From: Takakia lepidozioides
Taxonomy: Eukaryota; Plantae; Bryophyta
DNA: 64,000 bases
Assembly (NCBI GenBank): GCA_030704615.1
Contig: CM060731.1
Location: forward strand, 16,244,001-16,308,000
Direction of reading: 5' to 3'
Part shown: positions 1-64,000 of the stretch, in pieces
How positions within the stretch are numbered: position 1 is the first letter of the stretch
Layout of the letters: every line of letters starts with the position of its first letter
Notes under the pieces: generated by a model
What the model was told of the DNA's origin: nothing
Database searches by the model: none
The model's input: the letters and a program-made list of their open reading frames with translations, nothing else
Translations under genes and position numbers: made by a program

Positions 1-16
1 TGTGTGCTCGTTGCAG

Positions 17-2765
17 CCTGGATGTGTCCAGAAAGATGGCACTCGTCAGGTGATAATAGACCTTCAATTTAAATACTCTTAAAGACGTAGGTCGTTGTTC
101 TTGGTTGATCACTCTTCCAAGTTGGAAAGAGAAGAAATGAAATTGAAAATCTTGTAATTAGCTCTTATTTGTGGACATCTACAGCATGCTGCTTTGAATT
201 AATAATGCAATTTTGCTTGTACTGTTGTGCAGTTGCCTGTGGCTGCCATGCTAGCAAACTTCACGAAGCCAACAAAGGAAAAGCCATCTCTACTAGGGCA
301 CTCCGAAGTGGAGACCTATTTCCATGAGTTTGGACATCTGGTGAGCATCACCACACACGCACGCTGACATACTCTCTTTCTATTCCTTTGCATGCTCCAA
401 GAAATTGTCAGTATCATAAGTATTCTGGATGACAGCTCTGTGGGGTTCCAAGTGTAGATCATATTTCTCACAGATGTTAAAGTGGGCATTGCAATGAGTA
501 GTTGGCCTTTCTGTGTGTCTGTTACCACCGATAGTAAATGTTAGACTCAACCCAAGAGTAGAGACAAAGAGAGACAAGAAAGAATTGAAATAAACTACAA
601 ACACTTTGACCATTGTGCTGGTAGAGTTGCATATTTTCCTGTTCATCTACAATTTTTTTGCTTCTTTCAAGAGCAAAATTTCTCACAGTACCACATCTGG
701 TTTTGACATGCCATAACGTGTAGGGGCATAGTGCTTGCCAGCAATGGTATAAGGCCATCAAAGAGAAACATGGCACTGGTTTGTGTTTGGTCAATACCAA
801 TGTATTTGACTGATGCTGCAGATGCATCATATTTGCAGCCGTGCACCGTTTGCTAAATTTTCTGGCTTACGCGTGGAAGATGATTTTGTCGAGGCCCCCA
901 GTCAGATGTTGGAAAACTGGTAATTTGATGCTTTCCCCTCCTGAGCGGACATTTTCACTTGCTTGACTGACCATGGTCTTTGTCGATTTGGCCTTCATCC
1001 CTTCTGGGTGCAGGATTGTCACATGCATCAAAGATTCATGCTCTTACAAGCTGCAATGGTTTGAAGAGAGAATACCGGTTACAAGAGTGGTGCCAATTTA
1101 ATTTTGCAGGTGTTTGGAGAGCCAGTCATTGAAGCTAATGAGCGGCTTCTACAAGGCAAGTACTTGCTATTGATCTACCAACCAATCAGTTGGACATTGA
1201 TTGTTGTGAAACCATGAGTTTTGCTTGACGATTAATATTGAAAGGAGAGTCAAACAGGCTTTCTGCAGTTTACATCAACATACAGGGATTAGTGAACCTT
1301 GGTACTTTCTGCAGGTTAATGCTGTAAACGACATACATGATATCGTGGATTTGTGTGGCTAGGGATAACTGACAAGGTTCAGTATGTGCAGGACACAAAG
1401 CAACCTTTACCAGAAGATATTTGTGTGGCCCTACTGCAAAAGAAGCAAGCACATGCCGGCCTCCTTACAAAGCGCCAACTCCTATTTGGTCTGTCCCAAG
1501 GAAAATAAATTGCTCAGTTTTGCATGTTCCTTCAGAAGATATTTTTTGTAGCTTTGCACTCTGAATTTTGGTTTTTCTTTGACAGGAATGCTTACAGCCT
1601 ATTTGACTCAAATTTCTCTACACGGAAAAAACTGATCTAGCCCTGCCTGCATCCCCATCAGATTGGTCACGGTGGTTCAAATGTTGGGCCACGTGAAGGC
1701 TTCTGAGAGGCAATGGTGGGTTCTGTACAGGGCTTTTTGACCAGGCTATTCATATGCGAGATAAAGTAGACACTGCTGCCGTACTCGAAGAGCTAATCCC
1801 ACAGGTAATGCTTTCAGCAATATTTGGAGCAAGAGTTTGCAAAATAACAAGGAGCACATGTGGTGGGAATAATCTACGTCTTACCTCGATTTTCTTCGGT
1901 GCCAGTGCCTTGCTCCTCGATATAGCTTTGATGTGTTTTGTAGTTAGATACTAGATACTCAACAAAGATCTCCTGGCCTGCCCATATGGTAAGGGATTCC
2001 TCAGCAAGAGTCCCAATCTTGTGTTCAATTCATGGCTGATAATGTGCATGGTCTAAGATGGGGGCAGGTCATGGAGGGCATCCCTATGATGGAAGGCACC
2101 AACTTCAGTGCCTCCTTTGGTCATCTGACAGGTGGTTATGACGCTGCCTACTACGGCTACTTGTGGAGTGAGGTGGGCTTGTACTTTCTTTTGCGGTGTA
2201 GTTGTCCATCTGTAATCAGGGTTTTGATGAACTGTTTTTGAAAGAAACTCTCAGATCTACTGGTGTAGGGGATTGGGGTTGTGCGGCTGTCTAGTTCACT
2301 TATTATTTGTGAATTCCAACCCACAGGGAGATTAATGCACTTCATTTTGTGTGGACCATGTGGGAGTAGGTATTCTCAGCAGACATGTTTGAAAGCAAGT
2401 TTAAGGGTGACGTTTTAAGCAAAATTGCAGGCAGGGAATATCGTGAGAAGGTGTGTTGTTCTTGTTCTTGTTCCATCTATTTATCTATCTCCGTGTTTTC
2501 TTGTGCAAACAAACACCTCCCCCACCCTTCGTTCTGTTCAAACCTGGGTCTATATTATATGCAGGAATTGCCTCAACTTGTATGGATTCTAGTGTTATCA
2601 CATATGGATACAGGATGGACCTTCGAACTTTCACAGAAAATACTGTTTGTTAATGCACAGGTCTTGGCCCCTGGGGCTTGCAAAGATGCTGTGGACATCC
2701 TACGGGAGTTCCTTGGGCGTGAGCCAACTGAAGACTCCTTTCTAAGGAGCAAAGGTCTTTTGTGA
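17..2765 (+). CDS. Thimet oligopeptidase / peptidase M3 family, 3' part of a multi-exon gene (5' end outside the window)
   Basis: Exons approx 17-49, 233-340, 822-919, 1110-1155, 1392-1487, 1731-1804, 2068-2172, 2370-2450, 2661-2765. Zinc motif [40 protein letters not shown]-terminal FLGREP...FLRSKGL. Confidence 0.92.
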
Positions 2766-4381
2766 ATCACATTTCCTCTTGATAATGAGTTGCGTTAGTT
2801 CCATGTGCTCCCTTAAAAGGTGTCTTGTGGTGGAACACCGTCCAGATATGATCCGGAGTGGAGGCAAATAGGTTGGTACCATGCCAATTTGTGGTGCAGC
2901 CTGTTTTTGAAGACGTAAAAAATGCCAGTTGATCAATCTGGGGGTTTGCCCTGGCCAGAACCATTTGAAGCCACAAGTATGAGTCCGATGGAAGTTGGTG
3001 ATTGTCACTTTTTTGCTTTGGTTTGTCTCGGCAAGTAGTATTTGACCCCCCAATAGGTACAGGGGATGTGTCAAATAGAATGTCATTGACGAGACAAGAT
3101 GTTTTTGTTTGTACAAATTCTGATAGATAACTTGATTCCCAAACTTTGATGCTTCTCTCCTCATTAGGCAAGCAAGACTGCTCAGTTATCCTGATTTGCC
3201 CCCCTATGCGATGTAAGGAGGTTCATCATCCTATGTTTCTCAATACAAGTATTATTGTTGTTACGGAATGACTTGAATGTGTCTAGCATGCAGTCTGTAG
3301 TCTGTACCAATCACCCAAACAAGACCTCGCAGCTTTGTGTCCATCTCAGTACCTGTCAACCTCACCTGCTGATGTTAGGAGAAGATGCTTGCAATTGGTA
3401 GTACTGACTGAACCCATGGGTGGTAGGACATTCCCCCTTTCCTGACCTTACACGAAAGAGATGATCTTGGTTACAACTGCCGAGCATTGACACCCTCCTG
3501 GACTACACTCCCTTGAGGGAGACCTTTGGAGTGGTTTCTAAGAACAATGGGTTAATCCGTGAGGGTGAATCTGCACCAAAGCCTTGCTTTAGTCCAGCAC
3601 CGCCCTTGCACTACAATTGGCTTCTCTGAGACTGAGCATTGGTCGGACTTTGCTGCAGTATGGGTCTTAATCTGTCACTTCTTGGCCCGAAGAGCAGAAC
3701 CTTGGCAGACGTCCAAATAATATAGAGCCACCTGACAGCAATCAGAAATTACTTCCTGAAACACAGAGTACATCATGTGGAGCCTCAGATACCATTGAGT
3801 TCCTAGCATGTCTAAAATATTGCTTCTATCAACTTTCATAGCCAGCATTTCTCCACCAATAAGGTAAAGAAAGAGAAATTATTCTGGCAATGGCTGTAGA
3901 GCACCCTCAGGTAATCTTGTAGCCACTGAACCACCAGAAGCTGTTGCCCCTGCCCTGAACACCCATTTTGGCCTCCTCCCCTCTCCCAGGGTTTCTGAAG
4001 TGACGAGCTATGACCTTCCCAATGAAAGATATAAGAATGACAACCCCGCCTTATGGAGAGGGCAAACCATAACACACTTGAAATTCAAAGTTGTTGGTGG
4101 GCTGGCAGCAATTCTTTGAAATGAGCAGAAATTTCAGGCCATCACTTTTTGTCTTGGTTAAGACATTGTCTTAGATGCCCATGAGGCTTGTTCTTTTACT
4201 CTAGCTTTGTTGACAGTACATGTTGGAATACAAGTTGTTTGAAGCAATCCATCTATCCAGAGCCACCAACAATCATCATCTGGCCTGCCTAACTGAAACC
4301 CTTCTGTGGCTTTCAGTGCTTAATTCAACTTCAAATCTCTAGGGAGGTCGGGCCAAAGAGGAATGATATGTCTGCAAACAT

Positions 4382-5613
4382 TTAGGATATATTGGCCCCC
4401 TTGAGTGAAGTGGAGGTCACAATTCCAGTGGAAGCACGCATGGCCCTATCTTGAAACACTGCCACACCTTCTTCTGTAGTTTTGAGCAAGGGTTGAATAC
4501 TTTCCCAAACCTTCTTCTTTTGAACCTGCAAAAGTCAAATTAATAGAAACAGTCAGACAAGAAGCATGAACATGGTATGGCCAGTCTCGGCATATGCTTT
4601 TGTCCACAATTGCGCAACTAACACACAGCAGTAATCGAAATGTCTACCTGGTTTGGAGTGCCTGCAGCTGCCTGATTTGCCTGGTCAGCTTCCGAACCAA
4701 ACCAAATGCGCTCTCCCGGCACTGCCCCTTCAGGAGGTGTTAGAAGCTCCACATGTTCATGCATTGCATCTGATGCAGCTAGGAGCATGCCATTTGACTT
4801 TACTCCACGCATGTTCCGTGGCTTAAGATTTGCCAGAACCACCACCGCTCTGCCCTGCAAAGAAACTTCGTCAGACTAGGTACCCTGCATACCTAAAATG
4901 CAAGATGATGTATTTGGGTTTCTTTTCATTTGAGGGATACTCATCGATCTGCCCACCTGCAATGCCATAACCAAACTGGGAAAACCTGTGACCCTCGCTG
5001 GCAACTCTTAATCCAATTCTGCCTCCGACTGAAATCACTCAAAAGCAAAGATAAACAGTGGCGAGCAGACCTGCAGCTCCTCCTCAGACACATACTTGAC
5101 GAGGCCACTACAAATAGTGCGCGGGCCTGCAGCCTCTCCCATATCCACCTCTTCTACATACAAAGAATCCGCCTCTGGGTGTTTCCACGCCTTCAATATC
5201 CTCCCGATTCTTATATCTAATAGGTCTAGCTCTATTGCAGAGTCAGCGACCTCGGCCGGAGAAGACGAATCCACAGATACAGACGACTCAGCAGCTGCTA
5301 CTGTTGAGCAGAACAGAGGAGCGGGTGCCGGACTCCCCAAAGACGAGAGAGAGCCGCTTGAGCTGAGGAATGATGAACCCAATAAGAAGAAAGGGGATTG
5401 AGTACAAAAACTAACAGAAACACTCACAGACAAACACTGAGCAGGGGTGGGGGATGACCTAGACCGACTATCTCGAAGCAGAAAACACGCTGAAGCTGAG
5501 AATGGGCATGGGGAAGAACGAACTGTAGAGCTCAAAGATGGAGACGGCAATGCGAAGGAACTTGTCATGGTGAGGCCGGCTAACCTTGCAGCCCTTACCC
5601 CTGCCATCGCCAT
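4382..5613 (-). CDS. tRNA-binding OB-fold protein (EMAP II / MetRS C-terminal-like) with a probable plastid transit peptide
   Basis: Three exons approx 5613-5071, 4855-4649, 4525-4382. [56 protein letters not shown]. Ser-rich N-terminus. Confidence 0.88.
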
Positions 5614-6468
5614 CTCCCTTCTCTTCCCTCCCCTCTCTCCTCTGCCCCCGAGAAAGGCCTTGAGAATGGATGAATTACCTCGCATGCTTGTCCACATCCA
5701 TCCACCCCTGACCGCGCGGCTGACGCGCCGAACTGCGCCGCTCCTGCCGCCGCTCTCGTCGGGCAAGCCCAAAAGTTACCATTTTACGAGACGCAGCGGG
5801 CAGGAATGGGAAAGAAGCGGGCAGACGGGCAGCGAGTGAAAAAGGGCAGGTGGAGCGAATCCAGGCAGGGTGACACGGAGCGGTTATGTGTGAGCTGCTC
5901 TCCGTTGTGGCAGCGCAGCACCCCTCTATCTCTCTATCTCGCTCTCTCTATGTGTATCCGTCTACCTCTCTGCACTGTGCTGTCTCCAACACCGAGCTTC
6001 AATTTGTGCGCAACACCTATTTGTGGTTGCGTCCACGCTCTCTCTCTCTCTCTCTGCTCCATCTGTGGCTAGTATCGAATGCGGTGTTGTTGTCGCTGAT
6101 TTCCACTGGGAAAGGGTTTTTGTGGAGGGGTTCTGGTGCTGGAGGGGATCGAGATTTTTGTCTTGCTGGGTTGAATGTAGGTTCTAGAGAGGTTTTGCAC
6201 AAGCTGTGTGGTTCTTGGGTGGAGAGATTTTCTGATAGAGGGGAATAATCGAGAGATTTTCGGATGCAATACCTATTTGCTTCTCGGTGAGTGGGTGAAG
6301 TGCTAGAGTACTGGGAGCTTTGGGGAGCCTGTGATGGGCTCCATGCGTTGCACGGCAGCGTTTTCTGTCGGCATTCTGTTGGGATTCTAGTTTTGGAGCT
6401 TTGGAATTCATCGATTGGTAGGGATTGTGGGTTGATTAAAGCGGGAAGAGCAACGTGCAGCTTTTGAG

Positions 6469-9400
6469 ATGGCAAATATAACTTGTGCGAAGCCGATGGC
6501 GGCAACGTCGAATGGGGTGTGGCAAGGAGACAATCCCATCCATTTTGCTCTTCCACTGCTCATAATTCAGATTACGATAGTGCTCGTCATCACCCGCACG
6601 ATCGCGCTGTTCTTGAAGCGTTTGAGACAGCCACGTGTAATTGCGGAAATCATTGTAAGTTCCTGGACCGGCCATTTTTCTCTGAGAGTGATTGAGGGAG
6701 AGCCCTGGAAGGCGGTGCTTCCAGAAATTTTGCAAGGTGAAGCTGATTCGAGATATTGTTGTTGCAGTTAGAAGCACATTTCAGTCACTTAATATGGGAT
6801 GTCGAGGTTGGCTCGGTAGAAGTCTACACAGTCTGCAGTTGAGATGTAGTTGTGAATTGCACGCTCCTTGGTCGTTTGAGGGATACACTCCACAGACATT
6901 GCACAGCCTTTTTGGAGCTCCCGTGGCCGGCCCATGGACTTTGCAATGATGATACCTACAAAGTTTTGGCTGCTGCTGTTTGACTGGTGTCCAGGACTCA
7001 GACCATTTCTGTTTCAAGCTGTAATAATGTGATATACATGTGTCACAGTTGCCCATGCTGATGACATGTTGAATGCAGGGCGGAATCTTGCTGGGGCCTT
7101 CAGCTCTTGGCCGGAATGCTACATTCCTCGACAATATTTTCCCGAAGGCGAGCATCACAGTACTGGATACATTTGCGGATATGGGGCTTCTATTCTTCCT
7201 GTTTATGGTTGGGTTGGAGCTGGATCTGAGACAAATTCGGAAATCAGGAACCCAAGCCTTGGCCATAGCCGCCGCTGGGATATCGTTGCCATTTGTTGCT
7301 GGAGTTGGTGTCTCCTTTGTACTCCACAAAACCATTGCCCCACCAGGCAAGTTTGGTCCCTTTATGGTTTTCATGGGTGTGGCAATGTCTATCACGGCAT
7401 TCCCAGTCCTTGCACGTATTCTAGCAGAACGGAAGCTCTTGACAACGGATGTAGGTCAGATTGCCATGTCGGCAGCGGCAGTGAATGATGTAGTGGCTTG
7501 GATCCTCCTGGCGCTTGCAGTGGCCTTATCAGGCTCCAATAAAAGCCCTGCCGTTGCCGCGTGGGTGCTTCTTTGTGGGGTCGCATTTGTGATTGTCATG
7601 TTCCTGGTGGTGCAGCCTGTTATTTCCCGGATAGCTCGTCACTCGCCTAACGGGGAGCCTGTGAAGGAGGTTTATGTTTGCATCACACTTGCTGGAGTTC
7701 TGGTGGCGGGATTTTGCACGGATGCCATTGGAATACATTCCATTTTTGGTGCATTTTTGTTTGGACTCGTCATTCCAAAGGATGGGCCATTTGCTGGGAT
7801 TCTTGTGGAGAAACTGGAAGATTTTGTATCGATTTTGATGCTACCACTGTATTTTGCATCTAGTGGGTTGAAGACGAACATTGGGAGCCTTCATGGTGCA
7901 CGCTCAGGTGGCCTGCTTGTGTTGGTCATCACAGTGGCGTGCCTGGGCAAGATTATTGGCACCTTCGTGGCTGCAAAGGCGACCAAAGTGGACTTTCGCA
8001 AATCACTTACACTTGGGGTGCTCATGAATACCAAGGGCTTGGTCGAACTTATTGTGCTCAACATTGGGAAGGACCGTGGGGTAAAATTCTCTCTCTATAT
8101 ACCTAGTGCAGCAATTGGAATGGAAAGGCGGTGTGTTGTTGTCAACATCAAGGGTAGTGATGTGATCTTGTCGATCCAACACCTTTAGTGTCGTATACCT
8201 GAACTTCATGCTGCCCAGCAGTCAGCAAATTCGAGTTTATGTACTTGGATTGAGATCATGGTGGTCAATGCCTTTCCTGTTGCTTATAAGCTTCAGTGTT
8301 GCCATAGTTGGTCAGGTGTCTCCCTAGAGCTGGGAATGCTTTTAGTGAGGGACAGTGCTGCAACATGCTTTCATTGATGATAGAAGTGAACATCATGAAT
8401 CGCTTTCAAGGGTGAGGAGAAGGTAAGAGAGAGGTCAATATTGATGAGCTTACTTGAAGCTTCCACATTCCCTGAGGCAGGGTTTTGATTCCATGAGGAT
8501 CTTAAAAAAACAGTTGCTCCTCACACTGCAGATTCTACCTCAAAATGCATTGTTGGCTTGACATAAAAATTACATGTGTGTTGTCTTCTTCCCTGTGTAA
8601 ATGTGAGTGGGTGGGAGCTCTTTCATAATTGGTGTTGTTCCATGGAGCAGGTCCTGAACGATGAGACATTTGCACTCATGGTGCTTATGGCACTTTTCAC
8701 AACCATAATGACAACGCCTCTGGTGATGGCGCTATACAAGCCAGCCCGGACTCCCATCCCCTACACCCGCAGGAAACTGGACACTGAGGATCCTAAGGAT
8801 GACCTGCGTATTTTGGCATGCGCGCATGGCATGAAGAATGTGCCAGCCATGATCAACCTCACTGAAGCCACCCGTGGTATGCGCAAGCGCGCTCTTCGCC
8901 TCTACATCTTGCACTTGGTGGAACTTTCAGAGCGCTCATCTTCCATTCTGAGGGTTCAGAAAGTCCGACGAGATGGGCGCCCCTTTTTCAACCAGGAAAT
9001 ATCAGCTGAAAGCAGAGGTCAAGTTGCGGTGGCATTTGAAGCGTATGGGCAACTCAGCAAGGTAGGTTCTGTAATTTCAACCACATTGATGGATTGAGAA
9101 AACCCAACAGTAAGTAGGTATTTTGCAATTTCAGATCTCTCGCAATGCTGTCAGTTTGAATGTATGGCCTGTGTCTAGCTGGTTATTTTGACAGGAGAGG
9201 GTATCCTTTCAGAATAGTGGTCCAAATTGTTCAATAGAACTCAACATCAATTTGGTGTTTCAGGTGACTGTGCGCCCCATGACAGCTATCTCTGGATTTG
9301 AGGACATGCACGAGGACATCTGTGCGACTGCAGCTGACAAGCGAACAGCAGTGATCATCCTGCCCTTTCACAAGTACCAGAGGCTTGATGGGTCAATGGA

Positions 9401-10172
9401 GACCATGACTCTAGGTTTTCGGATGGTGAACCGGAGAGTTCTCCACTATGCACCATGCTCAGTTGCAATTCTGGTCGACCGGGGAGTTGGAGGCCCTGTG
9501 CAGTTGGCTCCCAGAAGCGTGGATCATAGTGTGGTTGTGTTTTTCTTTGGAGGACCTGATGACCGGGAAGCCCTTGCATTTGGTTGCCGCGTGGCTGAGC
9601 ACCCAGGGATCAAACTCCATGTTGTTCGATTTTTGCCGAGTAGAGGATTAGCTGACCAGGTTGGAGTTGATATGCAACCCACTTCATCAGTGAGGGAGGC
9701 AGCTGACTTGGTGGATCCTGACATTGCAGTAAGTTCCTACCACTTCGTGACAGATGGATTAGACCAAGACAAGCAAAGGCAGCTAGACAAAGAAGCACTT
9801 GTGATTTTGCATGGCAGGGAGAGAGGAGACAAGGAGGTAGATGGTACTGCTGCATCCATCACCTACGAAGAGCGTGAAATTGTAGACCCCATTGAAGCTG
9901 TGATTGAATTGACCACGACAAATGGGTATGACCTCGTTTTGGTGGGCCGATCACGGCGCCCAACCCCCTTTGTAGCAAGGCTGGCCAGCCGGCATGCTGA
10001 GAATTCAGAGCTGGGTCCAATCGGGGATGCCCTCGTTGTTCCGCAGGTCCGAGCCTCGGTGTTGGTCTTGCAACAACATGACGCCACACTGGCAACCCCT
10101 GTGGCCAAGTCTCCTGATCTCTCTCCTAACATGTTGGAGGCTGGCTTTTCAGAAGATGGGAATCCAGTCTGA
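6469..10172 (+). CDS. CHX: Cation/H+ antiporter, CPA2/CHX family
   Basis: Exons approx 6469-6654, 7079-8080, 8651-9061, 9264-10172. [77 protein letters not shown]. Confidence 0.95.
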
Positions 10173-12867
10173 AAGCATGTTGGATTAGTGACCATTGTAG
10201 TATATGTACATAGATTTGATCAGAGATCTCCCCAAGCATAAAGGGCTGATCAAGTTGTCCACTGACATGGTCTGAGTCACAGCCAGGTTGTGCAGTACTG
10301 ATTGTTTGGAGGGAGGGAGAGAGAGTTGATGGGAATAGTAGACTTTAGGTCTGGAATTTGTCAAGGTCTTCCAATTGACAAGCTCCATAATGGCTCAGTT
10401 TTTTCATTGGCTTTCATCGGGAAGTTGAGAGAGAGAGTCGATCAGAATGGTAGACTTGAGGTCTGGAGTTTGTTAAGGTCTGCCAATTGACAAAGCTCCA
10501 TACTGACATTGGAGCTCGGTTTGTTCAATTGAATTTGGTGAAAACTGGGGAGGCGGCTACTCAAGGTTCCAAGTACTACCACAGCTTGAAAGTGGGTCCT
10601 TGTTACTTTAGTTGCCCATGAATGTGGGACAATTGTATTTTCCCCACGAGGTAAAGATAGCTGTGTCGTCCAGCAGATTACAGAACTCAATATCAAGAGG
10701 CCAATGGACGTCTGAAGGAATAGTTTTGAAGAAAGTATGGTAACGTGCCACTGCAACTGATATCAGCAGTCTTAACAAGAAACAAAACATCATATGTATT
10801 GGTAGTTACTCATAATTCACTACTTCAAAATGAGACTGCCAAATTTGCTGGACATTGGCAGCAAGGTATCGTTGTATGTCCAATAAATGCATGTCTGAGT
10901 GTGTAGATACCATATTGGTTCCTTTTGACTTCCTTTCGAAAAGCACTTGGTCTTCAAACATGATTGAAAACCAAAAGCAATGTCACCTTCATGTCCTAGC
11001 TACTGGATCTGATCACAATGACCTGCCTCCATTTGAATTGCTTCCCATTGTTTGTTCATTGAACAGCATCCCATTGCAACTCACACATGTAAGCATAACT
11101 AAGTTCTGTATTGGAGGAAAATGCCGGCCAATGCACATGAACCCTATGGCCAAGGAAAAGAGCTCTTGATTCATCCGAACTTTTAATGATATATTTTTAT
11201 GTTAACTTATGAGTAAGTTTTTACTTTGGATAAACTTAAGACAATCGGGTATCCTGGGGAGGACAAGTCCTTGGGGGAGGGTTGGTAACACGTTTCCCTA
11301 GTCACAATTGTTAGAAGGCATCCATTCGAGGTAAAATGACACCATAATTTATGCTTGCTTCTGCGAAGTCTTCGCTCTTCCTTTTTATAGTGAGTTCGTA
11401 TTTTGCTGACAAAGTGTTGCTGCATAAGAACCCGGCTTGACCCCAACTTGCTTAAAACTTGGGGTGGAGTTAGACTCAGACTCCAAAATTTGATATTTGC
11501 GTGCATTTTCTTGGATCCAATTTGAACTTCTTAAAAAGCTTACTAAAAGAATGTAAAAGAACCATGTTTTGCACACTTCTGAGAATAGTACATGCATCCG
11601 CAATACCCGATTTTAAATAATCAACATGCATGTATCGAAGATATGAAATATTCATCTTCAATCCCAACCAACAATGACAAAAATAACATGATATTGCATG
11701 TTCTATTGTAATGTAATTTGCAAGGCAACAATTTGGCGAGTGGTTTGTCGGATGACAAGAGGTCGGCAGGTAAGGCCATAGATCTACCAAGAATTTTTTT
11801 TTTTTGACAAACTGTCGTTCTTTTTCAACTTGTCTTTGAATGAATGAATAAAGCAAAGTTCACGATTTTAATTTATTTATAAAGTATTGTGTATCGTCTC
11901 TTGTATGTTTCTAAAATACTTTTGAAAGTAGACACAAATATGAGATGCATTTTCATGTATTTTGATCTATTCCAAGATTATGTGTATATATTATGTTGTC
12001 TAGTAAATGAAGAAAGCAAACAAAAATAAAGCCTTGATTTTGCCTTGTTTTGCCTAGGGTTTGTTTCAGATTGGTACGTTTCAACAACATTTTTTAAACT
12101 AGACACACAAAAGAAAACATGTATCTCTTGGGTTGCTTTGGAACAACAAATACTTTGAGATGTCGCACTAGTACACATCATCATTTGAGTTCACCATGGC
12201 GACCTCTTGTAAATGGGATGATGTTGAAATGTATGAGACGAATTGTATAAGTGACATGGTGTGGCATATGAGCGCACTCGAATGGGTTTCATAGTAGGAG
12301 ATGTCAATAAATTCCAACATGTTCATAAAATACAAATTAACACTCGGGAAATGTCATGTGGGCACATAAGCCCCTATTATCACAAGTTTGATTTGATCTT
12401 GCAATACTGATCGGGAGTCCAACGTCGATAAGTTTCAGTTTCGAGATAATGGTTACAAAGGTATGTGAACCATTGTGCACTCTATTTCCCGGACCAACTA
12501 ATATATTCAATAGTTTGGTCAATTAAGATCGAAACCAACATCTCAAAAGATGAAATGTTTGTAAGTTCACATGAAAGAGGATTTCGTCTTACGGAATGAG
12601 CAAAGATCATATTTTTGAATATTGAGACCTTCACAACATCCATCATTTCTTGCTTTTGGAGTGCCAATAATAAAGGCGTTAGATACTCATTCCACCAAAT
12701 CCCATTTATGAGCGTCACGTCCGTCCGTCAGCGTCAAGTCACATCAAATTTGACGACGAGACCTCCATCACGTTAGGATCCTCATTGTCTGCGCTTTAGC
12801 TGACTCGTCTTCTTGTCACTTCAAAACCCGAAACCATTCGTCTCTCTCAGCAGTGCAAGCGCTAGGG

Positions 12868-15236
12868 TTTGATTTCATTTTTCCACTTCTTCGTTGTTTC
12901 TATCGCATTCTTTACTTTGTGCGAGGATGGCGCGGTCAATGCCCTCCGCCGATTCTTGGAGGAGAGATGTCCAAAAGCAATATTGAGGGATGTTGACATC
13001 AAGATTTTGGTGGATCAGGGATATGATTCAAAACCTGCACTTCAAGCAGCCGTTGCTATGGGTTCATTCACCGGGATTCTTCCTTGGCCGAGGTGGTGTG
13101 GTGGACGTACTCGCCACGACATAAGGTCAATCTAAAGCTACCAAATGTATGTTTTCGTCTAATCCAAAGTGTTATGAGTTTTTAGGATGTTTTGAAACTG
13201 GCTGGCCTCTCTTTGGTCGAGGCTTCAACAATAGAAGCCTGCTAAGGATGTTCTCCTTCTAATAAGTGCATTTTGATTAATTGCCTTGATTTTTTTTTTT
13301 TGTGTCTTGGCATCTTCTTTTTCTTGTAGAAGAGGGTTGTCAGCTGGGGTTGCTAGCAACAATGTGACAGCAGCCTCAAAATCCCCTACAGACACTAATC
13401 TGCACAAAACAAACCCAAATTTCACAAAGCTAATAGTTTACAAGTATGCAATCCCCATTAGCCATCAAGATACATGCGACTGTATCTTTGCTCTATCTTA
13501 GTGTCTAACAAATGCAGGCTGAAACAAGCAGCACACAACAATGTTTGAACTTCACATCAAGGGGTTCAAATTTCTCCAAAACAAAGCTTAGCAATCCTTT
13601 AGCCACAAGATGAGAGTTATCTTATTGTCTTAACTCTGTGCCCCCAACCCCGCCCCGTCTCGCCCCACCCCACACTCGCCCTGACTTTATTTCTCTCTTT
13701 GTCGGTTACTAGGGTTTCAAACTTCATCTGATTTTGGCATTGTGTCTCATGTTTTGACTGCCTACGAGATTCCGTTAATCATTCCTTAGAATGGATCAAG
13801 CGTGTACTGTTGCTCCCACAGCTGCCGGAGCTCCCAAAGAATCCATGCATGTGACCTTACAATATTTCCTGAGCAACACGGAAAACTTCCTGTGACAATC
13901 GAACTCCACTCTAAAATCGTAGGCGAGTTTCCTGATGTGGCAGAAGAGTTTTTGTTCGTGGAAGCATGGTTCAGAGTTACCAGTGAATATATCAGGATTC
14001 TTGTGGGATGACATTACCGAGCCAAAGTCCGAGATGGAGGTATCAATGACAATCGGGAATTGCCTCAAGATGGTCTTCAAGTCATGTGATAAGTATAGCT
14101 CGCTTGCATTTTCTCCACAGTTCTTTTTCAATAAGACGGAAAAGAGTGCAGGTAATATTATGTCTACCACCGTAGTAAATCAGGCGAGGCCTAATGTGCA
14201 TGTTGTAGCGTCAGGATGCACCCTCTTTTTTGGTGAAGACAAGCAATTCGACTTGTATGCTGCTCAAGCGGATATTACGGCCAAGGTGAAACCACTTAAT
14301 GCAAGGTTTTACGAAGAGGTGCAATTCATTTTGGGCTACGTAGCTGCGGGTACAGTATTTTAGTGGGTTTACGTTGACGGGAGTGGAAAGCAGTTGTTTC
14401 CAATCCCTCCACGTCTTAACCTGGTAAGACACCGGACCGCTGCAAGTTTTTGTTAAGCATTGGCTACGCCCATCAGGTATTGAAGAAAATGGTGGACACC
14501 ATCCCAGTAATTGTAGGCCGCCGCGCGATGTTTTCTGATGATGTGGAAGAAGGTAGGACAATAGTATTCTTGGCTAACAGTGTTTAGAAGAGCATCAGGA
14601 ACTTTCGAAGTTACTCTAGTGTTCGGGCGATGGATTTTGAAGTAATCAAGAAAGTATACAATGTTGTGAAAGGGTGCCAGTTTCTTCCTCAGCCTTCAGC
14701 TGACGACTCCTTGCCTCCCTCATTATGTTCGGGAGGGCCTGGGTTGTCTATCTCCATGGGTGTTGGCTTGAGAGCTCGATTTAAGTCATTCGGGAACCTA
14801 CAGTATTGAGATGAGCCCTCTCGAATACACATTCACTTTGCGGTCTGAGCAGGATACTAGGATTTTGGCCAAGAGTGTGTGCAGAGCCTTGTTTGTCTTC
14901 CGTCAGGCGGGCCTCGTTCATAGGGATGTCCGACTAGCGAATATTGTGCAGGTTTCAGAGGAGCAGTTCATGCTCATCGACTTAGAAATAGTAGCAACAT
15001 CTCCTTTCAAACTCCCACAAAGATTCAAGTACTTTTAGGATTGGAGCGATGCCATGTTGGAGGGGTCCCCGTATACGCCCTCTTCATACTTGTATCAGCT
15101 TGGCAAAATTTTGGAAAATAGAAAGGACCTCATGAGGACACCATTAGCACACGAGTTTCTTACGGGGCTTGTTACCAAACGGTTGGATGCTGCAATGGCA
15201 CTGCAGGATCCGTGGCTTTTAAATCTTACGGGATAG
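12868..15236 (+). pseudogene. Crinkler (CRN)-like restriction-endonuclease-fold plus protein-kinase gene, disrupted
   Basis: RPNVHVVASGCTLFFGEDK...FILGYVAAG resembles the CRN REase motif RPD...FRGEEK...GYAA. Downstream kinase-like HRDVRLANIV and LIDLE. In-frame stops at about 14363 and 15038, plus frameshifts. Confidence 0.6.
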
Positions 15237-15411
15237 GTTTGTCCTTCCTCATCTTTGTTCTCGTGGTTGTTGTTGTAGATAATGCTCTTGTGGGTTCACT
15301 GCTTCTAGCCTACCATAATCGAACCACAATGTAAAACCAACCTTGCATTGTCAGTACGGGCTATCAGGGTGGCGTGATATGGGTTTGTGGAAATCTTTCT
15401 AGTTCAGTATA

Positions 15412-16160
15412 CCGTACTTACCTAGCTTATTAGGCAATAAGTAATTCAAAATTAAGTGCCTAATTAAATTTAGAATATTTTTGGAAAATGTGCCTAAAAC
15501 TTGGAAACAATTACGCAGAAGTGCCTAATTTCTCGAAAATTATGAAAAAATACCAAAATGTCCAAATACGTAGAAAAATGCCTAAAACGATGGTAAAAAT
15601 GCCTACAATTTAAAATTTCATGTCCACACAACTTCTAAAGGGCCCTGCATTGATGCAACTACATCCTCATAAGTCTCATCACCTATCTCATGTGAATCTT
15701 CTAAATCTAAGAGAATGTTAAGGTCAGGAACATGATCATCCTTGATATCCTTAAGAGAAAATTACCTCAACAATAGTTTTTGAGGGAGGTCAAAAACAAT
15801 GTTATTTTGTTATGGACGTTGTGCCTTTGGATAAGAACCGTAGATCCTTGATAAGAGTGGATGAATGTTTTCTCAAACCAACTATATTAAGGCTCAACAT
15901 AAGTCCGATCTAACAACTATGGAGAGGAGATCCCTATTTTCATAACACATATCTAGTCATGCCATTTTCAAGTGTAAATTTTTACAGAGCAAAGATTTCA
16001 TAACATTAAGGGTGACATAACAAAAAAAACAAGTAACATTTATCGAGGGTCGACTGTAATACATGCCTAATGTTTAGAAATTACCTAGGGGATCTGCCTA
16101 ATAATATTCTATTTTTATTAATTATTAGGCGCGGAAGTGCCTAATAAGCTAGGTAAGTAC
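15412..16160. mobile_element. MITE with about 23-bp TIRs (Tc1/mariner-pogo-like ends)
   Basis: TA|CCGTACTTACCTAGCTTATTAGGCA at 15412 versus TGCCTAATAAGCTAGGTAAGTAC ending 16160. Many internal TGCCTAA/TTAGGCA motifs. Confidence 0.7.
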
Positions 16161-16928
16161 CGTCCCTGGACAATCGTTTAGGAATTTTTGCGCCTAATAA
16201 TTATTTCAATCAATCAGACTGCTTAGGCACATTTCTCAAAGCATTTCTTACATTAGGCATCTTCATGCTATGTTTTTAGAATTAGGCACATGAGAAGAGA
16301 AAACATTTATTGTATGGACATGAATCTTATCTCTGGGTGGGAACAATGTGGGAGTTTACGGGCTTTTGAGCACACATTCCAGGGAGAAGCTATGCGAGCA
16401 AATTTTGTAACCAATTTGTTTGCAGTGAATGATGATTTGGTGAACGGGAATGCTCAAGTCACTCAAGATATCACTAATATCTACCTTGACCTTAGTGTAG
16501 AGGAAACTATGTGTAGATGTCTTGCAAATATGCACATTGAAAATGAGGATATCCCTGATCTCAATGTGGTGGACGAGGTAGATGGAGAGATCATGATGAT
16601 TAGCGAGGAGGATGAATATGATGACATTGTCGAGTCCATGTGGGGCCTTTCAAAGTTACATGGAGCTCTTGCACATAGATTGCGATTTGTAGGAAGTTAT
16701 TTCCGCACGCATATATTTGTATTTATTTTTGTTCGATGAAATTTTCATCGTATTACAAACAACATGAGAAGAGGCTTCCAAGTTTTTTGCTGGAATTTGT
16801 AGGCATTAAGTTAGGCACTTTGGTCCCATAGTTTCCAAACAATTTGGCCAAAATCTGAAAAATTCCCAGAATTGGTTAGGCACTTTCATTTTGAATTAAT
16901 TATCGCGTAAACGGTTGTCCAGGGATGG
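16160..16928. mobile_element. MITE with about 21-bp TIRs and a TA TSD
   Basis: TA|CCGTCCCTGGACAATCGTTTA ... TAAACGGTTGTCCAGGGATGG|TA, 2 mismatches. Confidence 0.8.
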
Positions 16929-18067
16929 TATTACTCACTTGTCAGAAGCACGCAGAATTCAGTGTGGTAGACATGATTATGTACGTGGATGCAGAACTCT
17001 GAAGTTGATTTCTGGCTCTCTAATGACAAATTCCCATGTTTACTGCTTCCGGCTTACGTGTTCGCTTTTTGAAGGTGAGTATTTGAATGAATATAATGAT
17101 ACACATTGTGTTCAGTGCGTAACATGTGTACAAATTTTCAAGAAATTTACTAACTTCGGTGGTCAATGTTTATTTCAGGTGTGGGAGAAGAGTGGTTACA
17201 GTACTGTTGAGTGGGTTCGCTACATTACAAGGGCTGGTTCATACGAAATTCGGTGCTGACAATTTGCCTTGGGTTGATTAGATTTGGAGAAATAGAATTT
17301 GTGGGTGGGTGGTCCACCTTTTTTTACCTCATTGTTGCATTGTATTGAAGGATATTATTAGGTTGTTCATTTCCGAACATATATTACAGCCTATAGATTC
17401 TGGGTCTACCCTAGCAGCAAATTTGAACGTTAGGCTATGTTATTAGTTGGGAAGTTTCTTCACTGAGGATCTGAGGACATGCTTGTCGCTGATTATGGCC
17501 CTACTACAGTCTACCCTCTATATGTGTTACACCTCGGGAGTAGAGGAAATGTAACACATATAGATATTTAACATCATAGAATAAGAATCTTTCAAAAATC
17601 ACACTTAAAGAAGGAACACTTATAGAGAGCTTGAAAACTGGAATGTAACACTTATGGGAAAAAAAAAGATTATATGTATTACATAGGGTCATCAACAACA
17701 AAGTAGGAATCCAATCCAATGTGGATTGTCGATAGTCTTGAACATGCAACTTAGTGATATCCTTATCCAAGGATCGGCATTTTTTTATCACCTTGGTGAC
17801 ATCTTTATCCCGTTGCTCTAAAAAACTATGAATATTGGCTAAACCCTCTCGAACAATTGAATAAGGCACACAAGGAATGTCAACTCCATCAAGCTGTCAC
17901 AAAATTGCTTATATTAATGAGAGCCCATTTCATTAGCTGACTGTTGCAATGATCACATTTTAGTGAAATTAAACAGCTGCTCATGTTAGTAATATCTGTT
18001 TCAGTAGCTGAATGTTTTAATGGTCCCATGTTAGTGGAAGTAAAGAATTTGAATGATTCCATGTTAA

Positions 18068-18859
18068 CCCCTAAAAGGACGACGCGACCCGAATCGGGTC
18101 GCGTCAGATTACTTGCCACGCTCCAGTTCCCATGGATTATAGTGGATGGAAGTGAACCTTGAAGATGAATTGTAGGTGTCAGAGAGAGGCATATGTGGGA
18201 ATTTACAGCGCCAAAAAATCATAAAAGCTCTGCTCCCTAGAATTTTGCAAAGTGCCAGGGTTTTAGGAAATCCAATGTTAGAGCACCACTGAACTGCCTA
18301 CGTGGCAGCCCAAATGAGCAATCTTCGAGATAACATCTAGGGCTGAAAATTTATCATAGTGCCAAAATTTGTGGACAAGGAATCATGAAATGTTACTGTG
18401 CACTACTTACCCGAGGAATTGGAAAACAAATGTCACCTGATGGGTGTACTTGGGAAAGAAGCCAAAACAAGATAATTTACCCCCCAGATTTCACATACAA
18501 AGTAGCCTATCTGAATTTTTGGAATTTTGGTCTGATTTTTTGGGGAGGCAGTAGGTTAGGTGCCATATAATCAGATTATGGAGGGCCTTTGTCTGGAAAG
18601 ATTCAACTCAATACTTCAATTTTGTGGTCAAACATTTTTTTCCATGCAATTTTTGAATATATTTACAAATTGGGGCATATTAGTTTGTTATAATCTCCCG
18701 AATGCAACGGTCAATTTGCCTATATTTAGGACATGGATCTAGTAGATATGCACATAAGTATAAGGTTCATCCCCATGGATGATTAGGGGTAACACCCTCG
18801 TCCATAAGGGTACGCACCCTTTTTAGTGGGCCCACCAAAAATAGCTCGTCCTTTAGGGG
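18068..18859. mobile_element. piggyBac-like non-autonomous element 1
   Basis: TTAA|CCCCTAAAAGGACGA ... TCGTCCTTTAGGGG|TTAA. Perfect 12-bp-stem palindrome at 18081-18105. Confidence 0.78.
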
Positions 18860-18954
18860 TTAAGTTCAATTAAAAGCTGACATGTTTAATTTGATATATG
18901 TCATGACTTTAAACTAAGTACTAGTCTTATATATATATGTTTGTTTGTTTGTTG

Positions 18955-19125
18955 TGTTTTTTTTTTTTTCGAGAACAGGGACATTGACCCTGAAGCTTTA
19001 TTTTTGAGGGGAAAAAATTAAAACCCTCAATTACACCATAAGGCACACACACCGTCGTCAGTGAAGGGGGGGAACTTGCTACTCATTCCAAGTATGATAC
19101 GATCTACCAAGCCCCACGGCCTTAA
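18955..19125 (-). repeat. Poly(A)-tailed retroposon 3' end (SINE/LINE tail), related copy at 37600-37810
   Basis: Poly-T followed by GGGG..AAAAATTAAAACCC...ACACCATAAGGCACACAC...TCAGTGA, shared with 37655-37720. Confidence 0.5.
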
Positions 19126-19951
19126 CCCTTAAGTTCCCAAGCGACCTGAATCAGGTCACTTTGAATTTGCAGTTCGACCTCATTTTTGCAGATCTAATCT
19201 GATGGGGCCCACTCCTGAAGCTTTAATGACAAGGGATTTGTCTTGAGTATGATGCAAAAAACAAAATTTAAAAAAAAAACAAAAGCTTCGACCTACAAAA
19301 AATATCTTAGATCTCTCATTTACGTTTTGGGGCCTGAAAAGGGCTTGTTGACCGCTGACGTGGCAGGTAAACAAGCCCAAAACAGATTGCACTCCAAAGG
19401 CCATTTTTGGCAGAAAATTAGCAATTTTGGAAAAAGCACTTCACCTTGTGGTGTGTGAGCATTACATACACACATCCACTGTTGGCTTTTAAAAAATTTG
19501 TAGAAAAAAAAGTACTTCATTTGGAGGCACGTTTTCTCTTGTCAATTTTGAGATTTCAACCCCCATGTAATTGCATGCATAGTAACCATAGATGAAAAAA
19601 TTAGTTGGACCTGCAATTTAGTGGGGTCATAGCTACTCCACTATTGATTTGGAAATGGTGGGTCTTGGGGAAAGCAAAATTGGGTAAAGCTAGGTTTTGA
19701 TTTGGTCAAACCAATTTCTTTCTCACTTTTTTTTTTGGGACCTGATATTTGAGGTCCGGGCCAACGCTATAATCTCACAATTTCCACGGTGGACTTGGCT
19801 CATTTTTTGGTATGTCATGCATAAATGAGCTGGGCCCACTGCTATAAGGCTGGAATCTCTGGATGGTTTTTGGTAGGTTTCTAGGGCAATTTACTGCAGC
19901 TGGGTACCCAAAATTGGTAAAAAGTCAAAAAAGGGCTTGGGAACTTGAGGG
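19126..19951. mobile_element. piggyBac-like non-autonomous element 2
   Basis: TTAA|CCCTTAAGTTCCCAAGC ... GCTTGGGAACTTGAGGG|TTAA, a 17-bp TIR with 1 mismatch. Subterminal palindrome at 19141-19159. Confidence 0.85.
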
Positions 19952-20962
19952 TTAAAACCAAACTTATGCAAAAAGATCAGTAAAAAATTAACACTTATCC
20001 AGGGCCATTTAGTAAAGGAGGGAGTAAAAAAATATCATAACACATAACACCTAACACTTGCTTTGTAAAATCTTTGGGAGTAAAAGAAAGATAACAGATA
20101 AAGAGGGTTAACAGATATGGAGGGAACATTTATCGAGGGTAGACTGTAGACTGTTCTCATGGTTCTAGCTCCCCATTGGTTGATCATGTGCAATCCCACA
20201 TTACCACACCCGATTTTCCATGGTAGACAGAAGCTTGCAGCGGCTACCATCACTAGCTTAGGCTTTTCGGGTGAGATTATCTGGTTCTGTCTGCAGTGTA
20301 TCTAACTGGCCTCTCATAAAGGCTGTGCAACTTCAGGGTGCTTTGGTGAGACTTGCTGCAGAACCATCAATTAACACAGATTTCGTCGGGCCGCAAAACA
20401 GTGATATTTCTTCTTCAGAAACTGTCCTCTGCTTAATTTCTTCTAGTCCCACCAGCTTACAGCCTTGACTTTCTTCTCCACAAGATTGTATTATGGTTGA
20501 TCCATACCAACATGGATTATGTCGGACAGAAGTTACCAAGGAGGATAGCTTTAGACTTCTTGTCGAGGATGTTAACATGTCAACCTCTGACTAGTCCAAA
20601 CGAATTCCCCTGAAGGGACTGGGCTACAAGCTGCACACAGGCATCACCATAATTTACCTAACTGCACTGAGAGGATCCACAACTGTGGATGCTTTGGATC
20701 GTCCTTGTTTTAGTATACAAATACTCTGCTCGTAGCAAAGAGTGCTCACTTGATGGACCCACAAGGTTCCTGTACAGGGCCCCCCAGCTTCCAGGGAGTG
20801 TATCGTTTACCACCACCGCATAAAATGTCAGTATGTAAGAATGGGATCACTAAATGCAGAATGAACAACTGTGATAGCCCGGCATCTAACTCCTGATTCA
20901 TTTAAGAGGGTTAGAAACCCATCTGAAGATTGGGCAGACACAAGTCAGGTCTCCAGCACCTG

Positions 20963-23900
20963 TCATGGAAGTGGCAAGCTGCCATGTGGTGACCCAGCTA
21001 ATTTCCTACTCAGACATCTGCTACATAATCCAATGCGTGCTTCAGGCTTGCCCACATCATCTATGCCCACATTGGTTGCCTCTGCTTGCCTCTGGTCTGA
21101 GCACTCACAAGCAGCTGACGAATCATTCACTGAACAACTTTTCAATTCTCTGCATTTACACTGAGCAATAGTGCATCTACCCATGTGTTTGTTGCTCCTC
21201 TCATGTGCTTCTCCCTCCTTCGTGGTCAAGCTATCCAGCACTGCACTAGCTGACTTCCGCAAGCCTGATTGCAACAAGGTAAAACAAAAATCTCTCTCGT
21301 CTGGAGATGATGAGCAGTTCTCATCACTCTTGCTATCAGACCCGATGGTACCATGGATGTTAGTGCCACCCCCTCCTCTGTCCCAAATCTTGTTGGCCCG
21401 CTTTCCACTGCGCTTATCCCAGCTATTAGACCGTTGCAACTTGGACGTCGAGCAGACCCCATCCGTGTCCTCCCCACTGTCATGCCCTCGAGGTTCCTGT
21501 GGGCTCGACACAGGCCCTACATCAGCTTCACTATCAGAACCCAGTACAAACTTGGCTGCTGAAGCAGTTCTCATCAATGGACCCCCTGCCCTGGTCCATG
21601 AGAGCTGATTCAGCTCCATGTTCTCATCACTGTCACTCCCATCATGGATAATACGTGCAGGCCTCAGCTTGTGCAGTGAGGGTCCCCCCCAGGGCCCACC
21701 TGCTTGCAGTGAGGCCTCAATACCATCCTCATCCAGTGAGCCCCAGGAGCTTTCACGTGCCAGACAGTTCCAGGATGGAATTCGTTTAGTGGCTGATGAG
21801 AAGCGACCAAAACTGCCAATTGAGGTTGAGAACAGTTGACCGCGCGGCCCTGCAAATCCACCGCACCGCTGTGCCTTGCGGCGGCGGCTGAGTTCTGACA
21901 ACCACTCATCCAGCATCAGCTCAATGCCACAGTTGGCCTGGATGGCCGACAACTTCGCCCACGTACGGCGCCGGCCTTGCATTACTGCCTTGCGCAGCTC
22001 CACTGGGTTAGGATTTGTTATGATCTTCGCAAACTGCCAAACAACCACCAACCCAAATTTTAAAAGGATGAGTCTTGGTAGAAACGAGCCAAACCAAGAC
22101 TGTACCAGCCACTGCCTTTGACAGCCATCCTCTGGTTCCATCTCTGGTCCCAGTTATGACATTGTGGGAGAACATATGAATGAGAAGCCTAATGGATATG
22201 CTATCAGCCTTTCTAAGAATCCTCACTTTCAGCAAACATCCCGCAGCGGTAAGCATTACTCAGACAACTTCTGGTGGTTTAGCATTCACCCCTCATTAAA
22301 CATTAGTGAGGAGCTTGCACTGGGTCAAAGCGTCTGTCTATAGAAACCAGCTCTTATATTCTCACAATGCCTTTTGGCGACTAGTATATTCAGCCAAAAA
22401 GGAACAACAAAGCCAAACCCTACTCAATCGATGGTTCAAAATATCACCCCCAAACTTTGACCAACTTTGACCAAAATGCAAGCAAGGTCATACCTGAGCA
22501 AAAGTGGCAGGCATGACAATGGTGACATCCCCTTCCCAGTCTTGGGCAAACAGCTTTGCCAGACCACCCATCTTAAACCCCATCTCCAACATCTGGTTGC
22601 ACCGATGCTTCACCTCCATCTCCACCAGTTGAGCCAACTGCACAGGCACTCCAACTCAGTTGCTGCTGTATACAGATATATGTATCAGACCAACCATATA
22701 TATACACATGTATATCAGACGATGTATATCATACCTCACACTAGCAAGTTAAAGATAGCTGCAGCTGCTGCATCCAAAGTCACCCTTGCCATAAACCCTG
22801 ACAACTTGTCATTCTGAAACAAGACTCGAACAGAAATGCAGGAAGACCCTGTTCATCACCCCATGCATGTGTCCCAAGAGGTATAAAGCCAGTGACACAG
22901 AGTAGGTGTCAAACTATGATTTGGAAAGTTGGTGGCCCTACTTTGCTTGGATGAGTTCCACTGAAATTATATTCAGGCGCCAATAGTTACGTGGTAACAA
23001 ATCAAGTAATGATCTGGGAAAGAAATTGTTGGATCAAACCCACATGCACATCTACGACAAAGACCAGCTCAGCTCACCTTGCCAGCAACATCTCCTCCAT
23101 AAGCACGCACAATTTCTTTGAATCGCAAGAGTGGTGCAATATGTGGGTTGGCCTGGCTAACAATAAAATGATTCACATTGAATAACTCCTTCAGCTGCAA
23201 CATGGGCAGGTCGCTTTCCAAGCTCCCATCACGCCACTGCCGGTTGCCGATTCCTGGCTCCTCCGGACCTACCTGTAGCACAATATTGTCAAAAACGGCA
23301 CAACCACGGAGGTCACTGCAGAACAATGACTGCCTAGGCCACGGCTGGGTGGGTTTGACATAACAATTCCCCCACCGGCCCATGTTTCTAAGTGTGCAAA
23401 TTGTAAACACTCAACAACTAAACACAGACCGTTTTCAAAAGTCATTGAGGTTCACAAGTGGCTTGAATTGATCCCAACAGGTACACTTACGCTCACATAA
23501 AGAGGTCCATGCTGATGTCATGAAAGCTGGAATTGAACCAGATGTCATTCTGAACAATATCCTTGTGGACATGTATGCCAAATGTGGGAGCATTGGGGAT
23601 GCAAAGGGAGTGTTTGAAGATATGGCTGAACAAAATGTGGTGTCATGGAATGCAATGATCGCAGCATGGATCTGGGGTGGAGGCTTTGGAGACATCAGCA
23701 AAATGATGTGGGAAGAGGTGAAGCCAGACCATATCACATTCATTTGTGTGTGCAATGCATGTGCCAGGCTGGCAGCACGGGAAAAGGGGAAACAGGTCCA
23801 TGCTGATGTCATGAAGGCTGGAATTGTACCAGATGTCATCCTGAATACTACCCTCGTGGATATGTATGCCAAATGTGGGAGCCTCAAGGATGCAAAGGGA

Positions 23901-25577
23901 TTGTTCGACAGTATGGCTGAATGAAATGTGGTGTCATGGAGTGCGCTGATCACTGGATACGTGCAGCATGGTCGTCATAGGGAGGCTCTGCAGCTATTTG
24001 AAGGCATGCTAAAGGAAGGATTGAAGCTGGACAGTATCACCTTTATATGCGTTCTCTCTGCATATAGCCATGCTGGCCAGCGTGGATGAAGGCAGACACT
24101 ACTTTGTTTCCCCGAGTGAAGATTGTGGTGTTATCAAGTCTGTATCACACTGACCTGTGGAGGCGTGTGATATGGCACCAAGCGACCGTGCCGGTCCTTC
24201 GCCATCAGCTCCTGGGCTTCAAAGAGGCCTGGAAAAGCACATGATGCAGTCACTGCACTCCAGATGACCACATGCGGGGACGTGAGATAGTTCAAGCACC
24301 GTGGTGGCTCATGCCTTCTGGGCGAACAAACTGAGATTCCAAGCACACGGCCTGACAGATCATAGGCCTCCTGGAATGTCAAATCTCCTATCAACTGCCG
24401 CATCTTTCTTTGCAATTGTCCAATTTCATGAACAGCACCCCGTGTTAGCAGGCGGTGTGCTGTTGCAAAGATGCTCCCCATGTTCTCAAAGAAATGCATG
24501 GGAGGCATCGGGTCGTCAAAAAAACTCTGCAGCTCAGACCAGGTGCGGGTGGCTGTGAAGGAGCAGATAATGGACCCCACACTAGCACCTGCAACAATCC
24601 GGGGGAGAAGGCGGTGCTCTATCAGAGTTCTTACAACCCCTAGATGGAAAGCACCTAATGCTGCTCCTCCACTGAGAAGGAGGGCGGTGCGGCCAAATCC
24701 ATGCCTGGTTTCATGAATGAAAGCAATCTTTTCGTCTGGAGTGAACTCATCTGAATCTGTCTCACACACCGCCCGTAGATGATACCTGACAGGAAAGCAA
24801 TTGGTATTTTAATGCCTCGAAGTTGCTGCAGAATTCAAGCAACGAACTAGTAAACTATAGTCCCCTTGGAGAATGCACCTTCACACTTTGGTAGAAAGTA
24901 TTCCCCTGGAGCACTGTCACCTGTAACTAGTTTGAAGATGAGGATTTTCTGAGGCTAGGACAGAAAGAGTAGTACCTGACTTCATTGATGTACTCTTGGA
25001 TGAGGCGAGGGGTTTGCAGACGGCCCTTGTGCAGCTCCGGATTGCACATGTTGCCCAGATTGCGTACCAGATCGGCACGCAAACAAAACAGAATGTCCTC
25101 CACGCTACCCTCCATCCGCCGCAAGCGCAGATCGTTGAGCTTGGCCCGTACAAGGTCCTCATCGTACAGGTCCGCATCCTTGCGCCGGTCGCGTTCCTTG
25201 TCCAGCATACTCGCGGAGTGAGCCCACTCATCATAGGTGAGGGCAGTTTGCATCAAATTGGACCAGAATTTGCGCCGATAAGCTCGCTCGGCTTTCTGGG
25301 AACCCAACTTGGCCCTTCTTAGGAGCATGGTAGCAGCAAGAGCGGCCACCAGCAACAAAGAGGGATTCCGTGGGTTCAGCCAGGAGAGTGCACCTCCCAA
25401 CCAAAAGAAGAGAAAATGCTTGAAGTGCCATCTGCGGAAGGCCTTGGAATAGAGAATAGCAACTACACCCTTCACCCACTTACAAAAGAGCACCCTCAGG
25501 GCAATAACCCGCTCCACCATTGTGGATGGCCCGATCGGAAACAACTCCAGCAATGCATCCTCGTCGTAGTCCATCAT
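20963..25577 (-). CDS. SDP1: Patatin-like triacylglycerol lipase SUGAR-DEPENDENT1
   Basis: Exons approx 25577-24976, 24786-24156, 23269-23078, 22636-22495, 22033-20963. [20 protein letters not shown], lipase motif [39 protein letters not shown]. The exact C-terminus is less certain. Confidence 0.92.
23500..24130 (+). pseudogene. PLS-class PPR gene fragment inside an SDP1 intron, antisense
   Basis: [17 protein letters not shown]...[19 protein letters not shown], then [12 protein letters not shown]. Stop at 23922-23924 and no start or E/DYW end. Confidence 0.85.
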
Positions 25578-27597
25578 CTCCTTATCTTAAACCTAAACCT
25601 TGAAGTCTCGAATCTCTGCTAATAGAACACACCAAAAAGTGTCATCTTCTCCTCCACTAGATGAGAATTTCTTTCCCCTCGGACTCTGTCCTTCGGGAAA
25701 TCTCACGCACGGATTTACCACAAAACAGTGTCTCACCCGCACCAGTGCATCGTACGAGAATTCCAGCTTGCGCTGGGCTTTCCATCCCAAAAACTAGTGC
25801 GATTTGCTGGCCCGTCCCACGCGGCTTTCAAATTCAAACACGAAATTCACAGTCATGAGAATTGAACGACACTTCATAAGGTAAAGCATGAAACAAGGAA
25901 GAGTGAGAGGGGCTTTCCACAAGCAGCCCAACAACAACTGTTGCACAGAGATTCTTCAGAGTCAACGCCTCATGCAGACATGCTGCTCATAAATTCCGAT
26001 CCTCATAATGGACGATCTCTGAGAGGCCCAGTCTGCACAATCCTCTTGGGTGCAGACAACTGTTTGAAAGCCTCCGAGAAGCAAGATCTGCAAAGTGTAA
26101 CAGCTGCAGACGAGACCATGGAGCACCGACAGCGATGACGAGCCAGACAATCTGTCTTCCATCCGCCCTGCACGACGATGCCGATTGTGTAAGCAAGCGG
26201 CAATGGATATGGATGACTGGTCATTCTCTAGGACTCTAGGCCGCATGACCACATACACATACATGGACATATAATACATTCACATAGTCGCCTGCCACGC
26301 AAGCATCTCCAGACTCTGTTGTGCGGTGCGAGTATGAGAGCAGAGCAGAGCAGAGCAGAGCAGAGGGAGGAAGGAAGAAGATGAAGCAACTTGATCGCTG
26401 TGTAGAAGCGACGAACAATGGGTTCGTTGGGATTTGCAGGGCTGTGGAGGTGCAGGTGTGTGGTGCGTTTGTCAATCTACTGGCTCTTGTTACTCTCGCC
26501 AAGTCCTTTTGTTTGACAGCCCCTGTACACTGGTGAAGGTTCTCTTCGAGGTGGATGTGTGGTTGCTGTAGGATGCATATGAAGGAGAACCGGCTTCCAT
26601 GAATCGCTACAAGAGCTCCTCTGTTAGTCCCCTTCTCTCCATGTTTGCCTTGCATACAAACTGATTACCAATTTGACCTAAAGAGTCACAATTGGTCATG
26701 GAGTGATGAGGCCCTTCTCATATCTGCTGTTTCCTGCAGATTCTATCCCTATATGTGGTAGAATCTCGTCCAGCCTCAGTGAAAGATAAGCAGACCATAT
26801 ATCAGCACATTCATTGTTTTAGCCTCTTTTAGCCCCTCATTATCTTCCCTATGTCTTTCTATGTCTCTCTTCAGTAGAGCCCTCTGTGCGGGAGGTGGCA
26901 AGTTTGAACTATCTCGTCCTAACCTGGAAGACACAATTTTTCTTTCCCACAACCAAGCATGCCCCATAGACAGATATTCATAAAGAGATCGCTAGAGCAC
27001 AACAAGTCAAGGATGGGTTGTCACCTACTAGAAACCAAAACAGAGCCACAGATAATTATCTAATATGAAACCTTTCCACTGCAGTACTCACAACACACCC
27101 AGCAGACTTGAAGGGAAAAGAACGAAAGAAGGAAGACTCTTGCCGGAGCAAGGAACAAATGAACCACAAAAGCAGCCAGAAGAAAAGCTGCCAAGAATTC
27201 CATGAGCTGCAGGTCTTGCAACAGTCGGAATTCAAGGCCATCCTGTCGCTCAAGTCCGGGAAGCATCCACAAACACTATGAAACTGGACTAGGATCTATA
27301 TAAGAAAGCCTTAACAAGGTCAAATCGAGAAAACACCCATCTTCACCAACCAAATGTGCCAGGTGCTCAGTAACATTCATTGTGAACAAAAAGGGGGAGT
27401 AGCCACAAGATGAAGTGGCTCTTACTTGTGCCAGCTGCGGCCACAGTCTTCTCTCTCACTCTCTCTCACTGTGACCTTTTGAATAGAAAGGGCATCCATC
27501 TGTCTATTTGTTCTGATGGGTACAAATAATCTTGCTCATTATCTACAAGGTAAGATTTCTCCGCATCATTGCACTAGAACAACCCTCTCGGCAAGTG

Positions 27598-30500
27598 TTA
27601 AGTTCTTGCGCTTACAGGCGGAGTTTGCTTAGTCACAGGCTGATAGCGCTGCTCTAGCTGAAACCACTCTTCAAGGCCAACAAGCTGATTGAATTCCTCA
27701 AATGTCGCCAACTTATCAAGGTGATCACGAGTGGTGCCATTTTCCTTCAGCAACGTGGTGATATCAATGAGGGCACGTGCTGTGGCATAGAGTGTGGTGA
27801 GTGGGTGCACCACAAGTTGGAAGCCAATCTTAAGCAGCTCTTCTTTGTTATGCAAGGGGGTAACACCCCCCTCGAGCATGTTGCACACACGTAACCCCTG
27901 TGTGCAAAGCCCTATCTCCCGCAGCTCCTCATCGTCACGGGGAGCCTCAACAAAACTGGCATCAGCACCGGCCTGGCACTTCAAGAACCACATGTCAATT
28001 GGAGCTACTTCCCATTAAAGTTCACTAGTTCAAGTTACTGAAAGTCAATTGCAAGAACAAGACCTAAACTTTCTGGCTTAGTACCTCTCATTTTGTAGGA
28101 TGTGGACCTACATAACTACAAAACTTTTACATCCCAATGGTATTAAAAAGACCACTGTGGTTATTACAGTACTTTGATTACCTCACATTAGGCAAAAATA
28201 CAGGAAGAGAAGGTCCTGTAACCAACCGTTTTTGCCATTTGGTTTCCATATGCAAGGAGGGAGAGAGAGTAAGGACCTCCATATAAAGATTTGCCCTATT
28301 GATCGCCTCTTCCAGTCCAGTTTTTGCCGAGGTGGCACGTGCATCCGTTCTGGCTACTAAAAAGAAGTCAGCATCTCCAATGGCATCTCTTGCTGCTGCA
28401 ATTTTAGCAGCATGCTCCTCTGCTGGAATAACCTGCAACATCAACAAACCAACATATGGGGACTTCGATGTCACAAGATGTAGTGCAGATACTTGTTCTA
28501 TTTCTATGTTGGTCTCCTCTCTTAGCTGATAAAAGTTCAAGGTACTTCTAATGCATCAGTTCGTTCCTTTCCTGCTCCTGTGTCATACAACCTGGTGCCT
28601 TGCTCTGACATCCCCCAACAAGTTCAGGCAAGAAGCAGCTTCATATGCAGAAATGGACCCTAGTGTCATCAAACCTCACATTATTTTATGGATCCAGACT
28701 CCTCCATTTCAATTTGCATAGCAATTACAAAAAGCACCCTAAACAGAATATATTAACCATGACCATCAAGAAAATGGCTAGAGATGGCAGTGTCATAGGT
28801 TTGCGAGTTGTTGACAAGGAACTCGAGATTATTCCTTCCCTCCAGCATCTAGGTGTACCAGTCGTCAACAAGGCATAATTCACTCTTTGGGTAAGATAAT
28901 TTCATCCAGAGCACATGAAAGGAATTGGAGAATCAACTGTTTGCCACGCATATGCCCTGTCGATGCCATTGCATAAACAGACATCCAAGGCCACATTAGT
29001 ATCCTTCCCAAGGTCCCTCAAACTGCTTCCTGCAGTGCTCAAATAGTGGACAAAATGCAACATGCACATCTATTGCCTTGTATCTGGCACGCTTGCAAGC
29101 TTCAGTGCAACGAGGATCCAAGAAACCAATACCACCACAAGCAAAGCCCTATAACAGCAACGTAAACATCACACCGTTGTAGCGATGCATGTGGGCACCA
29201 ATAAACTACAGGAAACTACATAAGCAGCTACCTATCAACCTGTTGACAAACCAAAATCTGCAATACTAATTTGTTCTACATACCACATTTTTTTGGCCAG
29301 ACTTGATCCTGCAAAAAGAACAACAAGATAATGCACTTAGCAACGCCAACATAGAGTTTCAGAAGTCCCTGCAAATTGATAGTTACCTTTATGCACCAGA
29401 GTTGCAAGAATATGTACCGCTACAGTTACTGTGCATTTCTTGCAGGTTAGGGAGTACATTAGAAAGCACATCGTAGCTTCTCTATGGTTACTGTTCATTG
29501 AAAGCTTACAGCCTGTAGTACATGGCCATCTCATACAACATATTCCAGTCCTGAAGCATGGTAACACCAATACTACCTCGAGAAAGCAACCAGCTGCTCC
29601 AGCAGCAATCAAATCCTTGATTGTTCTTTGCACGTTGAGAGCATTGCCTCCACCGGTGTCTGTGTGCGTAGTACAGAGTCAATGACAACCAACCCTGAAA
29701 GTTTAGCTAGCAGCACTGCAAATCACAGTATCAGGTAAAATAAAGAACAAATCAACAAAGATTACGCCTCATTGTCATTCCTTGTAATGCTGAAAAAGAA
29801 ACTGAATTACCTGCATCTGCAATGATTGGAATTTTAGGTGCTGCAGCACAGATGAATCGAGCATTCATTGCCATCTCTGTAGGTCTGAGACATGTGGAAC
29901 GAGCAAGTACTCAGTAAGAACCACAGACAGCCAGTCAATATTTGGTCAATTGTTCAGGCAAGTACAATCCAAACAAGTCTATATCACAAGGGGAGAGCAC
30001 TTGTGCAATCCCAGAGCAATACATAGATTATCCACAATGGGAATCCAGCGTAAGGCACAGTTGCTTTCCAGACACTAATCACTCACCCACGAGACTAATG
30101 CACCGACTACAGGAGACGTGATGTGTTTGCATCCAGATTGTACGTCTGAATTATTTCTATTTCTCTTGATACGACACGATTGTGCACGAGACAAAAATAA
30201 CCAAGGAAAATACCTATCGGCGTCCCTTACTACTTGAACGGAATACTTAGAAAAGTCTAACAGCGTAATTATTCTGCGTGAGCGAACTCAGGTCAGCTTT
30301 ACTGCTCCCCATACAAGATATAATGATAAAGATGATAACGCAAGTCAGAGCTAATGGCATGTTCAATTAGCAGGCAGCTACTTACGTTAAGAAGCCGAAG
30401 TCGGGCTTCCCAAGGAGAGAAGCGGACATGGCGTAGCCTGAAATAAAGCCAGCTTCGAACCCGGCTCGCTCTACAATGGCAGCCGACAGAGCATCGTAGC

Positions 30501-30747
30501 AACCGGGCATGAGAACTACTCCGTTGTCTTGTATAAGTTTATGGACCCGAGTACTCCCTGCACTGCGGCCGTTCCCAGTGGCCGCTCTGATGGACACCAA
30601 ACTTCTGGCTCTCTCTGCAGTTCTCTTAAAAATACTCGCCCCTTGCAAAGCGGTCCCATTAAAGGAAGACGGAAACAAGGGCGCAGCTCTTCCAACATTC
30701 GACCCGGTACACGCCTCCAGTCCCCACACAGCTGGAGCAGCCGCCAT
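27598..30747 (-). CDS. Isocitrate lyase / PEP-mutase superfamily lyase (2,3-dimethylmalate lyase-like), plastid-targeted
   Basis: MPGCYDALSA, GFISGY, KPDFG, IIADADTGGGNALNV, EDQVWPKKCGHMRGK, ARTDAR, GADASFVEAP, NMLEGGVTP, spread over about 7 exons. Confidence 0.9.
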
Positions 30748-32026
30748 AGATCTCAGCAACTCCTCTCTCAGTCCCTCCTGTGGTTATTGCCTCACCGTCT
30801 TGTGTCTAAGACCAGCTTCTGGGTATAGCCTCAGAATTGCCTAGCTCCACGCATAATCTGAGCTCTCTCTCTCTCTCTCTCTCTCTCTCGTAGGCAAGGC
30901 GGCGCGATGAAGTATGTCAAGGTGACGAGGAGGTGTTGAAGTTAGCCTACAAGACAACCGATATACTCGAGATGCTTGTGCATATATAGTGTGCAATCGA
31001 GCCCATCACCACCATTTTTAGCACTTTCCCAAGCTATTTTGATCGAATCTTTTTCCGTAAGAAATTGTGTTGTACGGTTTTGTACATCGAACTCTTTTTA
31101 CTTAAAAAGATTTGGAGCATTTGCGCGGGCAATTCCTGTTGTCAGAATCCTATCGAGGAGGGGCAATGCTTCGAAAGCAAAGAGTTCACTGTTAAACTTA
31201 CTGAAAGTGATCTTCCAGGTTTCGAAGCAGAGGGGGAGGGATCGTACCAGAAACTGAGCTTGGGTACAAGGGAAAAAAGCGCCCTGTGAAAATGTAAGAC
31301 TCAGGAAGACCATGTTGGGGGGTCTACTTTGTATGAAACTCCCTCCAAAATCCAGCATGCATCCACAAAAAAGTCATCCCCCAGTTGTTCACAGTGGAAT
31401 TTCTCTTCTTCATGGAGGAGAAAATGCAAGTGCGGTTTTGAAAGCAAATTATTTTGAGACAAGAACTACAGTTTCAGAGGCCCCTAGTACCAAAAATATG
31501 CTTTCATAAATCCCAAGTTACAATTAGTACCCTCAGAGGTCTGGTAAGTCAGTCCTGAGCACTGCAACAGGTTGCAAGAATCTACACATAATTAAACAGG
31601 TCTAGACAATCAATCAATAGCCAGTCAACACCTGGACCACCTGCCAAAGGAGCCCAAAAGGCTGTTTCATATATTATGTCCATGAGAGGCCCATTCTTAT
31701 ATCCCTCTCACATGCTCTCAATGCCGAGAGAGAGATGAGACTGACAGTATATGGTACAAGCTATGGCAGCTTTTCCACCTCCCTATGTGCAGTTGGACAA
31801 CTGTATGCTCTAACTATACAGTGATGTTGTCAACAAGCACTAACACTTCACTAAGCCTCATCCACCAAACCACCTGACTCCCCTTCTCTCTTGCCCTCCT
31901 CCCTTTGAGGAAAGGTCAACCAGCGCAGATTGGACCCTAAAGGGATGCACAACATTCACGTCTGCTGGTGAGAGTGTCAAAGACCCTTGTAGTCTTTAAC
32001 TTTCAAGTGTAAGGGAGCACATCATT

Positions 32027-35000
32027 TCAGAAAACACGGGGGATTATTTTGTATGGCACTCGCTTGCAATACGCCTCCCAATACTTGTGATACTTCAATC
32101 TGCAGCGTCTGTCATCACGTGCGGCACGATCAACCAGGAGAGCTGCCAAGTAGCTCACATAGAAGTACGGAATTGCCTGCACCAAGTCCTTCCCTCCATT
32201 AGCCTCCCTCGACAGACACAATACCCTTCTGGATGACCTGAGGCAAGCTCGGCTAATACCAGACACAATTAGCTTTCGAACTCAATGGACAAAAACGCCC
32301 CTTGTCCTTGGCCCAAAGCACGTATTGCAAACATTGTAAAACAGATTGATCACCGCAAACCTGTGGGTGTGGTTGCCATGTACTCCAAGAAAAGAAAAGG
32401 GAAAAAACCTGCCCGAGGTCCTTGTCAAAGACTCTACTCAATAGCCCTTCCACATTCTTAGTAACCTTGTGCAAAAAAGATCAAGCCCGCACGCTTCCCT
32501 CTTAACCCTTTAGAAGAATGATGATACAGGATTATGTATTGTTGAAAACAAAATGCATATGTCCACACATGTTTAAAGAGAGCCGGAAGGGTCCAGAAGA
32601 ACGCAGCCCCGATTTCAGGGACATAGTGAAAATGGCGAGCAATGCCCCACCTGTCATAAACCACACACCATGAGAAATCCACATGCTGTGAAGAGTGAAG
32701 ACAGTAATTGTCTGTGAAAAACGGGTAAGTAATTAGGTTGCTCTCCCCAATATGGAGGTCTGCATTGTAATTGCATACTAGGTAGATGTGTCACAATAAA
32801 CTTTTGGAATATGTACTTGCAACTTGAGTTTCAAACCTCCATGTAGTCCAATAAAGGCAAGCGATTCCAACAGGGGACCTCTGCTAGCCAACGCACACCC
32901 TAAATAATTACGTCTGTGAGAAATTCTTTAGAAATCTGATCCCCATTGCCACACTAAAGACATAATTAAAGAAAGGGGCTTACCAGCCAGCTGTAAGCAA
33001 CAGGCTTTGCTTGTGCTCTCCAGTCGCAGTTACATGGTGGGCGTGAATCTGAAAACATTTTTCTGCAGAACTCAGTATCCAAAATCCTCCATTTAATCCT
33101 CTCTTTCCCTCCACTCCCATTCTTTTCCTTAAGACAAAACCTCACAAGTCGACTTTCAGAAAAAGTAGGGAATTTACTAATATATAACAAGGTGGTGAAC
33201 ATAGACAGCAGACCTTGCTGGGAACCTTTCCCCAGATCCTGCATTTGCCATTGGAGTGATGGAACAGTTGCCGTTGTCTGTCACAGTCATAGACGATATA
33301 GATGCAGACCAACCCACCTGCGAATATTGCAAGTGCTACCTGTGCACCCACAGTTTTAAAAGACTTGTCGAAGTTTGTCTTTCAGTTGCAAGGAGAACAT
33401 CCAAATTAGGTAGTAAAAGACTTGCCTAAGTTTGTCTTTCGATTACAGGGAGCATAAACTTGGAAGAGAACGGGTAAGAATTGGTTTATCTCTCTTTTAG
33501 AGTGTGGTTTGAAGTTTGCTATCATCTTCTTGTCAAAAGTTGAAGGCCACCCTACTATTTGTCTCTTCTTATAGTTTTCAGGCTAAGAGGGTATACTCCT
33601 CGGCTCAGCTGAATTGGATGTGACACCATATAGAGAGCTGGAGATGTGTAAACTGTAGGAATCCACACCATGCAACCCCAAACAACGAAGAATCCGGCTG
33701 CAAATGCCCGAACATCCGAGTCCCCAGCTTTTAGCCGTGAATTGGTTACTGGTGATGACCATTAAGCTTTGAGTTTTCTAGTATAACTATTTCTGGTCTG
33801 TTTTGAAACATTTTAACAGTTAGGGTGGCTTAAAAGCACGTGGATCTGAGAACACTGCAAGCATAGATTCCTTTAGTACTGCTCATGTTAAGATGCTGGG
33901 GATTGCTCCAGGCATGGTAGTGCCATAGCAGCAAAGCATCCATGCATAAGCAGACCACATATTTCTGGTCCTTAAACTATCATGTCATAATGACAAGGCC
34001 AGCATTGTTATTCCAGGTGATAGCATGTATGTCTGTATGCACATACACACCTCGGTCATGGGCGACATCCCTGGAGCTCCAGAACCCTGATTCCCCCCAG
34101 AAGAACTTGGTGGTGTATATGAGCATCAGTGAGGTGGTCACCATCATCGAGTTTGAAATCCTTCCTTGAGTGTCATGCTGGCCAACAAATCCTTGAGTCA
34201 GAAACTTTCATTGAAGGGAGGAACAAGAGGGAAAGGTGACAGAAAGGTCAGAAGTGAGGTGAAAATGCACAATGTTCTACGGACTGGCATGAGCCTGCAA
34301 ATGCATAATTAACGCATTATCGAAAGCGGGGCCTTTAACAACATGCCAAAATCTCTTGCATGTCTATCACACAAAAGGGCTTCACAAAACCCCCTCCCTC
34401 CCTATATGCAACCCTTGATAAGTGCAGTATCGTATTGTGAATTCCTGCCAGTGTATAGCCCTTGACCTCCCACCTTCATGGGATGTTTTAGTCGATGCAT
34501 GGGTAAACTTGCTGTCTTCAACATAACAAGCTATCCATCCCTATGAGGCCAATTTACCAGAAAAACCTCACCATCCAAGGGCTATTTGCACGTCTCCAAA
34601 CTCTTTGATGCAGCACAATCAGGGCAGAGTACAGGATCAAATAATGAGAACCCACCTGCTTGATGGCGAAACTGATAACTAGGATGGCCCATGACATCAC
34701 CCCAAATCGAGAATTGGTAAAAACCTTGATGTCAAAATGCTTTGAAATTCTGGGGTATAATTCCATTCCCTACACATCCATAAACAGCCCTGTCACTTTA
34801 ACCCAGATTGTTTTCCCCGAGTTCAATCAATCGGCTCTTTGGTCCATTGATACGGTCTGGGCACAATCATCCTTGACATAGTCTTCACCCTCAGTAAATC
34901 TGCTACAATGGTTGTTAAACAGACAAGGGACAGAGCTCTAGAGTTCATTGCCTCTTGGAGGCCAGCCACAAAGAATGGCACAAGTAATGACAGTGAATGC

Positions 35001-37133
35001 CTTAATGAGGGATACCCCTCACATCATACCTCAAACAAGGCTTACCCAGAAAAAGTCAGAGAGGATGTTGCCAGATGAGCCCCAGTCGTCAGACGATGGC
35101 GCCATGTGACCCTGCCCATGCAATCATCAATGTGAGTGCATGTTCGCATCAACAGGATCAGCAAGGAACCAAGAAATGAGCTATCTATACAGTAGGAGAA
35201 AAGTCGACTCACTTTAAAGTAGAGGAAGATGGATATGACATAGCACCCGATTATGAGTACTGAAAAAATCTCGCCTATTTGATCATACACAATTGCTGGA
35301 TTGAACCAACGCTCCCTTTTGCACATGCATTCAAAATCAAGTTAGCCCATACAGTAGATAATCGATAATACCATCCAGGCTCATTAACATCTTCATTACA
35401 TACTGTTACGTCAAACAATAGAGTATTGTCACATCCAACCACCAACAACATTGACGAGGTTCACAGCAAAGTTTCTCAGACATGCAGACACACATTGATA
35501 GAGAGAATGTACTCATAAGACGTTGTCCTACGCCTTGTGGCCATACACCCCATGGAACAAGAGAGTTTGGGCGGAACAAGAGCACTGAGAGAGAGAGAGA
35601 GAGAGACCTACTTCCAAAGAACATAGTAAACACCTAGCGTCGCCAAATATGCTGGAAACCCATTTTTCTGTCAACAAAATTGGGCAATGAAGTAGCCTAG
35701 AGAAACATTAGTCCAATGTCATCAAACGAGGCAAACATCTATAGCAAATGGAAAATCTCTCCTTTCTACTGCTCCCTCAGACTCTGTCATTTGTATCTTA
35801 GAACAAGCATTAAGTCCAATAACAACATGTATCACGAGTCCACAGGTATGTGGTTTGTGCAACCAAAAGAAGAACAACAGATCAGAAGGACAATAATTAG
35901 AATAGTGACAACCTTATAAATAGGGCGGTGTCCAGCTGGAGAAGTGGGGCCCACGTGACGTTCACCAGGCAGCAAAACTAGCAGCGAAGCCTCAAACGCT
36001 GCAAAGGAGGCAATCAGTTTCCATGCGCGGACAGTGGGGTATGGCCAGACATCACGCAACGATTTCAGGCCGCGAGAGTAAAAGAAGGTGTAGGATTTAT
36101 AAACAGCACCATCCATGTGCGCAATTGTATACCATCTACAGCACCAGAAACAAAACAAATTCCCCCTTCTATTAGCAAATCGTTACCAAACCTCCAACAG
36201 CAGAAGTGTGCAAAAGTGCAAAGAGTACATCCTTACAAACATCAATTTCCACGTCTTCCAAGGAATGTGGGATGTAAGTCTAGGGTCTGGCACTAAAGCC
36301 GTTGATGATCTTGCAGAGTTAGTGAGAGGTTTCGACGGCGTCCATGCTAACTGTGGTCGGGGGAGGGGAAGTGGTAGCTGATATAGGAGGGAAGAATACA
36401 GAGAGATCCCTTCCTTCCCCAACACACGACCTGTTAACCGCGCAAACCCGGCTGGCTGCGCTTCACAGGGTACGCAGCAATTTGATTCATTTCTTAAGAA
36501 TGCCTTTCAAGCCTAGCTACGTACAGTGTGACTCGTATCCTCACGAGTGACCTGCCTTCCTGGATCCTAAGCGTTAGTACTTCCTAAAACAACTGAAATT
36601 TCGCCAGAGAACTCCTGTGTATCCAGCTAGCTCACTCGGTATTCGCTGCAGGATGGCTTTGCTCATTCCTATTTACCTCCTCTCGCGGACATTTACAGTA
36701 GAAAGAGTCTGCGTATGCATAAAAAGAGATAGATGATCCAACTTTTAAGAAAATTGAAGGACAACTCAGAAAATGCAACTTTACATAGAAGGTCCATGAG
36801 CGTAAAAGAGAATTGTCTGCTTTAGCGTCCAAGACATCTCTGTCTCTCGCAGAGGAAAGGTGTGAATGCGAGATATGCTCGAAAAACTAACACCTCGTCG
36901 CTACGACTGGTGGACGAGTCACGGGACTTCACAAAAAAGGGGGGGATATGAATACATCCGGGACAGGAAGAACAAGGGTGAGGATGAGGGATAGCTTGCA
37001 TGAACATGACGAGGGGCGGACACAGCGTCATCATCGCAACCATGGCGGCATACGCGATAGACTTGCAACGCACGCCTGGTAGCCTTTGAATGGATGGTCT
37101 CCTGCTGAAGGACCGACTGCGGTACCTCCCCAT
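32027..37133 (-). CDS. DWF5: 7-dehydrocholesterol (sterol delta-7) reductase
   Basis: About 11 exons. GPTSPAGHRPIYK, FFWGMELYPRI, DIKVFTNSRFGVMSW, DVAHDRAGF, YDCDRQRQ, WGIARHFHYVPEI, RDDRRCRLKYHKYWEAYCKRVPYKIIP. Confidence 0.92.
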
Positions 37134-38857
37134 CTTCCTGTCCGATTTCTGCTATCTAAATCTCACGTTCTCCACGCGATTCAAGGCTTGTGCACACCCA
37201 TTGTGCTAGAGCCGGGAATCGACAAACCACCACATCTTTCACGTAGAAATCTGGCCGTGGTCAAATAATCCTGGAAGCAAGTGATGAAACCGCATTCTTC
37301 TGTGGGGATGTATCGCCCTCCAACCCAATTGCACGGGAATATAGAAGATGGGTGCGGATTCATGGCTCACGGCCGTCTCTCTCTCTCTCTCTCGTTCTCT
37401 GGCTCGCTCCCTCCCTTGTTCTCTCTGTCTGTGCGTGTGTGTGCGCCTCTCTCGATCCCGCGCTTGCCTTCTGCCTCCTGCTCCCATCCGTTCCCTCCCG
37501 GGAATAACAACCTTTCTGTTCCCATCAATTGTTCCCCACCGTATATTTTCTTTTAAATTTTGTTTTTGTTTTCAAATTTGCCAATGGGGGGAAAACGTTT
37601 TTTTCTTTTTTCTTTTTTCTTTTTTAAGGATTGTAGCCCTGGTAAATTTATTTCGGGGAGAAAAATTAAAACCCCTGTTGACACTTTACACCATAAGGCA
37701 CACACACTGTACTCAGTGAGGCCGGAACCATACCTCTCAGAGCGAGAGAGAGCTAATATCTGACTACGAAATACAAGTTCGATCTCCCAGAATGAGTGCA
37801 AAGCCAAAGGGAAAGGGACTTTTTTCTTTGGACTCGCTCCGATTGAGAAATTCAGATGAAATGATTAAAAAGCCTGGTTCCCTCTAGAAAATATCATAAT
37901 ACAGCTGAGTAATCAAATGTATAAATACATATATAAATAGATGTATATTATTTTATTGTTATTTTTGGGTATGAATGCGGATGAGCAATAGTAATATGTG
38001 GTAATATGCGGTAATATGCGGTACTCACTTCGAAGTCATACCGGAGGATGGCGGAGCGCTCGTGCGGACGCTCCAAGTTTCTCCGTGAGGATCTGTGTCT
38101 CAGCCTGTAGTGCCGAGCTCGACTCACGTAGTTAGGAGAAGCCATCGCACTGTCATCTCATCTGAGGAGGTTTCCTTGTTTTCTTGATGGGTAATGAAAT
38201 CCGAACCTTCGTCTCGAGCCCGATGGTATCATTTCACCTTAAGGTGCTCTGAACCTCGCCGCGCATTTGCAGCCCTTATTGCAGTCCTTCCCTGACGTAT
38301 GAGATCAGCGTTCTCTGGCTGGTGGACATTGGCTACAGGCAGGAAACATCCGAAGAATGCTACCTCATGATCTTTCGCCGTTCTAGTACTTTGGCCCAGT
38401 GATCATTTTGCTTACTCGCGGCTTAGGCGCCGCTCATGCCATTCCCCTTACTCGTTCAGTCCGGTGTCTCTCCCGCCAAGGATGGCATTGTTGGGCTTTG
38501 GTTTGAACGAGTCACATACTCCTTCAGCTCCAGCAGGGAAAGCTCCCTTTTGCTCTAAAGTTGACGGACTCTCTTTCGCGTGACACTCTACAGCCAGGGC
38601 TTTAGTTTCTTCTCATGCTTGCTTGAGAGCTCTTGCTTCCATTTGACAACTCCTTCTTTCTGCTCTTGCCTCCGTTGCAACTTCTCCTTGCCTGCTCTCA
38701 TCATTCTCTCCACTCTGCTCCGCAAGTTGGGTTCAGTGCCTTTCTTTCTGTTATTCTTACCATGCGGTCTTCTCTATGGTCGGACTCTACCACGGTAGCT
38801 TGGGAGCTTCAGCCCTCATTCTCATTCTTGTCCCGTTACCAAGCCCGATTGTAGCTA

Positions 38858-40222
38858 TGGTGTCATTTGTCTCTGCGGCTCCGTCTCAAGGGCCTCCAAA
38901 GGAGAATTATGGTAGAGGTAACCAGGGTCATAGGGGCTCGAGAGGGAGATCTGGACCGCGAAACAAAAGAGGTCCAAGGGCAGGCCCTGGGCTGCTGGAT
39001 CAGGCCCGAGATACAACTCTCCCCCTATCAGAGTCTCGCAGATTTGGAGTGAAGACGTTGGGGTGGTGGAAGAATCCCAGCCTGTCTTTGCTCTGGACAT
39101 GGACATTGTCCAAGCGCAGACTCAAACTCTGGTAGAACAGGGAATCTTGATTCACTTCCCGGGCCGAGCCCGGGACAGACATTGCGCTCGAAAATGGGAG
39201 CAAGAGCATTTGGGCACGGAGGGGGGGCTCACACCCCATTTCTGCCTCCCCTTGGGGCGCAACTTCTACTCCCTTATGTTCAATTCGGCTGAAAACGTAG
39301 CCAAAGCCATCAAGTTTAATGTAAGGAGATCCAGGATCCGTGTGCATATATTTCCATGGTCATCTGAGTGGGGACACAAAGGAGGAACTACATGCAAACC
39401 GAGAATAATAGCACTTCCGTACCTGCCAAGCAATTACCTCCACTCGCTCTCGGAGATTGGAACTCACTTTGGAGTGTATATTGGCTCGATGGGAGTCTTT
39501 GAGAGCAAGGAGCTTGATGCTCGTAGCGTGGACAACGTCCCCCCCCCCCCCTTTTTTTTTTGAAGAAATACAGGACAAAGGAATTCCACGCATCGTCGTG
39601 CTGATGCCCGAAGCGGCGCCCATTGTTGCATCCTTGAAGCTGCCCACTTTAGACAAGTCTTTCATTTCAATAATTGTGCAGGAAGAGAAATTAAGCATTA
39701 TCTGCCACTATTGTCATTGCGAAGGGCATATCAAAGTGGAATGCCCTGTTTTCTTGAAGGATAAGGCGGAGAGAGAGATCCCCCCTCTTGTTTCTAATCA
39801 GCAGGAGTGGATGCAGGTCCAGTCAAGAGACCCTGTTGGGTCGTCAAGGAAACGCTCGAAGGTCTCCCCCCTTCCCCCCCGGGCAAAAAGGGCCCGTGCT
39901 CTGAAATCTTCCTCCCCCTCCCCTATTAGTCCAAGAATCTTTCTCCTCCCTCTTAAGTCTCCTATCTCCACCTCCCATGTAGCCGATGAGTCCGAGCTGT
40001 TCATTATCATCCCTGGGGCCAAGCACAATCTCGCAACATATTGTTTGCAGCTCAGATCCTTCTCTGACATTGCTCTCACTGATTCTATTTCCCCAGAGGG
40101 GGCCTTCTCTGTTGCAATTAGAATTACTCCAATCATCTTCGGATTCCCAGAAGGAAATCCCTCTATTTTGTTGACCGGAGCTAACTCTTTTGCAAGCATT
40201 TGGATTAACAAGGGGGATGTGG
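38858..40222 (+). mobile_element. LINE ORF1-like gene (CCHC zinc knuckle), frameshifted; its C-terminal tail lies inverted at 41133-40979
   Basis: CHYCHCEGHIKVECP. Strong similarity to ORF 62245-63702 (LGRNFYSLMF vs LGRGFYSIMF, WGHKGG, LKLPTLD, FGFPEG). Confidence 0.7.
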
Positions 40223-42449
40223 CCACACTAGTGCAAGATGATTGTGGTTTCATGCGCGTCAATGCAGATAGGCTCAACCCTACTCATCGTCCCTCCAATG
40301 AGCTTTTTTCACGGCCTTCAGACATGGAGCAAGTTTTATTCTCCGATGACAAAACAAGAGGGGAGAATTGGAAGGTGGTTGTGCATGCTCAGCCAAGAGG
40401 AAGACGTATCTATCATGGTTTTGGATCTCCATGGGGTGAGGCAATTGCGATGGACGGAGAGACTGATCATAATGATGCTGATGATGGAGGTTGGGTAGAG
40501 GGGATAGAAGAGGATGATGATGCCCCGGACAATGCAACCTGGACCCTATATGATGAAGCTCTAAAAGATACGAATGTTTGAGAAGGAGACAAAGACACGA
40601 CCATTGACAATGAAGTGGAGGATGATTCGGAGGTGCCTTTTGAGGGCCGGGCCATTTATGACGATGACTCCGATGACCAAGAAGACTTGCAGCTTGATAA
40701 CAATTCTCGCACCGAACTCGACCCATCCCTTCGATCGGTTGTACATGTACATGCATATTGTACTTTATTTCTATGATTGATCAAATATGGCTGTGGCTGA
40801 TAGTCTTTCAAGAAAGAAGGCAGAGACAATGAATACGTTGGAGCAACACATACAGATGTGGTATCAAGAGAATTATCAAAATGAATGTCACAATCTATAA
40901 TAAGGTACACAACAACAAGCTAAACCATAAAGAAAAACAAACACCCTACCCCAGTACCATATGAAAAAAAAAAAAAAACTAAGAACCTCCAAAGGCCCTA
41001 AACCTAAACCTAGAAAGCCTTGTAGTCGCTGCCTGCGACCCCCCAGTTAGTTGCAGTTGAGGGAGATGAGCCAGGAAGACCTCCTGTATCTTAGTAAGAA
41101 CCAGCTCCATCTCCTTATGCTCTACCAATAGGCCGGTATACTGAAGTTGGAGTATGATCTCAAGCTCTCCAATGTACTCAAGTTTGCTCATAACAGGTCG
41201 TGTATCTCCCTTGCCCCACACGGAGTCTTGCCAATATGTGGCACACAAGGCAGAATCAAAGGTTGTTTTGCGCTTCATGTCAAGAGCACGAATGCGGAAA
41301 TGACGACCGTGAACGCAAACCGCCGTGTATGAGGCCGCGAATTGAGAGGGGCCCCTTACAATATCTTGCACCAAATCTGAAACCACCTCTCCTTGAGCAA
41401 CGGCGTCATAAACTGAAGTCCAAAGCCACTGTTGGAATGAACTTAGAGGCTGCAATTCCATGGGCAAATTTTGTGAAGGAACATTCCGGCGGCCCGCTCC
41501 TCGTCGTGGGCGTCTAGTAACCGGCCTTGGATGGTCCCGCCTCCATGCAAGCGTCTCCTCTTCTCGTTGTTGAACAAGATTATTGTATCTTGCCTCCCAC
41601 TCATGTATGGATGGGGTGTTCTTAAGTATGAAGTCATGCGCTTGCTCAATCACTAAGGTCGGCAATTTTACCCTCTTCGATTTTTTGGGCAAAACGATGT
41701 CTTTGGTTCGTGCATCCTCCTCTTCCTTCCACATCCGAGGGGCTTCCTCATCCACCCTTGCCATGTACTCCGTGCAATAGAACATAGCTTCTTGCCACGT
41801 ATACCACTCCGCCATGCTACCCTCTGGGTGCGTCATTTGTCTTACAAATCCTTTCAAAGTCTTCATATAACGCTCAAGGAAGTACATCCACCGAACAGGG
41901 CCGGCAATCGAAGCCTCTTCCACTAAGTGCACTACCAAATGCACTTAGATGTCAAAGAAGGAGGGAGGAAAGTGCATCTCCAACATACCACTACAACAGA
42001 TTGCGGCTTTTATGACTCCCATGGGTGCGCAGTCATGACAGATTTGTGGCAGAAATGCCATTTGCAGTCGTAAAATGCTTTTGAAGTCATAATGCAGGTC
42101 TGGAGAAGGCGTATATGCGACTGCATGGCTTCGGACTCTGCGCAACACAGGTCAAACATGTTTGACCACGAATATTGGCATGGCAGATATGACTACCAGT
42201 CACGGTCATGGCTACACTAGAATGACGTGTGCATATTGCAAGACAGACAAATGACTTCATGACTCTCACTCTAATGCATTATGCCAGATCATCACATGGA
42301 TGAATCACTACATGACTACACGTGTCGACACATGTTTTTCTGGTTATATATATAACATATGAGTATTTATATCTTAAAAAAACGGAGACTCTTACCACTA
42401 GAATGAATTAAAAAAACCCAAAAAAAACAAAGATTTAAAAAAAATCACA

Positions 42450-42655
42450 TCGGCTGGTAAGTGCACAGTGTGTTGCCCTTGTGGTTTGGGGTTCAAACCC
42501 GCTGCCCTTATCCCGTGTGTGGGATTGTTCGAGACGGTATGTCTTGACGTTGATCGTCATGTAGGTCTTATGGCCCATAAATGAAGGCGGGTGAATTTTC
42601 CCCCTCCTCAAGGGCTTGTGGGTCCTTTAAGAAAAGAAAAAAAAAAAAAAAAAAT
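42450..42655 (+). repeat. SINE-like insertion
   Basis: Pol III B-box-like GGTTCAAACCC at about 42490 and an A-rich tail at about 42630-42655. Confidence 0.4.
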
Positions 42656-42975
42656 CAAAAAGGGGCTTTTAGGGTTTACAAAAAGGTTAAAAAACTTAAA
42701 AAGTTGCCCATCATAGTAGCGTGAACAGACTTAGAGCGAGCGGGAGGGAGAGAGAGAGAGGGTTGGGACTTAGAGCGAGCGAGCGGGAGAGAGGGCAAAC
42801 ATGCATGGGAGGCCCGCAGTTGGATCAACCTTCGCATCTGGAGCAAGCAACCCTAGAAACGCTAGGGTATGTGTGCGAGGAGGTTTCGGCTAGGAGCCCG
42901 CCGTTCTTGGGAGAGTCAGCTTCATCTTAGCAGGCCGTGTTTCAATCTCTACCCGCTCGGCCCTGATTTTACAGC

Positions 42976-45650
42976 ACGGAGCAGAGCTGGCATGAGTTTC
43001 TAAAAGATCCTTCACGATGGTGGGACAACCGCAATCGCAAGGTGTGGCTTTTTCTTAATGTACGATGTGAAGAAGTTTGTCCATCCTGCAAATGTGGGTT
43101 GGCTCTCCTGTTAGTACCATGATTTGGTATTCTTCCTGATGTTTACAAGGTTCTTGGGAGAGTTAGCTTGGTCTTAGTAGGCCGTGTTTCAATCTCTGCC
43201 CACTCAGCTGCACCGTGGTGGTTCTCACTGACCAATCCGACATTACCTAACTACAGACACAAGCAGCACACACTAGAGGTCATCTTGGGTTCATGTTCAG
43301 TCAAAATCCTCCATGGGTCATGACACAAGGTCGAGGACAATGTGGTGAGGGCACCTTCTTCTTCGACCTATTTCAGCCTATTTTGCCCTCTCATCAGACT
43401 CGGCCCTGAATTTGAATCATGGAGCAGAGCTGGCATGAGTTTTTTTTAAGATCCTTCACGAGGGTGCGACCGCAATCGCAATGTGTGGTTTTTTTTTAAT
43501 GTACGATGTGCAGAATTTTGTCCATCCTGCAAATGTGGGTTGTTGGCTCCTGTTAGTACCATGATTTGATATTCTTCCTGATGTTTACAAGGTTCTTGGG
43601 AGAGTCAGCTTGGTCTTAGCAGACCGTGTTTCAAAGTCTGCCTGCTCAGCTGCACCGTGGTGCAGGTTCTCATTGACCAATCCGACATTACCTGACTACA
43701 GACACAAGCATCACACACAAGGTCAAATCCTCCATGGGTCATGACACAAGGTCAAGGACAGTGTGGTGAGGGCACCTTCTTCTTCGACCTATTTCAGCAT
43801 GTTTTGCCCTCCCATCAGACGCCCTGAGATGCATATTGAATTTTGTAAGTTAGCTCATTGCTCGTTGATAAGTAGGGTTGGGGGTGTTTGCTGGAACAAT
43901 TCTAGACTGTCATTGTCAGCTGCTAGCAGGAAGGCAAGGATGTATGCATAGATAGCTGAAGGATTTTGTGCAGAGGCATAGATAGCTGAAGGAGCAGGGA
44001 TAGAGTGTGGGCCCAAATTCGACCAAGAGGGCCGGATTTCAAGCTCCATTATTTCAGTGTCATCCATTCAGCCAGGGATTTCCTGGTGACATTGCCAAGG
44101 CTTTACTCGCAACACGATGCTTGTAAAGCTTCCTTAGCTTGAATGTTGATTATGCTTGAATTATTAGGTTTGTAAAGCCAGTTTTGAAATTTTCATGGTA
44201 ATCAGCTCTCTTGAAAATCTGTAGGTTGCAAGCCATTTACAGCGGGCCGTGGGTGGACTGGAAGACAGCCATTGAAAGTCCTGGTGCAAGTTAATACTAG
44301 TGGAGAGCAGAATAAGCTTCATATGCCCTTTTGGTGCTAGTTATCTTCATGTATGGTACTGTTGAACACCAACAATCTTTTGGTGAGATTCTGTCTTGGT
44401 GCACATGTCTGATAAAAAAAGACGGTAATGTTTGTTCTGAAACCTGAAGGCGTGAAATGATTCAACACAACAAGAGCATTACGCGTGTCACAGTACAAGC
44501 TGTAAGAAAGCAAGAGATACATAGTTATACAGTCAAACAGACAACTATCAGTTTCTGTGGAATCTCTTGCCAATGGCAGGATGGGTTGGGAATAGCCAAG
44601 TCAGGAGGTGAATGCCTGTCAAATTACCACATGTCCTTTTGAACACTGCCCCTGCCCTGGTGGACATGTACGCCAATTGTGGGTGCATTGAGGATGCAAA
44701 GGGAGTGTTCAACACTGTGGCTGAACGAGATGTGGTGTCGTGGAGTGCGATGCTTGCTGGGTATGCACAGCTGGGGTGCGGGATGGAGGCTCCAACCTTT
44801 GAGAAAATGATGGGGGAAGGGGTGAAGGCCGCCGACATAACGTTTGTGTGCGTTTGCAGTGCGTCTGCAGCCCTGGAAAAGGGCAAAGAGATCCCTGGTG
44901 ACATCATCAAATCTGCAATTGTACCAGATGTCATCCTGAACATGGCTCTGGTGGCCATGTATGCTAAATGTGGGAGCATTGAGGATGCCAAGGGAGTGTT
45001 CAACACTATGGCTGAACTAGATGTGGTGTCGTGGAATGCGATGCTTGTGCAGAGCAGGAGCGCGGGATGGGGCTTTGGACACCTGAAAGCAAATGATGGA
45101 GAAAAGGATGAAGGTACCTTCTTCAACATATTTCACCCTGTTTTCCCTGCTAGTGTTTGCTTTGACAATTCTAGGCTGTCATTGTCAGCTGCTAGCAGCA
45201 AGGCGAGGATGTATGCATGATTTGTGCAGAGGCATGGATAGCTGAAGGAGCAGGGATTTCGTGTGGGTCCAGATTCATCCAAGAAGGCCAGATTTCAAGC
45301 ACAAGATTACCTGTGATTCCCTGTGGATCAATAGCTACAAGAAACCTGCATGGGTAGATGGTCAACTGGGAGCAGCGGCACAAGTGATAAAATCAGGCAC
45401 TGCTAATGAAGGCATCTTCTTCAACACATTTCACCCTGTTTTTCCCTCTTATCAGAATCGGCCCTAAATTTACATGTTTAATTCTGCAAGTTAGCTGGTT
45501 GAGTGAATCTAGTTTGGAGTGACTTTGACATGATACTGCCAATGTGACAACAGGAAAGTGTCAAAAATAGGTAACAAAGATGAGGAGAAGTTGTGGAATG
45601 AATACTTATCTGAGCCCAGTCACTGATGGGTCAACCGGGGCAGAAAGGTG
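42976..45650 (+). pseudogene. Captured fragments of an OSB-type PDF-motif gene plus PLS-PPR repeats
   Basis: SWHEFLKDPSRWWDNRNRK|GT (42976-43041, degenerate copy near 43420-43480), AG|IHPRRPDFKHKITCDSLWI (45273-45330), KLWNEYLSEPSH*WVNRGRK|GT (about 45580-45647). PPR repeats at about 44650-45050. Confidence 0.7.
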
Positions 45651-47609
45651 AATGCCTGCTACATTTCAGAGAGTAGCAGACTCAATTCAGCATAGGAACT
45701 AGTGTGCTACGCTGAGTTGGGTGTTTCCTAGAACAAATGTAGGCTGTCATTGTCAGCTGCTAGCAGCAAGGCAATGATGAATGCTTGATTTGTGCAGAGG
45801 CATGGATAGCTGAAGGAATAGAGATAGAGTGTGGGTGACGCAGGGTGCTGGGCAATGGGCAAGATGTCTTTGTATAAACGTGAGTGACCTTCCTATCATC
45901 CTGGGTTTTATTTTTAGTGCATGTTTCTTTGTGAAGTATCTGACGACTTCGCCAATACACACCAACCTTTTTGCTTTGGTTTGTTTAGGACATGGGATAG
46001 AAGTTACCATAAACAACACTGGCATTGGTTTTTCATATATGGTATTAGATAATTCTCTTAATTGTTTCCGCCTTGGCAGGTTGCTCAGTGACCTTCCCTG
46101 GACGCTTTGGAGTATAGCGAGTGAGTGTCTCACAATGCAATATTGGTTGGTGCATCTTATGCAAGAACTTGGAAAACAAACAAATGTCCTTGCTGTAGTA
46201 ATTCTTAAAGCCATGCAAGCCGTTTTTGATGGGTGGCAGATTGATGGAATACATGAGTAGTTAGAAGATTCTGGGTGAACACTTTTCAAAGTGTTATAGT
46301 TAGACAAAATAATTCACATGAGAACATGCGACTATTTAATGTATTTTTAGATCGCAACAAAAATGATAATGATAAATAGATTGGTAAATAGAGATGGTAT
46401 GCAATCTCTTGGTTTTGCTCAGCTTGTTGCAGTTATGTCTTGCTGCCTTGTTCTCTTTGTATTATATATTATATTTCCTTGTTGTAATAGACATGTACAT
46501 GACTGCTATCATAGTCATAATAATGACTACATCTATTTTCACTCTCCAATAGTACTACACCACGTGGCAGAAATACAAATATGTAAAAAAATAGCAATAC
46601 ACCCCAAAAAAACACCCATCATGACACATGTCAATCTGCTGATGGACCACGTGTAAAAACTGCAACGCGCCACGTGTTGCAACCGGATTAGCACACCCGT
46701 AGTCATAGTTCGCAGTCATGGAGAGCTAAACATTCTGCCACGTGTCATTTCCTGCATCGAGCACGTGTCACCCTTGCACAGCCGCTGACATGGACTACAC
46801 TGCCCGTTCAGTCATTCAGTAAAGCCAGCGTGTATGACTACCCCCACAGCTGCTCTGGCGCCACGTGACAGCCAGCCTGGAGAGTCATATCTGCCATGTC
46901 ACAACTGACTAGGTTTTTACGTCTGCAGAGACAGGAAGTCGTAAATGGCTTCCATGACTGCATTTGCAGTCATAACACAGAGACGTAAAAGCCGCAATTT
47001 GTTGTAGTGTACACATTACCTTCGCCGCCTCCTTCTTCATGCGTGGAGAATCTGCTTCTTCTAACTCTTTGGAGCAAATCCACCGGAATAAGCCTCCCAA
47101 TCTATAGATTGTCTCACGAACCTCGGGAGTCAATGTCCCATGTACTGCAATGGGCAAGATGTCTTGCAATAGATTGTGGTATTCATGAGACTTCAAACCA
47201 TGGACCCCGTCTTCTTCGCTGAACTTCGTACGGAGGGATGACCCATAACCAGTTGGTGTTCGGACAACACTTATGGTGGCTATCACTTTCTTGTATTCCT
47301 CCTTTGTCCATTGCCAAGGTGCGCGCCTATAATTGCACCGTACAACACCCTTTGGGTCCACACCATTTTGTTCGGCCCATAGATAGCGCATGCGACCCTG
47401 CTCCTCAAGCTCCTTTCTAACACCGAGAGGATCTCTTTTTACAGCCGCTCCCTTCTTTGCTGGCGTGCCATGAAGAACCCGAAAAAATGACGAGCAGACA
47501 TTCTTCTCAATATGCATTGGAGCCATCTCAGGCCAATGTCCTCTCCCCAAGAGTCACAATGTGCAGCTACTGCAGAAGGAAGAAGCTTGGATAAGATTGC
47601 CACTGTTTT

Positions 47610-49388
47610 TTACCAGTTCACCTTAAGACCAAAGGCAGTGCAGAAGGAATCAAGCGCATCCAGAGCAGAGGCAACATTGGAGGAGGAGGAATTGTCAATG
47701 AGTAACGTCGTATCATCAACATAGAGAGAAGATTTGATAGAGGAGGGAGGTGGAAGAGAGCAGAGGATTTTAAGCCCTTGAAAAGTTGGGTTGCTGTCAA
47801 GGAGATGACTTAAAGCGTCAGCAGCAAACAAGAAAAGGAAAAGAGAGAGCGGACAACCTTGACGAACTGATCTAAAGAGCGGGAAGGAGGTAGAGAGGGC
47901 ACCGTTAAGAACCACCTTACTCGAGGCAGAGGAGAGAAGAATAGGAACCCAAGATAGGAAGTTCCCCTCGATACCGGAGTTGCGCAGAGCACCAAACAAA
48001 AAAGGCCAGTCAACATTGTCAAAAGCCTTTTCAAAATCCAACATAAGCAAAGCCAAGGGGCTGGTTGGACTCCTGTGCAGAGAAGAGAGCCTCGTTTGCC
48101 AGTAACACATATTTGTCCAAAATCATTCGGTTCTTCATAAAGCCAAACTGCTCTAGGCAAATTAATTTGTGAAGAAGAGGCTGCAGACGTAAGGCCAGCG
48201 CTTTTGCTATAATCTTATAGGAGGAATTCAAAAGCGTGATCGGCCGGTAATTGGTGATGCAATCTCTGTCACCTTTTTTAAAAATCAAGGTGATGACTCC
48301 TTGAGATATTTGAGAATGCATTATCCCTTTCTCAAGGATATCATTTGTCATATTGAGAAGGTCATCCCCCACAGTCCCCCATAATACTTTGAAGAACTCA
48401 ACCGGTAATCCGTCTAAGCCCGACGATTTATTGGAGCTAAGAGCTTCAATAGCCAATAAGAGCTCCATGTTCGTGAAGGGGGCATTTAGACTCAAAAGAT
48501 CATCCGGAGACAGAACTTTCGGGACACATGCCAGGACTTTACTCTTATGCAACCTAATATCTGGGGAATCTACTCTCTTCCCAAAAAGGCAGATAGATGT
48601 AGCAGCCTGCCTCTGTTTGACTTTCTGAAAAAAGTAAGCCGTCATTTTTTCCCCCTTCAATGACCAATTTACCCCGGCTTTCCTTTTAAGGTTGAGCTCC
48701 TTCTGGCTACGCAGCTCAGCAAGGTTCATTTTTGCGGTATTGAAGGACTCAAAAGTGACAGGACCCACTTCACCATTCTCAATTAACCATTGGCAATGCG
48801 AGATGCATTTGATGAGAGCTCTTTCCCTCTCAGCTCTACTTAAAGCAAGGGCCTTTGAGAGGGATTGAGCCGCTTTCCTAGCAGCATAAATCTTTTCAAG
48901 AAACTTGACCGTAGGAGAAGAGGCGGAGACCCCTGCTTCTTTCCACACTGAGGCAAGGTTCAAAACCATGGCGGGGATAGAGAGCAGAGAGGGGTTTAAC
49001 TTAAAAAAAACTACGACCCTTAGCATGAAGCCCAAGAGGCCTGAATTCAGCTGAGATTAGCGCGTGATCAAAATCAGGGAGGATGGGAGGAAGAGGTACA
49101 GGCTTGGCCCATGCTGCAGAGATGGGAGAATAGAAAATCCTATCGAGCCTAGCCATGCAAAGATCAGAAGCATCACGGTTATTGGTCCAAGTATATCTGA
49201 GAGCCCTCTGCTCTAAAACAAAAATATCAGATAGACCAACTAAAAAACATAGCCTGTCCCAAGCAGCAAGCTCATCACCAGAGATAGAATGAGAAGATGA
49301 CACACGACGGTCACTAGAAGACTCTACCATATTAAAATCCCCAGTAAGAAGTGGATACTAGCGGACATTGAAGGATCTTAGAGTGGAG
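47610..49388 (-). mobile_element. LINE ORF2 (APE endonuclease C-terminal half plus reverse transcriptase), disrupted
   Basis: LTGDFNMVE, YTWTN...ARLDRI, KSSGLDGLPVEFFK, NYRPITLLNSSYKIIAK, LDFEKAFDNVDW, VRQGCPLS, YVDDTT, GLKVNW. Confidence 0.92.
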
Positions 49389-50130
49389 CAGTGTAGGTAA
49401 TGCTGCTCGTGGTTGACCCACCTTGTTGACCACTGCCAAAGGCAAACGGTCATCGTGTCTCACACGCTGAGACTGCCTCCTTGTGTCCAGAATGCTATCC
49501 ACTGTGAGATGTGCTGGCCGCTACACCCCATCAAATGCACGCTTGAGCAGTGCGGGTGGCATCAAGTTAGTCCACCATAGCCGTGGACGATGAGCCCGTG
49601 ACCCTACTGTAGCTGCATCTAAGAACACTGCTGACCCAAGCCACGACCGGACTTGATGCACACTGGCCATCATCTTGGCCCGAGAATCGCCCATCAGTGA
49701 CACATTCTCCAAGATGTATGCTAGAGATACAGCTTGATGAAGCTGCAAGTGGCGCAAAACCCGCACCATCTCCCAAAACAGACCCGACCTCGAGTCTCGC
49801 AATCCATTGCCATGCCCGGCTGATGAATGCCCTTGGCAGGGCCAACCTGCCACTACCAAATCAATGGAGCCAACCCACTCCAAATCTTGCGCCCCCAGCA
49901 ACGAAATGTCTGCTGGCAAGGCCTGCTGATATTCACGAACTGCAGCCACCAGCAAAAACTCAGGGTACCGCTGCACCAACTGAGCAACATGACGAAGTGA
50001 AACGCGTTGTGCAGTCTCATCCCTCTCCACATACAGGTAACGCCGAACTCGTACACCTGCCTGTAACACAGCAGTCAATCTGGTGCTAATCCCGCCAAAC
50101 AAGTCCATAAGACAAATGCCTTCATCCGGA
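49386..50130 (-). pseudogene. C5 cytosine methyltransferase domain (DNMT3-like), N-terminal part, motifs I-VIII
   Basis: LMDLFGGI (I), YVERD (II), VAGWPCQG (IV, catalytic Cys), YILENV (VI), RAHRPRLWWTN (VIII). One in-frame TAG at 49521, after which the frame continues to RAALPTLL. Confidence 0.92.
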
Positions 50131-50516
50131 TACTGCCACATAATAGGTGTGGTGTCCAATGGAGACAATTGAGGTGGTCCTGGTGCAATCCCCACACTCT
50201 CCTCCTCTCCTGATGGTACAAAAGCCTCCACCCAGGCTTGTTGTACCCGTCGATCAGCAACCCGCTGCAAATCCTTGCTCGTGCCCCACAATGGAGTCTA
50301 AGCAACCATGGCAGGCAACTCCGCCATATCATACATATCATCCTGTTCTCCTGGATGTATGTCATCCTCTGAATGAGCGTTTCCCTCAAGCAACTCTCCA
50401 GGCCAAGTCACTGCAGCTGTGAATGCTGCTAGTGTCGGCATCTTGCCTCGCTGGGCAACCGCAACTCCTCCTATAAACGTCACAGGGAGCTACACATGCC
50501 GGCCCTCCCTTGACTG

Positions 50517-50909
50517 TCATCCAGGCCTATAGGAAGCCGACTCCTCCCAAAAATCCAGGGTGAAGCCTATGGGGTACAACATTGCCCCACCAACCAGGAC
50601 ATCGTACGAGACCGCATCTGTCATAATGGCCTTGGCTCGCATCACTGAACCATCTGTAGGGTGATCCGGCCGTAGTCTGATAGCCAACTCACGCCGTGTC
50701 ATGCCCCGAGCCTGCTCCGATCCTCCCAGAGACGTGTGTATCTGGAAAGAACAAGGCTCCATATCCGCCTCCGTGAGGCCTAAGCCTGCAATAGCAGCTC
50801 TGCCCAGCATCAATGGCTGAGCTCCTGAGTCCAACAAGACCCGCAGTGGCCAGTACCTCTTGCCTGCCGGTCCACTCAAACAAAAAATGTCATCCTGGTT
50901 GTCTAACAT
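50517..50909 (-). pseudogene. Retropepsin aspartic protease domain
   Basis: VLLDSGAQP and YDVLVG, lying between gag and the MTase. Confidence 0.8.
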
Positions 50910-51247
50910 GACAACTCAAGGTGTCACCATGGCGCGCTCAATGGCTGGCCTAGCTGACAGCTCCATCAACCTGGCAGCTGCAACTTGTCATGGCGCTGTC
51001 GTGGCAGTCTTTGACCCTCAAATCCCGAGGATCCCTCCGGCACTACACCTCCCACTATCTCCGCAGAAGATGAAGTAACCTCCCCACTCTCACAGAGTGT
51101 AGCTGCCAGCCTGAACACCTCAGCTGATCTTACCCCCGGCGTCGCAATCATGGTAGCCGAGAACAATGGAGCCTAACACACAGATATGGCCGCTCCCAGC
51201 AGCACACTAGCTGCCGTAGCCTTGGCAACACTAGGTAGTGGTGCTAC

Positions 51248-53032
51248 CTATGTAGCTCTCCCCAATGGTGTAGTAACCTCCGCCTCGGTAACAGTCAGGC
51301 GAGAACTAGGTGCCATGGATGGCGTCGACATTGTCTCCGCCAATGTGAATGACTGAGGGAGCCTAGCCTGACGGCTTGCCTCCTCACGCTGTGGATCCAA
51401 CTCCACCTCTGCACCTCGTGGCTCACAAACTCGTGTTGCTCCTCGAGTCACGGCTGCAGCAGACTCCACCTGCACTAGTGGTAGTGTTGCTCCGCACATG
51501 AATCCCATGTCTCCCATATCTCCTCCCTCAGGAACAGGAGGTGGACCATCTGGCCTTGGAGCCGGTACCACCTGAGCTGTAGCCATGGCAGCGAGCCTCT
51601 GCTCTAGCTGCTGAAGCCGGTTGGCCATGCCTTGGTCAACACCCTGACCTCCGCGTCCTTGGCCATGTTGAGCTTGCCCTTGGCCTACACCCCGTGCCTG
51701 GCCACCTCGTACTCTTTGGGCTGCTCCCCTTTGCCCCCGGCCACCATTGTTCCCTTAAAATTGGCCTGGGCGCAACTCGGGATGCAAACCATAACACTGG
51801 GCCTCTCCATGCCCGTGCTTGCCACAATGCCCACAGTGCAACTGTGCAGGCTGTGCATGTGCCGGCCCTTTGCCTCCCTCTGGACAATCCTTCTTGACGT
51901 GGGGTCCTCCACATGTCCAATACACCACATCCGCCCATTGTTGGCCTGCAAATGAAGGGAGAGACCTCTGCATCTGAGGTCCTCTCTGCCCTTCTCTGAG
52001 CTTCACCTGAGCCCCCTTGTTGCCTTGAGCATGTTGAGGTAGTGGTTGGCTAGGAGCACCACTACCCAGTGGTGTCTCCTTAGAAAATCCCACCATGACC
52101 ACTCGTTCCTCCACCATGTTGAGCTCTATCCGCTCTGCCAGCAAAAACACATTTGCTAAGGTTGGTTGGGCCGCTTGTAGGAGAGTTGCATCCCGCACCC
52201 TTCCTCAGCTCCTTGTCCAATATCCCATACCAGAATTGGACTGCCTGAGCTTCCGTGACCCCTTGGGTTACATTTATCAAGCGCCTCATGTGAGAGAAAG
52301 CCTCCCTCAAGCTCTCAGTAGGCTTCCGTTGGAACTTTTGCAAGCTCCGCAACTTCTCTGTCCTCACCCCTTGGTAGTTCCTCTCAACTCTTCGAAGAAC
52401 TCCACAACAGGGTTGAAGGCAGGCACGGGTACTGGTGCTGGTGCGGTAGTGGCTTGGGTGGACGTCGTAGCTACGGTACCACCAGTCCTACTAGTCCCAC
52501 TGTTACTTGCTGAAGCTGCCGGTGCAGCGGCAGGTGTAGCCACTGCCCTCGTGACTCTGGTGCCCCTAATGATGGAGACATAGTCGGGTGACCAGTACAT
52601 CCTCCACTCCTCAATCTCAACCTCATGCCCCCGCCTGAACTCATGGTAATCATCCATAGGCGGCCCCTCAAGGTGCTGAAACAGCCCCTTCCATGCCATG
52701 AAAGGCGTAAATAGTTGTGGATTGCGCATTTGCTGCAAATCACACCAACTATCAAACTTTTGGATAAAATCATCCAACTCGATGGTGCCCACCGCCCCAG
52801 AGTACCTTCGTGGCCCCTTGGTAGCTCCATACATCTCCTCCATTGTGTCCCACAACAATGGCAAAGAAACAACTTGCACCGCCGGTATGAGTCCTCTTGA
52901 TTCACAATCCGAATCAGGATCTTCCGTAGAAGACACGGGAGGTGAAAGTGGCCTAAACCGCACACCTCGTCTCGTGTACCCACTAGTATCGCTAGTGCTC
53001 GAACTGGCACTGTCCTCCGTGTTGACACTCAA
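51248..53032 (-). pseudogene. Gag (capsid-like region plus two zinc knuckles), frameshifted
   Basis: FQRKPTESLREAFSHMRRL...QFWYGIL (retrotransposon gag-like). Knuckles (C/Y)WTCGGPHVKKDC and CGHCGKHGHGEAQC. Confidence 0.75.
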
Positions 53033-53699
53033 CCGGTCATGAACATGTCCCTAACCCCCTCTCCATAAGGTAACCGGGTAGAGAACCTGTTGCGGCTTAT
53101 GGTTTGGAATACTAAGTTCCTAACATAGCCTACACCTGTACCTGCATCCACCGCAAGCACTCCTATGGTTGGCTGGTCATCACCTCCAACCTCACCACAG
53201 GAGAAACAATGATGGTCTGACTGGTCATCACCCCAGCCTCACCATCGACAGCATGCTCTAGGACTGGCCGGTGATCAAATCCAGACCAATCACCTATAAA
53301 AAACAAGCGCCCACACAAAACTAGCATGGCGCACAGTCAAGCATGCAGGTATGGAGGGGATCCAAACACAAGAAATCAGAACGACAACTCCCCCACACCA
53401 AAAACAATTCCACGGTGTTGCTCCTGCAAGGACACCCCAGCCCAAACCCGGACTGACTCTTGCCTCCACCTACGGAAAGGTCTTGGCCTAATGAGAGGGT
53501 GGAAACTACAAGGAATAGCTAAAGCAATGCCTAACCCTAGCATGCCCTCATCCCAACACTCTTCCTCTCCTCTCTTCCCTCACTTGCATGACCATGGGAA
53601 TATCATGAAGATACTCCTCAAACCGCCCTCCACGAGCTTCAAAATTCGGCCTTCAAGACCACATGCTAGTCCTTAGGCAGTCCACCAGTGCCTCCACAA

Positions 53700-54440
53700 G
53701 TCAGCACAGGCCGTCCACAGGTCAACACGGGCCACCACAGACCAGCACAGGCCCACACAGCTCACTGGTCACAGCCGTCACAGCCCCACACAGGCCACAA
53801 CCTATCACAGCCCTACACAGGTCACAGGGTCACAGCCCCACAGGCCGCAGCCTGTCACAGCCTATCACAACCCATCACAACCCCAAAGGCCACAGGCACA
53901 GCCTGTCACAGCCCCTCATAGCCCCATAGGCCACAGGGCACAACCTGTCCTAGCCTGCCATAGCCTGTCACAGCCCCTCACAGCCCCTCACAGCCCCACA
54001 GGCCACATGGCACAGCCTGTCACAGCCCTAACACAGGTCACAAGGGGTCACAGCCCCAAAGGCCACAGCCCCTCACAGCCCATCACAACGTGTCACAGCC
54101 CGTCAGAGCCCCACAGACCACAGCCTGTCACAGCCCGCCACAGCCCATCACAGCCCCTCATAGTCTGTCACAACCCGTCACAACCCCACAGGCCACAGGG
54201 CACAGCCTGTCACAGCCCCTCATAGCCCGTCACAACCCCACAGGCCACAGGGCACAGTCTGTCACAACCCCTCACAGCCCGTCACAGCCCCACAGGCCAC
54301 TGGGCACAGCCTGTCACAACCCCTCATAGCCCGTCACAGCCCCACAGGCCACATGGCACAGCCCGCCACAGCCCGCCACAGCCCCACAGGCCACAGGGCA
54401 CAGCCTGTCACAGCCCATCACAGCCCCACAGGCCACTCAT
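53700..54440. repeat. CACAGCC-based minisatellite in the retrotransposon 5' leader
   Basis: Dozens of CACAGCCC / GTCACAGCC / CACAGGC variants. Confidence 0.9.
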
Positions 54441-55605
54441 GACAATTTAGTCATTTCTCCAAGGGGTTTAGCCACGCCAAGCTAGGGTTTGTGTCTCTTG
54501 GACTCTAGGCTTTGCACCGAGCTATGGCGGCTGTGAAGAAATCAGCAAGGTATTCTTGCTCTTTCGGCTCCCACACACCACTAATAGTAGCCCTAAGCCA
54601 TGAGGAAGATGGTTGCCACAAATCAAGCCTTCTTTCTCACTTAGACTCCCCAAACATGCCACTAAACTCAATGGCAAACAACCAAGCCTTGCTGGTTTCC
54701 AGCCCTTGTGAGCACTCATTCAAGCGTTTTCCTTGGCCATAGCATCTGTCTTAGAGCCTATTCCAGCCCCCTACACCTGCCACTTCAAGAACCATGCTCT
54801 ATCTAGGCTTGAGGTTGAAACCCCAACTCAGAACACGCTCTACAAGTGTCGGACTGTCACATAAGAGCAGATCAGCCCCTTCCTTCCTTTCTTGCACTCC
54901 CAAACCTGAAAGTACAAGCCTTCAACAGGCTGAAAGCATGCTCCACACATGCATTGCTCTCACATAAGGGAAGTCAGCCCTTCCCTCTTCCTTGCTTGCC
55001 CTCCAAGCTTGAAGATGGAAGCTTCAATGAGCTGAATATATGCTCCACACATACAACCTCTTCACACAAGAGGTATCAGCCCCCTATCTTGGCTCCTTAA
55101 CTCCTTGATGCTCTTTAAGACAAGACTAAGCACTCCACAGCCCTTGCCAAGCTCCTGAAACCCTAAGGCTTACATTTCCAGCCACAAGACACTCATCTTG
55201 TGGTGCAAGAGCTTTTCTTCCAAGCTCTGAAACCCTAGGTGCACATTCTATGGCCTTGCCGCACCTCTTAGCTCCTGTTCCAGCCCTGCTCTTGCCATGA
55301 CAAGAGCCCTCTCAATGCTGAAGCTTGAGATTGAAACCCAATCTCAACATACTCCACAAAGTGCACTGATTTGCCCCAAGCCAAATCAGCCCTTTCGCTT
55401 GGTCTTGCAATCCTGCAGCATGGTGCTTTCATCTCTGAAGCTGAAGATCGAATGCCAAGGTCTACCACCTCATAACCCACATTGCCTCCGCTTCTAACAA
55501 CTAAGAGCTCCACGGTGCTCCTTGCATAACAACCTGGTTTCTCTCATTCTCAAGCAAAAACCACAAGTGCTACAACTAACTCGTATCTGGCACTCACAGA
55601 TACGA

Positions 55606-55620
55606 GCTCATCTTTCTCGA
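55606..55620 (-). promoter_or_regulatory. Putative self-priming primer-binding site
   Basis: TCGAGAAAGATGAGC, 1 nt after the A1 repeat end, is the exact complement of 15 nt inside the repeat (55788-55802). No tRNA-type TGG start. Confidence 0.7.
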
Positions 55621-55621
55621 A

Positions 55622-55951
55622 TGATAAAAAAGAAGAATACAAGCACAAGCTCATGCGAGCTCACAAAGCTGAAGCATAAACTCATGCATATATAAACTCA
55701 TCACTCAAATACAAGTCAAGTCAAGTGCACCCCACGCCATGGGGAATCCACACTACGGCGCCATAGCTAGGCGCGGTGAGGCTCAACTCGAGAAAGATGA
55801 GCCCACCGCGATCTGCCGTGAAGATAAACAACGCCAGGTGCCCAAACATGTATTGGCCCCTGGACGGACACTTGGGTCAATCCCAAATGTCAATATATAA
55901 AAGCTAGTTATTTCCTACATAACTTCACACTAGTGGTAAAATAACTTGACA
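55622..55951 (-). repeat. Terminal repeat A1 (TGTCAAG...TTATCA, 330 bp)
   Basis: Near-identical reverse complement of 60777-61105. Confidence 0.95.
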
Positions 55952-55955
55952 AAGT

Positions 55956-56840
55956 ACATGACAACGAATCATAAGCCAAGCAATTTGTAGATGTCATTCA
56001 CCCCAAATAGCACACCAGAAGACCAGCCAGATTAAGGTGTCGTTGACGACACCTTAATCTGGCACATTCGGGGAAAATAATAATAATAATAATATTTTAT
56101 TATTATTATTTTGAAAACTTGCAAATGAACCCAGCCCTTGCTTTGCAACAAAAGTCCTAGCGTTTACCCAGCATGGATTTTTGGTCACCTGGAAGAAGGA
56201 CATAACAACGAATCGTAAGCAGAGTAATTTGTAGATGCCATTCACCCCAAATAGCACAACAAAAGACCAGCCAGATTAAGGTGTCGTTGACCACACCTTA
56301 ATCTGGCACATTCGGGGAAAATAAAATAATAATAAAATATTAAATTTTTATTTTTATTTTTATTTTTTGAAAACTTGCAAATGAACCCATCCCTTGCTTT
56401 GCAACAAAAGACCTGGCATTTACCCAGCATGGATTTTTGGTCACCTGGAAGAAGGACATGACAACGAATCATAAGCCGAGTAATTTGTAGATGCCATTCA
56501 TCCCAAATAGCACACCAAAAGACCAGCCAGATTAAGGTGTCGTCAACGACACCTTATTCTGGCACATTCGGGGAAAAATTAAAAATTAAAAATATTTATT
56601 ATTTATTATTTATTATTATTTACTATTTATTATTATTATTTTTGGAAAACTTGCAAATGAACCCAACCCCTGCTTTGCAAGCAAAAGACCTGGCATTTAC
56701 CCAGCATGGATTTCTGGTCACATGAAAGAAGGACATGATAGTGAATCATAAGTTATATGGTCCGAGCAATCTGTAGATGTCATTACCCCAAATAGCACAC
56801 CCGAAGACCAGCCAGATTAAGGTGGCGTTGATGACACCTC
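55956..56840 (+). repeat. Tandem array of about 250-280-bp units, each with a hairpin; a further unit lies inverted at 61306-61500
   Basis: About 3.5 units containing GCCAGATTAAGGTGTCGT-TG-ACGACACCTTAATCTGGC (perfect in the first unit) and a variable AT-rich tract. Confidence 0.9.
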
Positions 56841-57551
56841 CGACTCCAGTAGCAGTGGATATTCTTCGTCGGAATGAATCGGCTGTTTTCAAACGATTTA
56901 TATTAAAGCACCAAATGGCCTCTCCACCTTCTTTGCAATTGGGTGTCAACATCTCTCTCGACTTAGGATACTGGATGAAAGGACAACCACAACCCTCTGT
57001 AGTTGACAGAGGTTCACTCTGGAGCTCGGGGGATTTGGCAACCACTACTCAAAAATGCTTTTTAATTTTGCATTCAATCACAAACTACATTCATCCATGT
57101 GCCATTTGTCCAACATACATTCATCGCCCATTCATCCATTATTCATCCGTCATTCATCCATAATGTTGAATTGGTATGCATGTTATACTTGACACTACCC
57201 GCAGTAATAGGTCCTCTAAGCCGAATAGGTGTCCGCGGTTATAGGTGAGCACATCCAAAAGCGTGAGCAGAATTCTGCTGACGGAATTTTCTTCTCACGG
57301 ATTCTGCTCACGGTTTAGCGATCCCCTCTCCCCAGTATTGATAAGAATTCATCTTCCCTAAATGTTTGTTATTCTCACTCTGGCCCTGGTTCGGTGCCAA
57401 TTTGGATTGTGGAAACACCGGAAGTTCCTGCTCCTATAGGATTCAAGTGGATCTCTTCTCCGCTCCCTCATGATCCCCGAATGAAGTTCGATATTTCTCT
57501 TTTACAGCCATCAATTCGTGCTATCAACAGGGGCTTGCTTGATATTCCTCC

Positions 57552-57958
57552 ATGAGTTGGTGCATGTCCTCTTGGAACATTAGTGGCATAGGCTCTGATG
57601 CCTCTACGCCCAAGCGTCGAAGACCTCAGCATTGGGCTTCCTCTCTTATTTCTGCTAATGTTAGTTTGTTTTTGCAAGAACATAAATTAGACTATAGGAA
57701 GATTAGTGCTCTTGGTCACTCACTTTGGCCTCTCTCCTCATCTTGGTGGAACCCTACAATTGTGGATACAAGGGGGTACTGCTATTCTGATTTCCCCATC
57801 TACCTCCCATCTATATGCCTCTTGTTTCCTCAAAGTCGAAACCTGGATGCCAGGAAGGGTTCAATGTGCATTTACTACCTCTTCCTCTATCTTTGGCTCT
57901 TGTGCTTTCATAGATGTCTACGCGCCTAATTCTGTGCAAGAACGCATTGAGCTTACTC
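57552..57958 (+). mobile_element. LINE ORF2 start (APE endonuclease N-terminal half)
   Basis: SWNISG, LFLQEHK, GGTAILIS, DVYAPNS..ERIEL. Continues at 49388 on the minus strand. Confidence 0.8.
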
Positions 57959-58306
57959 AGCTTCCCAGGATCGCATGCTTTCCGGGATTGTGGACCTGGC
58001 CTCCTGTGGGATGCTCAGTTGCAGCAGTTAGTGGAGCCTAATGCTGACAAGCGTGAGCGGGCAATGGGTTTTACCACTGGTACCACGGCGGTGCCGTCTC
58101 TTTCTGAGGCAGCACGTCGTCAGGTGTTGGGGCAAGCAATGGATCTCAATTGCTTGACCTGCATTATCAGCTTGGCTATGGCTGAGCAACGCAGAGTGTG
58201 GAGTGCACTTCCCTCGCTGGTCTCTCTGCCTACCGAGACGGTACATGCAGTGAGTGGGGGCGAGCATGTGAGGACCACGGGGTGTAGGCATCCATGGCAC
58301 ACGTGA
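57956..58306 (+). pseudogene. C5 methyltransferase C-terminal part (motifs IX-X)
   Basis: LSFPGSHAFRD...EPNADKRERAMGFTTGTT...RRQVLGQAMD. Confidence 0.8.
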
Positions 58307-58599
58307 GAGGTGCTCAAGGTTCAGAGGGAGTTGGCAGCCAAGGTGGCGGTGATGGATGAGGCTGGGGATTTTTCTCAGGTTGAGGAAGTCCTCGAGGATG
58401 AGATGATGGGGCAAGATGAGGCCTTGTCATTGACTGAGCATGTAGGGAGTACTGCTCAAGAGGTTACAACATAGCAACCACCCATAGATTAAGGGATCAA
58501 GTATAGGCGAGGTAGATGGGGGCATCCAGAAGCTGGTGGGAGGATGCGTCCTCTACCTCTAAGCCCACTGGACTTAAGGTTGTAGTTACGGAGGACAAT

Positions 58600-58835
58600 T
58601 GGGAGCCTGACATTGGACCCATTGTCACCGGAGGAGAGAGACGACATATACGGCGGTTCCTGAGGGCTTACATGAATTATTTTGCCTTCAGTTTGAAGAA
58701 CTTGGGAGCACTGAAGGGTCAAGAGATCCATATTGAGTTGGCCACTGACACGCCAATCTTTCGGAGACCCTATAGATACAGTGACATGGAGAGGTCTTTG
58801 ATTCAGATGAGGACTCAAGATCTCTGGGAGGTCAG
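58600..58835 (+). pseudogene. Start of Gypsy reverse transcriptase; remainder of RT and RNaseH absent
   Basis: FAFSLKNLG...HIELATDTPIFRRPYRYS..ER. No YxDD motif follows before the integrase. Confidence 0.7.
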
Positions 58836-59049
58836 GTTGGACCTACAACAGAGATTACTGTAGACGGAGTGTCTGAGGACCCTGAGGCTAGTGATGAGCC
58901 AGGTGGTACCAGAGATATACATGAGGATTCGGCTGTCTTGGACTACCTCCGTACTGAAGACATGGCAGCCACTGTGACTGCCAAGGAGAGGGATCGGATC
59001 CTGCAACGAGCCAAGAGGTTCAAGTGGGAGGGGATACACCTACTTTGAG

Positions 59050-60352
59050 TGTAGGAGGATGATCGGGTGAGGATTGTGCCTCACCCCACACAGCGTGCAC
59101 GGTTAGTGCGGCATGCCCATGAGGAGTTGGGGCATTTTGGAGTGCGACGCACTCACAGTTTACTGCAGGGGGCAGTATTGGTGGTGTGGTATGCATACAG
59201 AGGTGCAACAGTTCGTGGCTAGGTGCATGGTGTGTGACAAGGTGCGTGCTTCATTCAACGCCCCTACACCACAGTTGCATCATTTATCAATCATGGGATT
59301 GGGCTACAGGTAGAGTCTTGACTTCGCAGGACCGTTGCCACTGACTATGCGCCACCACAGATATGTGTTAGTGATGGTGGAGCACTTCTCCAAGTGGATT
59401 GAGTTGGTTCCATTGCCTGACAAGGCTAGTGAGGGGGCTGCGTATGCATTCTTGGATCGTGTGCTTAGCCGATTTGGTGCTCCAGCTGAGGTACTCACGG
59501 ACCAAGGGAGAGAGTTCTTGGGGGCTTTGTGTGATAAAACCTTGATAGACCACCACACCACTTCTCGGGATCATCCTGAGGCCGATGGCTTGGCATAGAG
59601 AGTTGTTCAGATGGTGAAGAGGGGTTTGCGCAAGTATAACTTGCAGAAGGGACACCTAGGAGATTGGGATCTTCAGGTTCTTTGGTTAGCCATGGGCTAC
59701 AGGTTCAGCAAACAAGCATCACTTGCCTCCTTCTCACCATATTTCCTTCTCTTTGGCCGAGAGCCAGATTTGCCTGCAGCCATTCGTAGGGACACTGCTC
59801 AAGTCCTTAACCTTGACGATCCGGATGTGTGGGTACGTGCATGTGATCAGCGTGCAGAGTTGTTCAAGAAAGTCATGCCCATGGCTTTTGAGAACCTTGC
59901 CATTGCACAGCACCGTGATACGTTGAGGTATGTCACTATACGTGGTGGAGGATATCGTCCTGGGGTTCGGAGGTCTTAGCCCTGGTGACTATGTTTATTT
60001 GCAGCAGACTGCTCCTACGACTCTGGATGTTACTGCAGGGCGTGTTATTCTGAGGGTTCGAGAGGTGTTGCCCTCAGGGGTCCTGATCTTGGAGGGTCGG
60101 GATGGCATGACTTGGAAGGACCATGTGCGTAATTGTGTGCCATGTCACCTTCTCAATGTCGATGGTAGAGTTGACCCAAACTTGGCAGTGGTACCTGCAG
60201 GTTTGAGGTGCATGCTCTGTGGGTCTGCCAAAGGGGCAGCCACCATGCTGGTGTGTGATCGATGCTCAAGGGGTTGGCATATGGGATGTTTGACTCCACC
60301 TCTTGATAAGGTTCCTGACGGAGATTGGTTGTGTCCACACTGCTTGGGATAG
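59050..60352 (+). pseudogene. DDE integrase (H2C2 plus rve core) with a C-terminal PHD finger, frameshifted
   Basis: AHEELGHFG...CMVC, LDFAGP, VEHFSKW, LTDQGREF, HPEADGLA*R, SPYFLLFGR. PHD CMLC...MLVCDRCSRGWHMGCLTPPLDKVPDGDWLCPHC. Confidence 0.92.
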
Positions 60353-60612
60353 TGGCAGTGGATATGACTAGTGGCAGCTCACAAGACCTGGGAGGCCAAG
60401 CTCATAGGAGTCAATACCCAAGATCTCAGGCTCAAGTTCACAGGTTGCAAGACGACGACTAACGGTGGGGCAACTCTTGTACCCGGCCTCTTGATCTATT
60501 GAGTTTGAGTATAGTAGGGACAGTGGTGGAGGACTTAGTGAGGCTATGGCCACTATCACATCTTGTGGCTACCTAGACTTAGAGGGATCTAAGCGCCAGC
60601 TAGGGGGGCGAT

Positions 60613-61301
60613 TGTGATGGACTAGTGGCTGCACTAGTGGTGACTAGTGGTTGTCTAGTGGCAGCCTAATGGTGCACTAGTGGTGCACTAGTGATAGACT
60701 AGTGTTTGGTGTGCACATATGTTGTGTGGTTTGGACAACGATGTAGTTGTGTAGCGATATGTATGCGCACGACAGCTGTCAAGTTATTTTACCACTAGTG
60801 TGAAGTTAGCTAGGAAATAACTAGCTTTTATATATTGACATTTGGGATTGACCCAAGTGTCAATCCAGGGGCCAATACATGTTTGGGCACCTGACGTTGT
60901 TATCTTCATGGCAGATCGCGGTGGGCTCATCTTTCTCGAGTTGAGCCTCACCGCGCCTAGCTATGGCGCCGTAGTGTGGATTTCCCATGGCGTGGGGTGC
61001 ACTTGGCTTGACTTGTATTTGAGTGATGAGTTTATATATGCATGAGTTTATGCTTCAGCTTTGTGAGCTCGCATGAGCTTGTGCTTGTATTCTTCTTCTT
61101 TATCATTGTGATGGACTAGTGGCTGCACTAGTGGTGGCTAGTGGCAGCCTAGTGGTGGACTAGTGGCTGCACTAGTGGTGACCAGTGGCAGCCTAGTGGT
61201 GCACTAGTGGTGCACTAGTGATAGACTAGTGTTTGGTATGCACATACGTTGTATGGTTTGGACAGCGATGTAGTTGTGTAGCGATATATATGCGCACGAC
61301 A
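60613..61301 (+). repeat. 3' terminal repeats B1 (60613-60774), A2 (60777-61105), B2 (61107-61301), preceded by a polypurine tract (60602-60610)
   Basis: B = TGTGATGG...GCACGACA, containing ACTAGTGG repeats. A2 matches A1. PPT AGGGGGGCG. TSD ACTT at 61302-61305. Confidence 0.92.
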
Positions 61302-62244
61302 ACTTATTCCAGGTGACCAGAAATCCATGCTAGGTAAACGCCAGGTCTTTTGCTTGCAAAGCAGAAGTTGGGTTCATTTGCAAGTTTTTCAAAGAATAAA
61401 AAAACAAAAAATAATATTTTTATTATATTTTGTTTTTTCTTCTCTGAATGTGCCCGATGAAGGTGGCGTTGACGCCAGCTTAATCCGGCTGGTCTTCTGG
61501 GCCAGAATATTTAAGCTTCCGCCAAATTAAAATACACTTATTTAAACTCAACAACACATGGATCCCTGCGCACATGTTGTTGCAGTCATCCATGGTTCAC
61601 TCATCTGGGCAATTTTTCATCCGACACTCATCCAACATTCATCCAATGTTTATCCATTCCCTTTTACGTTCATCATAGATACATTCATCCGACAGTTTTT
61701 CATCGCACATTTGGGCCACATTGTCGTCATGGAGTTTGTCTGTCTTCGCTCCGATGGAAAGAAGATTGCGCCGTTGTAGTGGAGTTTGTGTCCACGGCAA
61801 TAGGCCCACTTGTTCCCTCGCTTTTAGCATCAATAATCTGCTCATGCTTACAATCTGCTCACACTTGGGGGAATCTGCTCACGGGTTCTGCTCATACCTT
61901 TGCTGCCCTCGAGAAGAGAGGGCATGGAAGAGATGGAACCCCTATGAATTCTGCAATTGTAGATAGGGCAGAAGAAGTCGGTGAGTGCCTGGGGAAGGCC
62001 ATGGACGGAAGATCGAAGGAAAGAGGATCAGAGCTGTCATCAGCTAGGACCGAGCATGAAGGCGCACCATATTCAGAAAAGTAGATGAACATGGGGATAG
62101 AAAGGTGCTCAGGGCTCACCACTGGTGGAAAGAGAGAGCTAGGTCCATAGGGGCTAGAGAAACTAACGGAGAGGCCTCTGCCGCTGCTGGTATAACTTGC
62201 AGATCTTCGTTGGAGTGGGATTTCTCGAGCTTTCGGGAGTACTT

Positions 62245-63954
62245 CTACGAAGACATCATTGCCTCGATCAGCTTCATCCCAGCCGCGTATGTGGCCACCA
62301 TATAATGACGCCCTTTTTTGGTTCCCACATTTGGCAGAATGTTGTCTCCAGACAGCCAGGGGAGAACAGAGAGACATGTGTCATCCTTATTGACATATGT
62401 TAGCCTCATGATAAGTAAAACTTGAACAAAGAAGAGATTGCTATTGGGGGAAGAATGATACAGGCGAGACCCGAAAAAGATAGAGGTATCAGAGGAGAGC
62501 TGCAAGTATGGGAGGAAGGAAGAAAAAATGACCCTGACTTTGGAAAGAACTAACTCAAGTTCCTTTCCTAGGGTCAGAGAGAGAACATCTTGCTTGGTAA
62601 TCCAAGCATTGGAGAATTTGTTGTCTCCAGTGAGAAGGATAGATGGGGAGCCTTCAGGAAAGCCAAAAATAATAGGGACAATATTAATAGCAACAGAGCG
62701 AGCACCAACAAGGTGGACTGCATCATCAAGAGAAACATCCACAAAAGATCGTAGTTGAAGACAGAAGGAGGCAAGGCTTTGCGGGCCTTCCGGGGGAGAT
62801 AGAGGGAAAACCGCGGGAATATCCTCCGTAGAAGTAGGAAGATTGGAAGAAGATGGAGAGAGAAGGAACACCCTGGGACTGATCAGGGAGAGTGGAAGAG
62901 AGGAGGTATCACCGCGACTCCTTTTAGTAGGGGGAGGAAGCGGAGGAGAGACATCATTCCTTTTCCTGGAATTGTTTGGCTCCAGCATCTGCCAGGCCAC
63001 AGAAAGCAGAACATCCGGATTAGGCTCTACATAAATAGCATCTTGAGCAGCATTAGCATTACGTAAGACTGGACACTCAGATTTGACGTGCCCTTCTGCT
63101 TGACAGTGGTGACAAATAATAGCCAAGTTAACCTCCTTGACTAGAACATAAACAAATGAATTGTCCAAAGTTGGCAGCTTTAGCGAAGTGGCAATCGTTT
63201 TGGATTCCGGCATCATCACCACCAACTGTGGAACACCTCCATCCCTCACATATTCCAGAGCATTGATGTTGTTGTCCACACTCTGAACGTTCAATTCGAT
63301 CTGTTCAAAGACATTCATGGATCCGATGAATGCCCCAAAGTGGGCCCCGATTTCAGGTAGAGATCGCAAGTAGTTCCCAGGAAGGAAAGGGAGAGCCAGA
63401 ACTCTAGGCTTACAGGCCACACCACCCTTATGACCCCAATCAACTGACCATGGGAACACATGAACCCTGCATTTAGAACGCCTCACATTGAAGGAGAGGG
63501 CTCTAGCAGCAAATTCCTGAGAGCTAAACATGATAGAATAGAAGCCCCTCCCTAGAGCAAGACAAAAATGAGATGTGAGGCCTCCATCGGCACCAAAATG
63601 CTCAAAGAGCCCACTTTCTAGCTGCAAAAGCTCTATCTCTAATTCTGCCTGGAAAATAAATGAGAACCCCCCGCTCCGAGAGGAGCTGCGACTGGTCTTC
63701 AAAGATCGTCAAATGATCGTGTCCATATTGAGGTTTAGGATCGGCTGGTCATCATCAACAGGCCCAGCTTCCTCACTCCAGACAATGATCGGTCTGTTTG
63801 GAGAAGAAGGCTTCCGAGGTCCAGAGCCCAAGACTCCTGCCCCAGAGTTATTTGGGAGATTCCCGGGGACCCAGTTCCGAGATCGGGACTGCCGCCGCGC
63901 AACATTCTTGATACGGGCAGGTGGGGGAGCAGAGGGAGTTGTATGTACCGACAA
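62245..63954 (-). mobile_element. LINE ORF1-like gene (CCHC knuckle)
   Basis: CHHCQAEGHVKSECP. Paralogous to 38858-40222. Upstream of the ORF2 pieces once the inversion is undone. Confidence 0.7.
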
Positions 63955-64000
63955 TATGTTGGTAATAGCGAGGGAGAGAGAGAAGAAGCGTCTGTATAGT

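Follow-up and report, generated by a model that had tools for sequence, protein, structure and literature searches.

LTR retrotransposons of land plants are usually seen as targets of DNA methylation, not as its writers. Here, we ask whether a C5 DNA methyltransferase (DNMT) domain found in one decayed Gypsy copy belongs to the family of that copy or was captured once, and what such an enzyme may do for a retrotransposon. The copy lies in a window of 64,000 nucleotides (the whole stretch of DNA analyzed), whose host is a land plant, as first described, and probably a moss.

Structure of the element

The element is a Gypsy insertion with the order gag-PR-DNMT, a TAG stop codon, and then RT-RNaseH-integrase-PHD. 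Its earlier assignment to Gypsy was borne out by the order PR-RT-RNaseH-integrase (comparison with homologs and related loci) and by the rve integrase. The insertion is bracketed by an identical 4-bp target site duplication, ACTT in element orientation (5′ copy, 55952 to 55955, minus strand; 3′ copy, 61302 to 61305, plus strand), with both DNMT halves inside, and its two flanks, when joined, rebuild one unit of a neighboring 256-bp tandem repeat. The 5′ leader holds a degenerate 10-bp tandem array (53690 to 54450, minus), followed by gag with two CCHC-like knuckles (51056 to 53050, minus; tblastn with P0003 residues 1 to 565, 43%) and an aspartic protease with LLDSGA (50517 to 50915, minus; homolog P0029, E 1.3e-5; Pfam Asp_protease_2 at E 0.014, below the cut-off). 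Beyond the methyltransferase lie the start of RT (58582 to 58839, plus; homolog alignment), a DDE integrase (58875 to 59980, plus; Pfam rve, E 7.3e-11), and a PHD finger at the integrase C terminus (60209 to 60343, plus; Pfam PHD, E 1.5e-11).

The copy is decayed, as the preliminary description had stated: gag has 10 in-frame stops and then a frameshift, the N-terminal half of the methyltransferase has one in-frame stop, and the integrase has frameshifts and stops. The remaining RT and RNase H, about 1.3 kb, are deleted; a 2,173-nt contig of run X12 carries about 1,300 extra bases at the deletion point.

The two DNMT halves lie on opposite strands, a point absent from the first reading, because an 8.6-kb inversion (49386 to 57958, with CTC common to both breakpoints) cut one Gypsy insertion and a LINE. 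Marchantia protein P0003 maps with residues 586 to 1124 to 50987-49386 (minus) and with residues 1122 to 1240 to 57950-58303 (plus); therefore, the two halves are contiguous at the protein level. In runs X1, X2, and X5 (two studies), contigs diverge from the window at 57956 and then match, in reverse complement, the last part of the N-terminal half, in agreement with the earlier claim of an in-frame join. The same inversion divided the LINE into an N-terminal part of its endonuclease (57543 to 57955, plus) and a C-terminal part with the endonuclease end and RT (47610 to 49385, minus; Pfam Exo_endo_phos, E 5.6e-5; RVT_1, E 5.7e-17). The N-terminal part was recognized by eye from WNxxG, LQEH, and VYAP, which we take to be endonuclease motifs; alone, it had no Pfam, PDB, or related-locus match. 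No contig among those listed bridged the right breakpoint in inverted form. An assembly artefact is thus conceivable in strict terms, but the reciprocal LINE halves, the common CTC, and a sequence free of N favor a real inversion.

Methyltransferase domain and stop codon

The N-terminal half (49386 to 50120, minus) holds motifs I to VIII and part of the target-recognition region, with DLFGG, PCQ, ENV, and RPRLWW, and the C-terminal half (57956 to 58165, plus) holds motifs IX and X, with ERAMGF and LGQAM, so that all six motifs reported earlier are present. The domain matched Pfam PF00145 (E 3.5e-12) and was collinear with homologs over 316 of 317 codons, in keeping with the absence of introns noted before. 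Profile searches matched DNMT3A/B at 1e-17 to 1e-12 and DRM at 1e-6 to 1e-4, and in a structure model (pLDDT 93) the top Foldseek matches were all DNMT3A/3B/3C (TM about 0.7). By its nearest solved relatives and predicted fold, the domain is DNMT3-like, the class proposed at the outset. DRM identity was rejected: the motifs run I to X, and the circularly permuted order is absent. DNMT3A/3B and moss PpDNMT3 share the fold, linear motif order, and catalytic residues of the domain, which differs from them in having no PWWP, ADD, plant N-terminal domain, or introns and in its identity of about 21%. Moss DNMT3 itself is described as methylating CG and CHH sites de novo (PMC6453930).

The placement inside pol needs qualification. 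The domain does lie between protease and RT; however, it closes the Gag-PR-DNMT frame at a conserved in-frame TAG followed by CAA CCA (58472 to 58480, plus) and is not in the RT frame. Because a stop codon parts the two frames, "inside pol" is true only via readthrough. One TAG separates the frames in two loci with long open frames, and at the same place in further loci TAG or TAA followed by CAA was found in 32 of 33. Of 38 loci, only 6 show the strict readthrough context CAR YYA (PMC2754532) after the stop. In the largest family the sequence there is CAA CCC ATG, with which reinitiation is also possible. Since the TAG, in its readthrough-like context, precedes RT-RNaseH-integrase-PHD, the enzyme is likely made at the level of Gag.

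Distribution and selection

The domain is present family-wide: it is uninterrupted in sister contigs from the same organism and whole in 62 of the 65 informative metagenome loci that hold both halves (counted by eye). Named relatives occur in Sphagnum, Marchantia, Calypogeia, Riccia, and Klebsormidium, a distribution from Klebsormidium through mosses and liverworts. The main splits of DNMT and RT-RNaseH trees agree (no outgroup; one clade left out). In a sister group, RNase H precedes and integrase follows the DNMT, which is still part of the replication polyprotein. Summed contig depth was about four orders of magnitude higher for the element than for the adjoining LINE piece, pointing to a highly repeated family but giving no copy number.

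Between families, the median dN/dS of the domain was 0.24 (250 unsaturated of 278 pairs), and five unsaturated named pairs gave 0.11 to 0.22 (PR, 0.43; RT, 0.17; integrase, 0.12). The catalytic Cys was kept in 48 of 50 sequences and the Glu of ENV in 47 of 50. By these substitution rates, the domain is under purifying selection between families. Shared by sister copies, with catalytic residues kept and selection purifying, it is not a one-off capture, and neither of the two refuting outcomes set out in the first reading was borne out. A functionless captured host gene fragment, or chance nesting of two unrelated pieces in the window, is accordingly very improbable. Such a reading would suit the broken state of the window copy and of most metagenome copies, which carry stops, and a within-family dN/dS of 0.62, but it meets synonymous sites that are saturated between families while catalytic motifs are conserved, the spread of the domain from Klebsormidium to mosses and liverworts, and a single target duplication enclosing both halves; the sister copies, metagenome loci, and dN/dS already refute it.

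CpG depletion was uninformative as a mark of self-methylation: observed/expected ratios were 0.51 and 0.44 for the element, 0.45 to 0.57 for host genes in the window, and 0.48 for the LINE, so that the element is no more depleted than these. Elsewhere in the window, tblastx gave short matches that we took to be noise.

Terminal repeats and integration

The repeats of the element are laid out as A-coding-B-A-B, likewise in L024/L048, L049, and L051. Repeat A1, starting TGTCA (55623 to 55951, minus), and A2 (60777 to 61104, plus) differ at 10 of 329 columns. Next to A1 lies a primer-binding-like site (55606 to 55622, minus) complementary to positions 150 to 166 of repeat A, with 17 of 17 pairs (one G-U) and a perfect match of 14 nt that 0 of 2,000 shuffles reached; the pairing covaries in three families, and priming looks, on this complementarity, to be self-primed. 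A polypurine tract (PPT; 60598 to 60610, plus), also found in related loci, stands immediately 5′ of B1 (60611 to 60774, plus), which ends CACGACA. At the B1|A2 joint is a perfect 10-bp palindrome, GACAGCTGTC (60771 to 60780, plus), whose two arms are the two termini of the element. B2 (61105 to 61301, plus) is the 3′ terminus, and the A2|B2 joint brings a primer-defined end to a PPT-defined end. Target duplications were exact at 7 of 9 sites, with one mismatch at 2 of 9.

The layout and the ending of the element at its internal palindrome point to integration from circular or end-joined cDNA, a route long held to be a dead end for LTR elements. Because a pair of full LTRs is absent, LTR finders would miss such elements. 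If a circle can be cut at either palindrome, A-B-A-coding-B is expected too; of 20 distinct 5′ ends, 0 had this form. Copies of the form A-coding-B (L028, L033, L057, and L069) were considered as primary products and rejected: L028 and L046 have a common 3′ flank, yet one ends in B and the other in B-A-B, and recombination or assembly collapse can generate such copies.

The split repeats might instead have been copied through RNA, as in DIRS/PAT-like elements, or B might have moved in repair, with no end-joined circle and the methyltransferase unrelated. We consider this improbable. The uniformity of the A2|B2 joint within a family and the missing mirror form expected from free circle cutting would fit it, but the primer site that follows A1 and the PPT that precedes B1 imply reverse transcription of the ordinary LTR kind, which leaves B2 uncopied, and the joint is exactly that of the two predicted cDNA ends. 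The rve DDE integrase and 4-bp duplications, with no tyrosine recombinase match, likewise stand against it and led us to reject a DIRS order.

Possible roles of the enzyme

We lean, by a little, toward the following reading: the window holds a dead, inverted moss Gypsy copy from a family that keeps a selected DNMT3-like enzyme, probably to methylate its own cDNA in the particle before integration. Most ribosomes would terminate behind the methyltransferase, with occasional readthrough, so that the enzyme would be produced and packaged at the level of Gag, to be released by the protease. Self-primed reverse transcription would give B-A...B-A cDNA with joined ends, on which, as long-lived free DNA, the enzyme may write CG methylation before the integrase cuts the internal palindrome open to insert the copy. 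New copies would thus arrive marked, and the host would then maintain the marks. Judged from sequence, the likely use of the enzyme is methylation of the element's own new copies.

An active enzyme could instead have chromatin as its substrate, either where the element inserts or in other copies, guided by the PHD finger or free, in self-restraint or suppression of competitors. To this we give a minor share of belief. Production at Gag level may supply enough enzyme for action in trans, the integrase carries a PHD finger, and the host's moss DNMT3 methylates CG and CHH de novo (PMC6453930); against it, the Gag-PR-DNMT frame supplies the domain with no chromatin reader, and its place within the replication polyprotein of the sister group fits action on cDNA.

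A third possibility, which we regard as a long shot, is that the enzyme serves integration, methylating or binding the CpG beside the palindrome and so choosing which palindrome the integrase cuts. Three families whose repeats otherwise differ all retain the CpG in CACGACA beside the cut site, only one of two possible openings is seen (B at 0 of 20 distinct 5′ ends), and DNMT and split repeats co-occur here and, as described, in Klebsormidium. That co-occurrence, however, is a single lineage known from domain-bearing elements, and both palindromes are identical in sequence.

Extended beyond this family, cDNA methylation leads to a tentative proposal that we find rather doubtful as a whole: a widespread green-lineage clade with DDE integrases would integrate from end-joined cDNA at an internal palindrome, and its moss and liverwort members would pack a DNMT3-type enzyme at Gag level and arrive CG-premethylated.

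Related elements

The window family is a land-plant variant of KnitGypsy-Dnmt3 from the freshwater alga Klebsormidium, ranked so because an in-frame TAG parts DNMT from RT in the window family and its relatives. K. nitens protein P0041 aligns along the window element. As far as KnitGypsy-Dnmt3 is described in the accessible text, both have Gypsy domains, an intronless, unrearranged DNMT3-like domain upstream of RT, a DIRS-like repeat layout, and purifying selection on the DNMT. They differ in host (a land plant, probably a moss) and in the conserved stop before RT, since the algal DNMT is assigned to the Pol ORF, with P0041 as a single unbroken model; that text makes no mention of a PHD finger, self-priming site, palindrome, or 4-bp duplication. 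A single Klebsormidium domain assayed in yeast had no activity, a result its authors called inconclusive, whereas Symbiodinium retrotransposon DNMT3 domains methylate CG there (PMC5890265). SymbioDIRS-Dnmt3, with proven CG activity, is also reported as A-coding-B-A-B (PMC5890265), but DIRS elements use a tyrosine recombinase and the window family a DDE integrase.

EpiLTR/DAM-LTR elements carry DNA methyltransferases too, reportedly sister to DNMT4, at the 3′ end of pol, and with DAM and a chromodomain, unlike the window family (bioRxiv 10.64898/2026.05.21.726589). The Tcn1/Tf1-sushi chromoviruses of mosses are Gypsy elements with predicted self-priming, and a self-priming-like site occurs here as well; they have normal direct LTRs and a chromodomain in place of PHD finger, split repeats, and DNMT, and no methyltransferase or PHD was found in the accessible parts of their description (PMC6317226). 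Foamy virus integrase, also DDE, is described as cutting the palindrome of a 2-LTR circle internally to give processed ends, much as proposed here (PMC1180852; PMC2884000), but its palindrome is the end-to-end joint, whereas in the window family the palindrome is internal to the repeat unit and the inserted copy retains the end-to-end joint.

We found no paper on the element in mosses or liverworts, nor one explaining its repeats. In the text accessible, the term "streptophytes" is used in two later papers, with reference to the 2018 paper or without detail, and PMC11982613 and bioRxiv 2021.11.30.470311 held nothing specific on the element. The high-copy moss and liverwort family extends the question of the captured enzyme's role, raised in 2018, to Marchantia and mosses, for which methylation mutants are available. 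As a warning, many of the bryophyte gene models labeled "DNA methyltransferase" are parts of transposons.

The element in the window is real and belongs to a known kind, here with a land-plant host, a PHD-bearing integrase, permuted repeats and a methyltransferase that we infer to be a Gag-level product ahead of a leaky stop. Gypsy elements with DNMT3 have been described (PMC5890265), and the accessible part of that paper does not mention Marchantia. A literature search confined largely to open-access papers found neither an account of the element from mosses or liverworts nor anything that explains its repeats; two later papers speak of "streptophytes," a term that may or may not take in land plants.

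The window copy lies on two strands. Gag (53050-51056), protease (PR; 50915-50517) and the N-half of the C5 methyltransferase (50120-49386) are on the minus strand. The plus strand carries the C-half (57956-58165), a reverse transcriptase (RT) stub, integrase (IN) and a PHD finger (60209-60343). The six methyltransferase motifs of the preliminary description are present, but spread over both strands. The left piece aligns to a Marchantia homolog (P0003) as far as residue 1124; from residue 1122 onward, the homolog matches the right piece. As that description also held, the copy is decayed; stops in gag and PR-DNMT, frameshifts and the loss of ∼1.3 kb from the RT and RNase H region mark it as dead.

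Terminal repeats A1 (55951-55623, minus) and A2 (60777-61104, plus) show 10 differences over 329 columns, ACTT sits just outside A1 and again just past repeat B2, and the joined flanks rebuild one unit of a local 256-bp tandem repeat; the parts from A1 to B2 are one single insertion. A later inversion (49386-57958) broke the element within the methyltransferase and severed a LINE endonuclease, whose C-part sits left of 49386 and N-part (recognized by eye only) left of 57956; CTC is common to both breakpoints. Assembly error is an unlikely, though conceivable, source of the inversion. The tandem repeat, inside one unit of which the element inserted, occupies 55952-56840 and 61302-61500 and has a near-perfect 38-bp hairpin per unit.

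Contigs from three public runs (two studies) depart from the window at 57956 and then match the end of the N-half, so that sister copies in the same organism are uninterrupted and, against a doubt raised earlier, carry the domain unbroken. A metagenome scan gave 77 loci; 65 contain both methyltransferase halves, contiguous across the break in 62, and 38 have gag or PR before the methyltransferase and RT after it, always in that order (these three counts made by eye). Domain homologs were named in Marchantia polymorpha, M. paleacea, Calypogeia, Riccia, at least three Sphagnum species and Klebsormidium, and in no vascular plant among the matches listed (44; 120 of 281). A further close homolog (P0046) is labeled as coming from a cyanobacteria-related MAG; it probably belongs to a plant or alga whose contig was binned there. 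Clusters at an E value of 1e-30 or better numbered 385. Of the best 150 representative proteins, 79 had the domain downstream of RNase H and/or upstream of integrase, 17 had it downstream of protease or upstream of RT and 54 had it alone; motif IV read ECQ in 69 and PCQ in 43. Sixteen sampled proteins with the RNase H-methyltransferase-integrase (RH-MT-IN) order fell on one side of a starred branch.

In two metagenome loci (L063 and L061), a Gag-PR-DNMT frame and an RT-RNaseH-IN-PHD frame (1369 and 1047 codons in L063) adjoin at one TAG. Of 33 other loci, 32 have TAG or TAA and then CAA at the corresponding place, as does the window copy, in frame, at 58472; this stop parts the DNMT frame from the RT frame, correcting the placement of the methyltransferase "inside pol." The tobacco mosaic virus readthrough signal is given as UAG followed by CAR YYA in the portion of PMC2754532 consulted; the strict context occurs in 6/38 loci, spanning four families, and the largest family has CAA CCC ATG after the stop. 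This arrangement suggests that translation would yield the enzyme at Gag level and would depend on readthrough for RT and integrase.

A profile built from six methyltransferase domains matched DNMT3A/3B/3C best (1e-17 to 1e-12), ahead of DRM and bacterial enzymes, which scored 1e-6 or weaker, and all Foldseek matches listed for a structure model of the open L063 domain (pLDDT, 93) were DNMT3 structures. Domain coverage reached 85% in 63 of 78 sequences, and removal of near-duplicates left 50; the catalytic Cys is retained in 48/50, the ENV Glu in 47/50 and the motif VIII arginines in 39/50 and 40/50, the losses being of CpG-decay type. Median between-family dN/dS was 0.24 (250/278 pairs unsaturated), between those of RT (0.17) and PR (0.43), and the window gave 0.12 against locus L004 and 0.11 against L001; neutral drift with family-wide loss of catalytic residues, considered earlier, is thus not what was found. 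The within-family value (0.62) fits decaying copies, yet is also a caution. That the methyltransferase is a passenger seems very improbable. Domain and RT-RNase H trees, both without an outgroup, concur in their main splits and join the window element to those of Marchantia, Calypogeia and Sphagnum in a supported group.

The A-coding-B-A-B layout of the window element is implied by a legend for the Klebsormidium element KnitGypsy-Dnmt3 in the part of PMC5890265 available and recurs in L024/L048, L049 and L051; in L046 and L054 the ends read B-A-B. The termini are TGTCA and CGACA, and the B1/A2 joint is a palindrome, GACAGCTGTC, equal to both element ends plus two bases; the 4-bp target duplications are exact at 7/9 sites. 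Bases after A1 are complementary to a mid-A site (0/2000 shuffles equaled the match), and in three families each priming site pairs 16/16 with its own A and at ≤12 with those of other families, a pattern resembling Tf1-type self-priming as outlined in PMC6317226 (seen in part). A polypurine tract lies directly 5′ of B1. A DIRS-like origin of the repeats, independent of the enzyme, appears doubtful. Ordinary reverse transcription would yield B-A-coding-B-A cDNA, and the A2/B2 joint is exactly the right end of this predicted cDNA fused to its left end. The simplest reading is that the cDNA ends would be joined and integrase would open the internal palindrome, much as foamy virus integrase can at circle joints (PMC1180852, in the section consulted). 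The mirror product of a freely cut circle was seen at 0/20 distinct 5′ ends, which counts against free cutting. A role of the enzyme in choosing the palindrome is a doubtful proposal. Single-B copies are uninformative on integration, since one such site is also seen with B-A-B.

For function, we lean toward a putative enzyme that would be packaged and act on element cDNA, so that new copies would arrive already marked. The PHD finger seems without the aromatic-cage Trp of H3K4me3 readers, and thus may read unmethylated H3K4, like the ADD domain of animal DNMT3. Action of the enzyme on chromatin or on other copies is a less likely role, though not a negligible one. For methylation of packaged cDNA, as for any methyltransferase activity, CpG depletion of the element gives no direct support, as it resembles that of host genes; the domain from Klebsormidium showed no activity in yeast, according to the available part of PMC5890265.

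Elsewhere in the window, a CACTA-type DNA transposon (41989-47009) is bounded by 30-bp terminal inverted repeats that begin CACTAC and is flanked by TAC on either side; it has an interior of PPR-gene fragments and repeats, and transposase-like remains at 46909-47553. LINE ORF1-like remains with a zinc knuckle occur twice, on opposite strands (38934-40581 and 62000-64000). Host genes at 7073-10172, 24134-25586 and 27598-30783 comprise a cation/H+ antiporter and two genes whose motifs suggest a patatin-type lipase and a member of the isocitrate-lyase family. The antiporter is closest to moss proteins, which makes a moss the probable host: its nearest named single-domain matches are from Ceratodon (83%) and Sphagnum (82%), followed by a lycophyte (78%) and a liverwort (75%).
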